Source: Candidatus Woesearchaeota archaeon (GTDB lineage Archaea > Nanobdellota > Nanobdellia > Woesearchaeales > JAHWIC01). Taken from it: 54,289 bases of DNA. Positions 1 to 54,289 of the stretch are shown here, piece after piece (positions within the stretch are counted from its first letter, which is position 1; each line of letters starts with the position of its first letter). Both the position numbers and the translations under genes were made by a program. The DNA lies in NCBI GenBank assembly GCA_019322485.1, contig JAHWIK010000001.1:1-54289 (forward strand), read 5' to 3'. The notes under the pieces were generated by a model. The model saw only the letters and a program-made list of their open reading frames with translations, was not told the DNA's origin and made no database searches.

Positions 1-3000
1 AACTGAGTTGGGTCAAAGTTCTCGCTAAACTGCCATATGCTTGTATTGCTTGAGAAATCCTCTTCATCATAAGCAGCACAGACCCAGTAATAAGTTGTTC
101 CATCTGTTGTTGTCCATGTATAGCTGTCATTGCCTAAGTAAGTCATACTGCTTGGGCTTGTTCCACCCCATAGGTAATATGCCAGTGCATCACCATCAAC
201 ATCTGTAGAGCCTGAGCATGACACATTAACTGAGTTTATTGTATAGAATGAATCATTTGCAGGGCTTCTAACACTTGGAGTTGTTGGCGGTGAATTTGTT
301 AGTGTGGTTTCACTTGAATTATATGTTTCTCCATCAGTATAGCCGTCATTTGGCGTTACTGAACACTTCCAGGACTCATGTGTAATTGTTTCATTAGAAC
401 TTAAAGAGCTTAAACCGTTTTGGTAGAGTTTTTTGACTTCATTTGAGTTTAAGGAGCGGTTGAAGATAAGGACTTCGTCTATGGTGCCGTTGAAATAAGC
501 ATTTACTTCAGAGTCCTCTGGGTCATATCCTCCATAGCCTACATAAAGGTTCTCACCACCAGGACTGAATGTTCCAGATACATCTGAATCAGTAGCTACA
601 AGATTTCCATCTGTGTACATCCTTGCTACAGAACCGTCATAAGTGACAGTCACAAAATACCAATTACCAGCTGTCAACCTATTACTATCAGACAAAGATA
701 TTAATTGAACTCCGTAATCTGTATAATAGAAATATAAATCATTTCCATCATCGGTGTTTAGTGAATATGACTGTTCTTGGGCACGTTTAGCTAGAATACT
801 TCCTACATTGCTTGTTGATGCTGGATTTATCCAAGTAGCCATTGTAAAGCTTTCACTTGTTGTCCATGAGAAGTCAGCAGTCTCAATCCTATCATCAACA
901 CCATCAAACTCATAAGCACCAAATCCATCATGACCGCCAGTTTCATCATAAGTTGCACCTTGTACAGAACCCCAGTTCTCATAACCAGAGTAATCCTTTG
1001 CTTCTTCTTCTGAATCAAGGCCTTCTTCGTAGAGTGCTTGGATTTCTGTGGCTGAAAGGCTTCTGTTCCAGATGATTACTTCGTCTATTGTTGCATTAGC
1101 TTGGAGTTCAGGAGGAACTTGCGGATAGCCAGCATCTTGCGTTTTTGCCCCAATAATCAGATCTTCTGTTGAACTATATAGCCCAGTACCATCATATGTA
1201 TCTGTTGTACTTGCTACCTCCCCATTAACATAAAGCTTTATCTCACCATTGCCTGCAACGCCAACAAGGTGATACCATTTATCTTTTTCAGCGAATCCAG
1301 TTCCTGTTTGTGAACTCTGAAAAGTAGAACTATCCCTAAATGAAAATACTATATTGTTTGTGGATATCACAGAGATATGCCATCCAGTAGTACCAGTCTC
1401 AGTATTAGCTATAAATGACTGGGTTTTGTCAACTTCATTCATTTTAACCCATAAAGAAACAGTTAAGGTATCTAATTCAAAAATATCTTCTCCAATATGG
1501 ATGCTGCCGTTTTCAAACTCATAACCCTGCCCAACCTTGCCATCTGTTAGATAAGGGGGAGGGCCACCATAAACAGTCCCATCATTACCATAAACAGTTC
1601 TATCATCTGCATTGCCTTCCATGTACCAAGCACCAACCATATCAGAGTTGTTTATGTCTGTATGTTTTGAGTTAAGGCTTTCAAACGGCATGTTAAGGAC
1701 TGTTATTGATTTATCATCTACATACCAGTTAATAATCGTTTTAACTGAGTCATCATCGTTGTCATCAGAGTTATTTATAGAACATCCTAAGTCATTTGAT
1801 GTGTAAACTTCATAAGCGCCTCTTGAGGAGTTGTATAAGTCGGCTATTTCTGTTGCTGATAAGCTTCTGTTCCAGATGACTACTTCGTCTATTGTGCCGT
1901 TAAAATCATATGTTCCGCCATTTGTGGCTCCAATATACATGTTGGCATTTGCTGGGTCAAAATCCCCGGTTTCATCAACATAGACATTACTTGACTCAAC
2001 TCCATTCACATAAATTTTTCCACTATCTCCTCCATAAGTTCCAACAACGTGATACCATCCTTTGCTTGGAATTACATTATCATCAGAATAGAGCAACTCA
2101 TATCCTCCACCGTCTGTGGTGCCTATACTAAACTGTATTCCATTAATAGGTGCTGGTCCAATATTCCTATCATCAACACCAATATAGAATCCATCATAAG
2201 GTTGCGGGTCTCCAGTAGAAGTGTCAATAAATAACTGCGTATCACCATCAAAATTACCTGGGTCTGCGTAAATCCAAGCTGAAACACTCATCTCAATAGC
2301 GCCTGCTCCATATAAAGGACTTGTTCCAACATTAATCCAGTCATCACCTCCATCAAACTCATAAGCCTGGCCGACTCTTCCAGCATAAGTCTTTGTTGCG
2401 CTTGAAACAGTTCCATTATTAACACCAGTTTCATCATAAGTCCATGAAGAATTACCCCATTCAAAGCGCCATTCTCCAACTAAACCATCAGTTATATCAT
2501 TATGAGCGCCGATATAAGGTATTGAATGAGTTGGCTCTTGGTTTAGCACTAAATCATTTGAGAATAATGTTGTACCACCTATAATGCCGTCGTTTGGTGT
2601 TAAAGCGCAAGACCAGCGCTCATGCTTGTTTGTTTCGTTATGAGATAAAGAGCTTAATCCAAAGCGGTAAAGGTTTCTGATTTCATTTGTGTTTAAGGTT
2701 CTGTTGAAGATAAGGACTTCGTCTATTGAACCATTGAAATAACCTGTAAAGTCATACCCTCTTCCGATTCTTGATGGGGTGCTTGTTGTGTTTACTACCT
2801 GATTATTAATGCTAGATTCAGCTAATGATACCCCATCTACATAACAATTGATGTTTGTAGTGTTTGGTCCATCTTGTGAAAAGACATAATGATGCCACTT
2901 ACTATCATTATAAGAGAAACTGAACTTCCTATTGCCACCATCAATACCAATAAAAATAGTAGTTCCAGACTCAAATATTACGTCATAATCCGATCTGTTT

Positions 3001-6000
3001 CCGCTTGGACCAGCACCCCAGCCAAGAGGCCTTTGGTTATTACCACTCGAGGTTTTAGCCCAAAGACTAATTGTCCTATCTTGGCTTCCAGTTATAGTGA
3101 TATTCTCGCTTGTTTCAATATAATCATCAATTCCATCAAACTCATAAGCACCTTTTCCATCATGGCCAGCACTTCCGTTGAATACAGCGCCAGTAACAGT
3201 TCCATCATTGCTATAGCCGGAATAATCCTCTGTCCAGTTATCATTGTCATGTGTTGAGTTGCCTCTCCATGCCTCAAACGGCATATTAAGAACTGTTATT
3301 GAGGTATCATCTTTGTACCAGTTGTATACTGCCTTTATTGGGTCGCCGTCTCCATCATAGAGGTCATTTCCGCCGCAGCCAATGTCCTGTTCGTCATAGG
3401 CATAGTCGCCTCTGCTTGAGTCATATAAATCAGAGATTTCTGAGGCAGATAAGGAACGGTTCCAAACAATCAACTCATCTATTGTGCCATTGAAGTAATG
3501 GCTGCCCGATGAACCTATACGTGGCAATGCTCCAATTGACACTCCAAGTGTGTTTGTTATTGCATTGCCTCCTGTTGTTAGATTTACACCGTTTATGAAT
3601 ATAGCTCCTTGTTGGCCTGATTCCCATGTAAATGCAATGTGTGTCCATTCACCTGAAACCACATTACTAGCAGGGGCTTCTGCTGATAACTGATAGGCCA
3701 TACTGTCTTCTATCCACCCACTCACATAGGAGCTGTTAATCATGAGCTTTGCACGTACGCCTTCATCAAATATTACATCAGCGGTACCGGATAGTGCATT
3801 ATGGTTGACCCAAGCAGCAATTGTTATGGAAGTTCTGCCAGGATAGTCTGGATCCTGGTTAGTGCTCATATAGTCATCAACACCATCAAACTCATATGCC
3901 TTGCCTACACGACCTCCATCAGTATGGGTTGCACCATAAACTGTGTAGTTTTCTACATCACCATCTGGCTCTATATAATCAGCATATACCCAGGTTGAGT
4001 TGCCCCATTCAAATCTGAACTCATATAATCTGTCAGACTCATACTTATTATGCCCGCCGATGTAGGGGTTGTAATGTGTTGGTGTGGAGCTGATGTTTAT
4101 TGTGTCAGTTTTTGTCTTGTTTATATACCCTGATTTGGAGCAGGTAACATTCCAGCTGTATGTTCCGCCTGAAGAGAAGCTGCGCGTATATTCGTATGTT
4201 CCGCTGCTGTAGCTCATCGAGTTTCCAGTTGAGTCAGCAAAGTTTGCTATGCAGTTTGCTCCTGATATTGAATCGTTTGCAGCGTCTGTGAAGTTGGCAT
4301 AGAACTTGACATCATCCCCAGTGAACACAACATTTGAGCCAGCTTCTGCATCAGTATCATCCCAGATAGACAGGACTTCGCTGGTTAAAGGCAGCCAATC
4401 CCCAATTAATAAGTTTCCGCTGGCGTTATATGGAAGCAGGGTATCACCTACAAAATCACCATCTGTATCACTTCCAAGGTAATCAGACCACCAGTTTCCT
4501 CCTATGCATGAGCCGCCAACTATATTGGGTCCTATTGAGCAGTTGTAGGTTGCGTTCCAGGTATTGTTTGCATTTTCCCAGGCATTGATTCCATTGGTGT
4601 CGAATTTGTTATTATAGACTGTGCTGTCCTCTGAGCCGACAAACCGGATTCCATAATCATCATTGTTTTCAAATGTATTGTTTGTAAAGATATTGTACTC
4701 GCAGCCAGCCCAGACGTAGATTCCTGTGTTGCCATTGTAGCTTATTATATTGTCGTTAATAGTGTTGTTTACAGATGAGGATGAGAAGTACATTCCATAA
4801 TTCGTGTTGTTGTTAAATGAATTTGATGTGAAGTTGCTTTTTATGCTTTGGAAGACATGAGCCCCACGTTCAGTGCTATTGCTTACATTATTGGAGATGA
4901 TGTTGTTATACCCTCCATATTGAATGTAGATTCCGTAGCTGTTGTTGCTTATGGTGTTATATCTAAAGGTACTGTTGAAGACGGCGTTAAAGTCGATTCC
5001 ATGGCTTTTGCCTTCTACATAATTAGAGGTAACTGTATTATCCTTGCTGCCAAAGAGGGAGATTCCATGATTGAGGCTATTGCCTGTTATATTGTTGCCG
5101 TGAATTGTAAAGCCATTGCAGTTGCTGGCTGAATTTATTCCATTTCTGTCGCTTATTAATGTATTTGATGAAATGTTGGCGTATGAACCAGAGGTGATGG
5201 TAATTCCATTCAGGCCATTATAGCTTATATCGTTGAAAATGATGGTATTATTGTCTGAAGTGGAATAGAGGTAAATTCCATCGTACTGGCTGTTAATGGT
5301 ATTCTCTTTGATAAGGTTCAAGTCACCATAGCCGTTGATTCCACGGCCATTGGCAGCGTTTTCGCTTATATTGTTATTAGTGATATTGTTGCGGTTTGAA
5401 TTACTTAAAGTGATACCCTCATCTAGGTTTTTGGTTATCTCGTTGTAGGAAACACTGTTGTTTTGAGTTCCTTGCGACAGCCCAAGTCCAATGCTGCTGA
5501 ACTGTATTGTATTATTGGCAATAATGGTGCGCCCACCGCCGTAGAGTTGCACTCCATAATCTGTGTTGTATATAAATGTGTTATTTGTGATGATGTTGTC
5601 ATAACCACCCAGGTAGAATCCTTCCTCTGTGTTAAAGCTGACATTATTTAGGTGGAAAATGTTGCCCCAGCTGTAAGTGTAGATTCCCTCCCTGTTGTAG
5701 ATTAGGGTATTGCCAGTGTAGTTAGTATAGTGCGCGCTAGTGCCTGTGCCAATTCCATAATTAGTGTTGTTTCTTGCAGTGTTATTGGCAACGACATTTG
5801 ATGGACTGGAAGAGATGTAGATTCCAGTGCCGCCGTAACTTGCTGAATTATTTATGATATGATTGCCAGGTGTATTGCTAGAGAGGTAGATTCCCGTCTG
5901 GCTGTTATTGTTTGCAGTGTTAGAGGTAATGGTGTTGTTTGAGGCAGTATCTAGATAGATTCCATACTGGTTGTTGTTTGCATTATTGGAGGTAAGAGTG

Positions 6001-9000
6001 TTGTAGTGTGCATTGTTGGAGAAGTACATTCCACGTCCAGTGGGAGAGTTGTTTGCTGTATTTGAGGTAAAGGTGTTGTACTTTGCCTCACGAATCCAGA
6101 ATCCACGCAGGCTGCTGCCTTTAACTACATTAGAAGTAACTGTGTTGTTGTGGGCCTGGTAGAGGTAGATTCCATACTGGTTGTCATTTACTGTGTTATT
6201 GGTGATGGTATTGTTCTGGGTTGTGCTTCCGTAAATATAGATTCCATACTGGTTGTCATTTACTGTGTTCCCTGAAACTAGATTATACCTTGCGTTGGTG
6301 CTACTAATGCGGATTCCGTAGTTGGTGTTGTCAATAACTGTATTATTGGTGATATTGCTGTATCTGATGGGATTTCCATAAATTCCATAATAGTTGTAAT
6401 TTATTGTGTTATTTGAAATGAGGTTACTGTCTGCGCTTGTCGCGAAGTAGAACCCATACCAGGTGTTGTTGTTTACTGTGTTATGGGTAAAGGTGTTGTT
6501 TGAGCTTGAAACGATGTAGAATCCACGCTCGTTGCCGTTTACTGTGTTATTTGTGATAGTGTTATAGTTACAGTTAGATTGCAGGTAGATTCCATAATCA
6601 GCGTTGTCATTTGCTGCATTTGAAGTGAAGTTATTATTTTTGGCGTTGGTGGTGAGATAGAATCCATTTTGGGTGTTATTCCTTGCTGTGTTGTTTGTAA
6701 GGACATTGTTTGAGCTGGAGGAGAAATAGAATCCCTGCTGAGTGTTGTTGTTTGCATTATTAGAAGTAAAGGTATTATAGTTCGAATTGGAATAGATGCT
6801 AAATCCATCCCGGTTGTTCTTGTTCGCATTATTGAAAGTAACAGTGTTGTTATGGCTGCTGGATAATAGGATTCCAGCATATCCGCTGTTACTTGCATTA
6901 TTGAGGGTAATGGTGTTGTTATTAGACTCGGCGCCGGCGTAGATTCCATAATAGTTTCCATTTGCTGTATTGGAGGCAAGGTAATTGTATTTTGAAACTT
7001 GGCTGAGGAGGATTCCATAGTTGGTATTGTTGTTTGCATTATTAGATGTAAGGATGTTATTTGAACCTAGGTAGACATAGATTCCACGCTTGTTGTCGTT
7101 TGCTGTGTTGGAAGTAAGAGTGTTGTTGTCTGCCTGGAAATAGATATAGATTCCATAATCAGTGTTGTTGTTTGCTGTGTTGGAAGTAAGGGTGGTGTTT
7201 GAGCTGCTCCAGACGTAGATTCCATACCTGCTGTTGTTATTTGCTGTATTATTTGTGAGAATATTATGATTCGAGCCTTGCCGGACAAGGATTCCATCTT
7301 GGGTGTTAAAAGTTACTGTGTTGGAAGTAAGGTTGTTGTTGTTTGAGCTTAAGAGGTAGATTCCGGTTTCAACGTTGTCGTATGCTGTATTATTAATCAA
7401 TAAGCCGTCATTTGCACCGCCACGCCAGTAGATACCCTGGGTGAAGTTATTTACATTGCAATTCTTAACAGTAACATTATCCTTACCATTATTATCAATT
7501 CCATAGCTTGTGCTTGACTGGTCCCCTGTTATGTTGTGCCCAGCGCAATCCAAAGTTATATCATCAGCACCGATTGTTATACAGGTGCCGGAGCCTGTCT
7601 GGCTTAAATTCTTGCCAAGTGTTGTATCTCCTGTTATTGTGGCACCGCAATCACCAACTTCTATTTGAGCATCGTCGCTTGAGGTTTGTGCTTCATAATC
7701 ATCATGGCTGCAGGTTACATTCCATTCCTGAGTGCCTGGGTCTGAGAAGGTTCTTTCATAGGCATAGGTTTGGTAGAGGTTTTTGTTGAGTTTTTCAACC
7801 TGCCAGTCATAGTATGTGTCGCTTCCACTAAGATTTGTTCCAAAACCAACAACTATTGGATTATCATCAGAATCAACAGCAACTGCATAGGCATACTCCT
7901 GTGTTCCAGTATCACCAGGGCTTGTCCAGTTATACTCCCAAACCAGGCTTCCGCTGGAATTCAGCTTCTGGACATACCAGTCATCGCTGTCGTCTCCTGT
8001 AAGATTTAACCCATAACCAGCAACAATTATATCACCAGAAGAATCAACATCTACTCCCTGAGGTACGTCTGTTGATGGCCCTGTCCAGTTATACTCCCAA
8101 ACCTGGCTTCCGCTGGAATTCAGCTTCTTAACATGCAAGTCAGAGGTGCTGTCTCCTGTAAGATTCGTTCCATAACCAGCAACAATTATATTATCATCAG
8201 AATCAACAGCTACTGAATAGGCATAGTCTGCTCCCCATGCAAGAGGTCCAAATACAGGCCCTGTCCAGTTAAACTCCCACAATTTACTTCCGCTGGAATT
8301 CAGCTTCTCAACATGCCAGTCCCTGTAACTGTCTTCTGAAAGATTACCCCCAAAGCCAGCAACAATTATATTATCATCAGAATCAACAGCTACTGAATAG
8401 GCATAGTCTGCTCCCCCGAAAGCGCCTGCTCCTGGCCCTGTCCAGTTATAATCCCACAACAAACTGCCAGAGGAATTCAGCTTCTCAACATGCCAGTCAG
8501 CGCTGTCGTCTCCTGTAAGATTAACCCCAGTACCAGCAACAATTATATTATCATCAGAATCAACAGCTACTGAATAGACATAGTCTGTTCCTGAAGCTCC
8601 TGCAGGCCCTGTCCAGTTATACCCCCATAATTTACTTCCACTGGAATTCAGCTTCTCCACATGCCAGTCAGTGCTGGTAGAGCCCATAAGTTGCCAGCCA
8701 GAACCAGCAGCTATTACATTACCAGAAGAATCAAAAGCAACTCCATAAACATAGTCTACTGATGACGCAGTCCAGTTATACTCCCATAATTTATCTCCAC
8801 TGGAATTCAGCTTCTCCACATGCCAGTCATAACTAGAGCTTCCAATAAGATTATATCCATAACCTCCAATTACCATGTTATCAGAAGAATCAACATCTAT
8901 TGCCCTACATACGCCTACTCCTGCTACTCCTGCAGGCCCTGTCCAGTTATACATCCATATGAATTTGTTCCACTCATCCATGCTATAGGTTCCGTCACTA

Positions 9001-12000
9001 AAGGTTATATTGCAGTCTGCACCGCTTATGAATTCATCTTCCTCTCCAGTATACTGGCTTGTGTAATTTGCGTAGAAAAAGAGATAATCTCCTGTGTACT
9101 TTGTCTGCGAGCCTTCTTTTGGGTCTGTATCATCCCAGAGCGAAAGACCTGAATCCTTGCCAAAGATATCAATCCCGCTTGAGTTTAATGTGGTTCCTTC
9201 TGTATAGCCGTCATTTGGGGTGATAGAACATTTCCATAACTCATTAGTTACTGTTTCTTCGTAGGAGATTGAACTTAAACCGCTTTGGTAGAGTTTTTCT
9301 ATCTGAGCCGCAGATAGGCTTCTGTTGAAGATAAGGACTTCGTCTATTGTTCCGTTGAAATAACCACTAGTATCATAATCTCTGCCAATCAATACATCCA
9401 AATCGGTTATGTTAGCATGCGAAGGCAAGGAACCTAATGCAAATGTAGTGGGGGTGTGGTTTTCTCCATTTACCCAGATTTCCATGTGTTCATTTCCTTT
9501 GAATCTTGCTACAGCGTGATACCAAGTATCTTTTTGTAAAGCTTGATTGCTGCAAATCAACCCACCGCTAAAAGGGGTGCCTGATTTGGATATTGTCAGT
9601 TCAAGCCTATCTGTTCCGCAGAATTGAGTATCATCGAATGTGAATTCCCATCCTCTTTTAGCTGCTCCAGCATAGTATTTCTGTACTATTCCTTGCCTCT
9701 GTCTTGTTGTGCCCCCTACCAAACTTCTTAGATTTATCCAAGCAGATATTGTGAATTCTGTGCTTACATCTAAGCTATCGTCATCACTTATATTGATATA
9801 AGTTGAATTTCCATCAAACTCATAAGCACCAAAGCCGTCATAACCACCAGTTGAGTTCCAGGTTGAACCATTGACAAACCCATCATTACCATAGCCAGAA
9901 TAATCGATTGCAAAGTCATCTGCATCATGCGTTGCATTGCCCCAGCCCTCAAACGGCATGTTAAGTATTGTTAGCGACTTATCATCAACATACCAGTCGA
10001 TTATTGGCTTGACTGAATCTTCATCTGCATCAGCAGAATTATTTAATGAACAGCCAATGTCATTATCTAGGTAAGCATAGTCTCCTTTGCTTGATTCGTA
10101 TAGTTTTTCAATTTCTGTTGCTGATAAGGAACGGTTCCAGATTATGACTTCATCAATTGTGCCGTTCCAGAAATATGTTTCAGGCGTACCATCTAGGTCA
10201 GCATCATATGCTCCTATCCCTAAGACAATACTTGTTGTAGGAATTCCAGAAGTTTTTGCCTCACCATAAGTATTTGTTCCATTTACGTATATTCTACCAT
10301 AGCCACTAGAATCAAATGTGTATGCAACATGATACCACTTATCATTTTGAGTTATTGAGCCAGTTGACTCAATTACATCTTTATGCCAGACAATTCCCTT
10401 TATTTGTCCAGTAGAAAGAACATCGATTCCATAAGCTCCTGCCTTTGTTGCGATTATTTGCTCCCCAGAAGAATAGTTCTTGGGTTTAATCCAAGCAGCG
10501 ATAGTTAATTCATCGCTTATATCTAAGGGATTGCTATCGGCAATCTTAATATAATCATCAACACCATCAAACTCATAAGCCTGTCCAACACGGCCTTCAT
10601 ATGTGTGGTTGGCGCCACTTACAGTTCCATTATTAACCTCAGTCTCATCGTAAGTCCAAGTAGAATTCCCATATTCAAAGCGCCATTCGCCAACTAAGCC
10701 TGAATCAATCCTGTTGTGCGCTCCAATGTAAGGTGTGGAATGTGTTGGGTCTGTGTTTAGTGTGATGTTATCGCTTGCAGTTTGGCTTTCATAGCTGTCA
10801 TGCTCGCAGCTAACATTCCAGTAATGGGTGCCTGACTCTGAGAAGGTTCTTTCATGTTTGTAAAGTTGCTGGAGTTTGAGGATATACGTATCGCTTGACA
10901 TAGTACCAACTATGACCTTTTCTTTGGAATCTAATGCAACTGAATAACCAAAATAACTTTCTTCAGTTGGGCCAGTCCAATTATACTCTCCTAACTTATT
11001 GCCATCAGAATCAAGCTTCTCCACATGCAGGTCATAATAAATCCTACCTGTAATATCTTGGCCCTCTCCTGAAATAATAATATTATCATTAGAATCAATT
11101 GCAACTGAACGGGCTGAATCATGATCTTGAGTTATGTCACTCCAATTATACCCCCATAACTTATTGCCATCAGAATCAAGTTTTTCTACATGCCAATAAT
11201 ATATGTTACCTGTAGTTCTTCCTCTTCCTACAACAACAATATCATCATTAGAATCCACTGCGACACCATAGGCAATGTCAACGGCAGAACCTGGACTGCT
11301 CCAATTATACCCCCATACCTTACCGCCGCTAGAATTCAACTTCTCCACATGCCAATCAGAAAAACTCTTCTGTCCTGCAACAATAATATCATCATTGGAA
11401 TCAACTGCAACTGAACGAGCATCATCAGTTACACTGCCAGAGCTAGTCCAGTTATACCCCCATAGTTTACTTCCACTAGAATTCAACTTCTCCACATGCC
11501 AGTCATAACCTGAAATAGACATAACCCCTGCAACAATAATATCATCATTGGAATCAACTGCAACTGAATAAGCCACATCAGCAGCTGAGCCACTCCAATT
11601 ATACTCCCAGATTTCGTCACCACTACTATTTAATTTTTTCACATGCCAATCATAGTTTGAACTTCCACTTATGAGGTCATTTCCATATCCTGCAACAATA
11701 ATATCATCATTAGAATCCACTGCAACCCCAACAGCACCTTCTGGGTCTGAATTATTCCATACAAACTCCCACTGCTTTGTACCATTTGAGTAAAGTTTCT
11801 CCACATGCCAATCATAGACAACACCAGCCACATATTGATAATCCCCTGCGAGGATAATCTCATCATTAGAGTCCACTGCAACCGACCTGGCAACATATTC
11901 ATAGATGCTTGGGTCACTTAGATTATAACTCCACAACAAGTGATAACCTTCAGGCATATTATAACTTCCATCACTGAAGTCAATAGTGCAACTTCCGTTG

Positions 12001-15000
12001 CTTATAGGCAGTCCAACCTCACCAGTATATGCATTTGAGTAATTGGCATAGAACATTACATCATCCCCTAATCTTTTGCCTTGTGAACCGCCTTGCGGGT
12101 CATTATCATCCCAGACTGAAAGAGACGAGTCCTTGATGGTATTGGTTTCGCTTGAGTTTAATGCAGTTCCTTCTGTATAGCCGTCAGTTGGGGTGATAGA
12201 ACACTTCCATTCTTCACTATATACTGTTTCGTTGTGAGAGATTGAGCTTAAGCCAGACTGGTAGAGTTTTCTGACTTGGTTTGCGTTTAAGCTTCTATTG
12301 AAGATAAGGACTTCGTCGATTGTTCCGTCGAAATACCTGTTATTAAAATCCAACCCGAACCTAACATCTGCATTAGCACCTATAGTTCCTGATATAGTGC
12401 CTGTTGAGCCAGCAGCATCTAATTCTCCATTAATCCAGGTTTTTGGTGCTTCTCCACTCTTCCAGGTTCCAACGACATGGTACCACGCCCCCGTGCCTAG
12501 TGAGTTACCTGATGAATAGCCATATTTATATGTAGAACCGTTGCCAATATAGAACTCGAGCCTATTATTCGCACCATTACCAGAAAAAAAGACCGCATCA
12601 TTAGTACCACTTCTGGACTCTATTATTGGGTCGGCTATATCAAAATCATCAATATTTATCCATGCTGAAACAGTTGTTTCATCCATGCCATAAAATAAGG
12701 CTTCGCTTATTGTGATATAATCATCACCACCATCAAACTCATAAGCACCCCAGCCATCATAGCCGCCAGTTCTGTTAAAGGTTGCATTTATTACCCTTCC
12801 ACTCTTGTTGTGGGGAGAATAATCCCTTGTCCACCCTATGCCTGCTGAGTTGTTCCATTCAAACGGCATATTCAAGATAGTTAATGATTCACCATCTTTG
12901 TACCAGTTGATTATTGGCTTGACTGAATCACCATCTGCGTCAGCTGAATTATTTAGTGAGCAGCCAATATCACTATCTAGGTAAGCATAATCTCCTTTGC
13001 TTGATTCGTATAGTTTTTCAATTTCTGTTGCTGATAAGGAACGGTTCCAGATGGTTACTTCGTCTATTGTGCCGTTGAAATGATTTGGTATCCCTGCGGA
13101 TGGATAATTTCCGATAGTTACATACCCCGTAGTTGTACCTCCAAATGTAGAGGCATCTTCGAAAAACTCACCATTAACATATAAGCTTGCTTTGGAAGTT
13201 GTGGTATCAAAAACAGCTACAAGGTGAGTCCAATCTGTTGTTATGCTATATGAGGAGTCCCAATAGTTTGCTCCAGTCATCAAAGCAGCTTTCCCATTCT
13301 CTAAAAGTAAGGTCCAATCATAACCTCCGTTATCTGGGCATATAATCCATTGTTTGACAGATGGGCTCTCTGTTTTAACCCACGCACTATAAGTTAATGC
13401 AGATGGTGTAGTGAAAGTAAGGCTAGTTTGTACCCTCTCAGTGCTACTATCAAACCAATAACCCTTACCAACCCTGCCTTCATCAGTATGTGTTGCACCA
13501 GTAACAGTTCCATTATTCCTTCCGGTTTCATCATAAGTCCAGGTAGAATTGCCCCATTCGAAGCGCCATTCGCCAACTAAGCCTGAATCAAGCCGGTTAT
13601 GCGCGCCAATGTAAGGTATTGAATGTGTTGGTGCATTAGTTTCATCATTGTATGCATAACCAACATCACTGCCAAACCTAAACTCTAAAGTAACATGCCC
13701 TTCTTTTAGTTTCAGGCTTGATTCATAGCCAGTTTCATTGCAGGAATAATCTTCAACAAACACAGAACTGTTTCCAGAGCTTCTGTTAATCCAGGTATAA
13801 TTAACTAGAGCATCACCGCACCTAAGCTCAATGAAATTGTAGTTGTAATCTGTTCCATTGTAACCAGCAATATCTGTCCAGGTTGCACCATTAATTGGTG
13901 TTATTGTCAGATTAGCTGTTCCAGTTGTGTTAAACATAACAGTCCAGTTGTCGCCAACCTCAGGATAGCTGATGATATTGAGTATATCTATCTCAGTACC
14001 AAATCCTGAGAAGTGCTCAGCAGTAAAGGTTAATCTGCCATTAACAGGGTCATAGCTTATGTCATGGCATATATCACATTCCTTGCCATTAGCAATAATC
14101 TCCTCCCTTGAGCTGTAGAATCCATCTGCGTAATAGATTTTAGGAATTCCTGAGTACCATACATTCTCTAGGGTTATTGTAACAGAATGATTAAAGCTTT
14201 TATCTAAAGCAGATGAATTTGCAGAAACAAATCCAAAGCCAAGCTTTACATTTGTGTTGTAATCTTCTCTGCTTGTATTCACACCATACTCTTCACCAAA
14301 CTCAATCTTTCCATCACTAGTTGCAAGAGTTAGATTTGTGACATTCTCAAAGTCGCTTATTATCCTAAAGTCAGTGCTTCCTTCAGCTCTGTCAAATTCA
14401 GCAGCAAAAGGAACACCTCTTTCATATGTTTCGCTGTAAGCTACTATGCCAGAGTCCAAACTGAATGCATAATCCTCGCCAGGTGTTATATTCAAGGCTT
14501 CTTCCCAACCACCAGAGCATTCCTGCGAATTAGCATCCCAGCCATCGCATCTGTAAAGTTTATCACCTTTTGCAGTTACATTTACAGCTGCATCTGTAAA
14601 GTTTACCTTGGATGAATCTATTGCATATAGCTCAAACAGCTCTCCTGTTTCATTCAGGTCATCTATGTTAATCAGGTCTGTTGTGTTGGAATAAAGCTCT
14701 ACATCCTTGATGACTATTCCCCTAACAGGATGGTTCTTGAGCCTGATGTTTATATCATAGATTCCTTCTTTTATCTTTATGTAATCCTGCTCAGGCTTTA
14801 AATAAGAGGTATCAAGTATGCTGTCAATAAGCTCTACCACAGCATCCTCAAGCTTTTTGAGCTTTGATGTTTTTACATGCGCAGAGAAGATAATCTCTTT
14901 AGGAATGCCAAACTCGTAAACCTCCAAAGCTTCTTTTTTGCCAATAAGAAGCCAGAATGAGGACTTATCCCAATCAAGAATAGTTAGTCTAACTCGTTCA

Positions 15001-16844
15001 TCTGCTGATGATTCTTTTTTGAGGATATCATACTTAACCTTTCCTTTAACATCAATCTTTAATGTTTCATCAGCATTATGGTGGAAAACAACAACTAAAT
15101 CATTGCCATCCTCATACAATTCATCAATGAAAACATCATAGCCTGGGTTATCCCTGAGCTTCTTATAGCTTACATTCGCACTTATGTTTATCTCAACAAG
15201 AGGCATCAGCCTTGTTATTGTGTAATCAAGGTCATCAACATAGATTGTTGAATCACCTATTAATTCAAATCTTAGCCTATAGGAACTTGCATTAAGGCCG
15301 GCTAATACGCAGGTTTCAATGCAGATATCTGAGAAGTCAATGAATTCAATAAATTTAGCATCAAGGCTTAATGTATCTGAATAGTAAATCTCTGAGTATG
15401 GAACCTCTAAGTCATAATCAGCATAGATTACCTGCGCTGTAACAATATTGCTGAGAGTAGCGCCAAACCTTCCATAGCTTAAATCCAAAGGAGCATCCCA
15501 CCCAGCCTGGAATGGAGCAACTCCAACCAAAGCGCAGCAATCAGCACTGCCTTGGCAAACAACAGTTATCTCTGAGTTCTCTTCAGAATAGATTTCCCAT
15601 TTTGTGCAGAGCTTAGAGTAATCCGCATCAAACCCAAATGTTGTATCTTTTACAGTAAAGTCAATTGCTCTTCTTATGTCTTCAATACCATCATCATCAG
15701 CATCAAAGGTTGTGCCAGGATTATATTTTAAATTAATATTTATTTCTTCTAGTGTTTCATTTACTGGTTCTGTAATGGTTTCATTCACAGATGTTTCATT
15801 TATTTGTTCTGTTTCATTTATTGGTGTTGTTTCGTTTAATGTTTGATTTACTGTTTCATTTATTATTGAATTGTTTTCTATTGATTGATTTGTTGTTTCA
15901 TTGATTATTTCTTCAGTTGTTTCATTCAAAACAACATAGCCAGTAATCGCGGGAGGCTCTTCTATCAGCTCAGAACTGTCAAATATTAAGTATTCAGAGC
16001 CTTCATACTCAAGGTAAACTTTAGCACTGCCGCTTACCTTTCCATCCAGCCTAAGAGATCTTAGCTCACCTGGATATGACATATACCACAAGTATGAAGT
16101 AGAGTTAGCTGCTTTGAAATCAATGTGCTCTGTGTAGTTTATTTCCTCACCTGCAGTAATCCTTCCTACAATTGTAGGCCCTGTTATAAAGACATTTGTC
16201 AGCACTAATGCAATCATCAAAACAAACAGCCAGATTGATATGTTTTTTGTTAGCTGATTGCTTTGTATAGGTTTAACCTTTTCAGGCTTCTTTCTAGCAG
16301 CAGGCTTTTCAATAATTTTATGGATATCAAAAACTTCCTTGCGCCATTCCTTAGCTATCTCCCAATCAATATGCGCAACAAGACTGACATAGGTATCTCT
16401 TAGTTTTGGATATACAACTGCTAGTTTTTGTGAGCCAGCAGCTGACCTTGCCTGAGCTAAGAGCTTATTGAACTGAGATACTTTATGGCTGGTAGACCTG
16501 GGTGCATAATAGCCATAAGCTATAATCATTACAGCAAGAACTGCAATCACAAGCAGGAGTGCTGCTGGTGCAAGCAGTTTTGGCAGGCTAAGCCCCAGTG
16601 ATGCAAAGCCAACAATTGAGGTTTCTGTAAACACAAACACAAAAACCAGAACCAGCAGTATTGCTCCAAGGTACAAGCTGCGGTTAGTAATCTCTTCAAG
16701 CTCATAAGACCTAATCAATCTTTCAGTAGTTTCTACATCATGGCCATAAGCAATAAGGGCTTTCTTAATAGAGCTGATACTATAACCTCTTTCTAAACTG
16801 TTCCTTATGTACTTCTTCAGCCCTTTTTCCTGTTGTTTATCCAT
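1..16844 (-). CDS. Giant cell-surface protein, 3'-truncated by the window edge (at least 5614 aa). Order from N- to C-terminus: cytoplasmic N-module, TM helix, NET-sequon linker, Cys-containing region, LamG_3-type modules interleaved with two SBBP beta-propeller arrays, a long parallel beta-helix, then further LamG_3 modules.
   Basis: ATG at 16844-16842 (minus). The six-frame track lists no minus ORF of 60 aa or more in this frame between 1 and 16844, which fits one stop-free frame leaving the window. Three spot translations all fall in the frame p mod 3 = 2. At 13079 down: FNGTIDEVTIWNRSLSATEI. At 8411 down: ADYAYSVAVDSDDNIIVAGFGGNLSEDS. At 6221 down: TQNNTITNNTVNDNQYGIYLYQAHNNTVTSN. N-terminus translated: MDKQQEKGLKKYIRNSLERGYSISSIKKALIAYGHD...LYLGAILLVLVFVFVF (TM). 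The DEV-I-NRSLS-EI-LY motif is confirmed nine times, at about 13050, 12300, 10130, 9330, 3465, 2710, 1870, 1065 and 460. Confidence 0.85.
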   Translation of the reverse strand, partial: MDKQQEKGLKKYIRNSLERGYSISSIKKALIAYGHDVETTERLIRSYELEEITNRSLYLGAILLVLVFVFVFTETSIVGFASLGLSLPKLLAPAALLLVIAVLAVMIIAYGYYAPRSTSHKVSQFNKLLAQARSAAGSQKLAVVYPKLRDTYVSLVAHIDWEIAKEWRKEVFDIHKIIEKPAARKKPEKVKPIQSNQLTKNISIWLFVLMIALVLTNVFITGPTIVGRITAGEEINYTEHIDFKAANSTSYLWYMSYPGELRSLRLDGKVSGSAKVYLEYEGSEYLIFDSSELIEEPPAITGYVVLNETTEEIINETTNQSIENNSIINETVNQTLNETTPINETEQINETSVNETITEPVNETLEEININLKYNPGTTFDADDDGIEDIRRAIDFTVKDTTFGFDADYSKLCTKWEIYSEENSEITVVCQGSADCCALVGVAPFQAGWDAPLDLSYGRFGATLSNIVTAQVIYADYDLEVPYSEIYYSDTLSLDAKFIEFIDFSDICIETCVLAGLNASSYRLRFELIGDSTIYVDDLDYTITRLMPLVEINISANVSYKKLRDNPGYDVFIDELYEDGNDLVVVFHHNADETLKIDVKGKVKYDILKKESSADERVRLTILDWDKSSFWLLIGKKEALEVYEFGIPKEIIFSAHVKTSKLKKLEDAVVELIDSILDTSYLKPEQDYIKIKEGIYDINIRLKNHPVRGIVIKDVELYSNTTDLINIDDLNETGELFELYAIDSSKVNFTDAAVNVTAKGDKLYRCDGWDANSQECSGGWEEALNITPGEDYAFSLDSGIVAYSETYERGVPFAAEFDRAEGSTDFRIISDFENVTNLTLATSDGKIEFGEEYGVNTSREDYNTNVKLGFGFVSANSSALDKSFNHSVTITLENVWYSGIPKIYYADGFYSSREEIIANGKECDICHDISYDPVNGRLTFTAEHFSGFGTEIDILNIISYPEVGDNWTVMFNTTGTANLTITPINGATWTDIAGYNGTDYNYNFIELRCGDALVNYTWINRSSGNSSVFVEDYSCNETGYESSLKLKEGHVTLEFRFGSDVGYAYNDETNAPTHSIPYIGAHNRLDSGLVGEWRFEWGNSTWTYDETGRNNGTVTGATHTDEGRVGKGYWFDSSTERVQTSLTFTTPSALTYSAWVKTESPSVKQWIICPDNGGYDWTLLLENGKAALMTGANYWDSSYSITTDWTHLVAVFDTTTSKASLYVNGEFFEDASTFGGTTTGYVTIGNYPSAGIPNHFNGTIDEVTIWNRSLSATEIEKLYESSKGDYAYLDSDIGCSLNNSADADGDSVKPIINWYKDGESLTILNMPFEWNNSAGIGWTRDYSPHNKSGRVINATFNRTGGYDGWGAYEFDGGDDYITISEALFYGMDETTVSAWINIDDFDIADPIIESRSGTNDAVFFSGNGANNRLEFYIGNGSTYKYGYSSGNSLGTGAWYHVVGTWKSGEAPKTWINGELDAAGSTGTISGTIGANADVRFGLDFNNRYFDGTIDEVLIFNRSLNANQVRKLYQSGLSSISHNETVYSEEWKCSITPTDGYTEGTALNSSETNTIKDSSLSVWDDNDPQGGSQGKRLGDDVMFYANYSNAYTGEVGLPISNGSCTIDFSDGSYNMPEGYHLLWSYNLSDPSIYEYVARSVAVDSNDEIILAGDYQYVAGVVYDWHVEKLYSNGTKQWEFVWNNSDPEGAVGVAVDSNDDIIVAGYGNDLISGSSNYDWHVKKLNSSGDEIWEYNWSGSAADVAYSVAVDSNDDIIVAGVMSISGYDWHVEKLNSSGSKLWGYNWTSSGSVTDDARSVAVDSNDDIIVAGQKSFSDWHVEKLNSSGGKVWGYNWSSPGSAVDIAYGVAVDSNDDIVVVGRGRTTGNIYYWHVEKLDSDGNKLWGYNWSDITQDHDSARSVAIDSNDNIIISGEGQDITGRIYYDLHVEKLDSDGNKLGEYNWTGPTEESYFGYSVALDSKEKVIVGTMSSDTYILKLQQLYKHERTFSESGTHYWNVSCEHDSYESQTASDNITLNTDPTHSTPYIGAHNRIDSGLVGEWRFEYGNSTWTYDETEVNNGTVSGANHTYEGRVGQAYEFDGVDDYIKIADSNPLDISDELTIAAWIKPKNYSSGEQIIATKAGAYGIDVLSTGQIKGIVWHKDVIESTGSITQNDKWYHVAYTFDSSGYGRIYVNGTNTYGEAKTSGIPTTSIVLGIGAYDADLDGTPETYFWNGTIDEVIIWNRSLSATEIEKLYESSKGDYAYLDNDIGCSLNNSADADEDSVKPIIDWYVDDKSLTILNMPFEGWGNATHDADDFAIDYSGYGNDGFVNGSTWNSTGGYDGFGAYEFDGNSTYINISDDDSLDVSTEFTISAWINLRSLVGGTTRQRQGIVQKYYAGAAKRGWEFTFDDTQFCGTDRLELTISKSGTPFSGGLICSNQALQKDTWYHAVARFKGNEHMEIWVNGENHTPTTFALGSLPSHANITDLDVLIGRDYDTSGYFNGTIDEVLIFNRSLSAAQIEKLYQSGLSSISYEETVTNELWKCSITPNDGYTEGTTLNSSGIDIFGKDSGLSLWDDTDPKEGSQTKYTGDYLFFYANYTSQYTGEEDEFISGADCNITFSDGTYSMDEWNKFIWMYNWTGPAGVAGVGVCRAIDVDSSDNMVIGGYGYNLIGSSSYDWHVEKLNSSGDKLWEYNWTASSVDYVYGVAFDSSGNVIAAGSGWQLMGSTSTDWHVEKLNSSGSKLWGYNWTGPAGASGTDYVYSVAVDSDDNIIVAGTGVNLTGDDSADWHVEKLNSSGSLLWDYNWTGPGAGAFGGADYAYSVAVDSDDNIIVAGFGGNLSEDSYRDWHVEKLNSSGSKLWEFNWTGPVFGPLAWGADYAYSVAVDSDDNIIVAGYGTNLTGDSTSDLHVKKLNSSGSQVWEYNWTGPSTDVPQGVDVDSSGDIIVAGYGLNLTGDDSDDWYVQKLNSSGSLVWEYNWTSPGDTGTQEYAYAVAVDSDDNPIVVGFGTNLSGSDTYYDWQVEKLNKNLYQTYAYERTFSDPGTQEWNVTCSHDDYEAQTSSDDAQIEVGDCGATITGDTTLGKNLSQTGSGTCITIGADDITLDCAGHNITGDQSSTSYGIDNNGKDNVTVKNCNVNNFTQGIYWRGGANDGLLINNTAYDNVETGIYLLSSNNNNLTSNTVTFNTQDGILVRQGSNHNILTNNTANNNSRYGIYVWSSSNTTLTSNTANNNTDYGIYIYFQADNNTLTSNTANDNKRGIYVYLGSNNILTSNNANNNTNYGILLSQVSKYNYLASNTANGNYYGIYAGAESNNNTITLNNASNSGYAGILLSSSHNNTVTFNNANKNNRDGFSIYSNSNYNTFTSNNANNNTQQGFYFSSSSNNVLTNNTARNNTQNGFYLTTNAKNNNFTSNAANDNADYGIYLQSNCNYNTITNNTVNGNERGFYIVSSSNNTFTHNTVNNNTWYGFYFATSADSNLISNNTINYNYYGIYGNPIRYSNITNNTVIDNTNYGIRISSTNARYNLVSGNTVNDNQYGIYIYGSTTQNNTITNNTVNDNQYGIYLYQAHNNTVTSNVVKGSSLRGFWIREAKYNTFTSNTANNSPTGRGMYFSNNAHYNTLTSNNANNNQYGIYLDTASNNTITSNTANNNSQTGIYLSSNTPGNHIINNSASYGGTGIYISSSPSNVVANNTARNNTNYGIGTGTSAHYTNYTGNTLIYNREGIYTYSWGNIFHLNNVSFNTEEGFYLGGYDNIITNNTFIYNTDYGVQLYGGGRTIIANNTIQFSSIGLGLSQGTQNNSVSYNEITKNLDEGITLSNSNRNNITNNNISENAANGRGINGYGDLNLIKENTINSQYDGIYLYSTSDNNTIIFNDISYNGLNGITITSGSYANISSNTLISDRNGINSASNCNGFTIHGNNITGNSLNHGISLFGSKDNTVTSNYVEGKSHGIDFNAVFNSTFRYNTISNNSYGIYIQYGGYNNIISNNVSNSTERGAHVFQSIKSNFTSNSFNNNTNYGMYFSSSSVNNTINDNIISYNGNTGIYVWAGCEYNIFTNNTFENNDDYGIRFVGSEDSTVYNNKFDTNGINAWENANNTWNATYNCSIGPNIVGGSCIGGNWWSDYLGSDTDGDFVGDTLLPYNASGNLLIGDWLPLTSEVLSIWDDTDAEAGSNVVFTGDDVKFYANFTDAANDSISGANCIANFADSTGNSMSYSSGTYEYTRSFSSGGTYSWNVTCSKSGYINKTKTDTINISSTPTHYNPYIGGHNKYESDRLYEFRFEWGNSTWVYADYIEPDGDVENYTVYGATHTDGGRVGKAYEFDGVDDYMSTNQDPDYPGRTSITIAAWVNHNALSGTADVIFDEGVRAKLMINSSYVSGWIEDSMAYQLSAEAPASNVVSGEWTHIAFTWESGQQGAIFINGVNLTTGGNAITNTLGVSIGALPRIGSSGSHYFNGTIDELIVWNRSLSASEISDLYDSSRGDYAYDEQDIGCGGNDLYDGDGDPIKAVYNWYKDDTSITVLNMPFEAWRGNSTHDNDNWTEDYSGYSNDGTVTGAVFNGSAGHDGKGAYEFDGIDDYIETSENITITGSQDRTISLWAKTSSGNNQRPLGWGAGPSGNRSDYDVIFESGTTIFIGIDGGNRKFSFSYNDSKWHHYVFSQDGPNTTNINCYVDGVSLAESSINNQVVNTTSTPSRIGRGYDFTGYFNGSIDEVLIFNRTLNTNEIRNLYRFGLSSLSHNETNKHERWSCALTPNDGIIGGTTLFSNDLVLNQEPTHSIPYIGAHNDITDGLVGEWRFEWGNSSWTYDETGVNNGTVSSATKTYAGRVGQAYEFDGGDDWINVGTSPLYGAGAIEMSVSAWIYADPGNFDGDTQLFIDTSTGDPQPYDGFYIGVDDRNIGPAPINGIQFSIGTTDGGGYELLYSDDNVIPSKGWYHVVGTYGGDSGKIYVNGVESSNVYVDETGDFDPANANMYIGATNGGTYDFNGTIDEVVIWNRSLSATEIADLYNSSRGAYEVYTSNDLGCSINNSDDNDDDSVKTIINWYVDDKSITVLNMPFESLNSKHTDINNSDMVGAWYMEGNADDRTVYGNDGTVYGGPPPYLTDGKVGQGYEFENGSIHIGEDIFELDTLTVSLWVKMNEVDKTQSFIANTETGTTGWHISVISTNNIVFSFRDSSTFQSSQTGTGFAEKDKWYHLVGVAGNGEIKLYVNGEVASTTDTYDGTGLYSSTEDLIIGAKTQDAGYPQVPPELQANATIDEVIIWNRSLSATEIQALYEEGLDSEEEAKDYSGYENWGSVQGATYDETGGHDGFGAYEFDGVDDRIETADFSWTTSESFTMATWINPASTSNVGSILAKRAQEQSYSLNTDDGNDLYFYYTDYGVQLISLSDSNRLTAGNWYFVTVTYDGSVARMYTDGNLVATDSDVSGTFSPGGENLYVGYGGYDPEDSEVNAYFNGTIDEVLIFNRSLNSNEVKKLYQNGLSSLSSNETITHESWKCSVTPNDGYTDGETYNSSETTLTNSPPTTPSVRSPANDSFYTINSVNVSCSGSTDVDGDALAYYLWGGTSPSSMTYLGNDSYTWTTTDGTTYYWVCAAYDEEDFSSNTSIWQFSENFDPTQ
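4500..7500 (-). repeat. Region of ~66-nt periodic repeats encoding a right-handed parallel beta-helix (PbH1 / NosD-like coils, roughly 40-45 turns) within the giant protein.
   Basis: Translation gives a reiterated NNTITNNTVNDNxYGIYLxxSxNNTxTSN pattern. The out-of-frame 166-aa T/Q/M-rich ORF at 6539..7039 is a shadow of this periodicity. Confidence 0.7.
7800..9000 (-). repeat. SBBP-type beta-propeller repeat array 2 (about eight units, several nearly identical at the DNA level) inside the giant gene.
   Basis: Units beginning ccagttatactcccacaa at about 7939, 8085, 8259, 8438, 8606, 8773 and 8945. Long identical stretches, for example atcagaatcaacagctactgaataggcatagtctgctcc near 8197 and 8375. 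Translation: DWHVEKLNSSGSKLWEFNWTGP...ADYAYSVAVDSDDNIIVAG. Confidence 0.75.
10880..11950 (-). repeat. SBBP-type beta-propeller repeat array 1 (about seven units of ~150-170 nt) inside the giant gene.
   Basis: Recurrent DNA units of the form ccaattatacccccata...gaattcaacttctccacatgcca. The protein units read like WHVEKLNSSGxxLWxYNW...YxVAVDSNDDIIVAG. Confidence 0.7.
15735..15930 (-). repeat. Low-complexity stretch of GTTTCATT-like units on the plus strand, encoding Asn-Glu-Thr and Asn-x-Ser/Thr sequon repeats of the giant protein (NETTEEIINETTNQSIENNSIINETVNQTLNETTPINETEQINETSVNETITEPVNETLEE).
   Basis: Direct reading of the repeated tttcatt units and their translation in the giant ORF frame. 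Confidence 0.8.
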
Positions 16845-17292
16845 GCTTGCCTCTTTTAAACTTGGCCCTATGGTAGACTGTCCAGATGTTACGTTCATCT
16901 CGGTTGAGTAGAATGCCTATCTCATGGAAGCTGAGCTTTTTATGGTCCTTAAGCCATTCAACAATGGCTTCAAAACCACTCAAGCTTCTGTCCTTTAGGA
17001 CAGAGATAGGCACACTCAACCGGGGTTTTGGAGCAGAAATTCTCTTAGTAATCTCGCGCTTCTTCCTTACTCTTGAATAAATGGTCCAGATATTGCGCTC
17101 ATCGCGATTAAGAATTAAACCAATCTGGCGGTAGTTGAGTCCTTTTTCTTCTTTCAAATACTCTACAACAGCTTCAAGAATTGCAAGATTAGTATCAAAG
17201 AAAACAGTATTTGGCAGAAGGAGAGCAGTATGATTAGAAGCTTTTTTAATAACATCACTCTTTTTAAGTTCTCCAAAACCCCTTTTAATCAA
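16837..17292 (-). CDS. Small DNA-binding protein with two tandem HTH-like repeats (sigma-70 region 4-like). Its 3' end overlaps the giant gene start by 8 nt.
   Basis: 151 aa. Internal duplication: LEAVVEYLKEEKGLNYRQIGLILNRDERNIWTIYSRVRKK and FEAIVEWLKDHKKLSFHEIGILLNRDERNIWTVYHRAKFK. Stop at 16839-16837, while the giant gene ATG sits at 16844-16842. Confidence 0.55.
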   Translation of the reverse strand: MIKRGFGELKKSDVIKKASNHTALLLPNTVFFDTNLAILEAVVEYLKEEKGLNYRQIGLILNRDERNIWTIYSRVRKKREITKRISAPKPRLSVPISVLKDRSLSGFEAIVEWLKDHKKLSFHEIGILLNRDERNIWTVYHRAKFKRGKHG

Positions 17293-17402
17293 AATACATA
17301 CTATGTATGTATTTTGTTTATAAAGCTTTCGGTTTTTTATGAGTGAAATGGGCCTTTTTCTTTTAGAAAGATTTTTATACTGAAAGGTCAGTGATTATAT
17401 AA

Positions 17403-17786
17403 ATGATATTCATAATTGTTATGATAATCTTATGGTTATTTTTTATATATTTAGTTCACACAATCTTTAGCACAGGATTGGTGTTCTTCATAAATATCTG
17501 CATTATAGCATTAACAGCAACAAGGGCTTCTACTGATCTTAAGAAAGAAAAGATGGCTGGTTTTTACCTTGCTTCTTCATTGTTAACTGTTGCTTTGTTT
17601 GTGGCTGAAGAAACAAAATTAATAAAGCCAATTTTTGATTTTCTTTCAAAGGCTTATGTTCTGCCAATATCAATTGCATTAATTTTCATATTATTCTTTG
17701 CGCATATACTAAAATTAGGTTCTGTTTATGGCAGGCAGTTGGTTGAGTTTTGCAAAGAAAAAATGCAAGCTAAACCTCAAAAATGA
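17403..17786 (+). CDS. Hypothetical small multi-pass membrane protein.
   Basis: 127-aa ORF with several hydrophobic helices. No recognisable motif. Confidence 0.45.
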   Translation: MIFIIVMIILWLFFIYLVHTIFSTGLVFFINICIIALTATRASTDLKKEKMAGFYLASSLLTVALFVAEETKLIKPIFDFLSKAYVLPISIALIFILFFAHILKLGSVYGRQLVEFCKEKMQAKPQK

Positions 17787-17963
17787 GGATTTCTCTTACA
17801 CTAGTATACGTTTTTCCACCGTCAGAACCAAAACATTTTTAAACCGATAATGTCAACTTTTTAGATAGTGGGGGTGGTTCTTAACCACTTGATGGTTGGA
17901 ATCACTATTTTTTTCTGGCAAAACAAAAACATTTAAATAATAATTAAACAGAATTCTGTTTAA

Positions 17964-18275
17964 ATGGAAATAAGCGTTTTTTTTATACTAGCTGTAGTGA
18001 TTTATGGAATTAGTTTGTACCTTGCTCATAAAGGGAAGTTTCTGAAATTCCAGTCAATCCTTATAGCAATACTGATTGCAATATGGCTGATTCTCAGCCA
18101 GCTAAAAAATTTCCTAGCAGCTAGGCTTATATTTGAGGATGTTGGTTTGGTAAAGGCATTGTTGCTGCAGGTCATGGATGCTCTGTTCTTTAATATGGTT
18201 GCACCATTAACAGCCCTGCTTGTAGCTATAGCTAAGAAAGGCCATAAGGAAGCTCCTAAGAAGAGGAAGAAGTAG
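17964..18275 (+). CDS. Hypothetical small membrane protein.
   Basis: 103-aa ORF with hydrophobic helices and a KKRKK tail. Confidence 0.45.
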   Translation: MEISVFFILAVVIYGISLYLAHKGKFLKFQSILIAILIAIWLILSQLKNFLAARLIFEDVGLVKALLLQVMDALFFNMVAPLTALLVAIAKKGHKEAPKKRKK

Positions 18276-18449
18276 ATGCAGAAGGATTTGGTTATAAAGA
18301 TAATATCTATTTTCTTGATTTTTGTAGTAATCCTGAATTTGACCTTATTTGTTTTGAAGCAGATAAAGCCGGGCTTATTCTGGGCTGTAATCATAATTGC
18401 AGCTTTGATTGCTTATAAGGGAATACCAAAGCTGAAATCAATAAAATAA
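18276..18449 (+). CDS. Hypothetical 57-aa two-helix membrane peptide.
   Basis: The ATG follows the previous stop directly. Translation MQKDLVIKIISIFLIFVVILNLTLFVLKQIKPGLFWAVIIIAALIAYKGIPKLKSIK. It falls below the 60-aa cutoff of the ORF track. Confidence 0.3.
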   Translation: MQKDLVIKIISIFLIFVVILNLTLFVLKQIKPGLFWAVIIIAALIAYKGIPKLKSIK

Positions 18450-18679
18450 TCAATTTAAAAAATCAATAATTAAAAATAAATCTGATTTTTGCCTTATTCC
18501 CTTCTTTAAAGCAAAAATCATCTTATGCTGTTTCTTAAGAACCATAAGCAGATGAAAATTTAGTAAACGCAACAATTTTATGAAAAATTGCGTTTACTAT
18601 TTAGTAAGCGAAACAATTGATGATGATAATTTCGCTTACTATAACCTTTATAGCAGTTCTGAAGGGAATTTTCAGATTT
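18448..18679 (+). repeat. Copy A of a conserved three-hairpin intergenic element. It carries a ~100-nt insertion that itself consists of two related hairpins.
   Basis: Shares AATCAAT...AAAATAAATCTGATTTTTGCC-loop-GCAAAAATCATC, then a CATC...GATG hairpin, then GAAAATT...AAGGGAATTTTCAGATTT with the copies at 22977 and 46192. Inserted hairpins: tagtaaacgcaa/ttgcgtttacta and agtaagcgaaa/tttcgcttact. Confidence 0.6.
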
Positions 18680-18757
18680 ATTCTTTTAATAGTTTAAAAT
18701 TAAAAAATAAAAAACCCAATAACAAACTATTTAAATAAAGTAGTGAATTAACTGTTT

Positions 18758-19423
18758 ATGATAAAAGCAATTATTCTGGATTTGGACAATACGTTAATAG
18801 ATTTCTGGAAGATGAAGCATATGTGCTGTGAAGCAGCAATCTCATCAATGATAGATGCTGGCTTGAAAACAAACAAGAAGAAGGCATTAAAACTGTTGTT
18901 CAAGCTTTATGATAAGTACGGCCTGGAAGACCCAAAGATATTCCAGAAATTCCTTAAGAAAACAATGAATAGGGTGGATACTAAGATTCTGGCTCATGGT
19001 GTTGTTGCTTATAGAAAGGTTAAGTTTGGCTTTTTGGAGCCATACCCCCATGTGCATCACGTTCTGTTGGGGTTAAAGCAGAAAGGCATAAAGCTTGCTA
19101 TAGTCACTGATGCGCCTAAGCTAAAAGCCTGGGTAAGGCTTGCTTCTATGAAGATTGGGGATTATTTTGATGTTGTTGTGGCTTTTGAAGATACAAAACA
19201 GCACAAGCCAAGCTCTTTACCATTTGAAGCTGCTTTAAAGAAACTAAAGGTAAAACCAAGGGAATGCCTGATGGTAGGTGACTGGCCAGAAAGGGATATA
19301 GCAGGAGCAAAGAAGCTTGGGATGAAGACCTGCTTTGCAAAGTATGGAAATCCAAAGGTAAAAAGCAGTGGAGCTGACTATGTAATCACTGATGTGAAGG
19401 GACTCCTAGACATAGTAAAATAG
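18758..19423 (+). CDS. HAD-superfamily hydrolase (phosphatase-like).
   Basis: N-terminal IILDLDNTLIDF (DxDxT motif) and a downstream GDWPERDIAGAKKLG (GDxxxD) motif. 221 aa. Confidence 0.7.
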   Translation: MIKAIILDLDNTLIDFWKMKHMCCEAAISSMIDAGLKTNKKKALKLLFKLYDKYGLEDPKIFQKFLKKTMNRVDTKILAHGVVAYRKVKFGFLEPYPHVHHVLLGLKQKGIKLAIVTDAPKLKAWVRLASMKIGDYFDVVVAFEDTKQHKPSSLPFEAALKKLKVKPRECLMVGDWPERDIAGAKKLGMKTCFAKYGNPKVKSSGADYVITDVKGLLDIVK

Positions 19424-19516
19424 CCAATTTTGGCAAAACATTTATAAACTCTACGCATTAATTCTTATATAAAGGATAGTTTTTGGAATATTTATCAATA
19501 TGGAGAGGTGCAAAAA

Positions 19517-19663
19517 ATGCCAAAAGGTAGATGTATGAAGTGCAAAAAAGAAGTTGAGATGAAAGATCCTACAGAAGTAGTTATGAAGAATGGTATGAAA
19601 GCAGCAAAAGGCACATGCCCAGCATGCGGTACTAAAGTTTTCAGGATACTAGGAAAAGCTTAA
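19517..19663 (+). CDS. Small zinc-ribbon protein (DUF5679-like).
   Basis: 48 aa: MPKGRCMKCKKEVEMKDPTEVVMKNGMKAAKGTCPACGTKVFRILGKA. Two CxxC pairs. Preceded by a GGAGAGGTG ribosome-binding-like motif. Confidence 0.5.
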   Translation: MPKGRCMKCKKEVEMKDPTEVVMKNGMKAAKGTCPACGTKVFRILGKA

Positions 19664-19688
19664 ATTTTTTTATTTTCTTCTTTCTTTT

Positions 19689-19922
19689 ATGAAAAAGAAA
19701 AAAGAACCTTATGTTAAGACATCAAGGAATTCTAGGAGAGATGTTCATAAATACTACTATATGAACGATGTCAAGCGGTTTGCTGTTAAGGGCGGCAGAT
19801 GCCATAGATGCGGAAAGATAACTGATGCCTTCTGTGATAAATGCGGCAAATGGGTGTGCAAGACTCATTCTTCTAAGCCAGATAAGGAAGATTATCTCTG
19901 TTATTGTTTGGGCTGCAGGTAG
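19689..19922 (+). CDS. Small Cys-rich zinc-finger protein (hypothetical).
   Basis: 77 aa with CHRCGK...CDKCGKWVC...CYCLGC. Confidence 0.45.
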   Translation: MKKKKEPYVKTSRNSRRDVHKYYYMNDVKRFAVKGGRCHRCGKITDAFCDKCGKWVCKTHSSKPDKEDYLCYCLGCR

Positions 19923-19968
19923 TAACTTTTGGATAGTAAATCTTATAAACTTTTGACAATTCTATACC

Positions 19969-21090
19969 TTGAAGATGGTATATCACAGAAAGCCAGGAAC
20001 AGAATATGTATCCAAAAAGAGATTAGAAGCTGAGGCTTTGAGTAGATACCAAGCAGTTACCAAAAGAATAGAAGATGAGCTTGGACAGCCTGCTTTGGAA
20101 GCAGCAGGCAGGATAAGGGCAGGAACCCATACTATTGATGATGTCTTTCTGTATGGGAACAGGCTGAAGAAGGTATTCGTAGGAACTGGCACTGAGCAGG
20201 TTCTTAGGCATAATTGGCCAGGGATAATTAAGTATTCTGACTCAGCATCAAATGCCGCACCTTTTCTTGTTTCTGACCTTGAAACCAGCATATCAACAGG
20301 GACTACCTATTCTAATGCAGTGCATGGGCTGAGTGTTATTGATGATAGATTTAGTGAAAAACTGGTTGATGTTTTTAGGGGGACATTATACGGAAAAAAG
20401 GCTGATGGCAGCTATAATGTTGCTTTCCCTGCATTATTAACTGCGCTATGGATGCTCAAGGATTTGAGGCCAACTACCTACAAAAACTCTGTTAATGCAG
20501 CCAAGTGGACAGCTCTTCTGGGAGAGGCTGTGAATGCAAACGAGGATATTGGCTTTAGGATTGATATAAGGGAATTATTTATTTATGCACTAGTGCAGAA
20601 TATAGGAATGCTTGATCCTGAGATGCCTTTGGAAGTGCCGGGCAAGGTTTTCAGTGCTGAAGAAAAATCATCCTTGGCTTATCATGGGCCAAAGGGCATC
20701 CAAGTTCTAGATGAATTGGGATTCAATAAGACTTATGCTCTTGCAAATGTAGTAGGATTTCATAGTTCTCCCAGGCAGTACCAGTTTACAGATTTTGAAC
20801 AGCTTATAGCAGCAGAGATTGCATTAAATTCAGGCGCAGAATCTTTTGAAGGAATGTTTTTCAAGAGAGAGCACAGGCCAAAGCAGATGACTCATTTAGA
20901 GGTTGTTGGAGAGATAGGAGGGCAGTTCTTTACTGAGAAGGAGCTGGCTGAGCTGCAGGCTGTTTTTAGGAAAGGCTATACCTGCAGTGCAAAATTAGCC
21001 AGGAAGTATCCGTTCCTTCCCGCTTTCCAGAGGATTAGGCTGGTTGTTGGCGATTTGGACAAACAACTGGAACAGCAGAGAAAACATTAG
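19969..21090 (+). CDS. Hypothetical protein of 373 aa with no recognised family. It looks locally GC-richer than its neighbours.
   Basis: Long ORF with no motif I can assign. Confidence 0.5.
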   Translation: MKMVYHRKPGTEYVSKKRLEAEALSRYQAVTKRIEDELGQPALEAAGRIRAGTHTIDDVFLYGNRLKKVFVGTGTEQVLRHNWPGIIKYSDSASNAAPFLVSDLETSISTGTTYSNAVHGLSVIDDRFSEKLVDVFRGTLYGKKADGSYNVAFPALLTALWMLKDLRPTTYKNSVNAAKWTALLGEAVNANEDIGFRIDIRELFIYALVQNIGMLDPEMPLEVPGKVFSAEEKSSLAYHGPKGIQVLDELGFNKTYALANVVGFHSSPRQYQFTDFEQLIAAEIALNSGAESFEGMFFKREHRPKQMTHLEVVGEIGGQFFTEKELAELQAVFRKGYTCSAKLARKYPFLPAFQRIRLVVGDLDKQLEQQRKH

Positions 21091-21167
21091 AAACCTATGG
21101 AAATTGAAAAGATTTCCAAGGTTCTGAAATTGCCAGGCAATTTCAGAAACTTTTATATACTTTCTAT

Positions 21168-22460
21168 TTGAACTTTAATCTTAAAATGGTAGTTAATATT
21201 GGATTGATTGGAATTGGGACTATAGGCTCTGGGGTAGTTAAGATACTGAAGAAGAATTCTAAAACAATAGAGAAACGCTCTGGGGTAAAGCTGAACCTGA
21301 AGAAGGTTTGCGACTTAAACCATAAAGCAGCTAAAAAGCTGGGAATTCCAAGTTCAAAGCTGACAAAAAAGGTAGATGATGTTGTTAATGATCCTGAGAT
21401 TGATATTGTGATAGAACTGATAGGCGGCTATGAGCCAGCAAGGACATTTATCCTAAAAGCAATGAAAAAGGGGAAGCATGTTGTAACTGCCAATAAGGCT
21501 GTTATTGCAAAGCACGGCCCTGAGCTGTTCAAGGCAGCTGAAAAGAACAAGGTTAATTTCTGTTTTGAGGCAGCTGTTGGAGGCTGCATCCCAATACTTA
21601 AGGCTTTGAAGGAAAGCTATGTTGCTGATAATATTAACTCTATCTATGGTATTGTGAATGGAACAACCAACTATATCTTAACAAGAATGAATGAAGGGAT
21701 GAGCTATGAGGAGGCTTTGAAAAAAGCACAGCAATTAGGCTTTGCAGAAGCTAATCCAGCATTTGATGTGGAAGGAAAGGATGCTGCGCAGAAGCTTGTT
21801 ATCCTGTCTTCGTTGTCATTCAATTCAAGGATTAATGATGATATATTTACAGATGGCATAACTAAGGTAAGCAAGAATGACCTTAAGTATGCCCAGGAGC
21901 TTGGCTATACTATCAAGCTTTTGGCTATAGCAAAAAAGGATGATGGAAAGATTGAGTTAAGGGTACATCCAACAATGATTCCAATAAAGCATGAGCTTGC
22001 TTCTGTTAGCAACGAATTAAACGCAGTATATATTGCAGGAGAGAGTATAGGCAAGGCAATGTTGTACGGAAAGGGGGCTGGCCAGCTGCCAACAGCTACT
22101 GTTGTATTGGGGGATGCTGTTGATATTGGAAAGAGACTTAGCAAGATAGTTGTTAACCCTATGAGCTATTTCAGCAATTCCAAGCTGAAGAAGATGGATG
22201 AGATAAGGTCAAGATATTACTTAAGATATTCTGCTGCTGACAAGCCAGGTGTATTAGCAAAGATATCTGGGATTCTTGGGAAGAATAAGATAAGCATTGC
22301 AGGGGTATGGCAGATGGAAGTGGATAAGAAGGTTGTTCCTGTAATAATGACAACTCACGAAGCTTTAGAAAGAGACCTGCAAAAAGCCATCAAAGAGATA
22401 AACAGGCTTGATGTTATTAAGGATAAGACAGTTGTTATAAGAATAGAGAATATAAGTTAA
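21168..22460 (+). CDS. hom: Homoserine dehydrogenase with a C-terminal ACT domain.
   Basis: NAD-binding NIGLIGIGTIGSGV, a central AAVGGCIPIL-type catalytic region, and a C-terminal ACT-like segment. The true start may be the internal Met at about 21186. Confidence 0.85.
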   Translation: MNFNLKMVVNIGLIGIGTIGSGVVKILKKNSKTIEKRSGVKLNLKKVCDLNHKAAKKLGIPSSKLTKKVDDVVNDPEIDIVIELIGGYEPARTFILKAMKKGKHVVTANKAVIAKHGPELFKAAEKNKVNFCFEAAVGGCIPILKALKESYVADNINSIYGIVNGTTNYILTRMNEGMSYEEALKKAQQLGFAEANPAFDVEGKDAAQKLVILSSLSFNSRINDDIFTDGITKVSKNDLKYAQELGYTIKLLAIAKKDDGKIELRVHPTMIPIKHELASVSNELNAVYIAGESIGKAMLYGKGAGQLPTATVVLGDAVDIGKRLSKIVVNPMSYFSNSKLKKMDEIRSRYYLRYSAADKPGVLAKISGILGKNKISIAGVWQMEVDKKVVPVIMTTHEALERDLQKAIKEINRLDVIKDKTVVIRIENIS

Positions 22461-22480
22461 AGTTTGGGGGGGCAATTAGA

Positions 22481-22978
22481 ATGTTTGTAAACAGATATGA
22501 AAATATCTTTGATATAAAGTTTAACTGGAGAACAGCAAGCCTGCTTTGCTTTTTGGCTGTGTTCCCGAATGTGCTTGGAGCCTTGCACACAACTGTGTGG
22601 GGCGTTAGGATACACTTCTTCCAATACCTTATATTCTTAGCTGCTATAATATACGGCCCTGTTGGAGGGGCAGTATCAGGAGCTTTTGGCTCTGTTTACA
22701 CAGCAATGGCTCTGCATAACCCTTACATTATTGTGGGGAATGTCATTCTTGGAGCAACAGTTGGCTTACTCATTAAGAGATTTAATTTTCACGTGATTTC
22801 TGCTGTTTTGACAGCTTATCTTATACAAATGCCTTGGTTATGGCTAACAGATATCTATTTAGCAGGGATGCCTATGAAGGTTGTGAACAGCATTGTTGTT
22901 GCTTTGCTGGTTAGCGATTTGCTGTGGGGCTCTGTTGCTTTGTTTACTTGGAAGAAGATTAGGGCTATTGTGTCTTAA
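22481..22978 (+). CDS. Membrane protein, possibly an ECF-transporter S-component-like substrate-binding subunit.
   Basis: 165 aa, five or six TM helices, Gly-rich helices. Family assignment is tentative. Confidence 0.35.
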   Translation: MFVNRYENIFDIKFNWRTASLLCFLAVFPNVLGALHTTVWGVRIHFFQYLIFLAAIIYGPVGGAVSGAFGSVYTAMALHNPYIIVGNVILGATVGLLIKRFNFHVISAVLTAYLIQMPWLWLTDIYLAGMPMKVVNSIVVALLVSDLLWGSVALFTWKKIRAIVS

Positions 22979-23125
22979 TCAATAAAAAACTTCATTAGAA
23001 ACAAAAAATAAATATGATTTTTGCCTTAAGTCTACTATAAAGCAAAAATCGTCTACAGTGTTTCTAAAGAACCAAACTAAGATGAAAATTCCTTTACAGA
23101 GGTTGTGAAAGGAATTTTCAGATTT
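22977..23125 (+). repeat. Copy B of the conserved three-hairpin intergenic element.
   Basis: aaataaatatGATTTTTGCC-(17-nt loop)-GCAAAAATCgtc ... GATGAAAATTCCTTTacagaggttgtgAAAGGAATTTTCagattt. It ends 18 nt before the ATG at 23144. Confidence 0.65.
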
Positions 23126-23143
23126 AATTGATATTTTTCAAAA

Positions 23144-23527
23144 ATGAAAAAGCTCACTAAGAAACAAATTACGGATAAGGTAAAAAAAATAGATTTCCCA
23201 AACTTTGACTTAATCATAGCTATAAACCGGGGCGGCTTAAATCCAGCTAAAATCCTGGCTAAACACCTCAAACTGAAAATCAAAACAATCCATATCAATT
23301 ACAGGGATGAAACTCATGCTCCAAAATACAAGAATCCAAAACTGATTAAAACAATAAAAATCAAAAACAAAAAAATATTATTGGTTGATGATGTTTCCAG
23401 AACAGGAAAGACATTAAGAACTGCAAAAAAACTATTAAAAGAAAATAAGGTAAAAACATTTGTTATTAACGGAAAAGCAGATTATTCCTTGTACAACTGC
23501 AAAGAGTGCTTTAAGTTTCCTTGGTAA
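23144..23527 (+). CDS. Small phosphoribosyltransferase-domain protein.
   Basis: PRPP-binding motif KILLVDDVSRTGKTL. Only 127 aa. Confidence 0.55.
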   Translation: MKKLTKKQITDKVKKIDFPNFDLIIAINRGGLNPAKILAKHLKLKIKTIHINYRDETHAPKYKNPKLIKTIKIKNKKILLVDDVSRTGKTLRTAKKLLKENKVKTFVINGKADYSLYNCKECFKFPW

Positions 23528-24850
23528 CTACTTAAAATACTCACTATGCAAAGCCTGTACTGCTTTGTCTGCTTCATCATCATCTACTATAAAGCTGACA
23601 TTGATTTCTGAAGCGCCCTGCGATATCATCTCAACATTAACCTTTGCTTTGCCTAGGGTTGTGAATATCTTTCCAGCTATTCCAGGAATATGATACATGC
23701 CCTCTCCAACAACACAGACAATTGCTTTGCCTTTCTCTACCTTGACATCAGCAATCTCCTTTAGCTGCTCTGCAATCTGGTCCATGCTTTCTTCCTTATC
23801 AACAGTTAGAGATATGCTTGCTTCTGAGGTTGCTATCATGTCAATGCTTTTTGCGTAGTCTTCAAAGATGTCAAATACTCTGGCCAAAAATCCATGCGCG
23901 CCAATCATCCTTGTGGAGACTATACTAACTAGCAGGACGCTCTTCTTGCAGGCTATTGCCTTTATGACTTCTTTGGATTTCTCAGATTTGCGCACAATCA
24001 CAGTTCCTTTATGTGTAGGCTCGTATGTATTGAGAACCCTAACAGGAATATCCTTCTTCATTGCAGGTATGATTGTTTTTGGATGCAGAACCTTGGCACC
24101 AAAGTAAGCAAGCTCTGAGGCTTCTGCAAAGCTAATCTGAGGTATTGTTTTTGCTTCCTTTATAACTCTGGGGTCAGATGTCATGACACCATTAACATCA
24201 GTCCATATCTGTATCTCTTCGGAACCTACAGCTGCGCCTATTATTGCTGCTGTATAATCAGAGCCTCCCCTGCCTAGGGTAGCTACAGTACCTTCTGGTG
24301 TTTTCCCGATAAATCCAGTTACTATCGGCACTAGATCAAGCTTTTTGACATGGTCATCTATCTTTTTGTAGGAATCATTTAAAGGCTCTGCCTTTCCAAA
24401 GTTAGCGTTTGTTATCATGCCAATATCCCATGCATCAAAGGCCTGAGCTTTAACACCGATGCTATTCAGGTGTGCTGCAACGAGCTTAGAAGACATACGC
24501 TCTCCAAAGGACTGAACAAGGTCCATGGCCTGGGTAGAGGCTTCGCTTGCCTCTTCAATATCCTCTATAACCTGCCTGAATTCATCAAGATTTTTCTTAA
24601 CAATGTCTTTATCAAGATTTAGGTCTGCTATAATCTGGTCATGCTTATCACCGATTTCCTTGAGCAGGTTTGAGGTGTTTTCTCCGTCAACTGCAGCATT
24701 AGCTGTTTCAATTAATTTGTCAGTTATACCTTTGACTGCAGAGACAACTACAACAGGCTTTTTATCCAGCCTTGACTTTACAATATTAGCTACATCTTTG
24801 ATTTTTTCTGCATTTGCTACAGAGCTTCCGCCGAACTTCATTACAATCAT
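23528..24850 (-). CDS. lysC: Aspartate kinase (aspartokinase) with tandem ACT domains.
   Basis: MIVMKFGGSSVANAEKI N-terminus, amino-acid-kinase fold motifs and a C-terminal ACT pair. 440 aa. Confidence 0.9.
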   Translation of the reverse strand: MIVMKFGGSSVANAEKIKDVANIVKSRLDKKPVVVVSAVKGITDKLIETANAAVDGENTSNLLKEIGDKHDQIIADLNLDKDIVKKNLDEFRQVIEDIEEASEASTQAMDLVQSFGERMSSKLVAAHLNSIGVKAQAFDAWDIGMITNANFGKAEPLNDSYKKIDDHVKKLDLVPIVTGFIGKTPEGTVATLGRGGSDYTAAIIGAAVGSEEIQIWTDVNGVMTSDPRVIKEAKTIPQISFAEASELAYFGAKVLHPKTIIPAMKKDIPVRVLNTYEPTHKGTVIVRKSEKSKEVIKAIACKKSVLLVSIVSTRMIGAHGFLARVFDIFEDYAKSIDMIATSEASISLTVDKEESMDQIAEQLKEIADVKVEKGKAIVCVVGEGMYHIPGIAGKIFTTLGKAKVNVEMISQGASEINVSFIVDDDEADKAVQALHSEYFK

Positions 24851-24918
24851 TTATTATCACCTTTCCCTCGAGATTAAATCCTCATTTAAAAACATTGTGT
24901 TACTATTAGAACAAAAAA

Positions 24919-26256
24919 CTAAGGTAACTCACTAGCTAGAACAATGACCTGATTTGCGCCTTTCTTAGCAGTAAAAACCAGCTTTCCATCAACTTCAGTT
25001 ATAGCAGAGCCGATGCCTGTGTATTCTTTCCCTATCTCCTGGCCGTCATAAACTATATATCTACTGAGTAGGCCTTCACTAAAAACAATGACCATCTTAT
25101 TATTGACCTCATGTAAAGAAGAGATTCTTCTCTGACCTTCACCAAGCTGCCCTCCACCGAACTCTTTCCCAATCTCCTGTCCATCATAAACTATCAAACG
25201 TCCTTTTTCTTTATTCATTACCATAAAAGCAACCTTATCATCAATTTCAATTATATAGTTGTCAAATAAATGAAGACCTTGATTATCATACTCCTTGCCT
25301 AACTCTCGGCCTTCATAAACTATGAACCATCTTGTATCAAAGTCTCCCTCTAATTTGTTGGTTGCTACATAAGCAATCTTGCCATTTACATCTTGTATAT
25401 TGCTTGCATGCGCATATTCCTTGCCCAATTCCCTACCACCATAGACAATAAACGTCTTGTTGTCTTTCTTTGCTGTATAAGCTAATTTGCCGTTTATTCC
25501 AGTTAAGTCAGATACGCTATCATATTCCTTCCCAATCTCCTGTCCATCATAGACAATAAAGTATTCATCACAAATGAACTTGCCTGCACAACCGACTCCT
25601 GCCTTATATGCTGGTTTTTCATTGACATTTACTAGATCAGACACCCTGTCATATCCTGCTTCAATTACCTGTTCGTCAAGAACAACTACTGTATTGCTGC
25701 TTAACTCTTTCTGGGCAATGAATGCAGCCTTTCCGCCAATAGATACTAATGAGAAAGGAAGTATCTTATAATATGACTCTCCCGTATGCCCGTCACTGTA
25801 TACTATGAAATTGTTTTCGTTATCTGTTCTAGCAGCATAAATAAGCTCTCCATTTGCTTCAATTGGATAGAATGCATCCATATATTCTGATCCAACTTCT
25901 TCATACTCCAGGGTCACTTCTTTCTTTTCTTCTTGGAGGGGTATTATTGGTTCTTCAGGCTCTGGCTCTACAGCAGGTTCTTCGCTTAGAACTAATTGAT
26001 TGTTGTTAGTCGGAACTACTCCAATTGTCTTTCCAGAGAATAAAAAATAAGATGCCCCTATGATCATAATCAGAACAACGAGAATTATCACTACAGGTTT
26101 TGCACTTTTTGCTTGTCTTTTGTTGACAAGATTGATAGCTTCATTGACTTCTTTACTATCATATCCTTGCTTTATCAAGTAATCATATAATTGTTTAACA
26201 GTATATCCCTGTGCTTCTTCAGATTTAATATAATCAATCAGTTGTTGGTTGACCAT
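24919..26256 (-). CDS. Single-pass membrane protein. Its N-terminal cytoplasmic module is homologous to that of the giant protein, and its extracellular part carries about seven ~40-aa repeats (FIVYDGQEIGKEYDxVxDLxxVNGKxAY).
   Basis: N-terminus MVNQQLIDYIKSEEAQGYTVKQLYDYLIKQGYDSKEV, then a TM helix, a PEPEEP linker, then the repeats. Confidence 0.6.
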   Translation of the reverse strand: MVNQQLIDYIKSEEAQGYTVKQLYDYLIKQGYDSKEVNEAINLVNKRQAKSAKPVVIILVVLIMIIGASYFLFSGKTIGVVPTNNNQLVLSEEPAVEPEPEEPIIPLQEEKKEVTLEYEEVGSEYMDAFYPIEANGELIYAARTDNENNFIVYSDGHTGESYYKILPFSLVSIGGKAAFIAQKELSSNTVVVLDEQVIEAGYDRVSDLVNVNEKPAYKAGVGCAGKFICDEYFIVYDGQEIGKEYDSVSDLTGINGKLAYTAKKDNKTFIVYGGRELGKEYAHASNIQDVNGKIAYVATNKLEGDFDTRWFIVYEGRELGKEYDNQGLHLFDNYIIEIDDKVAFMVMNKEKGRLIVYDGQEIGKEFGGGQLGEGQRRISSLHEVNNKMVIVFSEGLLSRYIVYDGQEIGKEYTGIGSAITEVDGKLVFTAKKGANQVIVLASELP

Positions 26257-26280
26257 TTTTTATTGCTGCTACAACTTAAC

Positions 26281-27849
26281 TCAAAGCGAATCAAACAATT
26301 TCACAACACGTTCCTTGCCAATAGTCAGGATAAACGGAGCCAGCTTTGGCCCGCGCTCTTTCTCAATCAAAACCAGGTAAGCTGCTTTAAAGAACTGCTT
26401 GTTTTCGATTCCAGTCTGCTTGCAAACCTCGTAGAATTCATTAAACAATTCCTTTTCTTCAAAGTCTTTTTCCTTCAATGCCTTAGCTAGCAGCTTTAAT
26501 GCTTCCTTTTCCTTAGCACCAATCTTGATATTCTTTGGAACTGTCTTCTGCACCCTAAACTTCATATCAGCTGGAGCATACTCGCGAAGCCAGTTTATTG
26601 CGCATTGAGCACGGATATTAAAGCGCTTTTCATCGTTTTTATTTGCCAGCTCTGCCTTGTAGTGCTTTGCTGCTTCTTTCATGTCATTCTCGTATATCTG
26701 CACAACATTTGTCAGGTGCCTGAAAGAAGGCTGGTAAGGCATATTCCTTGGCACTGCAGCAGGACAAGAAAGCTCGTAAATCCTACTTTGCTTGGCTTTT
26801 TCTTTCTCATTAGCTTCATGCTCATTAAAGTATATGCGCTCACACTTGTCAAAGTCTTCATAGTTTTTTATGACATCCAAATCAAATGATATTGAAAATT
26901 CGGCATTTGGACGGGTTCCAGCAAATAACCAACGAACTAGCTCTGGCTCATAAATCTCGAGTACATCTTTTGGAGAAAAGGCATTTCCTGTTGAGCCTGA
27001 CATCTTTCCGCCAACACCTTTTACACCAATAAAATCATACATCTGGTAGATAGGTTCTTTTTCATTAAACACAGCATTAACAATTTCAACTCCTGTTGTG
27101 CGAGAGCTTCCAGTAGTAGAATGGTCTTTTCCGCCAGGCTCAAAGTCAACCTTTTCGTGTGCCCATCTCATTGGCCAGTCTACACGCCAAGGCAGTTTAA
27201 CAATCCCTTTCTTGCTGAAATCAACCTCTGCTTTATTCCCACATTTGCAGACATATTCAATCTTGTAGTTTCCATCGTAAAAAACAACCTGAGTATCATC
27301 ACGCTTGCATTTCTCACAATAAACATGTAATGGATACCAATTCTCTGACAAATGCTCTTTTCTGTACTTGTTGAGAATCTCCATAACCTTTTTGCGTTCA
27401 TTCATTGCTTTCTTTATTCCATCCTTATATTCGCACTTCTTGTATTTCTCAGACTGTCTTATGAATTCAACATCAAATCCTAGGCCGGCAATGCTGTCCT
27501 CAAGCTCTTTCTCGAAATGCTCTGCATAGCTTTTATGGCACCCAAAAGGGTCAGGAATATCAGAATAAGGCATTCCGATATATTTCTTGAACTCAGCAGG
27601 AACACCAGCAGGCACTTTACGCATTCTATCAAAATCATCCCAGGAATAGATAAACCTAACCTGTTTGCCTTTGTCCTTCAATGCCCTTACAACTAAATCA
27701 GTTGTTATAATCTCACGAAAATTGCCTATATGAATTGTTCCAGAAGGACTAATGCCAGATGCACAGACATATTTGCTTTTGTCTCCTCTTTGGTGTATAA
27801 CTCTTTCTGCAATTGAGTCTGCCCAGTGCTTTACTTTATTATCTGCCAT
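26281..27849 (-). CDS. lysS: Lysyl-tRNA synthetase, class I (archaeal type).
   Basis: HIGH-type motif PSGTIHIGNFRE and KMSKS-like GKMSGSTGN. 522 aa. Confidence 0.9.
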   Translation of the reverse strand: MADNKVKHWADSIAERVIHQRGDKSKYVCASGISPSGTIHIGNFREIITTDLVVRALKDKGKQVRFIYSWDDFDRMRKVPAGVPAEFKKYIGMPYSDIPDPFGCHKSYAEHFEKELEDSIAGLGFDVEFIRQSEKYKKCEYKDGIKKAMNERKKVMEILNKYRKEHLSENWYPLHVYCEKCKRDDTQVVFYDGNYKIEYVCKCGNKAEVDFSKKGIVKLPWRVDWPMRWAHEKVDFEPGGKDHSTTGSSRTTGVEIVNAVFNEKEPIYQMYDFIGVKGVGGKMSGSTGNAFSPKDVLEIYEPELVRWLFAGTRPNAEFSISFDLDVIKNYEDFDKCERIYFNEHEANEKEKAKQSRIYELSCPAAVPRNMPYQPSFRHLTNVVQIYENDMKEAAKHYKAELANKNDEKRFNIRAQCAINWLREYAPADMKFRVQKTVPKNIKIGAKEKEALKLLAKALKEKDFEEKELFNEFYEVCKQTGIENKQFFKAAYLVLIEKERGPKLAPFILTIGKERVVKLFDSL

Positions 27850-27885
27850 AGGACAATAAATAAGAAGTCTGTTTAAATATTTTAC

Positions 27886-29061
27886 TCAAAACTTAAGATT
27901 CTTAATCCTTTCAGCAGCTTTCCTGCAGTCTTCCAGGGTTGGAACTAATGCAAACCTTACATAGCATTCTCCTGGGTTTACACCATTGGCTTTTGTTGAT
28001 ATCCATGCGCCTGGGGTTGTGACTACAGCAACATCTTTGTCCAGTAATTTTTTTGCAAAGTCAACACAGCTGGTTCCATCAGGGGCTTTCTGCCAGATGT
28101 ACAAGGTAGCTCTTGGTGTGCAGTCTTTCAAGCCTGCAGCCATTAGTGCTTCTATCATTATATCGCGTTTTTTCTTGTACTCAGCCCTTGCAGACTCTAC
28201 ATGAGACTCATCCTTTAAAGCTGCAGCAGCTGCATCCTGTATAAATGTAGCAGTCCCGCTATCAATATTTGTCTTTACTTTCTTGAAAACATTAATTATG
28301 TTCTCGTCACCAGCTAGCCAGCCAACCCTATAGCATGTCATACTGCTTCTTTTTGAAAGGCTTTGGACTGCAACAACACCTTCTTTGGTCAGCTCTAGAA
28401 TTGATAATGGCTTTTCATCAAAGTAGATTTCTGTATAGCATTCATCTGAAGCAATGACTATATCATTATCATGGCCAAAATCAATTACTTCTTTTAGGAA
28501 TCCCTTTGTTGCTAGGGCTGATGTTGGGTTATTAGGATAGTTAATCCAGAGTACTTTTGATTTCTTTACAATGTCATTCGGGATACTACCCAAGTCAGGA
28601 AGGAAATTGTTCTCTTCTGTGAGATTGAGGAAATAGGGCTTTCCTTCTGCAAACAAGGTGCCTCTCTCATATGGAGGATATCCTGGATTTGGCATTAAGA
28701 CTATATCACCCGGATTAACAAACCCTTCATGGAAGTTAAATACAGATTCTTTTGCACCAATACTGGAGGAAACCTCAGTATCAGGATTAAGCTTTACTCC
28801 AAATCTTTTCTTTGTCCAGTTTGCAATAGTTTCTCTATACTCCTGAGTACCGATATAACTAGGATAACCAGAGCTTTTGCGCTCATCAAGTGCCTTCTTG
28901 CATGCTGCTCTAACTAACTCAGGTGTAGGGCTTTTTGGGTCACCAACACCAAAGTCTATTGGACTTATACCTAGCTTTTTCAGCTTGGCTACTTCATTAT
29001 CTACATCAGCAAATGCGTAGCTTCCGATTGAACTTATCCTGTTAGATGCTTCTATTTTCAT
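27886..29061 (-). CDS. dapL: Class I/II PLP aminotransferase, probably LL-diaminopimelate aminotransferase given its operon context.
   Basis: Lys-containing SLSKRSSMTCYRVGW motif. It sits between lysA and lysS and overlaps the lysA stop (ATGA-type coupling). Confidence 0.6.
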   Translation of the reverse strand: MKIEASNRISSIGSYAFADVDNEVAKLKKLGISPIDFGVGDPKSPTPELVRAACKKALDERKSSGYPSYIGTQEYRETIANWTKKRFGVKLNPDTEVSSSIGAKESVFNFHEGFVNPGDIVLMPNPGYPPYERGTLFAEGKPYFLNLTEENNFLPDLGSIPNDIVKKSKVLWINYPNNPTSALATKGFLKEVIDFGHDNDIVIASDECYTEIYFDEKPLSILELTKEGVVAVQSLSKRSSMTCYRVGWLAGDENIINVFKKVKTNIDSGTATFIQDAAAAALKDESHVESARAEYKKKRDIMIEALMAAGLKDCTPRATLYIWQKAPDGTSCVDFAKKLLDKDVAVVTTPGAWISTKANGVNPGECYVRFALVPTLEDCRKAAERIKNLKF

Positions 29062-30341
29062 TTCAACCTCTTAGGTACAATTACATTCTTATAGATATCA
29101 TAAATAGTTTCCCTTTCCCTTATTACTTCAGCTTTTCCATCATTAACCAAAACCTCAGCTGCTCTTGGACGTGTGTTGTAGTGTGAAGACATTGAAAATC
29201 CATATGCACCTGCATTTAAGACAGCAAGCAGGTCGCCTTCTTCAATAGCTGGCATAAGCCTGTCTTTTGCAAGCTGGTCTGTGTTCTCGCAAACAGGCCC
29301 TACAATATTCACCTTTTCAGTTGGCTTTTCATTTAGTTTATTTGCAACAACAATCTGATGATATGCATCATACAGCATTGGCCTTAACAGGGTATTCATT
29401 CCTGCATCTACTCCAATAAAATGCTTATATGCTTCTTTGATTGAATGGACTCTTGTTAAAAGCACTGATGAATCGCAGACAATAAATCTTCCTGGCTCCA
29501 TCATCAGGGTTGGATTGCCTAAGTCAAGCTCTTTTACCTTTTTTCCAAAGACCTCTGCCACTTTTTTTGCTGCTGCTTCTACATCAAGGTCATGCTCACC
29601 AGGCTCATAACTGACGCCCAGGCCGCCGCCTATATCAATGATTTCAAACTCTATCCCAAGCTCTTTTCTTATGTTTCCTGCAATATCCAGGAGCTTTGAA
29701 GAGGCCTCCTCAAAGTAGTTTGGATCAGTAACACAGCTTCCAGTCATCATATGCATTCCAAATCTTTTAACGCCAGCTTCTTTTGCAATCCTATAGGCTT
29801 CCAGGGCATTATTTTCTATTATCCCAAATTTAGCATCTTCGCCAGCAAACACAAGACCTTTTATAGAGCCTCCTGAGATGCCTGGGTTTATCCTGAAGCT
29901 TATGAATTCAGGCACACCAAATTTCAATAGTCTTTTTACCTGGGAGATTCCTTCCAGATTAATCTTAACCCCTGCTTTTAGGGCGTATGCCAGTTCTTCA
30001 TTCCTATGATATACCCCTGAGTATAAAATCTCATCAGGCTTAGCACCTGCTTCCAAAGCCAGGTGGATTTCTTCAGGAGCTGCAGCATCAAAGCCGTCTG
30101 CCTCCTGCTTTATGATTTTAAGTATAGCAAGATTATTATTGGCTTTAACAGCATAGTACATCTTAAAGTTAGGATAGTATCTATTGAAAGCAGCCTTTAC
30201 CCTCTTTACATTATCTCTTATTCGCTTTTCAGAATAGACATACAAAGGGGTATCGAATTCCTTGGCTAACTCTAGAGCATTAGCTCCTTCAATGTAGAGT
30301 ATTCCTTTTCTGTTTTCCAAGGGTTCTTTTATTTCGTACAT
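29058..30341 (-). CDS. lysA: Diaminopimelate decarboxylase.
   Basis: Fold-III PLP decarboxylase motifs (YAVKANNN, GGGLG, and C-terminal EPGR/CDS residues) within a dap cluster. 427 aa. Confidence 0.85.
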   Translation of the reverse strand: MYEIKEPLENRKGILYIEGANALELAKEFDTPLYVYSEKRIRDNVKRVKAAFNRYYPNFKMYYAVKANNNLAILKIIKQEADGFDAAAPEEIHLALEAGAKPDEILYSGVYHRNEELAYALKAGVKINLEGISQVKRLLKFGVPEFISFRINPGISGGSIKGLVFAGEDAKFGIIENNALEAYRIAKEAGVKRFGMHMMTGSCVTDPNYFEEASSKLLDIAGNIRKELGIEFEIIDIGGGLGVSYEPGEHDLDVEAAAKKVAEVFGKKVKELDLGNPTLMMEPGRFIVCDSSVLLTRVHSIKEAYKHFIGVDAGMNTLLRPMLYDAYHQIVVANKLNEKPTEKVNIVGPVCENTDQLAKDRLMPAIEEGDLLAVLNAGAYGFSMSSHYNTRPRAAEVLVNDGKAEVIRERETIYDIYKNVIVPKRLK

Positions 30342-30394
30342 TTAAACCGCATTCCTTTATTTACCATTTTATCATAATAGTATATAAAATTAAC

Positions 30395-31273
30395 TTAAAG
30401 AAGCTTCATGTCTTGAAGAATCTTCTTCCATTTCTCTTTATTAGCTGCAGACATCTCGCACATTGGAAGACGATAGACTTCTTCGCACATTCCTTTCCAT
30501 GCGAGGGCTAATTTGATTGGGATTGGATTTGTTTCTATGAACTCACCTTCAAAAAATGCAGCCAGTTCATTGTTAAGTTTTTCAGCTTCATCCATGTTTC
30601 CATTAAGTGCAGCATCAACAAATGCAACCATCTTGTCTGGGATAAAATTTGATGCAACTGAAACAACACCATTACCCCCAGCTTTGATTAAGTCAAGAGT
30701 AATGCCATCATCACCAGATAAAACACTAAATCCATCAGGCCTTTGCGCAATGACATCCTTCATCTGGTCAAGGTTTCCAGAGGCTTCTTTTACAGCATTT
30801 ATATTGCTGCAGTCCTTTACCAATCTCATTAATGTAGGGGTTTCTACATTAATCCCTGTCCTCCCTTTGATATTGTACACAACAATTGGAATACTTACTG
30901 CATCTGCGACAGCCTTAAAGTGCCTGTACAACCCTTCCTGAGTAGGCTTGTTATAGTAAGGGTTAACAACCAAGCAGGCATCTGCACCAGCTTCAGCAGC
31001 GTGTTTTGTCAGCCTTATTGCTTCAGCAGTTGCATTTGAGCCTGTTCCAGCTATAACTGTACATCTTTTGTTGACCCATTCAATGACTTTTCCAATTACC
31101 TCATCATGCTCTTCATGACTTAGGGTTGGGCTCTCACCAGTTGTACCCATTGGCACTATGCCAGCTACCTTATTCTCTATTTGAAACTCTACAAGTTTCT
31201 TTAAAGCATCCCAATCAACAGAGCCATCCCCCTTGAATGGCGTTACAATAGCAGTAAAAACTCCTTTGAACAT
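30395..31273 (-). CDS. dapA: 4-hydroxy-tetrahydrodipicolinate synthase.
   Basis: GTTGE, YNxP and catalytic Lys motifs. 292 aa. Confidence 0.9.
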   Translation of the reverse strand: MFKGVFTAIVTPFKGDGSVDWDALKKLVEFQIENKVAGIVPMGTTGESPTLSHEEHDEVIGKVIEWVNKRCTVIAGTGSNATAEAIRLTKHAAEAGADACLVVNPYYNKPTQEGLYRHFKAVADAVSIPIVVYNIKGRTGINVETPTLMRLVKDCSNINAVKEASGNLDQMKDVIAQRPDGFSVLSGDDGITLDLIKAGGNGVVSVASNFIPDKMVAFVDAALNGNMDEAEKLNNELAAFFEGEFIETNPIPIKLALAWKGMCEEVYRLPMCEMSAANKEKWKKILQDMKLL

Positions 31274-31288
31274 TTTGTTAACCTCCGA

Positions 31289-32053
31289 TTATTTTATAAC
31301 ATCAACCATCATATCGTTTATCTCAAAAAATCCTTTTTTGTCGTTAATCCATTCAGCAGCCATTAATGCTCCTAAAGCAAAGCCATTTCTGCTGCGGGCA
31401 GTATGCTTAAGCTCAATTGTGTCGGCTGTGCTGTCAAAGCCAACAACATGCGTGCCTGGGATATCACCGCCGCGGACACTGGCGAAATGAAGCTCATCTG
31501 GTTCTATTTTACGTGCAAGCTTGTCAAATACCAGTTTATTCTTCCTGTCAATATTATCAACCAAAATCTTGCCGATTGATTTTGCTGTCCCTGACGGGCT
31601 GTCTTTCTTTCTGTTATGGTGCAGTTCGTAGCCGAATATGTCGTAATCTTCAATATTATTGATTATTTTGGCAGCAACCCTGGCAATCCTATAAAATACA
31701 TTGACCCCTATTGAAAAGTTTGATGCATAGACAAAGCCGGTCTCTGATTTTTCGATTACCCTCTTTGCTTCATCGAGCTTATCCAGCCAGCCGGTTGTGG
31801 CCATAACGTGATTCTTTCCAAGCTCTGCGATTCTTTTGGCATTCGCAACAGCAACCTCTGGGAGGGAAAACTCTATGCAGACATCTACATCATTCAATGA
31901 TTCCCCATTAATCTCCTTATGTGTAGCTCCATCTGCTATCGGGTCTATTATTGACTTGATTGTTATTCCTTTCTCTATAGCGAGCTTTTCAACCATATGC
32001 CCCATTTTGCCGTATCCGATTATTGCAATGTTTATCTTGACCACCCCGGTCAC
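31289..32053 (-). CDS. dapB: 4-hydroxy-tetrahydrodipicolinate reductase.
   Basis: N-terminal IAIIGYGKMG Rossmann motif and the characteristic DapB core. 254 aa. Confidence 0.85.
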   Translation of the reverse strand: MTGVVKINIAIIGYGKMGHMVEKLAIEKGITIKSIIDPIADGATHKEINGESLNDVDVCIEFSLPEVAVANAKRIAELGKNHVMATTGWLDKLDEAKRVIEKSETGFVYASNFSIGVNVFYRIARVAAKIINNIEDYDIFGYELHHNRKKDSPSGTAKSIGKILVDNIDRKNKLVFDKLARKIEPDELHFASVRGGDIPGTHVVGFDSTADTIELKHTARSRNGFALGALMAAEWINDKKGFFEINDMMVDVIK

Positions 32054-32269
32054 TGATATTTAATGTTGATTTATATAATTTTATGTGTTCGAAAATACTC
32101 TTTTAGCTAGCTAGAAAAGGGAAAACTTTAAATATAGATATAAACCTGATGTTATAATAGTAACAAAAAGTTCGCAATCAATAAAATAGGCAAACTTTTT
32201 GAACTTAAAGCTTCGTCTATCCATATTTATTTTAGCGAACCTTTAAGTAACGAATTGTGAGATAATAGG

Positions 32270-32944
32270 ATGGTAACTGTAAGCCACTTGGTAAAGAAGA
32301 TAATTAATGACAAGCCTTTCCTAGAAGAAGCTCTAAGCCAGAAGCTGATAAGCTACGGCAACCTTGCTGAGCAGATAAAGTCAAAGATAGAAGAAGAGCT
32401 TGGCAAAGAGGTAAAGCATTCTGCTATTGTTATGGCTTTACGCCGCTATTCGGATGAGATTGAGGAAAAACACATAAAGACAGCTCCTTTTGATTACAGC
32501 TCTGAGATTACTATGAAGACTAATCTCTGTGATTTCTGTGTTGTAAAAAGCCCAAGCCTGCTTGCAAAGTTAAGGCAGCTATACAGCCTGGTTAATTTTG
32601 AGCGCGGCGATACCTTAAATGTTATTTTGGGCAACTATGAGATTTCAATAATCATCAATGAGCGGTATAAGGATAAACTAACCAAATTCCTTAAGGGAGA
32701 GAAGATATTGGGGAAGGAATCTAATCTAGCTGCCCTCACCATTGGGTTCAAGGGTGACTTTTTGCACACACCTGGAATAGTATTTAATGTTGTCAGGAAG
32801 CTTGCATGGGAGAATATCAACATATATGAGATAGTTTCAACACTGACAGAACTCACGCTTATACTGAGCAAGAAGGATTCTATAAAGGCATATGATTCAT
32901 TATATAATCTGGTAGGCAAAGAGAAAAAGAAGAAATCAAAGTAG
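32270..32944 (+). CDS. Hypothetical protein with a C-terminal ACT-like segment. It is divergent from the dap operon and may be regulatory.
   Basis: 224 aa. The C-terminal ALTIGFKGDFLHTPGIVFNVVRKLAWENINIYEIVSTLTELTLIL resembles aspartate-kinase ACT modules. Confidence 0.35.
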   Translation: MVTVSHLVKKIINDKPFLEEALSQKLISYGNLAEQIKSKIEEELGKEVKHSAIVMALRRYSDEIEEKHIKTAPFDYSSEITMKTNLCDFCVVKSPSLLAKLRQLYSLVNFERGDTLNVILGNYEISIIINERYKDKLTKFLKGEKILGKESNLAALTIGFKGDFLHTPGIVFNVVRKLAWENINIYEIVSTLTELTLILSKKDSIKAYDSLYNLVGKEKKKKSK

Positions 32945-33991
32945 CTATCTATTTACAAGTAATCTTGCGATTAGGTATATCAATAGGCCTACTCCAATGG
33001 TTGAGCCTATTAAGAGGGTAAGTATTGATGACCCGCTGAATGAACTTCTTTCAGTTGTAACCCTTCCTCCACTTGTTGGGGTAATGTAATTTACAGGCTG
33101 CGTTGGCTGCGTTGGCTGTGTTGTTACATATGTGCCTGGCTGGGTTTGTGTTGGCGGCTGTTGCTGCGTGAAGGTTTGTGTTCCAGTGGATTGTGTGCTG
33201 CATCCCTCCTTTTTTATTGTGAGTGTTCTTCTGACACTTGTTTTGTCGTCGTTGCAGTATGCAAGGATATAGAGGTAATATTCACCATTTGGCATATTGT
33301 ATGTGTTTATTGTTTCTGTTATTGGGGTGATATCGCCTTCATCCATATTCAAATCACTTTTTTCAATGTGAACCCCTATTGCGCTGTTCTCTATTAAATA
33401 CCTCACATCCTTTTCATTGGCGCCTCCTGTGTTTATGATGTCAAATGAAAGAGTGACACTTGGATCGCATACAATACTGCTCTTGCTTAGTTTAAGATTG
33501 TTTATTGCTAATTCATGCTCTGGTTTGCGTATTTCTATCCTGTGGTCAAATATAAATTCATAATTATCGTTGTCCTCTGATTCAGCATCTACCTCTAATT
33601 CAACTTTGAAATCATTATCATATGTTGCAAACGGAATCTCAAATTCCAGGATTATGGTGCCGCTTTCTTCCGGCTTTACCTCAACATCATCATCAGTTCG
33701 GAGGCTCCTGCCGTCATTAATATCCCTGATTTCTCCTTCTAATGCAACATCAATATCAATATCTTCCTCTTCAGTGAACTCATTCTTGAATGTGCCTTTT
33801 ATTTGAAGCAGTGAGCCAGGGCGCACAATAATCTCTTCGTTTTCCTCAAGCTTGTCTCTTTCACCGTTAACAATTGCATACACAGCCTCAATAACAAAAT
33901 TCCCGTCTCCGCTGGTATACCTCTGGGCACTTGCAAAACTGCTTAATAGAATCAGATACACTACTATAAATGTAAGTTCTTTAAACCTCAT
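32945..33991 (-). CDS. Secreted or surface protein with an N-terminal signal peptide, an acidic domain, a Thr/Pro/Gln-rich linker and a C-terminal TM anchor (resembling an archaeosortase-type sorting signal, though without a PGF motif).
   Basis: MRFKELTFIVVYLILLSSFASAQ signal. C-terminus TQQQPPTQTQPGTY...SSFSGSSILTLLIGSTIGVGLLIYLIARLLVNR. Confidence 0.6.
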   Translation of the reverse strand: MRFKELTFIVVYLILLSSFASAQRYTSGDGNFVIEAVYAIVNGERDKLEENEEIIVRPGSLLQIKGTFKNEFTEEEDIDIDVALEGEIRDINDGRSLRTDDDVEVKPEESGTIILEFEIPFATYDNDFKVELEVDAESEDNDNYEFIFDHRIEIRKPEHELAINNLKLSKSSIVCDPSVTLSFDIINTGGANEKDVRYLIENSAIGVHIEKSDLNMDEGDITPITETINTYNMPNGEYYLYILAYCNDDKTSVRRTLTIKKEGCSTQSTGTQTFTQQQPPTQTQPGTYVTTQPTQPTQPVNYITPTSGGRVTTERSSFSGSSILTLLIGSTIGVGLLIYLIARLLVNR

Positions 33992-34062
33992 AATGCCCCC
34001 ACGTTAGCACTTAAGTGTAGTTATTATATTTAAAGGTTTGCTTAAATAGCCTAACAGGGGGT

Positions 34063-35190
34063 TTACCCCCAAGAAATGTACCTGATGCTGTAGCTGTACT
34101 CTGTACCATAGTCAGAAGTCTTTAGCATTAATCCAGTGCCGGGGGGAATTACAAATTCTTCATTGATTTCCTTCATAGACCTGTATTCTTTTATGGAGTC
34201 TATACTCTTTCTTTTTATACAGTCTTGCTGTGCATCATCATATGTTACAAAATAAGCGCTGATACCTTTGGTTGATTCTAGCTCAAACCTTACTTTAATG
34301 TCTTTGTCAAAAGGCAGGTTCTCATTGTATATTTTTGCTACTCCACTACATTGCTTGGGTTCCATTTCTCCTTCTGCACTAAACTCACTTACAGAAAGGA
34401 AGCCAACTGCCACAACCAATTTGTCCTTTAGATAGACGCCTATTCCAATATCAGAGTATTGCTCAAGCAGCTTTTCTTTTGCCCAAGGGTCCTTAAACCA
34501 GGAGATTACAATTTGTTCTGCAATATAGTCCTCATCTTTTGTTGTGCTTAGTTCTTCTCCATAGATTACTCCATCTGTGTAGAATGTGAATATATTCTCT
34601 TTGCTTAGTGTTTCTAAAGCTGATTTCTTATCAGAAGGCTTAAAGCCAGGGCTTCCTACTTTTTCTGCATACTCTCTTGCGCTGTCTGCAATCCTGCTTG
34701 ATGACTTTAATTCACTAAGGCCCTGGTTCTTTCTTCTTGTGTTAATGTAACCAACAACCTTTGACTCAATCTCACTGTAATCTAGTTTAGAAGCATCGAA
34801 TTTGATGTTGCTCATATAATCTTTTTTAATGTAGAATCCTTTCCCTTCCCGCTTTAAATCATCTTCTTCAAGCTGAAATTGAGTTTCATAGCCTCTGCCT
34901 TTGTATTCCCATTTCAGGGTTATTATCCCTTCTGACAGCTCATTTACATCAGCTTCAAGTGTTCCGTTTGAGGTTTTTCCGAGGTATTTGCTTCCCAGAT
35001 ATACATCTCCATTAAGGGCCTCTTTTGTGTCTTCTGCAAAGAATGTTATTGTATATCCATCAGAAGGCTCTGGAAGAAGAAAACCAATGATAACCAACAA
35101 AATAATTAAGCCAAAGAAGATACCAACACTCCAAATAGCAAACCTCTTTATTTTTCCCAAGATGTTGAGATTTTGCTTCTTTTTTTTCAT
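34063..35190 (-). CDS. Membrane-anchored extracellular protein with a CAP (SCP/PR-1-like) domain.
   Basis: N-terminal TM helix. CAP-like YINTRRKNQGLSELKSSSRIADSAREYAEK...DIGIGV segment. Confidence 0.5.
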   Translation of the reverse strand: MKKKKQNLNILGKIKRFAIWSVGIFFGLIILLVIIGFLLPEPSDGYTITFFAEDTKEALNGDVYLGSKYLGKTSNGTLEADVNELSEGIITLKWEYKGRGYETQFQLEEDDLKREGKGFYIKKDYMSNIKFDASKLDYSEIESKVVGYINTRRKNQGLSELKSSSRIADSAREYAEKVGSPGFKPSDKKSALETLSKENIFTFYTDGVIYGEELSTTKDEDYIAEQIVISWFKDPWAKEKLLEQYSDIGIGVYLKDKLVVAVGFLSVSEFSAEGEMEPKQCSGVAKIYNENLPFDKDIKVRFELESTKGISAYFVTYDDAQQDCIKRKSIDSIKEYRSMKEINEEFVIPPGTGLMLKTSDYGTEYSYSIRYISWG

Positions 35191-35268
35191 AGTGTATTGT
35201 AATGGATTATACTATATAAATGTTGATGTTGTAGCAAGGGATACGACAAGTGAAATATAAGAAAAAAA

Positions 35269-35390
35269 TGGGCTCAAAGGGACTTTCGTGCCGTATTGCT
35301 GTGCAATTAACGGCGTTCGAACCCTCGACCTATCGCTTTCTTCCTTATGGGTAAGAGGCGATCGCTCTAACCAGGCTGAGCTATGAGCCC
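35269..35390 (-). tRNA. tRNA-Lys(CUU) with two predicted introns: a 14-nt intron at canonical position 37/38 and a ~33-nt intron in the T-loop (59/60). No encoded CCA. Followed by a T7 tract.
   Basis: Reverse complement reads GGGCTCA TA GCTC AGCCTGGTTA GAGC G ATCGC CTCTTA[CCCATAAGGAAGAA]A GCGAT AGGTC GAGGG TTCGAA[CGCCGTTAATTGCACAGCAATACGGCACGAAAG]T CCCTT TGAGCCC A. All four stems pair. U33 is present. The T-loop is TTCGAAT after intron removal. The second intron forms the hairpin GCCGT...ACGGC. Confidence 0.75.
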
Positions 35391-35412
35391 ATACCTTCTA
35401 AGAATTAATAAT

Positions 35413-35425
35413 CACTTTAAAAAAC
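35413..35425 (-). promoter_or_regulatory. TATA-box-like element (TTTAAA) about 27 nt upstream of the tRNA 5' end.
   Basis: The minus strand reads ttttttaaagtgattattaattcttagaaggtat followed by GGGCTC. Confidence 0.4.
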
Positions 35426-35437
35426 TTTTCAAAAGAA

Positions 35438-35782
35438 TCAAACCATCTTCAGTTTTCCGGTAACTTTGTCAATCTCTTTCTCTTCATCTGGGCCTATCCC
35501 TAAGCAGGTTACTGTTCCTGGCTCTACAACTGTTTTCCCAGCGTCTTCTACAACTGCTGTTACAAGGCCGGCATCATCTGCTTCCTGCTTGTATTTGAAC
35601 AACTCATCTACATCTTTTACCTTTAGAACAATCTTCTTCATCCCAGCATCTTTCCAGTCAGCAATAAGCGCTTTGCTGCTTTTCAATAAAGCACCAACAG
35701 AAGCATGGCTAACCTGGGCTGCAAGCTTTCCTTTTGGAAGCTTTAGGTCCTGCCTGACTAATATAACCTGTTTTAATGCCAT
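35438..35782 (-). CDS. pth2: Peptidyl-tRNA hydrolase, PTH2 (archaeal/eukaryotic type).
   Basis: MALKQVILVRQDLKLPKGKLAAQVSHASVGA, typical PTH2. 114 aa. Confidence 0.85.
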   Translation of the reverse strand: MALKQVILVRQDLKLPKGKLAAQVSHASVGALLKSSKALIADWKDAGMKKIVLKVKDVDELFKYKQEADDAGLVTAVVEDAGKTVVEPGTVTCLGIGPDEEKEIDKVTGKLKMV

Positions 35783-35989
35783 ATCCTAGAACCACATTTG
35801 GTTGTTTTTATACTTTTCGATAGTAAAATACATGTGCCCACTCTTGGTTCCTAATAAATCTTTAAATAAAATACATTCATATAAATTATCATGAGAGATA
35901 ATAAAAACAATCTTAAGGATTGGGGGAATATATATCCAGACATTGAGCTTCCTAAATGGATGAGAGAGCCTAGGTCCTTAAAAGAAAAG

Positions 35990-37060
35990 CTAGATTTCTA
36001 ATTTCTTTCCATCAACCTTGATTACAGGATCCTTAAATACCTGGTCCAGGTGTATTATAGAATAGATTGAGCCGCCAAACCAATGGTTTGAGCCAATGCC
36101 TATATGGGCAGTTCCCAGGGTTTTCTCGTCTATCACTGTTGAGCCGATAATGCTTGCCTTTGGGTTAACGCCTATACCGAATTCACCAATCCTCCTTACC
36201 ATGTTTGGATGCTTTGACTTAGCTGCAGCCCAGCTGAGCGTGCGCTCAAGTTTTTCTGCCTCCTCTCCGCCGTGGATATGCGCGATGCTTCCGTCTTCTA
36301 TGACTAAGGTGATTGGTTTTTTAATCAAGGTGGTATACTTATGGGTTCTTGAGCTTCCATCAATCACAATCCTTCCTTCAGCCCTTCTCCCATTTATGGG
36401 TATGTACACCTCTCCAGCAGGCAGGTTGCCGCCATAACCCGGTGAGGCGTAAGCGCCGTCTGCAGAGACTGCTTTCATGCCGTTCACATTAAAATGAAGG
36501 TCTGTTCCAGCCTTTGTTTTTATATGCAGGTCTGAACCTACATCCAGTATTTGTTTTATTTTTTCCTGCTGCGTCTGCAGAGGCTTATAATTAATATCAA
36601 TAGCAGATATAATAGAACTTACCTGATTTGTAGGCAGGCAGCCAAGGCTCATTGCTGATACGAACCTGAAATTCTTTTTTATGCACAGTTTCCTAAAACT
36701 TTTTCCCAGGTCTTCCAGGGAACCAAGTTTGTCTGAGCCATTGACGATTACTACGCTGTTCTCTTCCAGGTTTTCCAGCGCAGTTATGACATCATCATCA
36801 GCTTGCTGCCCGCGGCTCTTAATGTTCTGCAGGACAAGTTTTGTGTTTAGTCTCAGGGATTCAGCTGCAAGGTAGTAACCAGCTGATAAGGCTGCAGCTA
36901 CTCTTCTGCTCTTCAAACCTTTATCGCCTACTATCAACACCTTTTCATTCTGAACACCTAAGCAGGGGGTGAAGATATTCTTTAAAGAGAAAGAGGCATT
37001 CCTTGCAAGCTCGTATAGGTTATTCTTTCTGACCCATTCCAATGATTCAACAGTCTCCAT
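35990..37060 (-). CDS. Putative aminopeptidase (M29 / AmpS-like family).
   Basis: 356 aa. EGRIVIDG and TAHIGIGSN motifs resemble thermophilic aminopeptidase T. Assignment is by memory only. Confidence 0.4.
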   Translation of the reverse strand: METVESLEWVRKNNLYELARNASFSLKNIFTPCLGVQNEKVLIVGDKGLKSRRVAAALSAGYYLAAESLRLNTKLVLQNIKSRGQQADDDVITALENLEENSVVIVNGSDKLGSLEDLGKSFRKLCIKKNFRFVSAMSLGCLPTNQVSSIISAIDINYKPLQTQQEKIKQILDVGSDLHIKTKAGTDLHFNVNGMKAVSADGAYASPGYGGNLPAGEVYIPINGRRAEGRIVIDGSSRTHKYTTLIKKPITLVIEDGSIAHIHGGEEAEKLERTLSWAAAKSKHPNMVRRIGEFGIGVNPKASIIGSTVIDEKTLGTAHIGIGSNHWFGGSIYSIIHLDQVFKDPVIKVDGKKLEI

Positions 37061-37118
37061 AGTGATATCAGTTAGGGTGCGGGTTTTTAAATTTTTTTAT
37101 TTTAATGGAGTAGTAGAA

Positions 37119-37616
37119 TTAGGCTTCAAGCTCTTTTATCCTTTCTTTGATGTTATCTATTGTTTTACCATTATCCTGCTGATTTAATAGGGAGCCGCAT
37201 TCTGGGCATTTAAACTGAGATTCAGTAGCCTGGTCAAAATCAAGCCTTGCGCAGGCCTTGGTGCATATGAAGAAATTTCCTTTGTTTTCCTCTTCCCGTT
37301 TTAATTGATCCTTTAATTTCTCTAATTTTTCTCTCTTTAGCCTGTCCATAAGGTCTTTTACCCTTTTCCTGTTGAATGTCCAGTAGCTTATATACCATCC
37401 TTTCTTCCTGTCTTTCTTTCTTATGTATGATGCTACATTAAAATCATTAAGCTTGTAAAGTATATGCCTGGTTGTCTGCATGTCAAGTTTTGTTTTTTCA
37501 GCAACTAAGAACTCAGAAACATTCTTTCTGTCCTTTAGATATTTAACTATTACAATGCCGGGTTCTCCAACAATCCCTTCTATTACTTCGAATAGCTTTT
37601 TATTGGTCAGTATCAT
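37119..37616 (-). CDS. tfe: Transcription factor E (TFIIE-alpha homolog).
   Basis: N-terminal winged helix (EPGIVIVKYLKDRKNVSEFLVAEKTKLDMQTTRHILYKL) plus a C-terminal Zn ribbon (CTKACARLDFDQATESQFKCPECGS). 165 aa. Confidence 0.8.
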   Translation of the reverse strand: MILTNKKLFEVIEGIVGEPGIVIVKYLKDRKNVSEFLVAEKTKLDMQTTRHILYKLNDFNVASYIRKKDRKKGWYISYWTFNRKRVKDLMDRLKREKLEKLKDQLKREEENKGNFFICTKACARLDFDQATESQFKCPECGSLLNQQDNGKTIDNIKERIKELEA

Positions 37617-37826
37617 TTTTTCATTACACTATCTAACCTATCTTCTCCCCTTTTTAAATACCCCCTTAGAACCAGTGAGGTCCTAGTATTACTTCCTTGT
37701 AATAACTTATATATAAATGTTTCGGTATTTTAAGGTTTATATAATTACATTTAACTACTCCATAGTAGTCAAAAATAGAAAGATTTATATACTAGTTCCA
37801 CTTATGTATGTATAGAATATGTATAA

Positions 37827-38594
37827 ATGAAAATGTACGGAAAACCAGAATTTGTTGTTTCAGTGAAAACAGATGTGGAAAAAGGAATTTATAAAGGCAC
37901 TCAATTAAGATTCTATATACAGAAACTTTCACAGGGTGGAGATGATTTAGTATGGCAAGTTTATTTTTTCTCAAGAGCCCAGCGTGAGCTTGTAGGCAGA
38001 TTAATTGGTGATGTTGTAGAAAGTGGTTATGACATTGATGAGGAATATAGTTTGTTTACACAAGGCTTTCAGCCTAGTGTAGCTGGAACATGTATTGTGA
38101 AGGATGGGCAAGAAACTATGGGAGCTATAGCTGCTATGAGGACAATGATTGATTTGTGCCCTGATGAGCAAAGGGACACCTTGGAAGATGCCTTATATGC
38201 AAGGGATAAGGACAAGGTAGCAGAATTAGTGGCAGGAATTCCCTCACTTTCAGAATGCCATAGAACGTATACAGAATATGTAGCTAAAGAGAGACTCGCT
38301 AAATTGTCTCCTTTTGAGAGTCCTACAAACTATACACCTACACCAGATGACTTTAATCTAGTGAGATCTGTTTGTGTTTTTCCTGGAGAGATTGCTAATC
38401 TTGCAAGACTTGTGGGTGCAGTTAGTGGTGAAGGGAGTAGGAGGAATGTAGCTAGCCCAGAGAAAGCGCAATCTAATATCGCTCTTAAAGCCGCATCTGG
38501 TCACTATCTGAATGATGAAAAGTATAGGTCTTTGGGCACAGTCTTGGTTAGAGATGTAACTAAAACTAAAGCTTATTTAGAAGGAATACAATAA
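37827..38594 (+). CDS. Hypothetical protein (255 aa). First gene of a tightly packed eight-gene co-directional block.
   Basis: ORF with no recognisable motif. The downstream genes abut or overlap it. Confidence 0.5.
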   Translation: MKMYGKPEFVVSVKTDVEKGIYKGTQLRFYIQKLSQGGDDLVWQVYFFSRAQRELVGRLIGDVVESGYDIDEEYSLFTQGFQPSVAGTCIVKDGQETMGAIAAMRTMIDLCPDEQRDTLEDALYARDKDKVAELVAGIPSLSECHRTYTEYVAKERLAKLSPFESPTNYTPTPDDFNLVRSVCVFPGEIANLARLVGAVSGEGSRRNVASPEKAQSNIALKAASGHYLNDEKYRSLGTVLVRDVTKTKAYLEGIQ

Positions 38595-38595
38595 T

Positions 38596-38739
38596 ATGAA
38601 AACATTCACTTTAACCAAAAAAATTGCAAAACACGGTTCTCAATCTATTATAGTTATACCTAGGCTTTTGGAGGATGAGCTAAGGCCGCAGACTATTGTA
38701 AAGCTGACTATAGATATACTTAAAAAACCAACAAAATGA
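38596..38739 (+). CDS. Small AbrB/MazE-like (swapped-hairpin) putative DNA-binding protein, 47 aa.
   Basis: MKTFTLTKKIAKHGSQSIIVIPRLLEDELRPQTIVKLTID. Its ATG is 1 nt after the upstream stop, and its stop overlaps the next ATG (ATGA). Confidence 0.4.
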   Translation: MKTFTLTKKIAKHGSQSIIVIPRLLEDELRPQTIVKLTIDILKKPTK

Positions 38740-38891
38740 AAGAGCAAATATTAAATAAACTTGGAAACATTAATGATTATGATAGTTTTGAAGAGGTTTA
38801 TACTATATTTAGGAATATAGAACTTATGCTTAAATTAAAAAAGAAAGGTTTTAAATCAGAAAACAAATTTGCAGGTTATAAGGCATCGTAA
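38736..38891 (+). CDS. Hypothetical 51-aa protein.
   Basis: MKEQILNKLGNINDYDSFEEVYTIFRNIELMLKLKKKGFKSENKFAGYKAS. Translationally coupled on both sides. Confidence 0.3.
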   Translation: MKEQILNKLGNINDYDSFEEVYTIFRNIELMLKLKKKGFKSENKFAGYKAS

Positions 38892-38892
38892 A

Positions 38893-39339
38893 ATGGGATA
38901 TCAAGCAAATCACGGACCAGGCCAGAATGCAAGCTACCAGCACGGGGATGCTGGACCAAATGAGGCTTATTTTGATAAAGAGGGAGATGATTCTCCTTTT
39001 GAACATTATAAAGACAGTCAGTATGATAAGAAGGATGACAATCCTCTTAGTGGCGATTATACCAAGAACCAGGAAGAGGAGCAGAAAAAGGGTGAAGAAA
39101 AGAAAGAAAACACACTTATAGACAACATCAAGAAAGAGGAGGAGAAATCAAAGGAAAGAGGAGGTTCATCTGGAGGCAGTATTTCAAAGAAAGCAGCTGA
39201 TGAAATAAGGCATGAGCAGATGGCTGCAAGCAATAGATTAGCTAATCCTGCTAAAAAGAAGACTGAATCACATAAATCAATAGATGAGGCAATAAGGGAT
39301 GCTTCCAAGGATAAGAAAGAGGTTTTTGTGCTAAAATAA
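38893..39339 (+). CDS. Highly charged, low-complexity (intrinsically disordered-like) protein.
   Basis: MGYQANHGPGQNASYQHGD...EEEQKKGEEKKEN...GGSSGGS. The track ORF starts at an upstream TTG (38869), but the ATG at 38893 directly follows the previous stop. Confidence 0.45.
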   Translation: MGYQANHGPGQNASYQHGDAGPNEAYFDKEGDDSPFEHYKDSQYDKKDDNPLSGDYTKNQEEEQKKGEEKKENTLIDNIKKEEEKSKERGGSSGGSISKKAADEIRHEQMAASNRLANPAKKKTESHKSIDEAIRDASKDKKEVFVLK

Positions 39340-39340
39340 A

Positions 39341-39832
39341 ATGGGATGCAACAACTGCTACAATGTAAGCTATCACCCTTGTAATTCAAACTATGCATTT
39401 TCAGGTGACTGCAATGTTGTAGCTGAATATTTCTTGAATAGCGACCTTCCTGCCTATACTGCTAGATTTTACAGCCCAACACCCCAGGAGGTTTTTAGCG
39501 ACTTTAGGTATGACAGGGTTGGTCTTGATTATTCTGGTTCAAAAGAAATGGTTGAGGCTGCTAGAGGCTTAGATGTAGATATTCCAAGAGGCTCTGTGGT
39601 CATTGAAGGCGGAGGTGCACCTAGTTCAAGGGCTTTGATTCCTTTGCCTAAGAATGAGGTTGCGGATGAGGTTCAAAAGGAGATAAGAAAAGCGCAGGAA
39701 GAAGTAGCTGGAAAAGAGCTTGTTTTAAGGGAATTACAGGTTGATGAGCTAATCCTAAGAAGGATACGAAAAAGAGAGATTGTTATTAAGGACAGCAAAG
39801 ATAAGAAGTCAAGGAAGATAATTGACCAGTAA
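39341..39832 (+). CDS. Hypothetical protein with a Cys-rich N-terminus (MGCNNCYNVSYHPCNSNYAFSGDC) and a basic C-terminal tail.
   Basis: 163-aa ORF starting 1 nt after the previous stop. Confidence 0.45.
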   Translation: MGCNNCYNVSYHPCNSNYAFSGDCNVVAEYFLNSDLPAYTARFYSPTPQEVFSDFRYDRVGLDYSGSKEMVEAARGLDVDIPRGSVVIEGGGAPSSRALIPLPKNEVADEVQKEIRKAQEEVAGKELVLRELQVDELILRRIRKREIVIKDSKDKKSRKIIDQ

Positions 39833-39864
39833 TCTTTATATAATACTCTCTAATTTCTTTTTTT

Positions 39865-40434
39865 ATGCTTGGTAAGATAAAAGAGCTTGTGAATATAAAA
39901 GAGGATATTAAAGCAGTTTCTAAGGATTTTGACCAGTTAAAGAGGGAAGTATCATCATTTAAAGAAGAAATCAATAAACTAAAAGAATCATTGAATGACA
40001 CTAATTCCACCCAAAAACAATTTCTAAAAAATCTTGAAAATGATATGGGTATAATAAATGAGTCAAAGGAATCATTCAAGAAAGAGGTCTATGATTTTAA
40101 ATTATTGAAATCTCAGCTGCAGAACAAGCTGCTTCAAAAGTTCGAGGAAGAGCTTGGAAAAGAGCTTAAGGTAAATATCGATAAATTAAAAGAGGATTAT
40201 GGTGGCTATGCTGAGCTTAAGGATAAGGTCGATGCCATAAAGCCAAAGATAGACGAGCTGAATAAAACAATATCTAAATTATCAGATGTAAGCAAAAGCC
40301 TGAAAAAAGAGGATTTTGAGCTGACAAAGTTTGCAAACCAGATTCTTGCAGTTGACAAGGAAAAACTAGAGCTTATGAGGAAGATAGATACTCTTGAAAG
40401 GCTAATATCCAAGATGAGAAGATCTGCCAGATGA
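39865..40434 (+). CDS. Coiled-coil protein (hypothetical).
   Basis: 189 aa with heptad-rich K/E/L sequence. Confidence 0.5.
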   Translation: MLGKIKELVNIKEDIKAVSKDFDQLKREVSSFKEEINKLKESLNDTNSTQKQFLKNLENDMGIINESKESFKKEVYDFKLLKSQLQNKLLQKFEEELGKELKVNIDKLKEDYGGYAELKDKVDAIKPKIDELNKTISKLSDVSKSLKKEDFELTKFANQILAVDKEKLELMRKIDTLERLISKMRRSAR

Positions 40435-41150
40435 ATAGGAAGATAATTGTTAATATCATTGCTGTTCTGTTAATACTTAGCATTCCTTTGATTCTTTATC
40501 TCCTTAACTTCAGGTTGATATTGTCTGATACGGATTTTTATGAGGCTGAATTTGAAAAACATGGTGTTTATGAAAGGTTTGGAAAAGAGGATGTAGATAA
40601 GACTAATTCAGGATTACTGGCCTATTTTGAAGATGGAAGAAAGAACAGCCTGCATGATGATGACTTTTTCGATTTTGGAGAAAAGAGGCATTTACTTGAT
40701 GTTAAGAATGCTGTTCAGGCTGCATCATCTCTGCTTGTATGGGTTGTTTGTATTGTTATATTCTTATTGATACTTTTTTATTTTACGGATTTTAAGAGAT
40801 TAACAGAATATATCCCTTTGATATTAATCTTCAGCGGAGCAGTAACCTTAATCTTTGGGTTAATCTTGCTAGTATTTGTCAGGCTTAACTTTGATTTGCC
40901 GTTTGCATTTTTGCATAAGATGCTCTTTGAAGAAGGCACATGGCTGTTTTCAGGCGACAGCAACCTGATTGGCATGTATCCGATTGGCTTTTTTTATGAT
41001 TTCTCCAGGAGCATATTTTTCAATGCAGCGCTCCACGGCTTTGTTCTGGTATTAATTGGATTTCTTATCAGGATATTGTTATTGGGGAAAATAATCAAAA
41101 AAGAAAGATATTTAAACATCAGAAAAAAGAAGAAAATCAATAAAAAATAA
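40431..41150 (+). CDS. Integral membrane protein, possibly of the TIGR01906 / DUF1461 family.
   Basis: 239 aa. An N-terminal TM helix, an extracytoplasmic segment, then three or four TM helices. Overlaps the upstream stop (ATGA). Confidence 0.4.
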   Translation: MNRKIIVNIIAVLLILSIPLILYLLNFRLILSDTDFYEAEFEKHGVYERFGKEDVDKTNSGLLAYFEDGRKNSLHDDDFFDFGEKRHLLDVKNAVQAASSLLVWVVCIVIFLLILFYFTDFKRLTEYIPLILIFSGAVTLIFGLILLVFVRLNFDLPFAFLHKMLFEEGTWLFSGDSNLIGMYPIGFFYDFSRSIFFNAALHGFVLVLIGFLIRILLLGKIIKKERYLNIRKKKKINKK

Positions 41151-41161
41151 TCATTAGAAAA

Positions 41162-41905
41162 ATGCGTATACCAATAATAGCCGGCAACTGGAAGATGAAC
41201 AAATCAATAGGAGAAGCTGTTTCTTTAGTTAAGGAATTAAGGGACTTGGTTGCTGATGTTAAAGATAGGGAGATTATTGTCTGCCCTTCATTTACTGCTT
41301 TGTCTTCTGTTAAAGCAGAGCTGTCCACGTCAAATGTGAAGGTTGGGGCTCAAAACATTTACTTTGAGGAGGAAGGTGCTTTTACTGGAGAGATTTCTCC
41401 TATAATGCTTAAAGAGCTTTGCAGTCATGTAATAATAGGCCATTCAGAGAGAAGAGCGTATTTCAATGAAACTAATGAATTGGTGAATAAAAAAATAAAG
41501 ATTGCTTTGAAGAATGGCTTGACACCAATTGTTTGTGTAGGAGAAAGGCTTGAGGAGCGGGAATTAGACCAGACAAATAATATTATCAGGGAGCATGTTG
41601 AGAATGGATTAGCTGGGCTGTCAAAGAAAGATATGGCTGAGGTAATAATTGCTTATGAGCCTGTTTGGGCTATTGGGACTGGAAAGACAGCAACTCCAGA
41701 ACAGGCTGAAGAGGTTCATGTTTTCATAAGAGGTTTATTGAAAGATATGTTTGGGGATGTTTCTGAAAAGATAAGAATTTTATATGGCGGCTCTGTTAAG
41801 CCAAAGAACATAAAAGAGCTTATGGCAAAGGACAACATTGACGGCGGCCTTGTTGGCGGAGCAAGCCTTGACGCGAAAAGCTTCTCAGATATAGTGCATT
41901 ATTAG
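41162..41905 (+). CDS. tpiA: Triosephosphate isomerase, bacterial/eukaryotic type.
   Basis: IIAGNWKMN, active-site IGHSERR, and IAYEPVWAIGTGKTATPEQAEEVH. 247 aa, longer than the ~225-aa archaeal type. Confidence 0.9.
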   Translation: MRIPIIAGNWKMNKSIGEAVSLVKELRDLVADVKDREIIVCPSFTALSSVKAELSTSNVKVGAQNIYFEEEGAFTGEISPIMLKELCSHVIIGHSERRAYFNETNELVNKKIKIALKNGLTPIVCVGERLEERELDQTNNIIREHVENGLAGLSKKDMAEVIIAYEPVWAIGTGKTATPEQAEEVHVFIRGLLKDMFGDVSEKIRILYGGSVKPKNIKELMAKDNIDGGLVGGASLDAKSFSDIVHY

Positions 41906-41921
41906 AAATATTTGTTCTTAT

Positions 41922-42497
41922 TTAAGGTACTACAACATATATCTTGTTTTTGCCGTAGTCTTCAGTACATGCTGCATGAGCACAGGTAACTGTAACAGTA
42001 ATGACATGCTTTCCAGCGCTTGCGCCTCTTGGAACATCCACTAGTATGCCAAACTTTTTCTCTTCATTATTTTCAAGAGAGTCTGTTCTGCCTGTGGTTA
42101 AAAGAGTGTCTGGGAGAACAACCAATGGGTCTCCTCCAGCACCAACACCATAAGCTGTGATAGTGTATTCGCCCTTTAGAATCACACCCTCAAGCTCAGC
42201 TGTAACAGTGAAGTCTACCTCACCCTCAACATTAAGAACATTAAGCACCCTAACCCCAAAGACAGCGTGATTGCCTTTCCTTAGTGTTCTTGTACGGGTC
42301 CCAAGACAGACCCGCTCATCACCAGGGCACATGATGTCTTCTATTCTATCATCAAGCTCATCTTCAGCCATCTTGGTTAGGTCCTCAGCACCGCCTAACA
42401 GCATATATGCAAATCTGAGGCCAAAACCAAATACAGTTATAGCTAGAATAAAGATAACTATGAAATTTATTGATAGTTCGATACCTTTCTTATACAT
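41922..42497 (-). CDS. Type IV pilin-like protein with a class III (prepilin) signal peptide.
   Basis: MYKKG|IELSINFIVIFILAITVFGFGL N-terminus. Thr/Gly-rich beta-rich C-domain with paired Cys. Confidence 0.55.
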   Translation of the reverse strand: MYKKGIELSINFIVIFILAITVFGFGLRFAYMLLGGAEDLTKMAEDELDDRIEDIMCPGDERVCLGTRTRTLRKGNHAVFGVRVLNVLNVEGEVDFTVTAELEGVILKGEYTITAYGVGAGGDPLVVLPDTLLTTGRTDSLENNEEKKFGILVDVPRGASAGKHVITVTVTCAHAACTEDYGKNKIYVVVP

Positions 42498-42540
42498 TTT
42501 AATTAGGATTTGTTCTTAAAAAAGAAAATAAAAAAATATT

Positions 42541-42777
42541 TTATTTAATTATCTCGTATTCCCTTACAATAAGTACCATGAACAATACAAGAACAATTGC
42601 CCCTGAGATTATCCATGTCAATCCCCTTAGGATTCCTGTCTGGAACATCTGATAAAGTCCATATGCCATTATAATGAAGCCAAGCAGTAAGAACTTGTCA
42701 AGCACAAGCTTCATTATGTCAAATTCCTGTTGTGCTGTTAATCGTTTTTTCATTCGAGCCATTTTTTTACACCTCAT
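42541..42777 (-). CDS. Small two-TM membrane protein (hypothetical) between the two pilin genes.
   Basis: 78 aa. Its stop overlaps the next gene. Confidence 0.4.
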   Translation of the reverse strand: MRCKKMARMKKRLTAQQEFDIMKLVLDKFLLLGFIIMAYGLYQMFQTGILRGLTWIISGAIVLVLFMVLIVREYEIIK

Positions 42778-43268
42778 GAAGATATCTTTACAGAGAAATC
42801 ACGCGAAGTTGTTCCATATGTAAGGCCGCAGTCAATCGTTGCAGTGCAAAGGTAGGTCCCTGCTGTTAGTTCGGAAGGCACAATTATCTTCCAGATAGAG
42901 ATTTCGTCTGAGACTACACCTCTTGCAGTTCCGCTAAAAGCTAGGTTTGGAGAAATTGTGCAACCAGCAACAGACAAAGTACAGCTAGCATCCGCACCGA
43001 ATGTATTCAAAAATCCAATCAGAACTGATTTCTGCTCTCTTGACCTCATTACTGTATCTGCTGGCTGGGTAATCATTACATTGTTACGCGTAGGCGGGTT
43101 GATTAGCTGCTCTACACCCAATGCACCAGATGCTCTGTCTTCCATCTTCTGGAACATTCCCCTTACAAAAGCCAGACCTAAACCGAGCATAGAAAACGCA
43201 AGAATAAGAATAACTATAGCGTTTATACTTAAGCTCAGAGAAGCTCTTTTACTCTTAGATAGTCTCAT
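42774..43268 (-). CDS. Type IV pilin-like protein paralogous to 41922..42497.
   Basis: MRLSKSKRA|SLSLSINAIVILILAFSMLGLGLAF N-terminus. Shares the LSIN-IVI-ILA signature with the other pilin. Confidence 0.55.
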   Translation of the reverse strand: MRLSKSKRASLSLSINAIVILILAFSMLGLGLAFVRGMFQKMEDRASGALGVEQLINPPTRNNVMITQPADTVMRSREQKSVLIGFLNTFGADASCTLSVAGCTISPNLAFSGTARGVVSDEISIWKIIVPSELTAGTYLCTATIDCGLTYGTTSRDFSVKISS

Positions 43269-43404
43269 ATGGCTACACCTCTTTTTTATTATTCTTTTTT
43301 TATTATATATATTCTACTCTGAAACAACTCATTTATAAATTTTTCTATATTTTAGCTTGTATTACCTAGGGATGGGTAAAAACACAAGCATCAAAAATTA
43401 AAAA

Positions 43405-43500
43405 TTTTTGAGGTTCGAAACCACTTTGCGGTTTCGAAACCTTACGAAAAATATAGTTTTTCTAAGGTTAAAAAATCGCAAAAGCGATTTTCGAAACCTT
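43405..43500. promoter_or_regulatory. Array of three GTTTCGAAAC-type perfect palindromes plus two small hairpins in the divergent intergenic region between the pilin operon and rpl10e. Candidate operator array.
   Basis: gaGGTTCGAAACCac at ~43411, cGGTTTCGAAACCtt at ~43429, gaTTTTCGAAACCtt at ~43488. Hairpins cgaaaaatatagtttttc and aaaatcgcaaaagcgatttt lie between them. Confidence 0.5.
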
Positions 43501-43529
43501 TAAAAACCACTCATAATTCCTGAAAAACT

Positions 43530-44054
43530 ATGCCAAGAATAAGGAAAGGTTGCTCTTACCACAAGTTGGAAAGACCATACACAAGGATATCTAAGTTTAG
43601 ACAGAAGTCTTTTATTAGAGCAAACCCTGCCCTGAGGGTAGTAAGGTTTAATATGGGGAATGATAAGAAGAAGTATAAATATACACTCAGCTTGCGTTCA
43701 AACAGAGACATCCAGATAAGGGACAATGCATTAGAGAGTGCAAGGCAAACCTCAAATAGAGTATTGGAAAAGGTTCTTGGTGCAGCGGGATATTTCATGA
43801 AGGTTAAGCTTTATCCTCATCATGTTCTAAGGGAGAATCCATTGGCAGCTGGTGCTGGTGCAGACAGGTTTAGTACTGGTATGCAGAAGGCTTTTGGCAA
43901 GCCCTTGGGCAGCGCAGCAAGGGTTAAGAAAGGCCAGGTCTTATTTGAGCTTAGGGTAAACAAAGCCAGCCTGGAACTTGCAAGGAAGGCACTTACGAGA
44001 GCAGCAAAGAAGCTACCTTGTTCATGCCTTATTGAGATAAAGGAAAACAAATAA
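43530..44054 (+). CDS. rpl10e: 50S ribosomal protein L10e (uL16).
   Basis: MPRIRKGCSYHKLERPYTRISKFRQKSFIRANPALRVVRFNMGN, typical L10e. 174 aa. Confidence 0.9.
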   Translation: MPRIRKGCSYHKLERPYTRISKFRQKSFIRANPALRVVRFNMGNDKKKYKYTLSLRSNRDIQIRDNALESARQTSNRVLEKVLGAAGYFMKVKLYPHHVLRENPLAAGAGADRFSTGMQKAFGKPLGSAARVKKGQVLFELRVNKASLELARKALTRAAKKLPCSCLIEIKENK

Positions 44055-44089
44055 TAAAGTTTAAATATAATCTAGTTCTCGTTACCCAT

Positions 44090-45172
44090 ATGGCAAGTGA
44101 ATATGTTGGTGAGATAAACCAGACAATAGGAGTGATTTCTTCTGTACTTGAACATTATTTATACTGGATGCCTCCATACCTCCAGTCCTTAGCAATCTTG
44201 TTTGGTTTCTTCGTATTGGCGTGGGGGTTGATGAAGCTATTACAGAAGATATTCTTAACGCTTGCAAGAAAGACAAAGATAAAGCTTGATGAGGTGCTTA
44301 TTGAACGCACGAACAAGCCCTTAGCTCTTTTGCTTTTACTGTTTGGTGTAAGGTTGTCAATAATACCCCTTGGTTTGCTTGAATCTATTAACATATTTTC
44401 TGACCGATTGGTCCTTTCATTAATAATAGTTGTTACAGCTTATTTGGTTGTAGTGATATTTGATGCTATTATAGAAGCAAGCAGCAGGCGCTGGGCCCAG
44501 AGAACTTCAGTAATAAAACTTTTCTATAGGTTTTCAAGAATAGTTATAGTATTATTATTCTTAGCAGCTGTGCTTGACCTTTGGGGCATTAGGGTTGGTC
44601 CTTTGCTTGCTGGTTTGGGGGTAGCTGGTATTGCAATAGCATTTGCATTGCAAACCACTTTAGGCAATATCTTTGGCGGTGTTTCTTTAATCATGGATAA
44701 TGCCTATAGGGTTGGTGATATTGTAAAGCTTGAATCAGGAGAGATGGGAACTGTATATAAGGTCGGTTTGAGAAGCACGAAGATACAGACATGGGATAAT
44801 GAAATCATAATTGTGCCTAATGGAAAGATTGCTGATTCAAGAATACAAAACCTAGTGCAGCCTGACAGGAAGATAAGGGTACTAGTTAATTTTGGTGTTG
44901 AGTACGGCTCTGATGTTGATAAGGTTAAGAAGGTTGTCAGGGGTATCATTGGGAAATTGGATATAATGAAGGACCCTGCACCACAAGTGCTTTTCCTTGA
45001 GATGGGTGATTTTGCTTTGCAGTTTAGTGCAAGGTTCTGGGTTGACGACATAACAAAAAGATTTCTGACAAGGGAGCAGGCTGTATGTGATATATACAAA
45101 ACCCTTGGAAAGGCAGGCATAAAAATAGCATTCCCAACAAGCACTGTTTATGTTAAGAAAGGGAAGAAATAA
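44090..45172 (+). CDS. mscS: Small-conductance mechanosensitive channel (MscS family).
   Basis: Three N-terminal TM helices, then LAGLGVAGIAIAFALQTTLGNIFGGVSLIMDNAYRVGDIV. Confidence 0.8.
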   Translation: MASEYVGEINQTIGVISSVLEHYLYWMPPYLQSLAILFGFFVLAWGLMKLLQKIFLTLARKTKIKLDEVLIERTNKPLALLLLLFGVRLSIIPLGLLESINIFSDRLVLSLIIVVTAYLVVVIFDAIIEASSRRWAQRTSVIKLFYRFSRIVIVLLFLAAVLDLWGIRVGPLLAGLGVAGIAIAFALQTTLGNIFGGVSLIMDNAYRVGDIVKLESGEMGTVYKVGLRSTKIQTWDNEIIIVPNGKIADSRIQNLVQPDRKIRVLVNFGVEYGSDVDKVKKVVRGIIGKLDIMKDPAPQVLFLEMGDFALQFSARFWVDDITKRFLTREQAVCDIYKTLGKAGIKIAFPTSTVYVKKGKK

Positions 45173-46127
45173 GTTTTTCTTTTAGTTCATCTGGGTTTGT
45201 TATAATCTTGTATTTCTTTTTGAAATCAGCTATTTTTTCTTTTTCTAGAACATCGCCTTTGCTTGCATATATTATTATCTCTTTTTCAAGCTTCTTTAGG
45301 CTTTTTAATAATAACTCCTGGTCTTTTAATGGGAATGGTTCTGTCAGGTCAAAGATGTAGACAATCAAGTCTGCGCAGTAATCTATTGCTAAGTATGCCT
45401 GTTTCTCTATATTGTTCATCTTGTTGAATCTATTCAGTGTTCCAGGTGTGTCTAGAATCTGTATCCTCTTATCCTTGGTTTTTATGTAGCTTATGTTGAT
45501 GTTTTTTGTTGTGAAAGAATAGCTGTTTATCTCTGGCTTTGAGCCAGTTAGTTTGTAAAGCAAGGTTGTTTTTCCTACATTTGGAAAGCCAATGACTGCT
45601 GCTGTTTTTACTGAGGTTTTTATTGCAGGATAACCTTTCATTATCTTCCTGCATTCTTCGAGGTATTCCAGCTCTTCTTTTATCCTCTTAACTACTGAAG
45701 AGATCCTGCCGTAGAACTCCCTCCTGTAATCATTTACCTTTTCCAAGACATTTGTCTTTGCTATCTTGCTTTGGTAGAGCCTGAAGAAATCATTCACTTT
45801 CTTTGCTGCCCAGTTGACTGCTCCTAATGATTTCTTTAAAGCAGCATAATCCACAGTGCATTTTACAAGCTCCCTGTAGAATGGTGGCAAGCTATCGATG
45901 CTTGGGAACGATGTTAGAATTTCAGTTAATCTGTCATAAAGAATATTCCTTATTGTGCTTATTCTTTCTGTTTCTATTTTCTTTGATTTCTCTAATCTGG
46001 GGTCCCTTGATTTCTCATTAATCTTGGTTTTTTCTCTAACCTTTTCTACTGTTTTCTTTGCTTTCCCGAAAGCTATATCCAGATATGTGTCTGGTGTTTC
46101 TATATGTGTTAGATTCTGGAAGTTCAT
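45153..46127 (-). CDS. NOG1-family GTP-binding protein (Obg/HflX-related GTPase).
   Basis: G1 GFPNVGKTTLL, G3 DTPG, and an N-terminal NOG1-like region. 324 aa. Confidence 0.7.
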   Translation of the reverse strand: MNFQNLTHIETPDTYLDIAFGKAKKTVEKVREKTKINEKSRDPRLEKSKKIETERISTIRNILYDRLTEILTSFPSIDSLPPFYRELVKCTVDYAALKKSLGAVNWAAKKVNDFFRLYQSKIAKTNVLEKVNDYRREFYGRISSVVKRIKEELEYLEECRKIMKGYPAIKTSVKTAAVIGFPNVGKTTLLYKLTGSKPEINSYSFTTKNINISYIKTKDKRIQILDTPGTLNRFNKMNNIEKQAYLAIDYCADLIVYIFDLTEPFPLKDQELLLKSLKKLEKEIIIYASKGDVLEKEKIADFKKKYKIITNPDELKEKLISSLS

Positions 46128-46191
46128 ATTAAAGAGGGGTATTTATCTATATATAAAGGTAATTAAAGCAAAAGATTTAAAATAGAACAAA

Positions 46192-46353
46192 AATCAATAT
46201 CAATGAAGTCAATTTAAAAAAATCAATAACGAAAATAAATAAATCTGATTTTTGCTTTATTTCTTACTTAAGGCAAAAATCATCCGCAGTCATGAAGTAA
46301 AGTAAGCGGATGAAAATTCCTTTAACTCGGTTGTGAAAGGAATTTTCAGATTG
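46192..46353 (+). repeat. Copy C of the conserved three-hairpin intergenic element.
   Basis: aaataaatctGATTTTTGCT...GGCAAAAATCatc, CATCCGC...GCGGATG, GAAAATTCCTTTaactcggttgtgAAAGGAATTTTCagattg. It ends 37 nt before the ATG at 46390. Confidence 0.65.
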
Positions 46354-46389
46354 AAAAGTCATTGTTTATTGAAAAATTAAAGTGATAAT

Positions 46390-47436
46390 ATGGAATTAAA
46401 GAGTCCTGCGATGTTTATTGGTGTGCATGGAGATGGAGTAATCTCATTTGGTTCTGGACAGCCTGACCTGCCTCCTCCTGAGGAAGTCTGCAAGGTTATA
46501 CCCCAGCCAAGAGCATTTAAGTACGGCTTAATCCAGGGGAATAAGAATCTAAGGCATGAGCTCTCTAAACAGGAATACTTCAAAGGAACTGACGAGCATA
46601 ATTTTGTTATAACTAATGGTGCTTCTGAGGCTATTGATTTGGTATTTAGAAGCCTTGGTTCTGGAAAAGTACTTTTGCACAGCCCTTATTATTACTCGTA
46701 TCCACCGCTTGTTAAAGCAGCTGGTCTTGAGCCTGTTTTTACTGAAACTGTTAATGGCAAAATAGATATTGATGATTTTGACAAGAAGGTCAGAGACTGC
46801 AAAGCTGTTTTGATTAATTCTCCGTCTAATCCAACCGGCAGGATTCAGGATATTAAGACATTGAAAGAGATTGAAAAATTAACAAAGGATTTAGGAATCA
46901 TATTAGTATCAGATGAGGTTTACAAGGATTTGATTTATGAGCGGGAGAATTATATGCTTAGTGGCCCGCAGGTTATTACTGTTAATTCTTTTTCAAAGAC
47001 ATTTGCAATGTGCGGCTTAAGGGTTGGTTATCTTTATTCTAATGACAAGGAAATTGTTAATAAAGTTATTGAATTAAAGACGCACACTTCAATGAACACA
47101 AATGTGCTTGCGCAGGATATGGCTTACCAGGCTTTGAAGGCTCCAAAGTCTTATACTGAGAAGCAGCATAAGATTTGGCAGGAAAGGCGCGATTTAATCT
47201 ATAAAGGACTTTGTGATTTAGGTTTAGAGTTGTGGAAACCAGAAGGGGCATTCTATGTTTTCCCTAAGGTTAAGGACCCAAAGAAAACAGTCTGGGAATT
47301 GTATAAGAAGCATAAGGTGATTACTTATCTTGGTGAATGGTTTGGTGATTCTGAAAGGATAAGGCTGAGTTATGCTCTTGATAAGGCTGATATTGAGGAA
47401 GGATTAAAAAGAATCGAGAAATATTTGAAAGGATAA
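46390..47436 (+). CDS. Class I/II PLP-dependent aminotransferase (aspartate/aromatic aminotransferase-like).
   Basis: NSFSKTFAMCGLRVGY PLP-Lys motif. 348 aa. Confidence 0.75.
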   Translation: MELKSPAMFIGVHGDGVISFGSGQPDLPPPEEVCKVIPQPRAFKYGLIQGNKNLRHELSKQEYFKGTDEHNFVITNGASEAIDLVFRSLGSGKVLLHSPYYYSYPPLVKAAGLEPVFTETVNGKIDIDDFDKKVRDCKAVLINSPSNPTGRIQDIKTLKEIEKLTKDLGIILVSDEVYKDLIYERENYMLSGPQVITVNSFSKTFAMCGLRVGYLYSNDKEIVNKVIELKTHTSMNTNVLAQDMAYQALKAPKSYTEKQHKIWQERRDLIYKGLCDLGLELWKPEGAFYVFPKVKDPKKTVWELYKKHKVITYLGEWFGDSERIRLSYALDKADIEEGLKRIEKYLKG

Positions 47437-47475
47437 GCTTTATTAATAAGTAGATAATCAAAAATTCTGAGGTGG

Positions 47476-48237
47476 TTGAACATGTTTGGTTTAGGAACAA
47501 CTGGTTTTATAGGTTTTTGGGTTGTAGTTATTTTATTAGCTAGCTTAAAGGTAGTCAAGCAGTATGAGCGAGGTGTTAAGTTTACTCTAGGTAGGTTCTC
47601 TTGTATTATGGAGCCTGGATTAAGAATAGTTATACCACTCATACAAACATTTGAACGAGTTGATATTCGTATAAAGGCTGTTGATGTTCCAAGCCAGGAA
47701 TGCGTTTCAAAGGATAATGTTTCTTTGAAAGTTAATGCAGTTCTATATTATAAGATAATGGATTCTAAAAAAGCAATTATCGAGGTTGAGCACTTCAATT
47801 ATGCAGTTTCACAGCTTGCACAAACAACAATGAGGAATATTGTTGGCGAGTTTGAATTAGATGAAATCCTGCAGAAGAGAGAAGAGATTTCCAGTAAAAT
47901 CCAGGAGATTGTTGATAAAGCAACAGACCCCTGGGGTGTAAAGGTTGACAAAATCGAGATAAAGGATATTGAATTACCGGATGCAATGAAGCGTGCAATG
48001 GCACACCAGGCTGAGGCAGAAAGAGACAGAAGAGCAAGGATTACCTTAGCTCTAGGTGAATCACAAGCTGCTAAAAAGCTTGCAGAAGCAGGAAAGATGA
48101 TTTCAGGTCAGCCTGAAGCTTTGCAGCTTAGATTATTCCAGACAATGACTGATATCTCAGCTGAGAAGAACAGCACAATAATCCTGCCTGTTCCGACTGA
48201 GCTTTTGGAGTATCTTAAGAAAGGCGCAAACAAATAA
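47476..48237 (+). CDS. SPFH / band 7 (stomatin-prohibitin-like) membrane protein.
   Basis: N-terminal TM helix, SPFH core and a C-terminal EAERDRRARI coiled coil. 253 aa. Confidence 0.8.
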   Translation: MNMFGLGTTGFIGFWVVVILLASLKVVKQYERGVKFTLGRFSCIMEPGLRIVIPLIQTFERVDIRIKAVDVPSQECVSKDNVSLKVNAVLYYKIMDSKKAIIEVEHFNYAVSQLAQTTMRNIVGEFELDEILQKREEISSKIQEIVDKATDPWGVKVDKIEIKDIELPDAMKRAMAHQAEAERDRRARITLALGESQAAKKLAEAGKMISGQPEALQLRLFQTMTDISAEKNSTIILPVPTELLEYLKKGANK

Positions 48238-48265
48238 TTTTATTTTTCTTTTACTTTTTATTCTT

Positions 48266-48562
48266 ATGTTAAATCCTAAGACATTCAATTGCGAGAGATG
48301 CGGTGAGTGCTGTAAAAAGCTGTATATTATTCTTAATGATTCTGATATAAAGAATATTGAAAAACATGGTTATCAGCTGGACTCTTTCTCTGAGACTGAG
48401 CAGGTTGGCGAGTATAAGGGAAAGAGGGTTTTGAAAAAGATTAATGGAAGATGTGTTTTTTTGACTAATGATAGTTTATGCAAAATCTATGATTCAAGGC
48501 CTGAAATCTGCAAAAAGTATCCGTTTTTTGAGAAAGAAGTTGATAGCTGTTTAGGGCAGTAA
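48266..48562 (+). CDS. YkgJ-family Zn/Fe-chelating (CxxCxxCC) small protein.
   Basis: FNCERCGECCKK...CVFL...CKIY...PEIC pattern. 98 aa. Confidence 0.6.
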   Translation: MLNPKTFNCERCGECCKKLYIILNDSDIKNIEKHGYQLDSFSETEQVGEYKGKRVLKKINGRCVFLTNDSLCKIYDSRPEICKKYPFFEKEVDSCLGQ

Positions 48563-48626
48563 ATTAACCAAAGACTTTTTAAATAACCATTTATTCTCAG
48601 ACTAAAACTAAGAGGAGGTTTTTACT

Positions 48627-49220
48627 ATGGCAGATTTCAAATTAACAATAGCTGACCCAAAAACAGGCAAATGCTACCAGAAGGAAGTTAAGGATGCAGA
48701 GGCAAGCCCATTTATTGGATTGAACATTGGCGAGCCAATAAAGGGAGATGGCTTTGGTCTGGCTGGCTACGAGTTTAAGATAACTGGTGGCTCAGATTAC
48801 TGCGGTTTTCCTATGAGGAGCGGCATCCTTGGAATCAGGAAAAGAGTTGTTCTCTATGGCGGTGTTGGCTTTTGCGGCAAGATGAGGCCCTTGAGAAAAG
48901 GAAAGAAAAGAAGGGGTCAGTTTGGCCTGAGAAAGAGAAGGACTGTATGCGGCCATAAAATAAATGAGAATGTAACCCAGATTAATCTTTCGGTTTTAAA
49001 GGAAGGCTCAAAGAAGCTTGCTGATGCGCTTGGTGCAAAGGAAGGCGAGAAAGCAGATGCTAAGCCAGCAGAGAAGCCTGCTGAAAAGCCAAAAGCTGAA
49101 GCAAAGCCTGCTGAAACAAAAGAAGAGCAAAGCTCTTCTAAGCCTCAGAAACCTGCGGTTTCTGAGAAGCCAAAGGAAGCTCCTAAGGAAGAAAAGAAGG
49201 AAGAAGCCAAAAAAGAATAA
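48627..49220 (+). CDS. rps6e: 30S ribosomal protein S6e with a ~60-aa Lys/Ala/Pro/Glu-rich C-terminal extension.
   Basis: MADFKLTIADPKTGKCYQKEV...GFPMRSG core. The tail reads KEGEKADAKPAEKPAEKPKAEAKPAETKEE...KEEKKEEAKKE. Confidence 0.85.
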   Translation: MADFKLTIADPKTGKCYQKEVKDAEASPFIGLNIGEPIKGDGFGLAGYEFKITGGSDYCGFPMRSGILGIRKRVVLYGGVGFCGKMRPLRKGKKRRGQFGLRKRRTVCGHKINENVTQINLSVLKEGSKKLADALGAKEGEKADAKPAEKPAEKPKAEAKPAETKEEQSSSKPQKPAVSEKPKEAPKEEKKEEAKKE

Positions 49221-49223
49221 AAT

Positions 49224-50462
49224 ATGCCAGATAAAAACATTGAAAAAGATCAGCCGGAATTAAACATCGGCATGATTGGTCATGTTGACCATGGAAAAAC
49301 TACACTGTTAGAAAGACTTAGCGGGAAGTGGGCAGATACTCATTCTGAGGAATTAAGGCGAGGCATTACAATAAGGCTTGGTTATGCAGATGCTGTTTTT
49401 AGGAAATGTTCTAAATGCGATACCTACACGACAAAAAAGAAATGCCCTGATTGCAAGGGCGAGACAAAACCATTGAGGAAGGTAAGCTTTGTAGATGCTC
49501 CTGGGCATGAGTCACTGATGGCAACTATGCTGTCCGGCGCTACAATAATGGATGGCGCCCTGCTTCTTATAGCTGCTAATGAGGAATGCCCTCAGCCGCA
49601 GACAAGAGAGCATTTAATGGCTTTGGAGATAATAGGTGTGGAGAAAATAGTTATAGTGCAGAATAAGATTGATTTGATTAGCGAAGAAGATGCTATGAAG
49701 AATTACAAGCACATCAAGGATTTTGTTAAAGATTCTAAGTATAAGGATGCGCCTATAATCCCGATGTCCGCGCAGCATAGTGTTGGATTAAGTTCCCTGA
49801 TAGAGGCTATTAATAATACAGTTCCTACACCAAAGAGAGACCTTTCAAAAGAGCCGTTAATGCTTGTAGCAAGGAGTTTTGATATAAACAAACCAGGCAC
49901 AAAGGTAAAAGACCTTACAGGCGGGGTTTTGGGAGGCTCATTAAAACAAGGCGTTATAAAAGATAAGGAAGAGATTGAGATAAAGCCTGGTTATGAGGTA
50001 GAGGAAAAAAACAAGAAGGTTTGGAAACCCATCAAGACAAAGATTACTGCACTAAAGTCTGGCGGTGCAGGTGTTAAAGAGGTAAGGCCAGGAGGTTCTT
50101 TTGGCATTATGACGTCCTTGGACCCGGCTATTGTAAAATCTGATAAGCTTACTGGCTCTGTTGTCGGAAAGCCTGGAAAGCTGCCTGATGTTTTCTATGA
50201 GTTCATGCTTGAGACGCATCTGCTTGAGAGGGTTGTTGGAACTAAAGAAGAGCTTAAGGTAGACCCAATCAAGATGGGAGAGGCTTTAATGCTTAATGTT
50301 AATGCTGCTGCCACAGTTGGTGTGGTTATAGGGCTGAAGAAAGACCATGCAAAGTGCAAGCTTAAACTGCCTGTTTGCGCTGAACCTGGCTCAAGGGTAA
50401 CTATTTCTAGAATGGTTGGGAACAGGTTTAGGTTGATTGGTTACGGGATAATTAAGAAATAA
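49224..50462 (+). CDS. eif2g: Translation initiation factor aIF-2 gamma subunit.
   Basis: NIGMIGHVDHGKTTL G1, DAPGH G3, NKID G4, and a zinc knuckle CSKCDTYTTKKKCPDC. 412 aa. Confidence 0.9.
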   Translation: MPDKNIEKDQPELNIGMIGHVDHGKTTLLERLSGKWADTHSEELRRGITIRLGYADAVFRKCSKCDTYTTKKKCPDCKGETKPLRKVSFVDAPGHESLMATMLSGATIMDGALLLIAANEECPQPQTREHLMALEIIGVEKIVIVQNKIDLISEEDAMKNYKHIKDFVKDSKYKDAPIIPMSAQHSVGLSSLIEAINNTVPTPKRDLSKEPLMLVARSFDINKPGTKVKDLTGGVLGGSLKQGVIKDKEEIEIKPGYEVEEKNKKVWKPIKTKITALKSGGAGVKEVRPGGSFGIMTSLDPAIVKSDKLTGSVVGKPGKLPDVFYEFMLETHLLERVVGTKEELKVDPIKMGEALMLNVNAAATVGVVIGLKKDHAKCKLKLPVCAEPGSRVTISRMVGNRFRLIGYGIIKK

Positions 50463-50499
50463 TTTTCACTTAACTAAAATAAAAAAGTTTAAATATTAA

Positions 50500-50690
50500 G
50501 TATAGAAATATTGCTCTGTAGGCGGAGCAACTCAGGGAGGTGATGAATACTTCGGTATTTGTTGAAAAGAATCTTAGGAAACTTTTCGTCCTGGGCTTTG
50601 ACGCCTATTGCGGAAGACAAAACATTTATTGAATACTTTTGTCTTCCTGACATAAGTAGCGGAATTATTCATATCTATTATTTAGTTCCG
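50500..50690. other. Hairpin-dense intergenic region between convergent genes. Candidate small structured RNA and/or bidirectional terminator.
   Basis: Outer stem TAGGCG...CGCCTA encloses a GAATAC-UUCG-GUAUUC tetraloop hairpin and a GAAAAG...CTTTTC hairpin. Then an 11-bp stem GGAAGACAAAA/TTTTGTCTTCC. Then TAGCGGAA/TTCCGCTA overlapping the stop of the minus-strand gene. Confidence 0.4.
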
Positions 50691-51331
50691 CTATTATGTT
50701 TCTTTATTTTTTTGTATTCAAAATAAGAATAGAAAATAGGATAGAAAGCAGCAAACAGAACAGGAACAAGGAAAATCCATATTGCATATTTTTGCAGGAA
50801 TAAGCCGGATAAGGCAATTACTCCAGCTGCCTTGAACAGTTTTGCAGCAAGCTTATGCGTTTTGTTCCATACCTCATCACTGCTTAAGGTCCATGGTGTT
50901 TTGATTCCAATAAACCAGTTTCTTTTGCAGTTCTCGACGAGGATTCCAATGTAGTAAATCAATATCCCAAAAGCAGGAATAATCATCACAGTCATGTTAA
51001 ACCTGTAGTCAAGGTTCCAGAATATTGTCAGAAGATAAACATAGAACATAAACGCGATAAACAAGGCGATAAACCAGTCATAGTATTTTCTGAACTTTTC
51101 GACATTCTTTTTCAATGGGTCTATTCTTGGAAGGAAAATAAAAAGCAGGAAACAAAAGGTAACAACGATTGGCATCAGGAATAAGCCCCAGAACCTTGAC
51201 ATATAGCCGTCAACTTCCCCCTGGCTGTTCCAGTGAGATGCCATTCTGTCTGGCATCTGGGGGTAGAGGTAAATGCTAACAGCAAAAGATATTATGATTA
51301 TTGCTAAGGCAAAGATTGTTGTTTTTTTCAT
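50678..51331 (-). CDS. SdpI/YhfL-family membrane protein (DUF1648 plus an SdpI-like region).
   Basis: MPDRMASHWNSQGEVDGYMSRFWGLFLMP and NCKRNWFIGIKTPWTLSSDEVWNKTHKLAAKLF motifs. Four to six TM helices. Confidence 0.65.
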   Translation of the reverse strand: MKKTTIFALAIIIISFAVSIYLYPQMPDRMASHWNSQGEVDGYMSRFWGLFLMPIVVTFCFLLFIFLPRIDPLKKNVEKFRKYYDWFIALFIAFMFYVYLLTIFWNLDYRFNMTVMIIPAFGILIYYIGILVENCKRNWFIGIKTPWTLSSDEVWNKTHKLAAKLFKAAGVIALSGLFLQKYAIWIFLVPVLFAAFYPIFYSYFEYKKIKKHNSGTK

Positions 51332-51373
51332 ATTTGATTATTTTATTTTAAGGTTTAATAAAGTTTCTTTTTT

Positions 51374-52441
51374 CTATTCGCGCGCTTCTAAGGTCTCTTT
51401 TTTTCCGTATAAATCAAATAATATATTTAAAATATCTCCCTTACTTATGGGGGCTATTCCTCTGTATTCCTCCAACTGCCTCTGGCCTACCCTGGATTCG
51501 AGGGGAGTTGCTGAGCGATTTTTGACAAAATTCCAATGGGTTTTATAGTTGCCACATTGGCTTGCAAGCCAGGCCATACTAACATGTGGCCTGCCAGTCT
51601 CTAGTTTTTCCCTAAAAATGCCTTCCAGTTCTGTGTAGACTGCCCTTAATTCCATGAGATGATGCAAATAATCCAAACTAAAGGTGTCGGGACTTATGCT
51701 CTGGTAACAAAGGCGGTCATTACCTAAGTTAACCCCTTCAGACCAATCTTCGCAGTGCTTTAGTTCATGTCTTATTAAGCTTCTAAAATCAGCATCATTC
51801 TTTATACCTGATGAAGGTGAAAAAACCCTTCTTCTAACTGCTATATATTCTGACATTCCCTCTCCGAATAAACCCACTGTTGCTGGAAGGACTGTTGCAT
51901 ATGCACCTTCAGCTCTTTCATATGTTAAATGGTATCCCTTAACTGCTTCGCTAACTCTTGCTTGAATCACTTTCTCATCACTCAATTTGGCAGAAATTAC
52001 TTCTCTTAGAACCCTTTCTAATGTTTCATCAGTTGGTTCACATAGAAGTCCCCTCAACAGGCCTCTTTGTTTTGCATCAGCGACTTCTGGTGAGCTGTAC
52101 TCTTGGAGAAATCTTCCGATTAATTCGGGGTTATTGCAAGCTTGTGCAAAGGTTAATCCTGGATCAGGACCAGATGCTTGTGACTCTAGAGCTGAGCCAT
52201 TGCTCTGGGCGGATATATGTACATCACTCTGTTTTCGAGAATTATATGCAAACCTAAAAACAGCATAGCTTCCAAGCAAAAGAACTCCAGCAGCTGCTCC
52301 AATTGGAATTATGTAAGTCCACATAGATGGCTTTGATACTTTTTCTTCCTCTTTCTTTTGGGTTCTAGCTTGGTTATTGAGAGCATTGCCTATTGGTCCT
52401 ACTGGTCTTTTTTTCTTTCTTTTGCCCTTTGTTCTTGCCAT
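51374..52441 (-). CDS. Hypothetical membrane-anchored protein with an HExxH motif (possible zincin-like metallopeptidase). Locally GC-richer.
   Basis: Basic N-terminus, one TM helix, and IRHELKHCEDW. 355 aa. Confidence 0.4.
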   Translation of the reverse strand: MARTKGKRKKKRPVGPIGNALNNQARTQKKEEEKVSKPSMWTYIIPIGAAAGVLLLGSYAVFRFAYNSRKQSDVHISAQSNGSALESQASGPDPGLTFAQACNNPELIGRFLQEYSSPEVADAKQRGLLRGLLCEPTDETLERVLREVISAKLSDEKVIQARVSEAVKGYHLTYERAEGAYATVLPATVGLFGEGMSEYIAVRRRVFSPSSGIKNDADFRSLIRHELKHCEDWSEGVNLGNDRLCYQSISPDTFSLDYLHHLMELRAVYTELEGIFREKLETGRPHVSMAWLASQCGNYKTHWNFVKNRSATPLESRVGQRQLEEYRGIAPISKGDILNILFDLYGKKETLEARE

Positions 52442-52728
52442 TATTGGGTCTAGAAACAGGAGGTATTTATAAAACTTTGCTAGATAGTTACTATGTAGTG
52501 GTTAATTGTCAAAAGATTTATACAATCTCTTTTATTCAATCCGGAGTACCAATGTTTCAGTCCCAAGACATTAATATTCTCGTGTCCTGTTGCCCTTAAT
52601 GCTTGAATCTGCATTGTATCTGCAAGGCTTTATTTTGCTATTTCTTGCAAACTTTATTCCGATAGTTGTCGTCGAGTTTCCTTGCATGTATATAGGAAGA
52701 GACTAAGTACTATTTAAAGTCTGCTCTT

Positions 52729-52798
52729 CCAATCGGAAGTTCAATAAGACCCTAAAATAGCACTAGAAACAGCAGTTTTGTTCCAATCGGAAGTTCAG
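52729..52798. promoter_or_regulatory. Two exact copies of the 17-mer TTCCAATCGGAAGTTCA (TTCC-N4-GGAA half-palindrome). A third variant lies at ~53991-54007. Candidate operator sites.
   Basis: Exact 17-mers at 52729 and 52782. ATTATCGGAAGTTCAACAAGACCTAAGAT at 53991 matches ATCGGAAGTTCAATAAGACCCTAAAAT at 52733. Confidence 0.4.
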
Positions 52799-52944
52799 CA
52801 CTAAAAAATGTCCAAAAAAGTTACATTATTTTTGACAAAAAAAGTTACAAGAAATTGTCAAATGTTCTTTGTGTAGAAATAGTTCAATTCAATATTACTC
52901 GGGGCAGGCTTTATTTAAGAATTTACTTTTTAATGAGGGACTGT

Positions 52945-53790
52945 TTAATGATCAAATCTAGATACTGGCTTATCTTCTTCTTTTATATGTGGAAGAAATT
53001 TTAAGTATATTTCAGGGGAATATCCTCTTTCTAATTCTAGTCTTGCAAAAAAATCACCAATCTTAAAATTGTCCGCTCTTCTTTTTCTGTATGTCTCTCC
53101 ACCAGAAAAGTAATCTCTCATCTGTGCTTTTTGCTCAGGAGTCATGTCAAATCCCCATCCCTTGCCTAAGAGAGGATCTTTATAACTCATAACATTAGGA
53201 ATCTCTCCTACATAATCCTCAAGACCATCATTTGTATAAGCGTGAGTATGCCATAATCCTGCCAAATGTCCGATTTCATGGACAAGAGTACTTCCTCTTT
53301 CAGTTTTTTCATATTCCTTTCCAAATGCCACCATAAACCTATCTGACAAGAATATTACTCTATCAGAAACCATTCCTAATGCAGTATTTTTTCTTTTGTT
53401 GAAAAAATTAAGCCAATCTTCAATGCCTCGATTTCTAAATTCCTCATCATGAATAAACTGAGTGAAAAGGGAATATCTTGCATAATCAGCTGCAGGCACC
53501 TCCATGATAGCTACTTTTGTTCTTACATCAAAGTCAGGCATTGCTTTCTCTAATTCACTTCTGCTGCAGTATTCGACTCCTGCATCTACCCCTACCTCTT
53601 CCCTTAGGTAATCCATAGCATGTTCAAATACTTCAGGTCTCCATCTAGACCTTTTCATTCGAGCAACATAGAATGTAGTTTCATGTTTAGTTTCTGCAAT
53701 CGCTTCTAAAGGAGCTAAAGCTGCTCCTGCTCCAGCTACCAACAATCTCTTCAAGAATACTCTTCTGCCTTCATCAACTACTTCAGTCAT
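52945..53790 (-). CDS. Tat-secreted metzincin-type zinc metallopeptidase.
   Basis: Twin-arginine signal GRRVFLKRLLVAGAGAALA. HEIGHLAGLWH (HExxHxxGxxH) and a downstream Met-turn-like NVMSY. 281 aa. Confidence 0.7.
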   Translation of the reverse strand: MTEVVDEGRRVFLKRLLVAGAGAALAPLEAIAETKHETTFYVARMKRSRWRPEVFEHAMDYLREEVGVDAGVEYCSRSELEKAMPDFDVRTKVAIMEVPAADYARYSLFTQFIHDEEFRNRGIEDWLNFFNKRKNTALGMVSDRVIFLSDRFMVAFGKEYEKTERGSTLVHEIGHLAGLWHTHAYTNDGLEDYVGEIPNVMSYKDPLLGKGWGFDMTPEQKAQMRDYFSGGETYRKRRADNFKIGDFFARLELERGYSPEIYLKFLPHIKEEDKPVSRFDH

Positions 53791-53926
53791 TCTTCACCTT
53801 CTTAATCAATTCACTTGCAGCTATTTCAAAGAAATGAGATTTATTTCTATAAGTCTTAGACCTCAGCAAATCCTGTATTCTGAATATAGTATCCTCATCT
53901 ATAGTTATGCTTAATTTATGCCTCAT
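53783..53926 (-). CDS. Ribbon-helix-helix (CopG-like) small DNA-binding protein, overlapping the metzincin start by 8 nt.
   Basis: MRHKLSITIDEDTIFRIQDLLRSKTYRNKSHFFEIAASELIKKVKND (47 aa). Below the ORF-track cutoff. Confidence 0.5.
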   Translation of the reverse strand: MRHKLSITIDEDTIFRIQDLLRSKTYRNKSHFFEIAASELIKKVKND

Positions 53927-54260
53927 AATATAGCATATTATACTACTACTATTTAAATCTTTCGATTTGTAACTACCTACTAGTAGTAATACATTATCGG
54001 AAGTTCAACAAGACCTAAGATTATCAAGAACTTTTCTAGAATTCAAGCTTTCTCTCGTCGACAATCATATCAAAATCGGAATATAATGGTCACTATGTTC
54101 CTATATGATTTATTTTTAAATCAGCTTAAATAGTATATAAAGGGTGTTGCGATTTTTATTCCGATAACTACGGAGCTTTATTCCAATCAGAATATTTTCA
54201 TCAAGAACTTATTTAAATAAGAATTTCAAGAATTAATTAAAAAACAATAAAGGTGGTATT

Positions 54261-54289
54261 ATGACAAAGGAAAGATATTTTGTGACATC
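54261..54289 (+). CDS. 5' end of a plus-strand gene (partial; MTKERYFVT...).
   Basis: ATG preceded by aaaggtggt. Only 9 codons visible. Confidence 0.2.

What the first reader, a model, noticed from the sequence alone, without database searches (positions are those of the whole stretch)
51374..54210. RHH regulator plus Tat-secreted metzincin cassette flanked by direct repeats; a second HExxH protein next door shares the repeat motif
A 47-aa CopG-like RHH gene overlaps the start of a twin-arginine-signal metzincin (HEIGHLAGLWH plus Met-turn). The pair is bracketed by ~27-nt direct repeats (ATCGGAAGTTCAAYAAGACCYTAARAT at 52733 and 53993). Two exact TTCCAATCGGAAGTTCA 17-mers also lie upstream of the neighbouring HExxH-containing membrane protein. 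Either the RHH protein autoregulates and co-regulates both putative proteases through these sites, or the direct repeats are attachment-site remnants of an acquired cassette. The cassette looks GC-richer than the housekeeping neighbours.
Basis: partly seen in the sequence, partly recalled or inferred. Interest (0 to 1): 0.6.

Follow-up and report, generated by a model that had tools for sequence, protein, structure and literature searches.

The report
Shared repeats belong to conserved intergenic element
The repeats around this small regulator-plus-protease gene pair are real, but they are copies of a motif from a 317-base non-coding DNA element that other Woesearchaeota carry beside unrelated genes, so they are neither private switches for these genes nor scars of an inserted cassette.

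Summary
The window is a whole 54-kb contig of a Woesearchaeota genome assembled from a metagenome. The sequence observations hold. A 47-aa RHH-like gene overlaps by 8 nt a 281-aa gene carrying RRxFLK, HEIGHLAGLWH and NVMSY. Two exact 17-mers lie at 52727 and 52781, and a 24/27 direct repeat lies at 52732 and 53996. The GC claim fails: the pair is GC-poorer than its neighbours. The decisive result is that both 17-mers and the left repeat lie inside a ~317-bp non-coding element (52543-52859). This element aligns almost without gaps, at about 54-63% identity, with two other Woesearchaeota-type genomes. Motif spacing is identical there, the flanking genes are unrelated, and no RHH, metzincin or HExxH homologue is present. 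Loci encoding homologues of the two proteins lack the motif. The element shows no coding periodicity, no Rfam hit, weak folding and no covariation. I read it as a DNA-level array of protein-binding sites around a TATA box. The right repeat is a partial local copy (TATA plus motif) that forms the RHH promoter region. The element's function is unknown. An origin-like (mini-ORB) reading is not excluded. The metzincin-like family has four known members. The 355-aa neighbour belongs to an uncharacterised HExxH family.

The parts
51374..52441 (-). 355-aa membrane-anchored HExxH protein (KY360_00235). It has a basic N-terminus, one TM helix and a zincin-like domain.
52466..52473 (-). TATA box (TTTATAAA) of the 355-aa gene, 25 nt upstream of its ATG
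   Evidence: Sequence inspection. Assignment as a promoter is inferred.
52543..52859 (.). Conserved non-coding element (~317 bp) shared with L029/L083 and L077
   Evidence: nhmmer and BLAST hits and near gap-free alignments. It is the only nucleotide-level match between those loci and the window. Mismatches show no 3-nt periodicity. No Rfam or tRNA hit. Consensus folding is weak and without covariation.
52657..52663 (-). Inverted heptad TTCCGAT inside the conserved block TTTATTCCGATA
   Evidence: The block is identical in L029 and lies the same 61 nt before the first 12-mer.
52709..52718 (.). Conserved TATA-like box ACTATTTAAA, 8 nt from the first 17-mer. Read on the minus strand it is TTTAAATA.
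   Evidence: Conserved as CTAT(T/A)TAAA or CTATAAAAA in all three genomes. The same 10-mer recurs at 53948.
52727..52743 (+). 17-mer copy 1 (TTCCAATCGGAAGTTCA). Its 12-nt core TTCCAATCGGAA is a near-palindrome.
   Evidence: TCCAATCGGAAGTTCA is invariant in all three genomes.
52732..52758 (+). Left copy of the 27-nt direct repeat
52781..52797 (+). 17-mer copy 2, 54 nt after copy 1. ATCGGAAGTTC and the 54-nt spacing are conserved in L029 and L077.
52803..52859 (.). A/T-rich tract ending the element, with repeats (A)6-7GTTACA. Read on the minus strand these are oligo-T runs that probably terminate the metzincin operon.
   Evidence: Repeat D12. ACAAAAAAAGTTACAAGAAA is shared with L077. The terminator role is inferred.
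52945..53790 (-). 281-aa metzincin-like protein with a twin-arginine-type N-terminus (KY360_00240)
   Evidence: Only sub-threshold hits to M10, M12, M43, M66, LegP and archaemetzincin. PDB profile hits are nearly all metzincins at E 0.17-1.8. The AF2 model is unusable, pLDDT 39.
53783..53926 (-). 47-aa RHH-like protein, first gene of the operon
   Evidence: RHH_1 E=0.041 and NikR N-terminus E=0.054. No PDB sequence hit.
53948..53963 (-). BRE/TATA of the RHH operon. On the minus strand it reads CGAAAGA-TTTAAATA, with 23 nt to the ATG, so the mRNA is leaderless. It contains the same ACTATTTAAA as the element.
   Evidence: Inferred from archaeal promoter geometry.
53935..53997 (.). Inverted repeat (ATATTATACTACTACTA / TAGTAGTAATACATTAT) bracketing the RHH TATA box. 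This is an alternative candidate RHH operator.
   Evidence: Repeat I10. TACTACTA is enriched locally. The operator role is speculative.
53996..54021 (+). Right copy of the direct repeat. It lies 70-95 nt upstream of the RHH start codon.
54055..54192 (.). Further motif copies in region B: ATCGGAATATAA (54075, +), TTTTATTCCGATA (54154-54166, heptad on the minus strand) and the degenerate 12-mer TTCCAATCAGAA (54181)
   Evidence: (D5, D6, I25).

Best explanation
The repeats are reiterated copies of a short protein-binding-type motif: the heptad ATCGGAA and the near-palindromic 12-mer TTCCAATCGGAA.

The motif belongs to an autonomous, lineage-conserved ~317-bp intergenic DNA element of Woesearchaeota (52543-52859). 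In order, the element carries conserved left-hand blocks, an inverted heptad, a TATA-like box, two direct copies of the motif 54 bp apart (about five helical turns), and an A/T-rich tract.

The copy upstream of the RHH gene is a local partial paralogue of the element's core. It has the same ACTATTTAAA box and the same ATCGGAAGTTCAAnAAGACC, with 24 extra nt between them. Read on the minus strand, its TATA box is the promoter of the RHH-metzincin operon. That operon is leaderless and translationally coupled.

So the 'flanking direct repeats' reflect duplication or reuse of an element or promoter module. They are not att sites.

The motif is most likely bound by a factor conserved across these archaea, not by this orphan RHH alone. 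That factor could couple expression of the operon, and perhaps of the 355-aa gene through a distal promoter, to whatever the element senses.

Shown: the conservation, the decoupling from the genes, the non-coding and unstructured character, and the promoter geometry.

Inferred: protein binding, the identity of the binder, and the regulatory outcome.

The operon itself most likely encodes an autoregulating RHH repressor and an exported zinc endopeptidase of a new, very small metzincin-like family.
For: The element is conserved.
- BLAST E is 4e-21 to L029/L083 and 2e-11 to L077.
- The alignment is nearly gap-free.
- TCCAATCGGAAGTTCA, ATCGGAAGTTC and TTATTCC are invariant.
- The 61-nt and 54-nt spacings are identical in L029.
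- The element is the only nucleotide-level match between those loci and the window.

The flanking genes are unrelated.
- In L029/L083 they are a 316-aa protein of unknown function and an HTH-CBS protein. In L077 the neighbour is a TM-MarR protein.
- tblastn finds no RHH, metzincin or 355-aa homologue in those loci.
- Loci of protein homologues have no motif cluster.

The element is not coding.
- Mismatches are spread evenly over the three codon phases.
- The small ORFs differ in length and lack a start codon in L077.

The element is not a recognisable or structured RNA.
- No Rfam hit even at E<=10 and no tRNA.
- The consensus fold is only -20 to -21 kcal/mol over 320 nt, with a covariation term near zero. 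Sub-regions give -9 and -5 kcal/mol.
- Single-sequence z-scores are -0.85 (plus strand) and -2.46 (minus strand).

The heptad is strongly enriched in the two intergenic regions, in both orientations.

ACTATTTAAA occurs at 52709 and 53948. In both places its TATA box lies 24 nt from a minus-strand ATG.

The genome-wide 17-mer scan gave 66 single hits, about my chance estimate (~70 for a 17-mer in 596 Gb, both strands). The one archaeal hit was a homologous element.
Against: - Only three independent copies of the element are known, so both conservation and the absence of covariation rest on little data.
- No binding protein has been identified.
- The minus strand folds somewhat better than shuffled sequence (z -2.46). 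A poorly structured RNA or a long 5' leader is not excluded.
- The other contigs of this genome could not be searched. The assembly is not in the genome collection, so copy number per genome is unknown.
- The RHH could still be one binder of the motif.
- In L029, L083 and L207 the assemblies break at or just beyond the element. This hints at repetition or strain variability that the model does not explain.
Confidence: 0.55

Rival explanations
1. RHH operator model. The RHH dimer-of-dimers binds the ATCGGAA / TTCCAATCGGAA sites in both intergenic regions. In this way it autoregulates its operon and co-regulates the 355-aa HExxH gene.
For: - RHH regulators typically bind arrays of short direct or inverted repeats near their own genes (general knowledge of CopG, Arc, MetJ and omega).
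- Seven motif copies flank the operon, and the 12-mer is near-palindromic.
- One copy lies upstream of the RHH promoter.
Against: - The same sites, with the same spacing, occur in genomes where no RHH, metzincin or 355-aa homologue is nearby.
- Homologues of the metzincin lack both the motif and an RHH. L001 instead has a downstream MraZ/AbrB-like gene.
- The site upstream of the RHH gene is at -70 to -95 and does not overlap the core promoter. The 17-mers are 286-356 nt from the 355-aa start, beyond its own TATA box.
- A different inverted repeat (TACTACTA/TAGTAGTA) actually brackets the RHH TATA box.
Confidence: 0.12
2. Attachment-site remnants. The 27-nt direct repeats are attL and attR of an integrated 1.26-kb RHH-metzincin cassette.
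For: - A significant direct repeat brackets the two genes.
- The metzincin family is extremely rare and patchy, with 4 members among 5.8 billion proteins.
- The gene has the lowest GC3 in the contig.
Against: - The 100 nt just inside the left repeat (second 17-mer and A/T tract) is colinear with the element in genomes lacking the cassette. The repeat is therefore not the insertion boundary.
- No integrase or recombinase gene is present.
- The codon-usage distance is within the range of neighbouring genes (ratio 1.79 against up to 1.76), and the GC-richer claim is false.
- Additional motif copies in both orientations fit an array, not a pair of att cores.
Confidence: 0.05
3. Replication-origin reading. 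The element and the region-B cluster are ORB/mini-ORB-like Orc1/Cdc6 binding sites of a chromosomal origin. The two clusters flank a gene, as ORB clusters flank cdc6 in Thermococcales.
For: - The motif core TTCCAATCGGAAGT resembles the mini-ORB TTCCAGTGGAACT (PMC1904270) and the euryarchaeal ORB consensus GTTCCAGTGGAAAC (PMC1868953). TTCC and GAA are the perfectly conserved positions of ORBs in Pyrococcus (PMC1904270).
- Copies are multiple, in both orientations, and in two clusters about 1.3 kb apart.
- The element is conserved across genomes, and one full copy was found in each contig held.
- It ends in an A/T-rich tract.
Against: - The dyad is one nucleotide longer than in ORBs, and no conserved G-string follows it.
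- The A/T tract is no richer than ordinary intergenic DNA in this contig.
- No orc1/cdc6 turned up in Pfam scans of a subset of the window ORFs or of a few genes of the related loci. The right flank is missing.
- The two strong copies are direct repeats, not inverted repeats around an unwinding element.
Confidence: 0.12
4. Non-coding RNA gene or long conserved 5' leader. It would be transcribed from the internal TATA box on the minus strand, towards the 355-aa gene here and the 316-aa gene in L029.
For: - A conserved TATA-like box lies at a fixed position.
- In both the window and L029 a minus-strand gene starts 80-100 nt beyond the element's left edge.
- The minus-strand fold has z -2.46.
- TTCCGAT and ATCGGAA are complementary.
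Against: - No Rfam family matches.
- The consensus structure is very weak and shows no net covariation.
- In L077 the same direction runs into the 3' end of a convergent gene.
- The putatively paired blocks are invariant, so they carry no information about pairing.
Confidence: 0.12
5. Miniature mobile element (MITE-like or REP-like) that has landed in different intergenic regions.
For: - The genomic contexts differ in the three genomes.
- Assemblies break at or next to the element in L029, L083 and L207.
- A partial second copy lies in region B.
Against: - No terminal inverted repeats are conserved. The 27-nt inverted repeat I1 of the window is not shared.
- No target-site duplications are seen.
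- There is only one full copy in 54 kb, and one in each of the other contigs.
- Divergence between copies tracks genome divergence. Copies are not near-identical.
Confidence: 0.04

Closest known systems
Metzincin zinc endopeptidases (clan MA(M): matrixins M10, astacins M12A, adamalysins M12B, serralysins M10B)
   Same: The extended zinc-binding motif HExxHxxGxxH (HEIGHLAGLWH) is present. A conserved Met follows 20 residues later in N-V/I-M-S-Y, which resembles the serralysin/astacin SxMSY/SxMHY Met-turn with its Tyr. The best, though weak, HMM and PDB hits are almost exclusively metzincins.
   Different: No curated family model reaches its cutoff. The family has only four known members, all from small uncultured-organism contigs. 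One member has Ser in place of the motif Gly. The fold could not be confirmed because AF2 gave pLDDT 39.
CopG/Arc/MetJ ribbon-helix-helix autoregulators at the head of small operons
   Same: The protein is a 47-aa product with a beta-alpha-alpha sequence pattern. It is the first gene of the operon and overlaps the next gene. Weak RHH_1 and NikR N-terminal matches were found.
   Different: The HMM scores are sub-threshold. The operator is unknown. The conspicuous repeats nearby are not specific to this gene.
Archaeal origin recognition boxes (ORB / mini-ORB)
   Same: TTCC...GGAA dyad core. Multiple copies in both orientations, in two clusters flanking a gene. Conserved between related genomes (PMC1904270, PMC1868953).
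   Different: The dyad spacer is one nucleotide longer. There is no G-string, no exceptional unwinding element and no adjacent orc1/cdc6 in the sequence available.
Archaeal promoter-proximal transcription-factor sites (for example the TGM of TrmBL1/Tgr, or the NrpR GGAA-N6-TTCC operators)
   Same: A short palindromic site sits immediately next to a TATA box. A second copy lies an integral number of helical turns away.
   Different: The sequence (TTCC-N4-GGAA) matches no operator I know of. The binding factor is unknown. The module is conserved independently of any particular downstream gene.
HExxH-motif zincin-like domains of uncharacterised function (PDB 3cmn; the HExxH domain of ChlH, PDB 8s5f)

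Membership tests
Metzincin clan (281-aa protein) | Extended zinc-binding motif HExxHxxGxxH | tested here: met
   HEIGHLAGLWH at residues 171-181. H171, E172, H175 and H181 are invariant in the 4-member alignment. The Gly is Ser in one member.
Metzincin clan (281-aa protein) | Conserved Met-turn downstream of the third His | tested here: met
   N199 and M201 are invariant within N-V/I-M (NVMSY), 20 residues after H181. The evidence is at motif level only.
Metzincin clan (281-aa protein) | Significant match to a curated metzincin family model, or a metzincin fold | tested here: inconclusive
   The best Pfam hits are M43, Reprolysin, M10 and Astacin at E 0.017-0.04, all below cutoff. NCBIfam LegP gives E 6e-4 but only 19.5 bits against a cutoff of 300. 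PDB profile hits are ADAMTS-5, BMP1 and myroilysin at E 0.17-0.8. The AF2 model has pLDDT 39 and is unusable.
Twin-arginine (Tat) signal peptide | S/T-R-R-x-F-L-K motif, hydrophobic region and A-x-A cleavage site | tested here: inconclusive
   GRRVFLKRLLVAGAGAALAPLEAIA-E fits the consensus by eye. TIGR01409 scores 11.7 bits against a cutoff of 16.7. One homologue (P0002) also has RR plus a hydrophobic stretch, and another (P0003) has none.
Twin-arginine (Tat) signal peptide | TatA/TatC translocase encoded in the same genome | not testable with these tools
   Only this one contig of the genome is available, and no tatA/tatC gene was looked for.
Ribbon-helix-helix (CopG/Arc/MetJ) regulator (47-aa protein) | Match to the RHH family model or fold | tested here: inconclusive
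   RHH_1 gives E 0.041 and 14.3 bits against a cutoff of 20.5, spanning residues 5-42. The NikR N-terminus gives E 0.054. There is no PDB sequence hit.
Private operator of the RHH | Sites overlap the regulator's own core promoter and co-occur with the regulator in relatives | tested here: not met
   The nearest motif copy is 70-95 nt upstream of the leaderless start. The motif occurs without the RHH in L029/L083 and L077, and homologous protease loci lack it.
Integrated cassette with att direct repeats | The repeats mark the exact boundaries of inserted DNA. A recombinase is present. Composition is atypical. | tested here: not met
   The sequence inside the left repeat is colinear with the element in cassette-free genomes. 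No recombinase ORF is present. The GC is not higher, and codon distance is within the range of neighbouring genes.
Archaeal ORB / oriC | Match to the mini-ORB core (GTTCCAGTGGAAAC) | tested here: inconclusive
   TTCCAATCGGAAGT keeps TTCC and GGAA but has one extra base in the dyad. The comparison is with sequences quoted in PMC1904270 and PMC1868953.
Archaeal ORB / oriC | G-string after the dyad, and inverted ORBs around an A/T-rich unwinding element | tested here: not met
   No conserved G-run follows the motif in the three genomes. The two strong copies are direct repeats. A/T richness is at most 0.83 in 40 bp, against 0.95 elsewhere in the contig.
Archaeal ORB / oriC | Adjacency to orc1/cdc6, and one or a few copies per chromosome | not testable with these tools
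   No Orc1/Cdc6 domain appeared in the ORFs scanned. The contig ends 28 nt into the next gene, and the rest of the genome is unavailable.
Structured non-coding RNA (any Rfam family) | Covariance-model match, or a conserved secondary structure with covariation | tested here: not met
   There is no Rfam match at gathering score or at E<=10. RNAalifold gives -20 to -21 kcal/mol over 320 nt with a covariation term of -0.4 to +0.4. Only three sequences were available.
Zincin-like metallopeptidase (355-aa neighbour) | Conserved HExxH plus a third ligand, on a zincin fold | tested here: inconclusive

The most novel reading that the evidence does not exclude
The ~317-bp element, together with its satellite motif cluster 1.3 kb away, is a previously undescribed functional DNA locus of Woesearchaeales. 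The most interesting possibility is a chromosomal replication origin, or another Orc1/Cdc6-bound site, built from a variant mini-ORB (TTCCAATCGGAAGT). In that case the RHH-metzincin operon is lodged between two ORB-like clusters and uses one of them as its promoter region.
Probability: 0.12. Interest if true: 0.6.

Novelty: new member of a known kind. Interest (0 to 1): 0.4.

Why it matters
The gene pair itself is modest. It is a small transcription factor coupled to an exported zinc protease of a very rare, undescribed metzincin-like family, in an archaeon with a reduced genome that probably depends on a host.

The more useful result is the conserved intergenic element. Non-coding DNA alignable at about 54-63% identity, almost without gaps, between genomes whose GC content differs by 10 points is under strong constraint. 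The element is absent from Rfam. If it marks a replication origin, a segregation site or a hub for a lineage-specific regulator, it would give a sequence handle on chromosome biology or regulation in a group with no cultivated model.

The case also shows that 'direct repeats flanking a cassette' can be copies of a conserved cis-element and not recombination scars.

Tried and rejected
1. GC or codon evidence for a foreign cassette. The pair is GC-poorer, and its codon distance is not an outlier.

2. Genome-wide frequency of the 17-mer. 66 single hits in 596 Gb is about my chance estimate (~70). This genome is not in the collection. The only informative hit was L029.

3. Metagenome scan for two motif copies 33-53 nt apart. 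Of 52 hits, almost all were unrelated tandem repeats. Only L083 and L077 are homologous.

4. Palindromes ATCGGAAGT(T)CGAACTTCCGAT in L081, L088 and L089. They flank an IS200-like/RAYT transposase in an unrelated, GC-richer organism. These are REP-like elements, and the match is coincidental.

5. Viral contigs (3 scans), phage genomes and plasmids. Nothing homologous was found.

6. Small ORFs inside the element, on either strand. Lengths and stop codons differ, L077 lacks a start codon or is frameshifted, changed codons are non-synonymous, and mismatches show no periodicity.

7. tRNA, Rfam, C/D-box or CRISPR readings. No support.

8. Structure of the metzincin. The alignment is too shallow and pLDDT was 39, so no fold search was run on it.

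9. PADLOC and PHROGs for all three proteins. Nothing.

10. Extending the contig through identical proteins. The only other record (L207) is a 1.7-kb piece that ends between the two 17-mers.

11. The bacterial-type promoter/terminator scan is not applicable to an archaeon.

Full report
**Source and genes**

The window is an entire 54,289-bp contig of a 'Candidatus Woesearchaeota archaeon' genome assembled from a metagenome. The two larger proteins are KY360_00240 and KY360_00235. The contig carries ordinary chromosomal genes: ribosomal proteins S6e and L10e, aIF2-gamma, class I LysRS and lysine-biosynthesis enzymes.

At its right end, all on the minus strand, lie three genes:
- a 355-aa gene (51374-52441);
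- a 281-aa gene (52945-53790);
- a 47-aa gene (53783-53926), which overlaps the 281-aa gene by 8 nt (ATGACTGA).

Two long intergenic regions surround the gene pair. Region A is 52442-52944 (503 bp). Region B is 53927-54261 (335 bp). A plus-strand ORF starts at 54262 and is cut off by the contig end.

**Checking the observation**

The two exact 17-mers (52727, 52781) and the direct repeat (52732-52758 versus 53996-54021, 24 of 27 with one indel) are real. They are well beyond chance.

The repeats are part of something larger. The heptad ATCGGAA/TTCCGAT occurs six times in the 838 bp of regions A and B, against five times in the remaining 53.4 kb. It comes in two flavours: ATCGGAAGTTCA (three copies) and ATCGGAATA (three copies). 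A degenerate TTCCAATCAGAA lies at 54181. TTCCAATCGGAA is one mismatch away from the perfect palindrome TTCCGATCGGAA.

The claim of higher GC is wrong. The RHH gene has GC 0.31. The metzincin gene has GC 0.37 and the lowest GC3 on the contig, against a contig average of about 0.39. Its codon-usage distance is at the top of the normal range but is not an outlier.

**The proteins**

*The 281-aa protein.*
- It has GRRVFLK, a hydrophobic stretch and AIA at its N-terminus, then HEIGHLAGLWH and NVMSY.
- A search of 5.8 billion proteins, first with the sequence and then with a profile, found only two relatives (P0002, P0003). A third lies in tandem with P0003.
- The zinc-ligand histidines, the catalytic Glu and the Met are invariant in this family.
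- All matches to curated metzincin models are below threshold, but they are almost exclusively metzincins.
- The structure prediction failed with pLDDT 39.
- I therefore call the protein metzincin-like at motif level.

*The 47-aa protein.* It is RHH-like at sub-threshold level (RHH_1 E 0.041).

*Neighbours of the metzincin homologues.* In L001 the homologue is followed by a small MraZ/AbrB-type DNA-binding protein that overlaps it by one base, and there is no RHH. L002 carries two tandem paralogues.

*The 355-aa protein.*
- It had no relatives in the word-indexed search. A full HMMER scan found 96 clusters.
- HExxH, D232, G236 and the E264-x-R-A block are at least 90% conserved.
- It is zincin-like, but protease activity is not established.

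**The turning point**

A scan of one genome per species for the 17-mer gave 66 single hits, about my chance estimate (~70). One hit was in another Woesearchaeota assembly (L029). Around it, about 270-320 nt aligns with region A almost without gaps.

A metagenome scan for two motif copies found the same sequence on a 30.8-kb contig (L083). It also found a third, more divergent homologue (L077).

A profile search places the element at window 52543-52859. It is the only nucleotide-level similarity between those loci and the 54-kb window.

Conserved blocks sit at fixed spacing:
- AGTCCCAAGACATTAA (shared with L029 only);
- TCTGCATTnTATCTG (about 12 of 14 positions in L077);
- TTTATTCCGATA (two mismatches in L077);
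- a TATA-like CTAT(T/A)TAAA;
- CTGCTCTTCCAATCGGAAGTTCA (three mismatches in L077);
- ATCGGAAGTTC again, 54 nt later, in all three genomes;
- an A/T tract, ACAAAAAAAGTTACAAGAAA, shared with L077 only.

The flanking genes are unrelated in the three genomes. No RHH, metzincin or 355-aa homologue is found in those loci. Loci of homologues of the two proteins have no motif cluster.

**What the element is not**

- *Not coding.* Mismatches are evenly distributed over the three codon phases. The small ORFs on either strand differ in length. They acquire stop codons or lose the start codon in other genomes.
- *Not a known RNA.* Rfam gives nothing even at E<=10, and there is no tRNA.
- *Not convincingly a structured RNA.* Consensus folds of either strand reach only about -20 kcal/mol over 320 nt, with no net covariation. 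Candidate sub-transcripts fold even worse. Single-sequence z-scores are -0.85 and -2.46.
- *Not a recognisable mobile element.* No conserved terminal repeats or target duplications are seen.
- *The look-alike palindromes are unrelated.* The similar palindromes in L088 belong to a REP/RAYT system of an unrelated bacterium.

**What it most likely is**

The evidence points to DNA-level protein-binding sites, for four reasons:
- invariant short blocks sit at fixed distances;
- the 12-mer is near-palindromic and abuts a TATA box;
- a second copy lies five helical turns away;
- an inverted heptad lies seven turns away on the other side.

Region B contains a partial paralogue of the core. It has the same ACTATTTAAA (53948), then ATCGGAAGTTCAAcAAGACC 24 nt further away than in the element, plus further heptads in both orientations.

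Read on the minus strand, that box is CGAAAGA-TTTAAATA with 23 nt to the RHH start codon. This is a typical archaeal BRE/TATA for a leaderless mRNA. In the element, the same box lies the same 24 nt from a non-conserved ATG.

So the 'flanking direct repeat' is a duplicated or reused element and promoter module. It is not an att core, because the 100 nt inside the left repeat is still colinear with the element in cassette-free genomes.

The RHH may well autoregulate. A better-placed candidate operator is the TACTACTA/TAGTAGTA inverted repeat that brackets its TATA box.

**Comparison with known systems**

The motif core resembles archaeal mini-ORBs: TTCCAGTGGAACT (PMC1904270) and the consensus GTTCCAGTGGAAAC-AAA----GGGGG (PMC1868953). 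Two clusters flanking a gene recall Thermococcales oriC.

Several origin features are missing:
- the dyad is one base longer;
- there is no G-string;
- there is no outstanding A/T-rich unwinding element;
- no orc1/cdc6 turned up in the subset of ORFs I scanned.

I keep this as the most novel reading that is not excluded, at about 12%.

Assemblies break at or just beyond the element in L029, L083 and L207. This is unexplained.

**Verdict**

What is there:
- an orphan RHH plus metzincin-like operon;
- an uncharacterised HExxH membrane protein;
- a conserved intergenic element of unknown function that is not in Rfam and supplies the repeats.

Interest is moderate. The next step is a profile search of complete Woesearchaeales genomes.

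Noticed in passing
window 3-16916 (-): One uninterrupted reading frame of at least 5,638 codons runs off the left end of the contig. It is a giant protein gene that the ORF lister omits because it is open-ended. Its codon usage differs strongly from the other genes (ratio 6.6).
   Followed up: partly
L029 2968-2988; L083 position 1; L207 (= window 51055-52779): Three independent assemblies end at or within the conserved element. L207 stops just before the second 17-mer. L029 and L083 stop about 60-80 nt after the second motif copy. This suggests a repeat or a strain-variable junction there.
   Followed up: partly
L001 4113-4481: The closest metzincin homologue (P0002) is followed, with a 1-nt overlap, by a 122-aa MraZ/AbrB-type DNA-binding protein (Pfam MraZ E 1e-5) and not preceded by an RHH. 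Two of the three loci therefore pair this protease family with a small 'antitoxin-type' DNA binder.
   Followed up: partly
L002 63-854 and 857-1837: Two tandem paralogues of the metzincin-like family lie side by side. Their zinc motifs are HEMCHMAGLTH and HEIGHQASLLH.
   Followed up: no
window 51374-52441 (-): The 355-aa protein defines an uncharacterised family of about 96 clusters at 50% identity, with a nearly invariant HExxH..D...G and E-x-R-A. Its best structural neighbour is the HExxH domain of an alpha-ketoglutarate-dependent oxygenase (8s5f), so the family may not be a protease at all. Neighbours of homologues include a Peptidase_M64/Big_7 protein (L201) and glycoside hydrolases (L203).
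   Followed up: partly
window 53935-53951 / 53981-53997: A 17-nt inverted repeat (82% complementary), containing TACTACTA/TAGTAGTA, brackets the BRE/TATA of the RHH operon. It is a candidate operator distinct from the ATCGGAA motif.
   Followed up: no
L088 9040-9520 (also L081, L089): Repeated palindromes CAACAATCGGAAGT(T)CGAACTTCCGATTGTTG flank an IS200-like/RAYT transposase gene in a GC-richer, probably bacterial contig. They share the 9-11-mer with the window's motif by coincidence.
   Followed up: yes
L074, L079, L082, L084, L095-L097, L103: Several metagenome contigs carry a tandem unit of about 53 nt (successive copies 50-53 nt apart) of the form GCTTCCGAAGAGAATTCCTTAATATCGGAAGTTCTCG..GGTG, downstream of a Lys/Glu-rich coding region. 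Their nature is unknown, and they are unrelated to the element by alignment.
   Followed up: no
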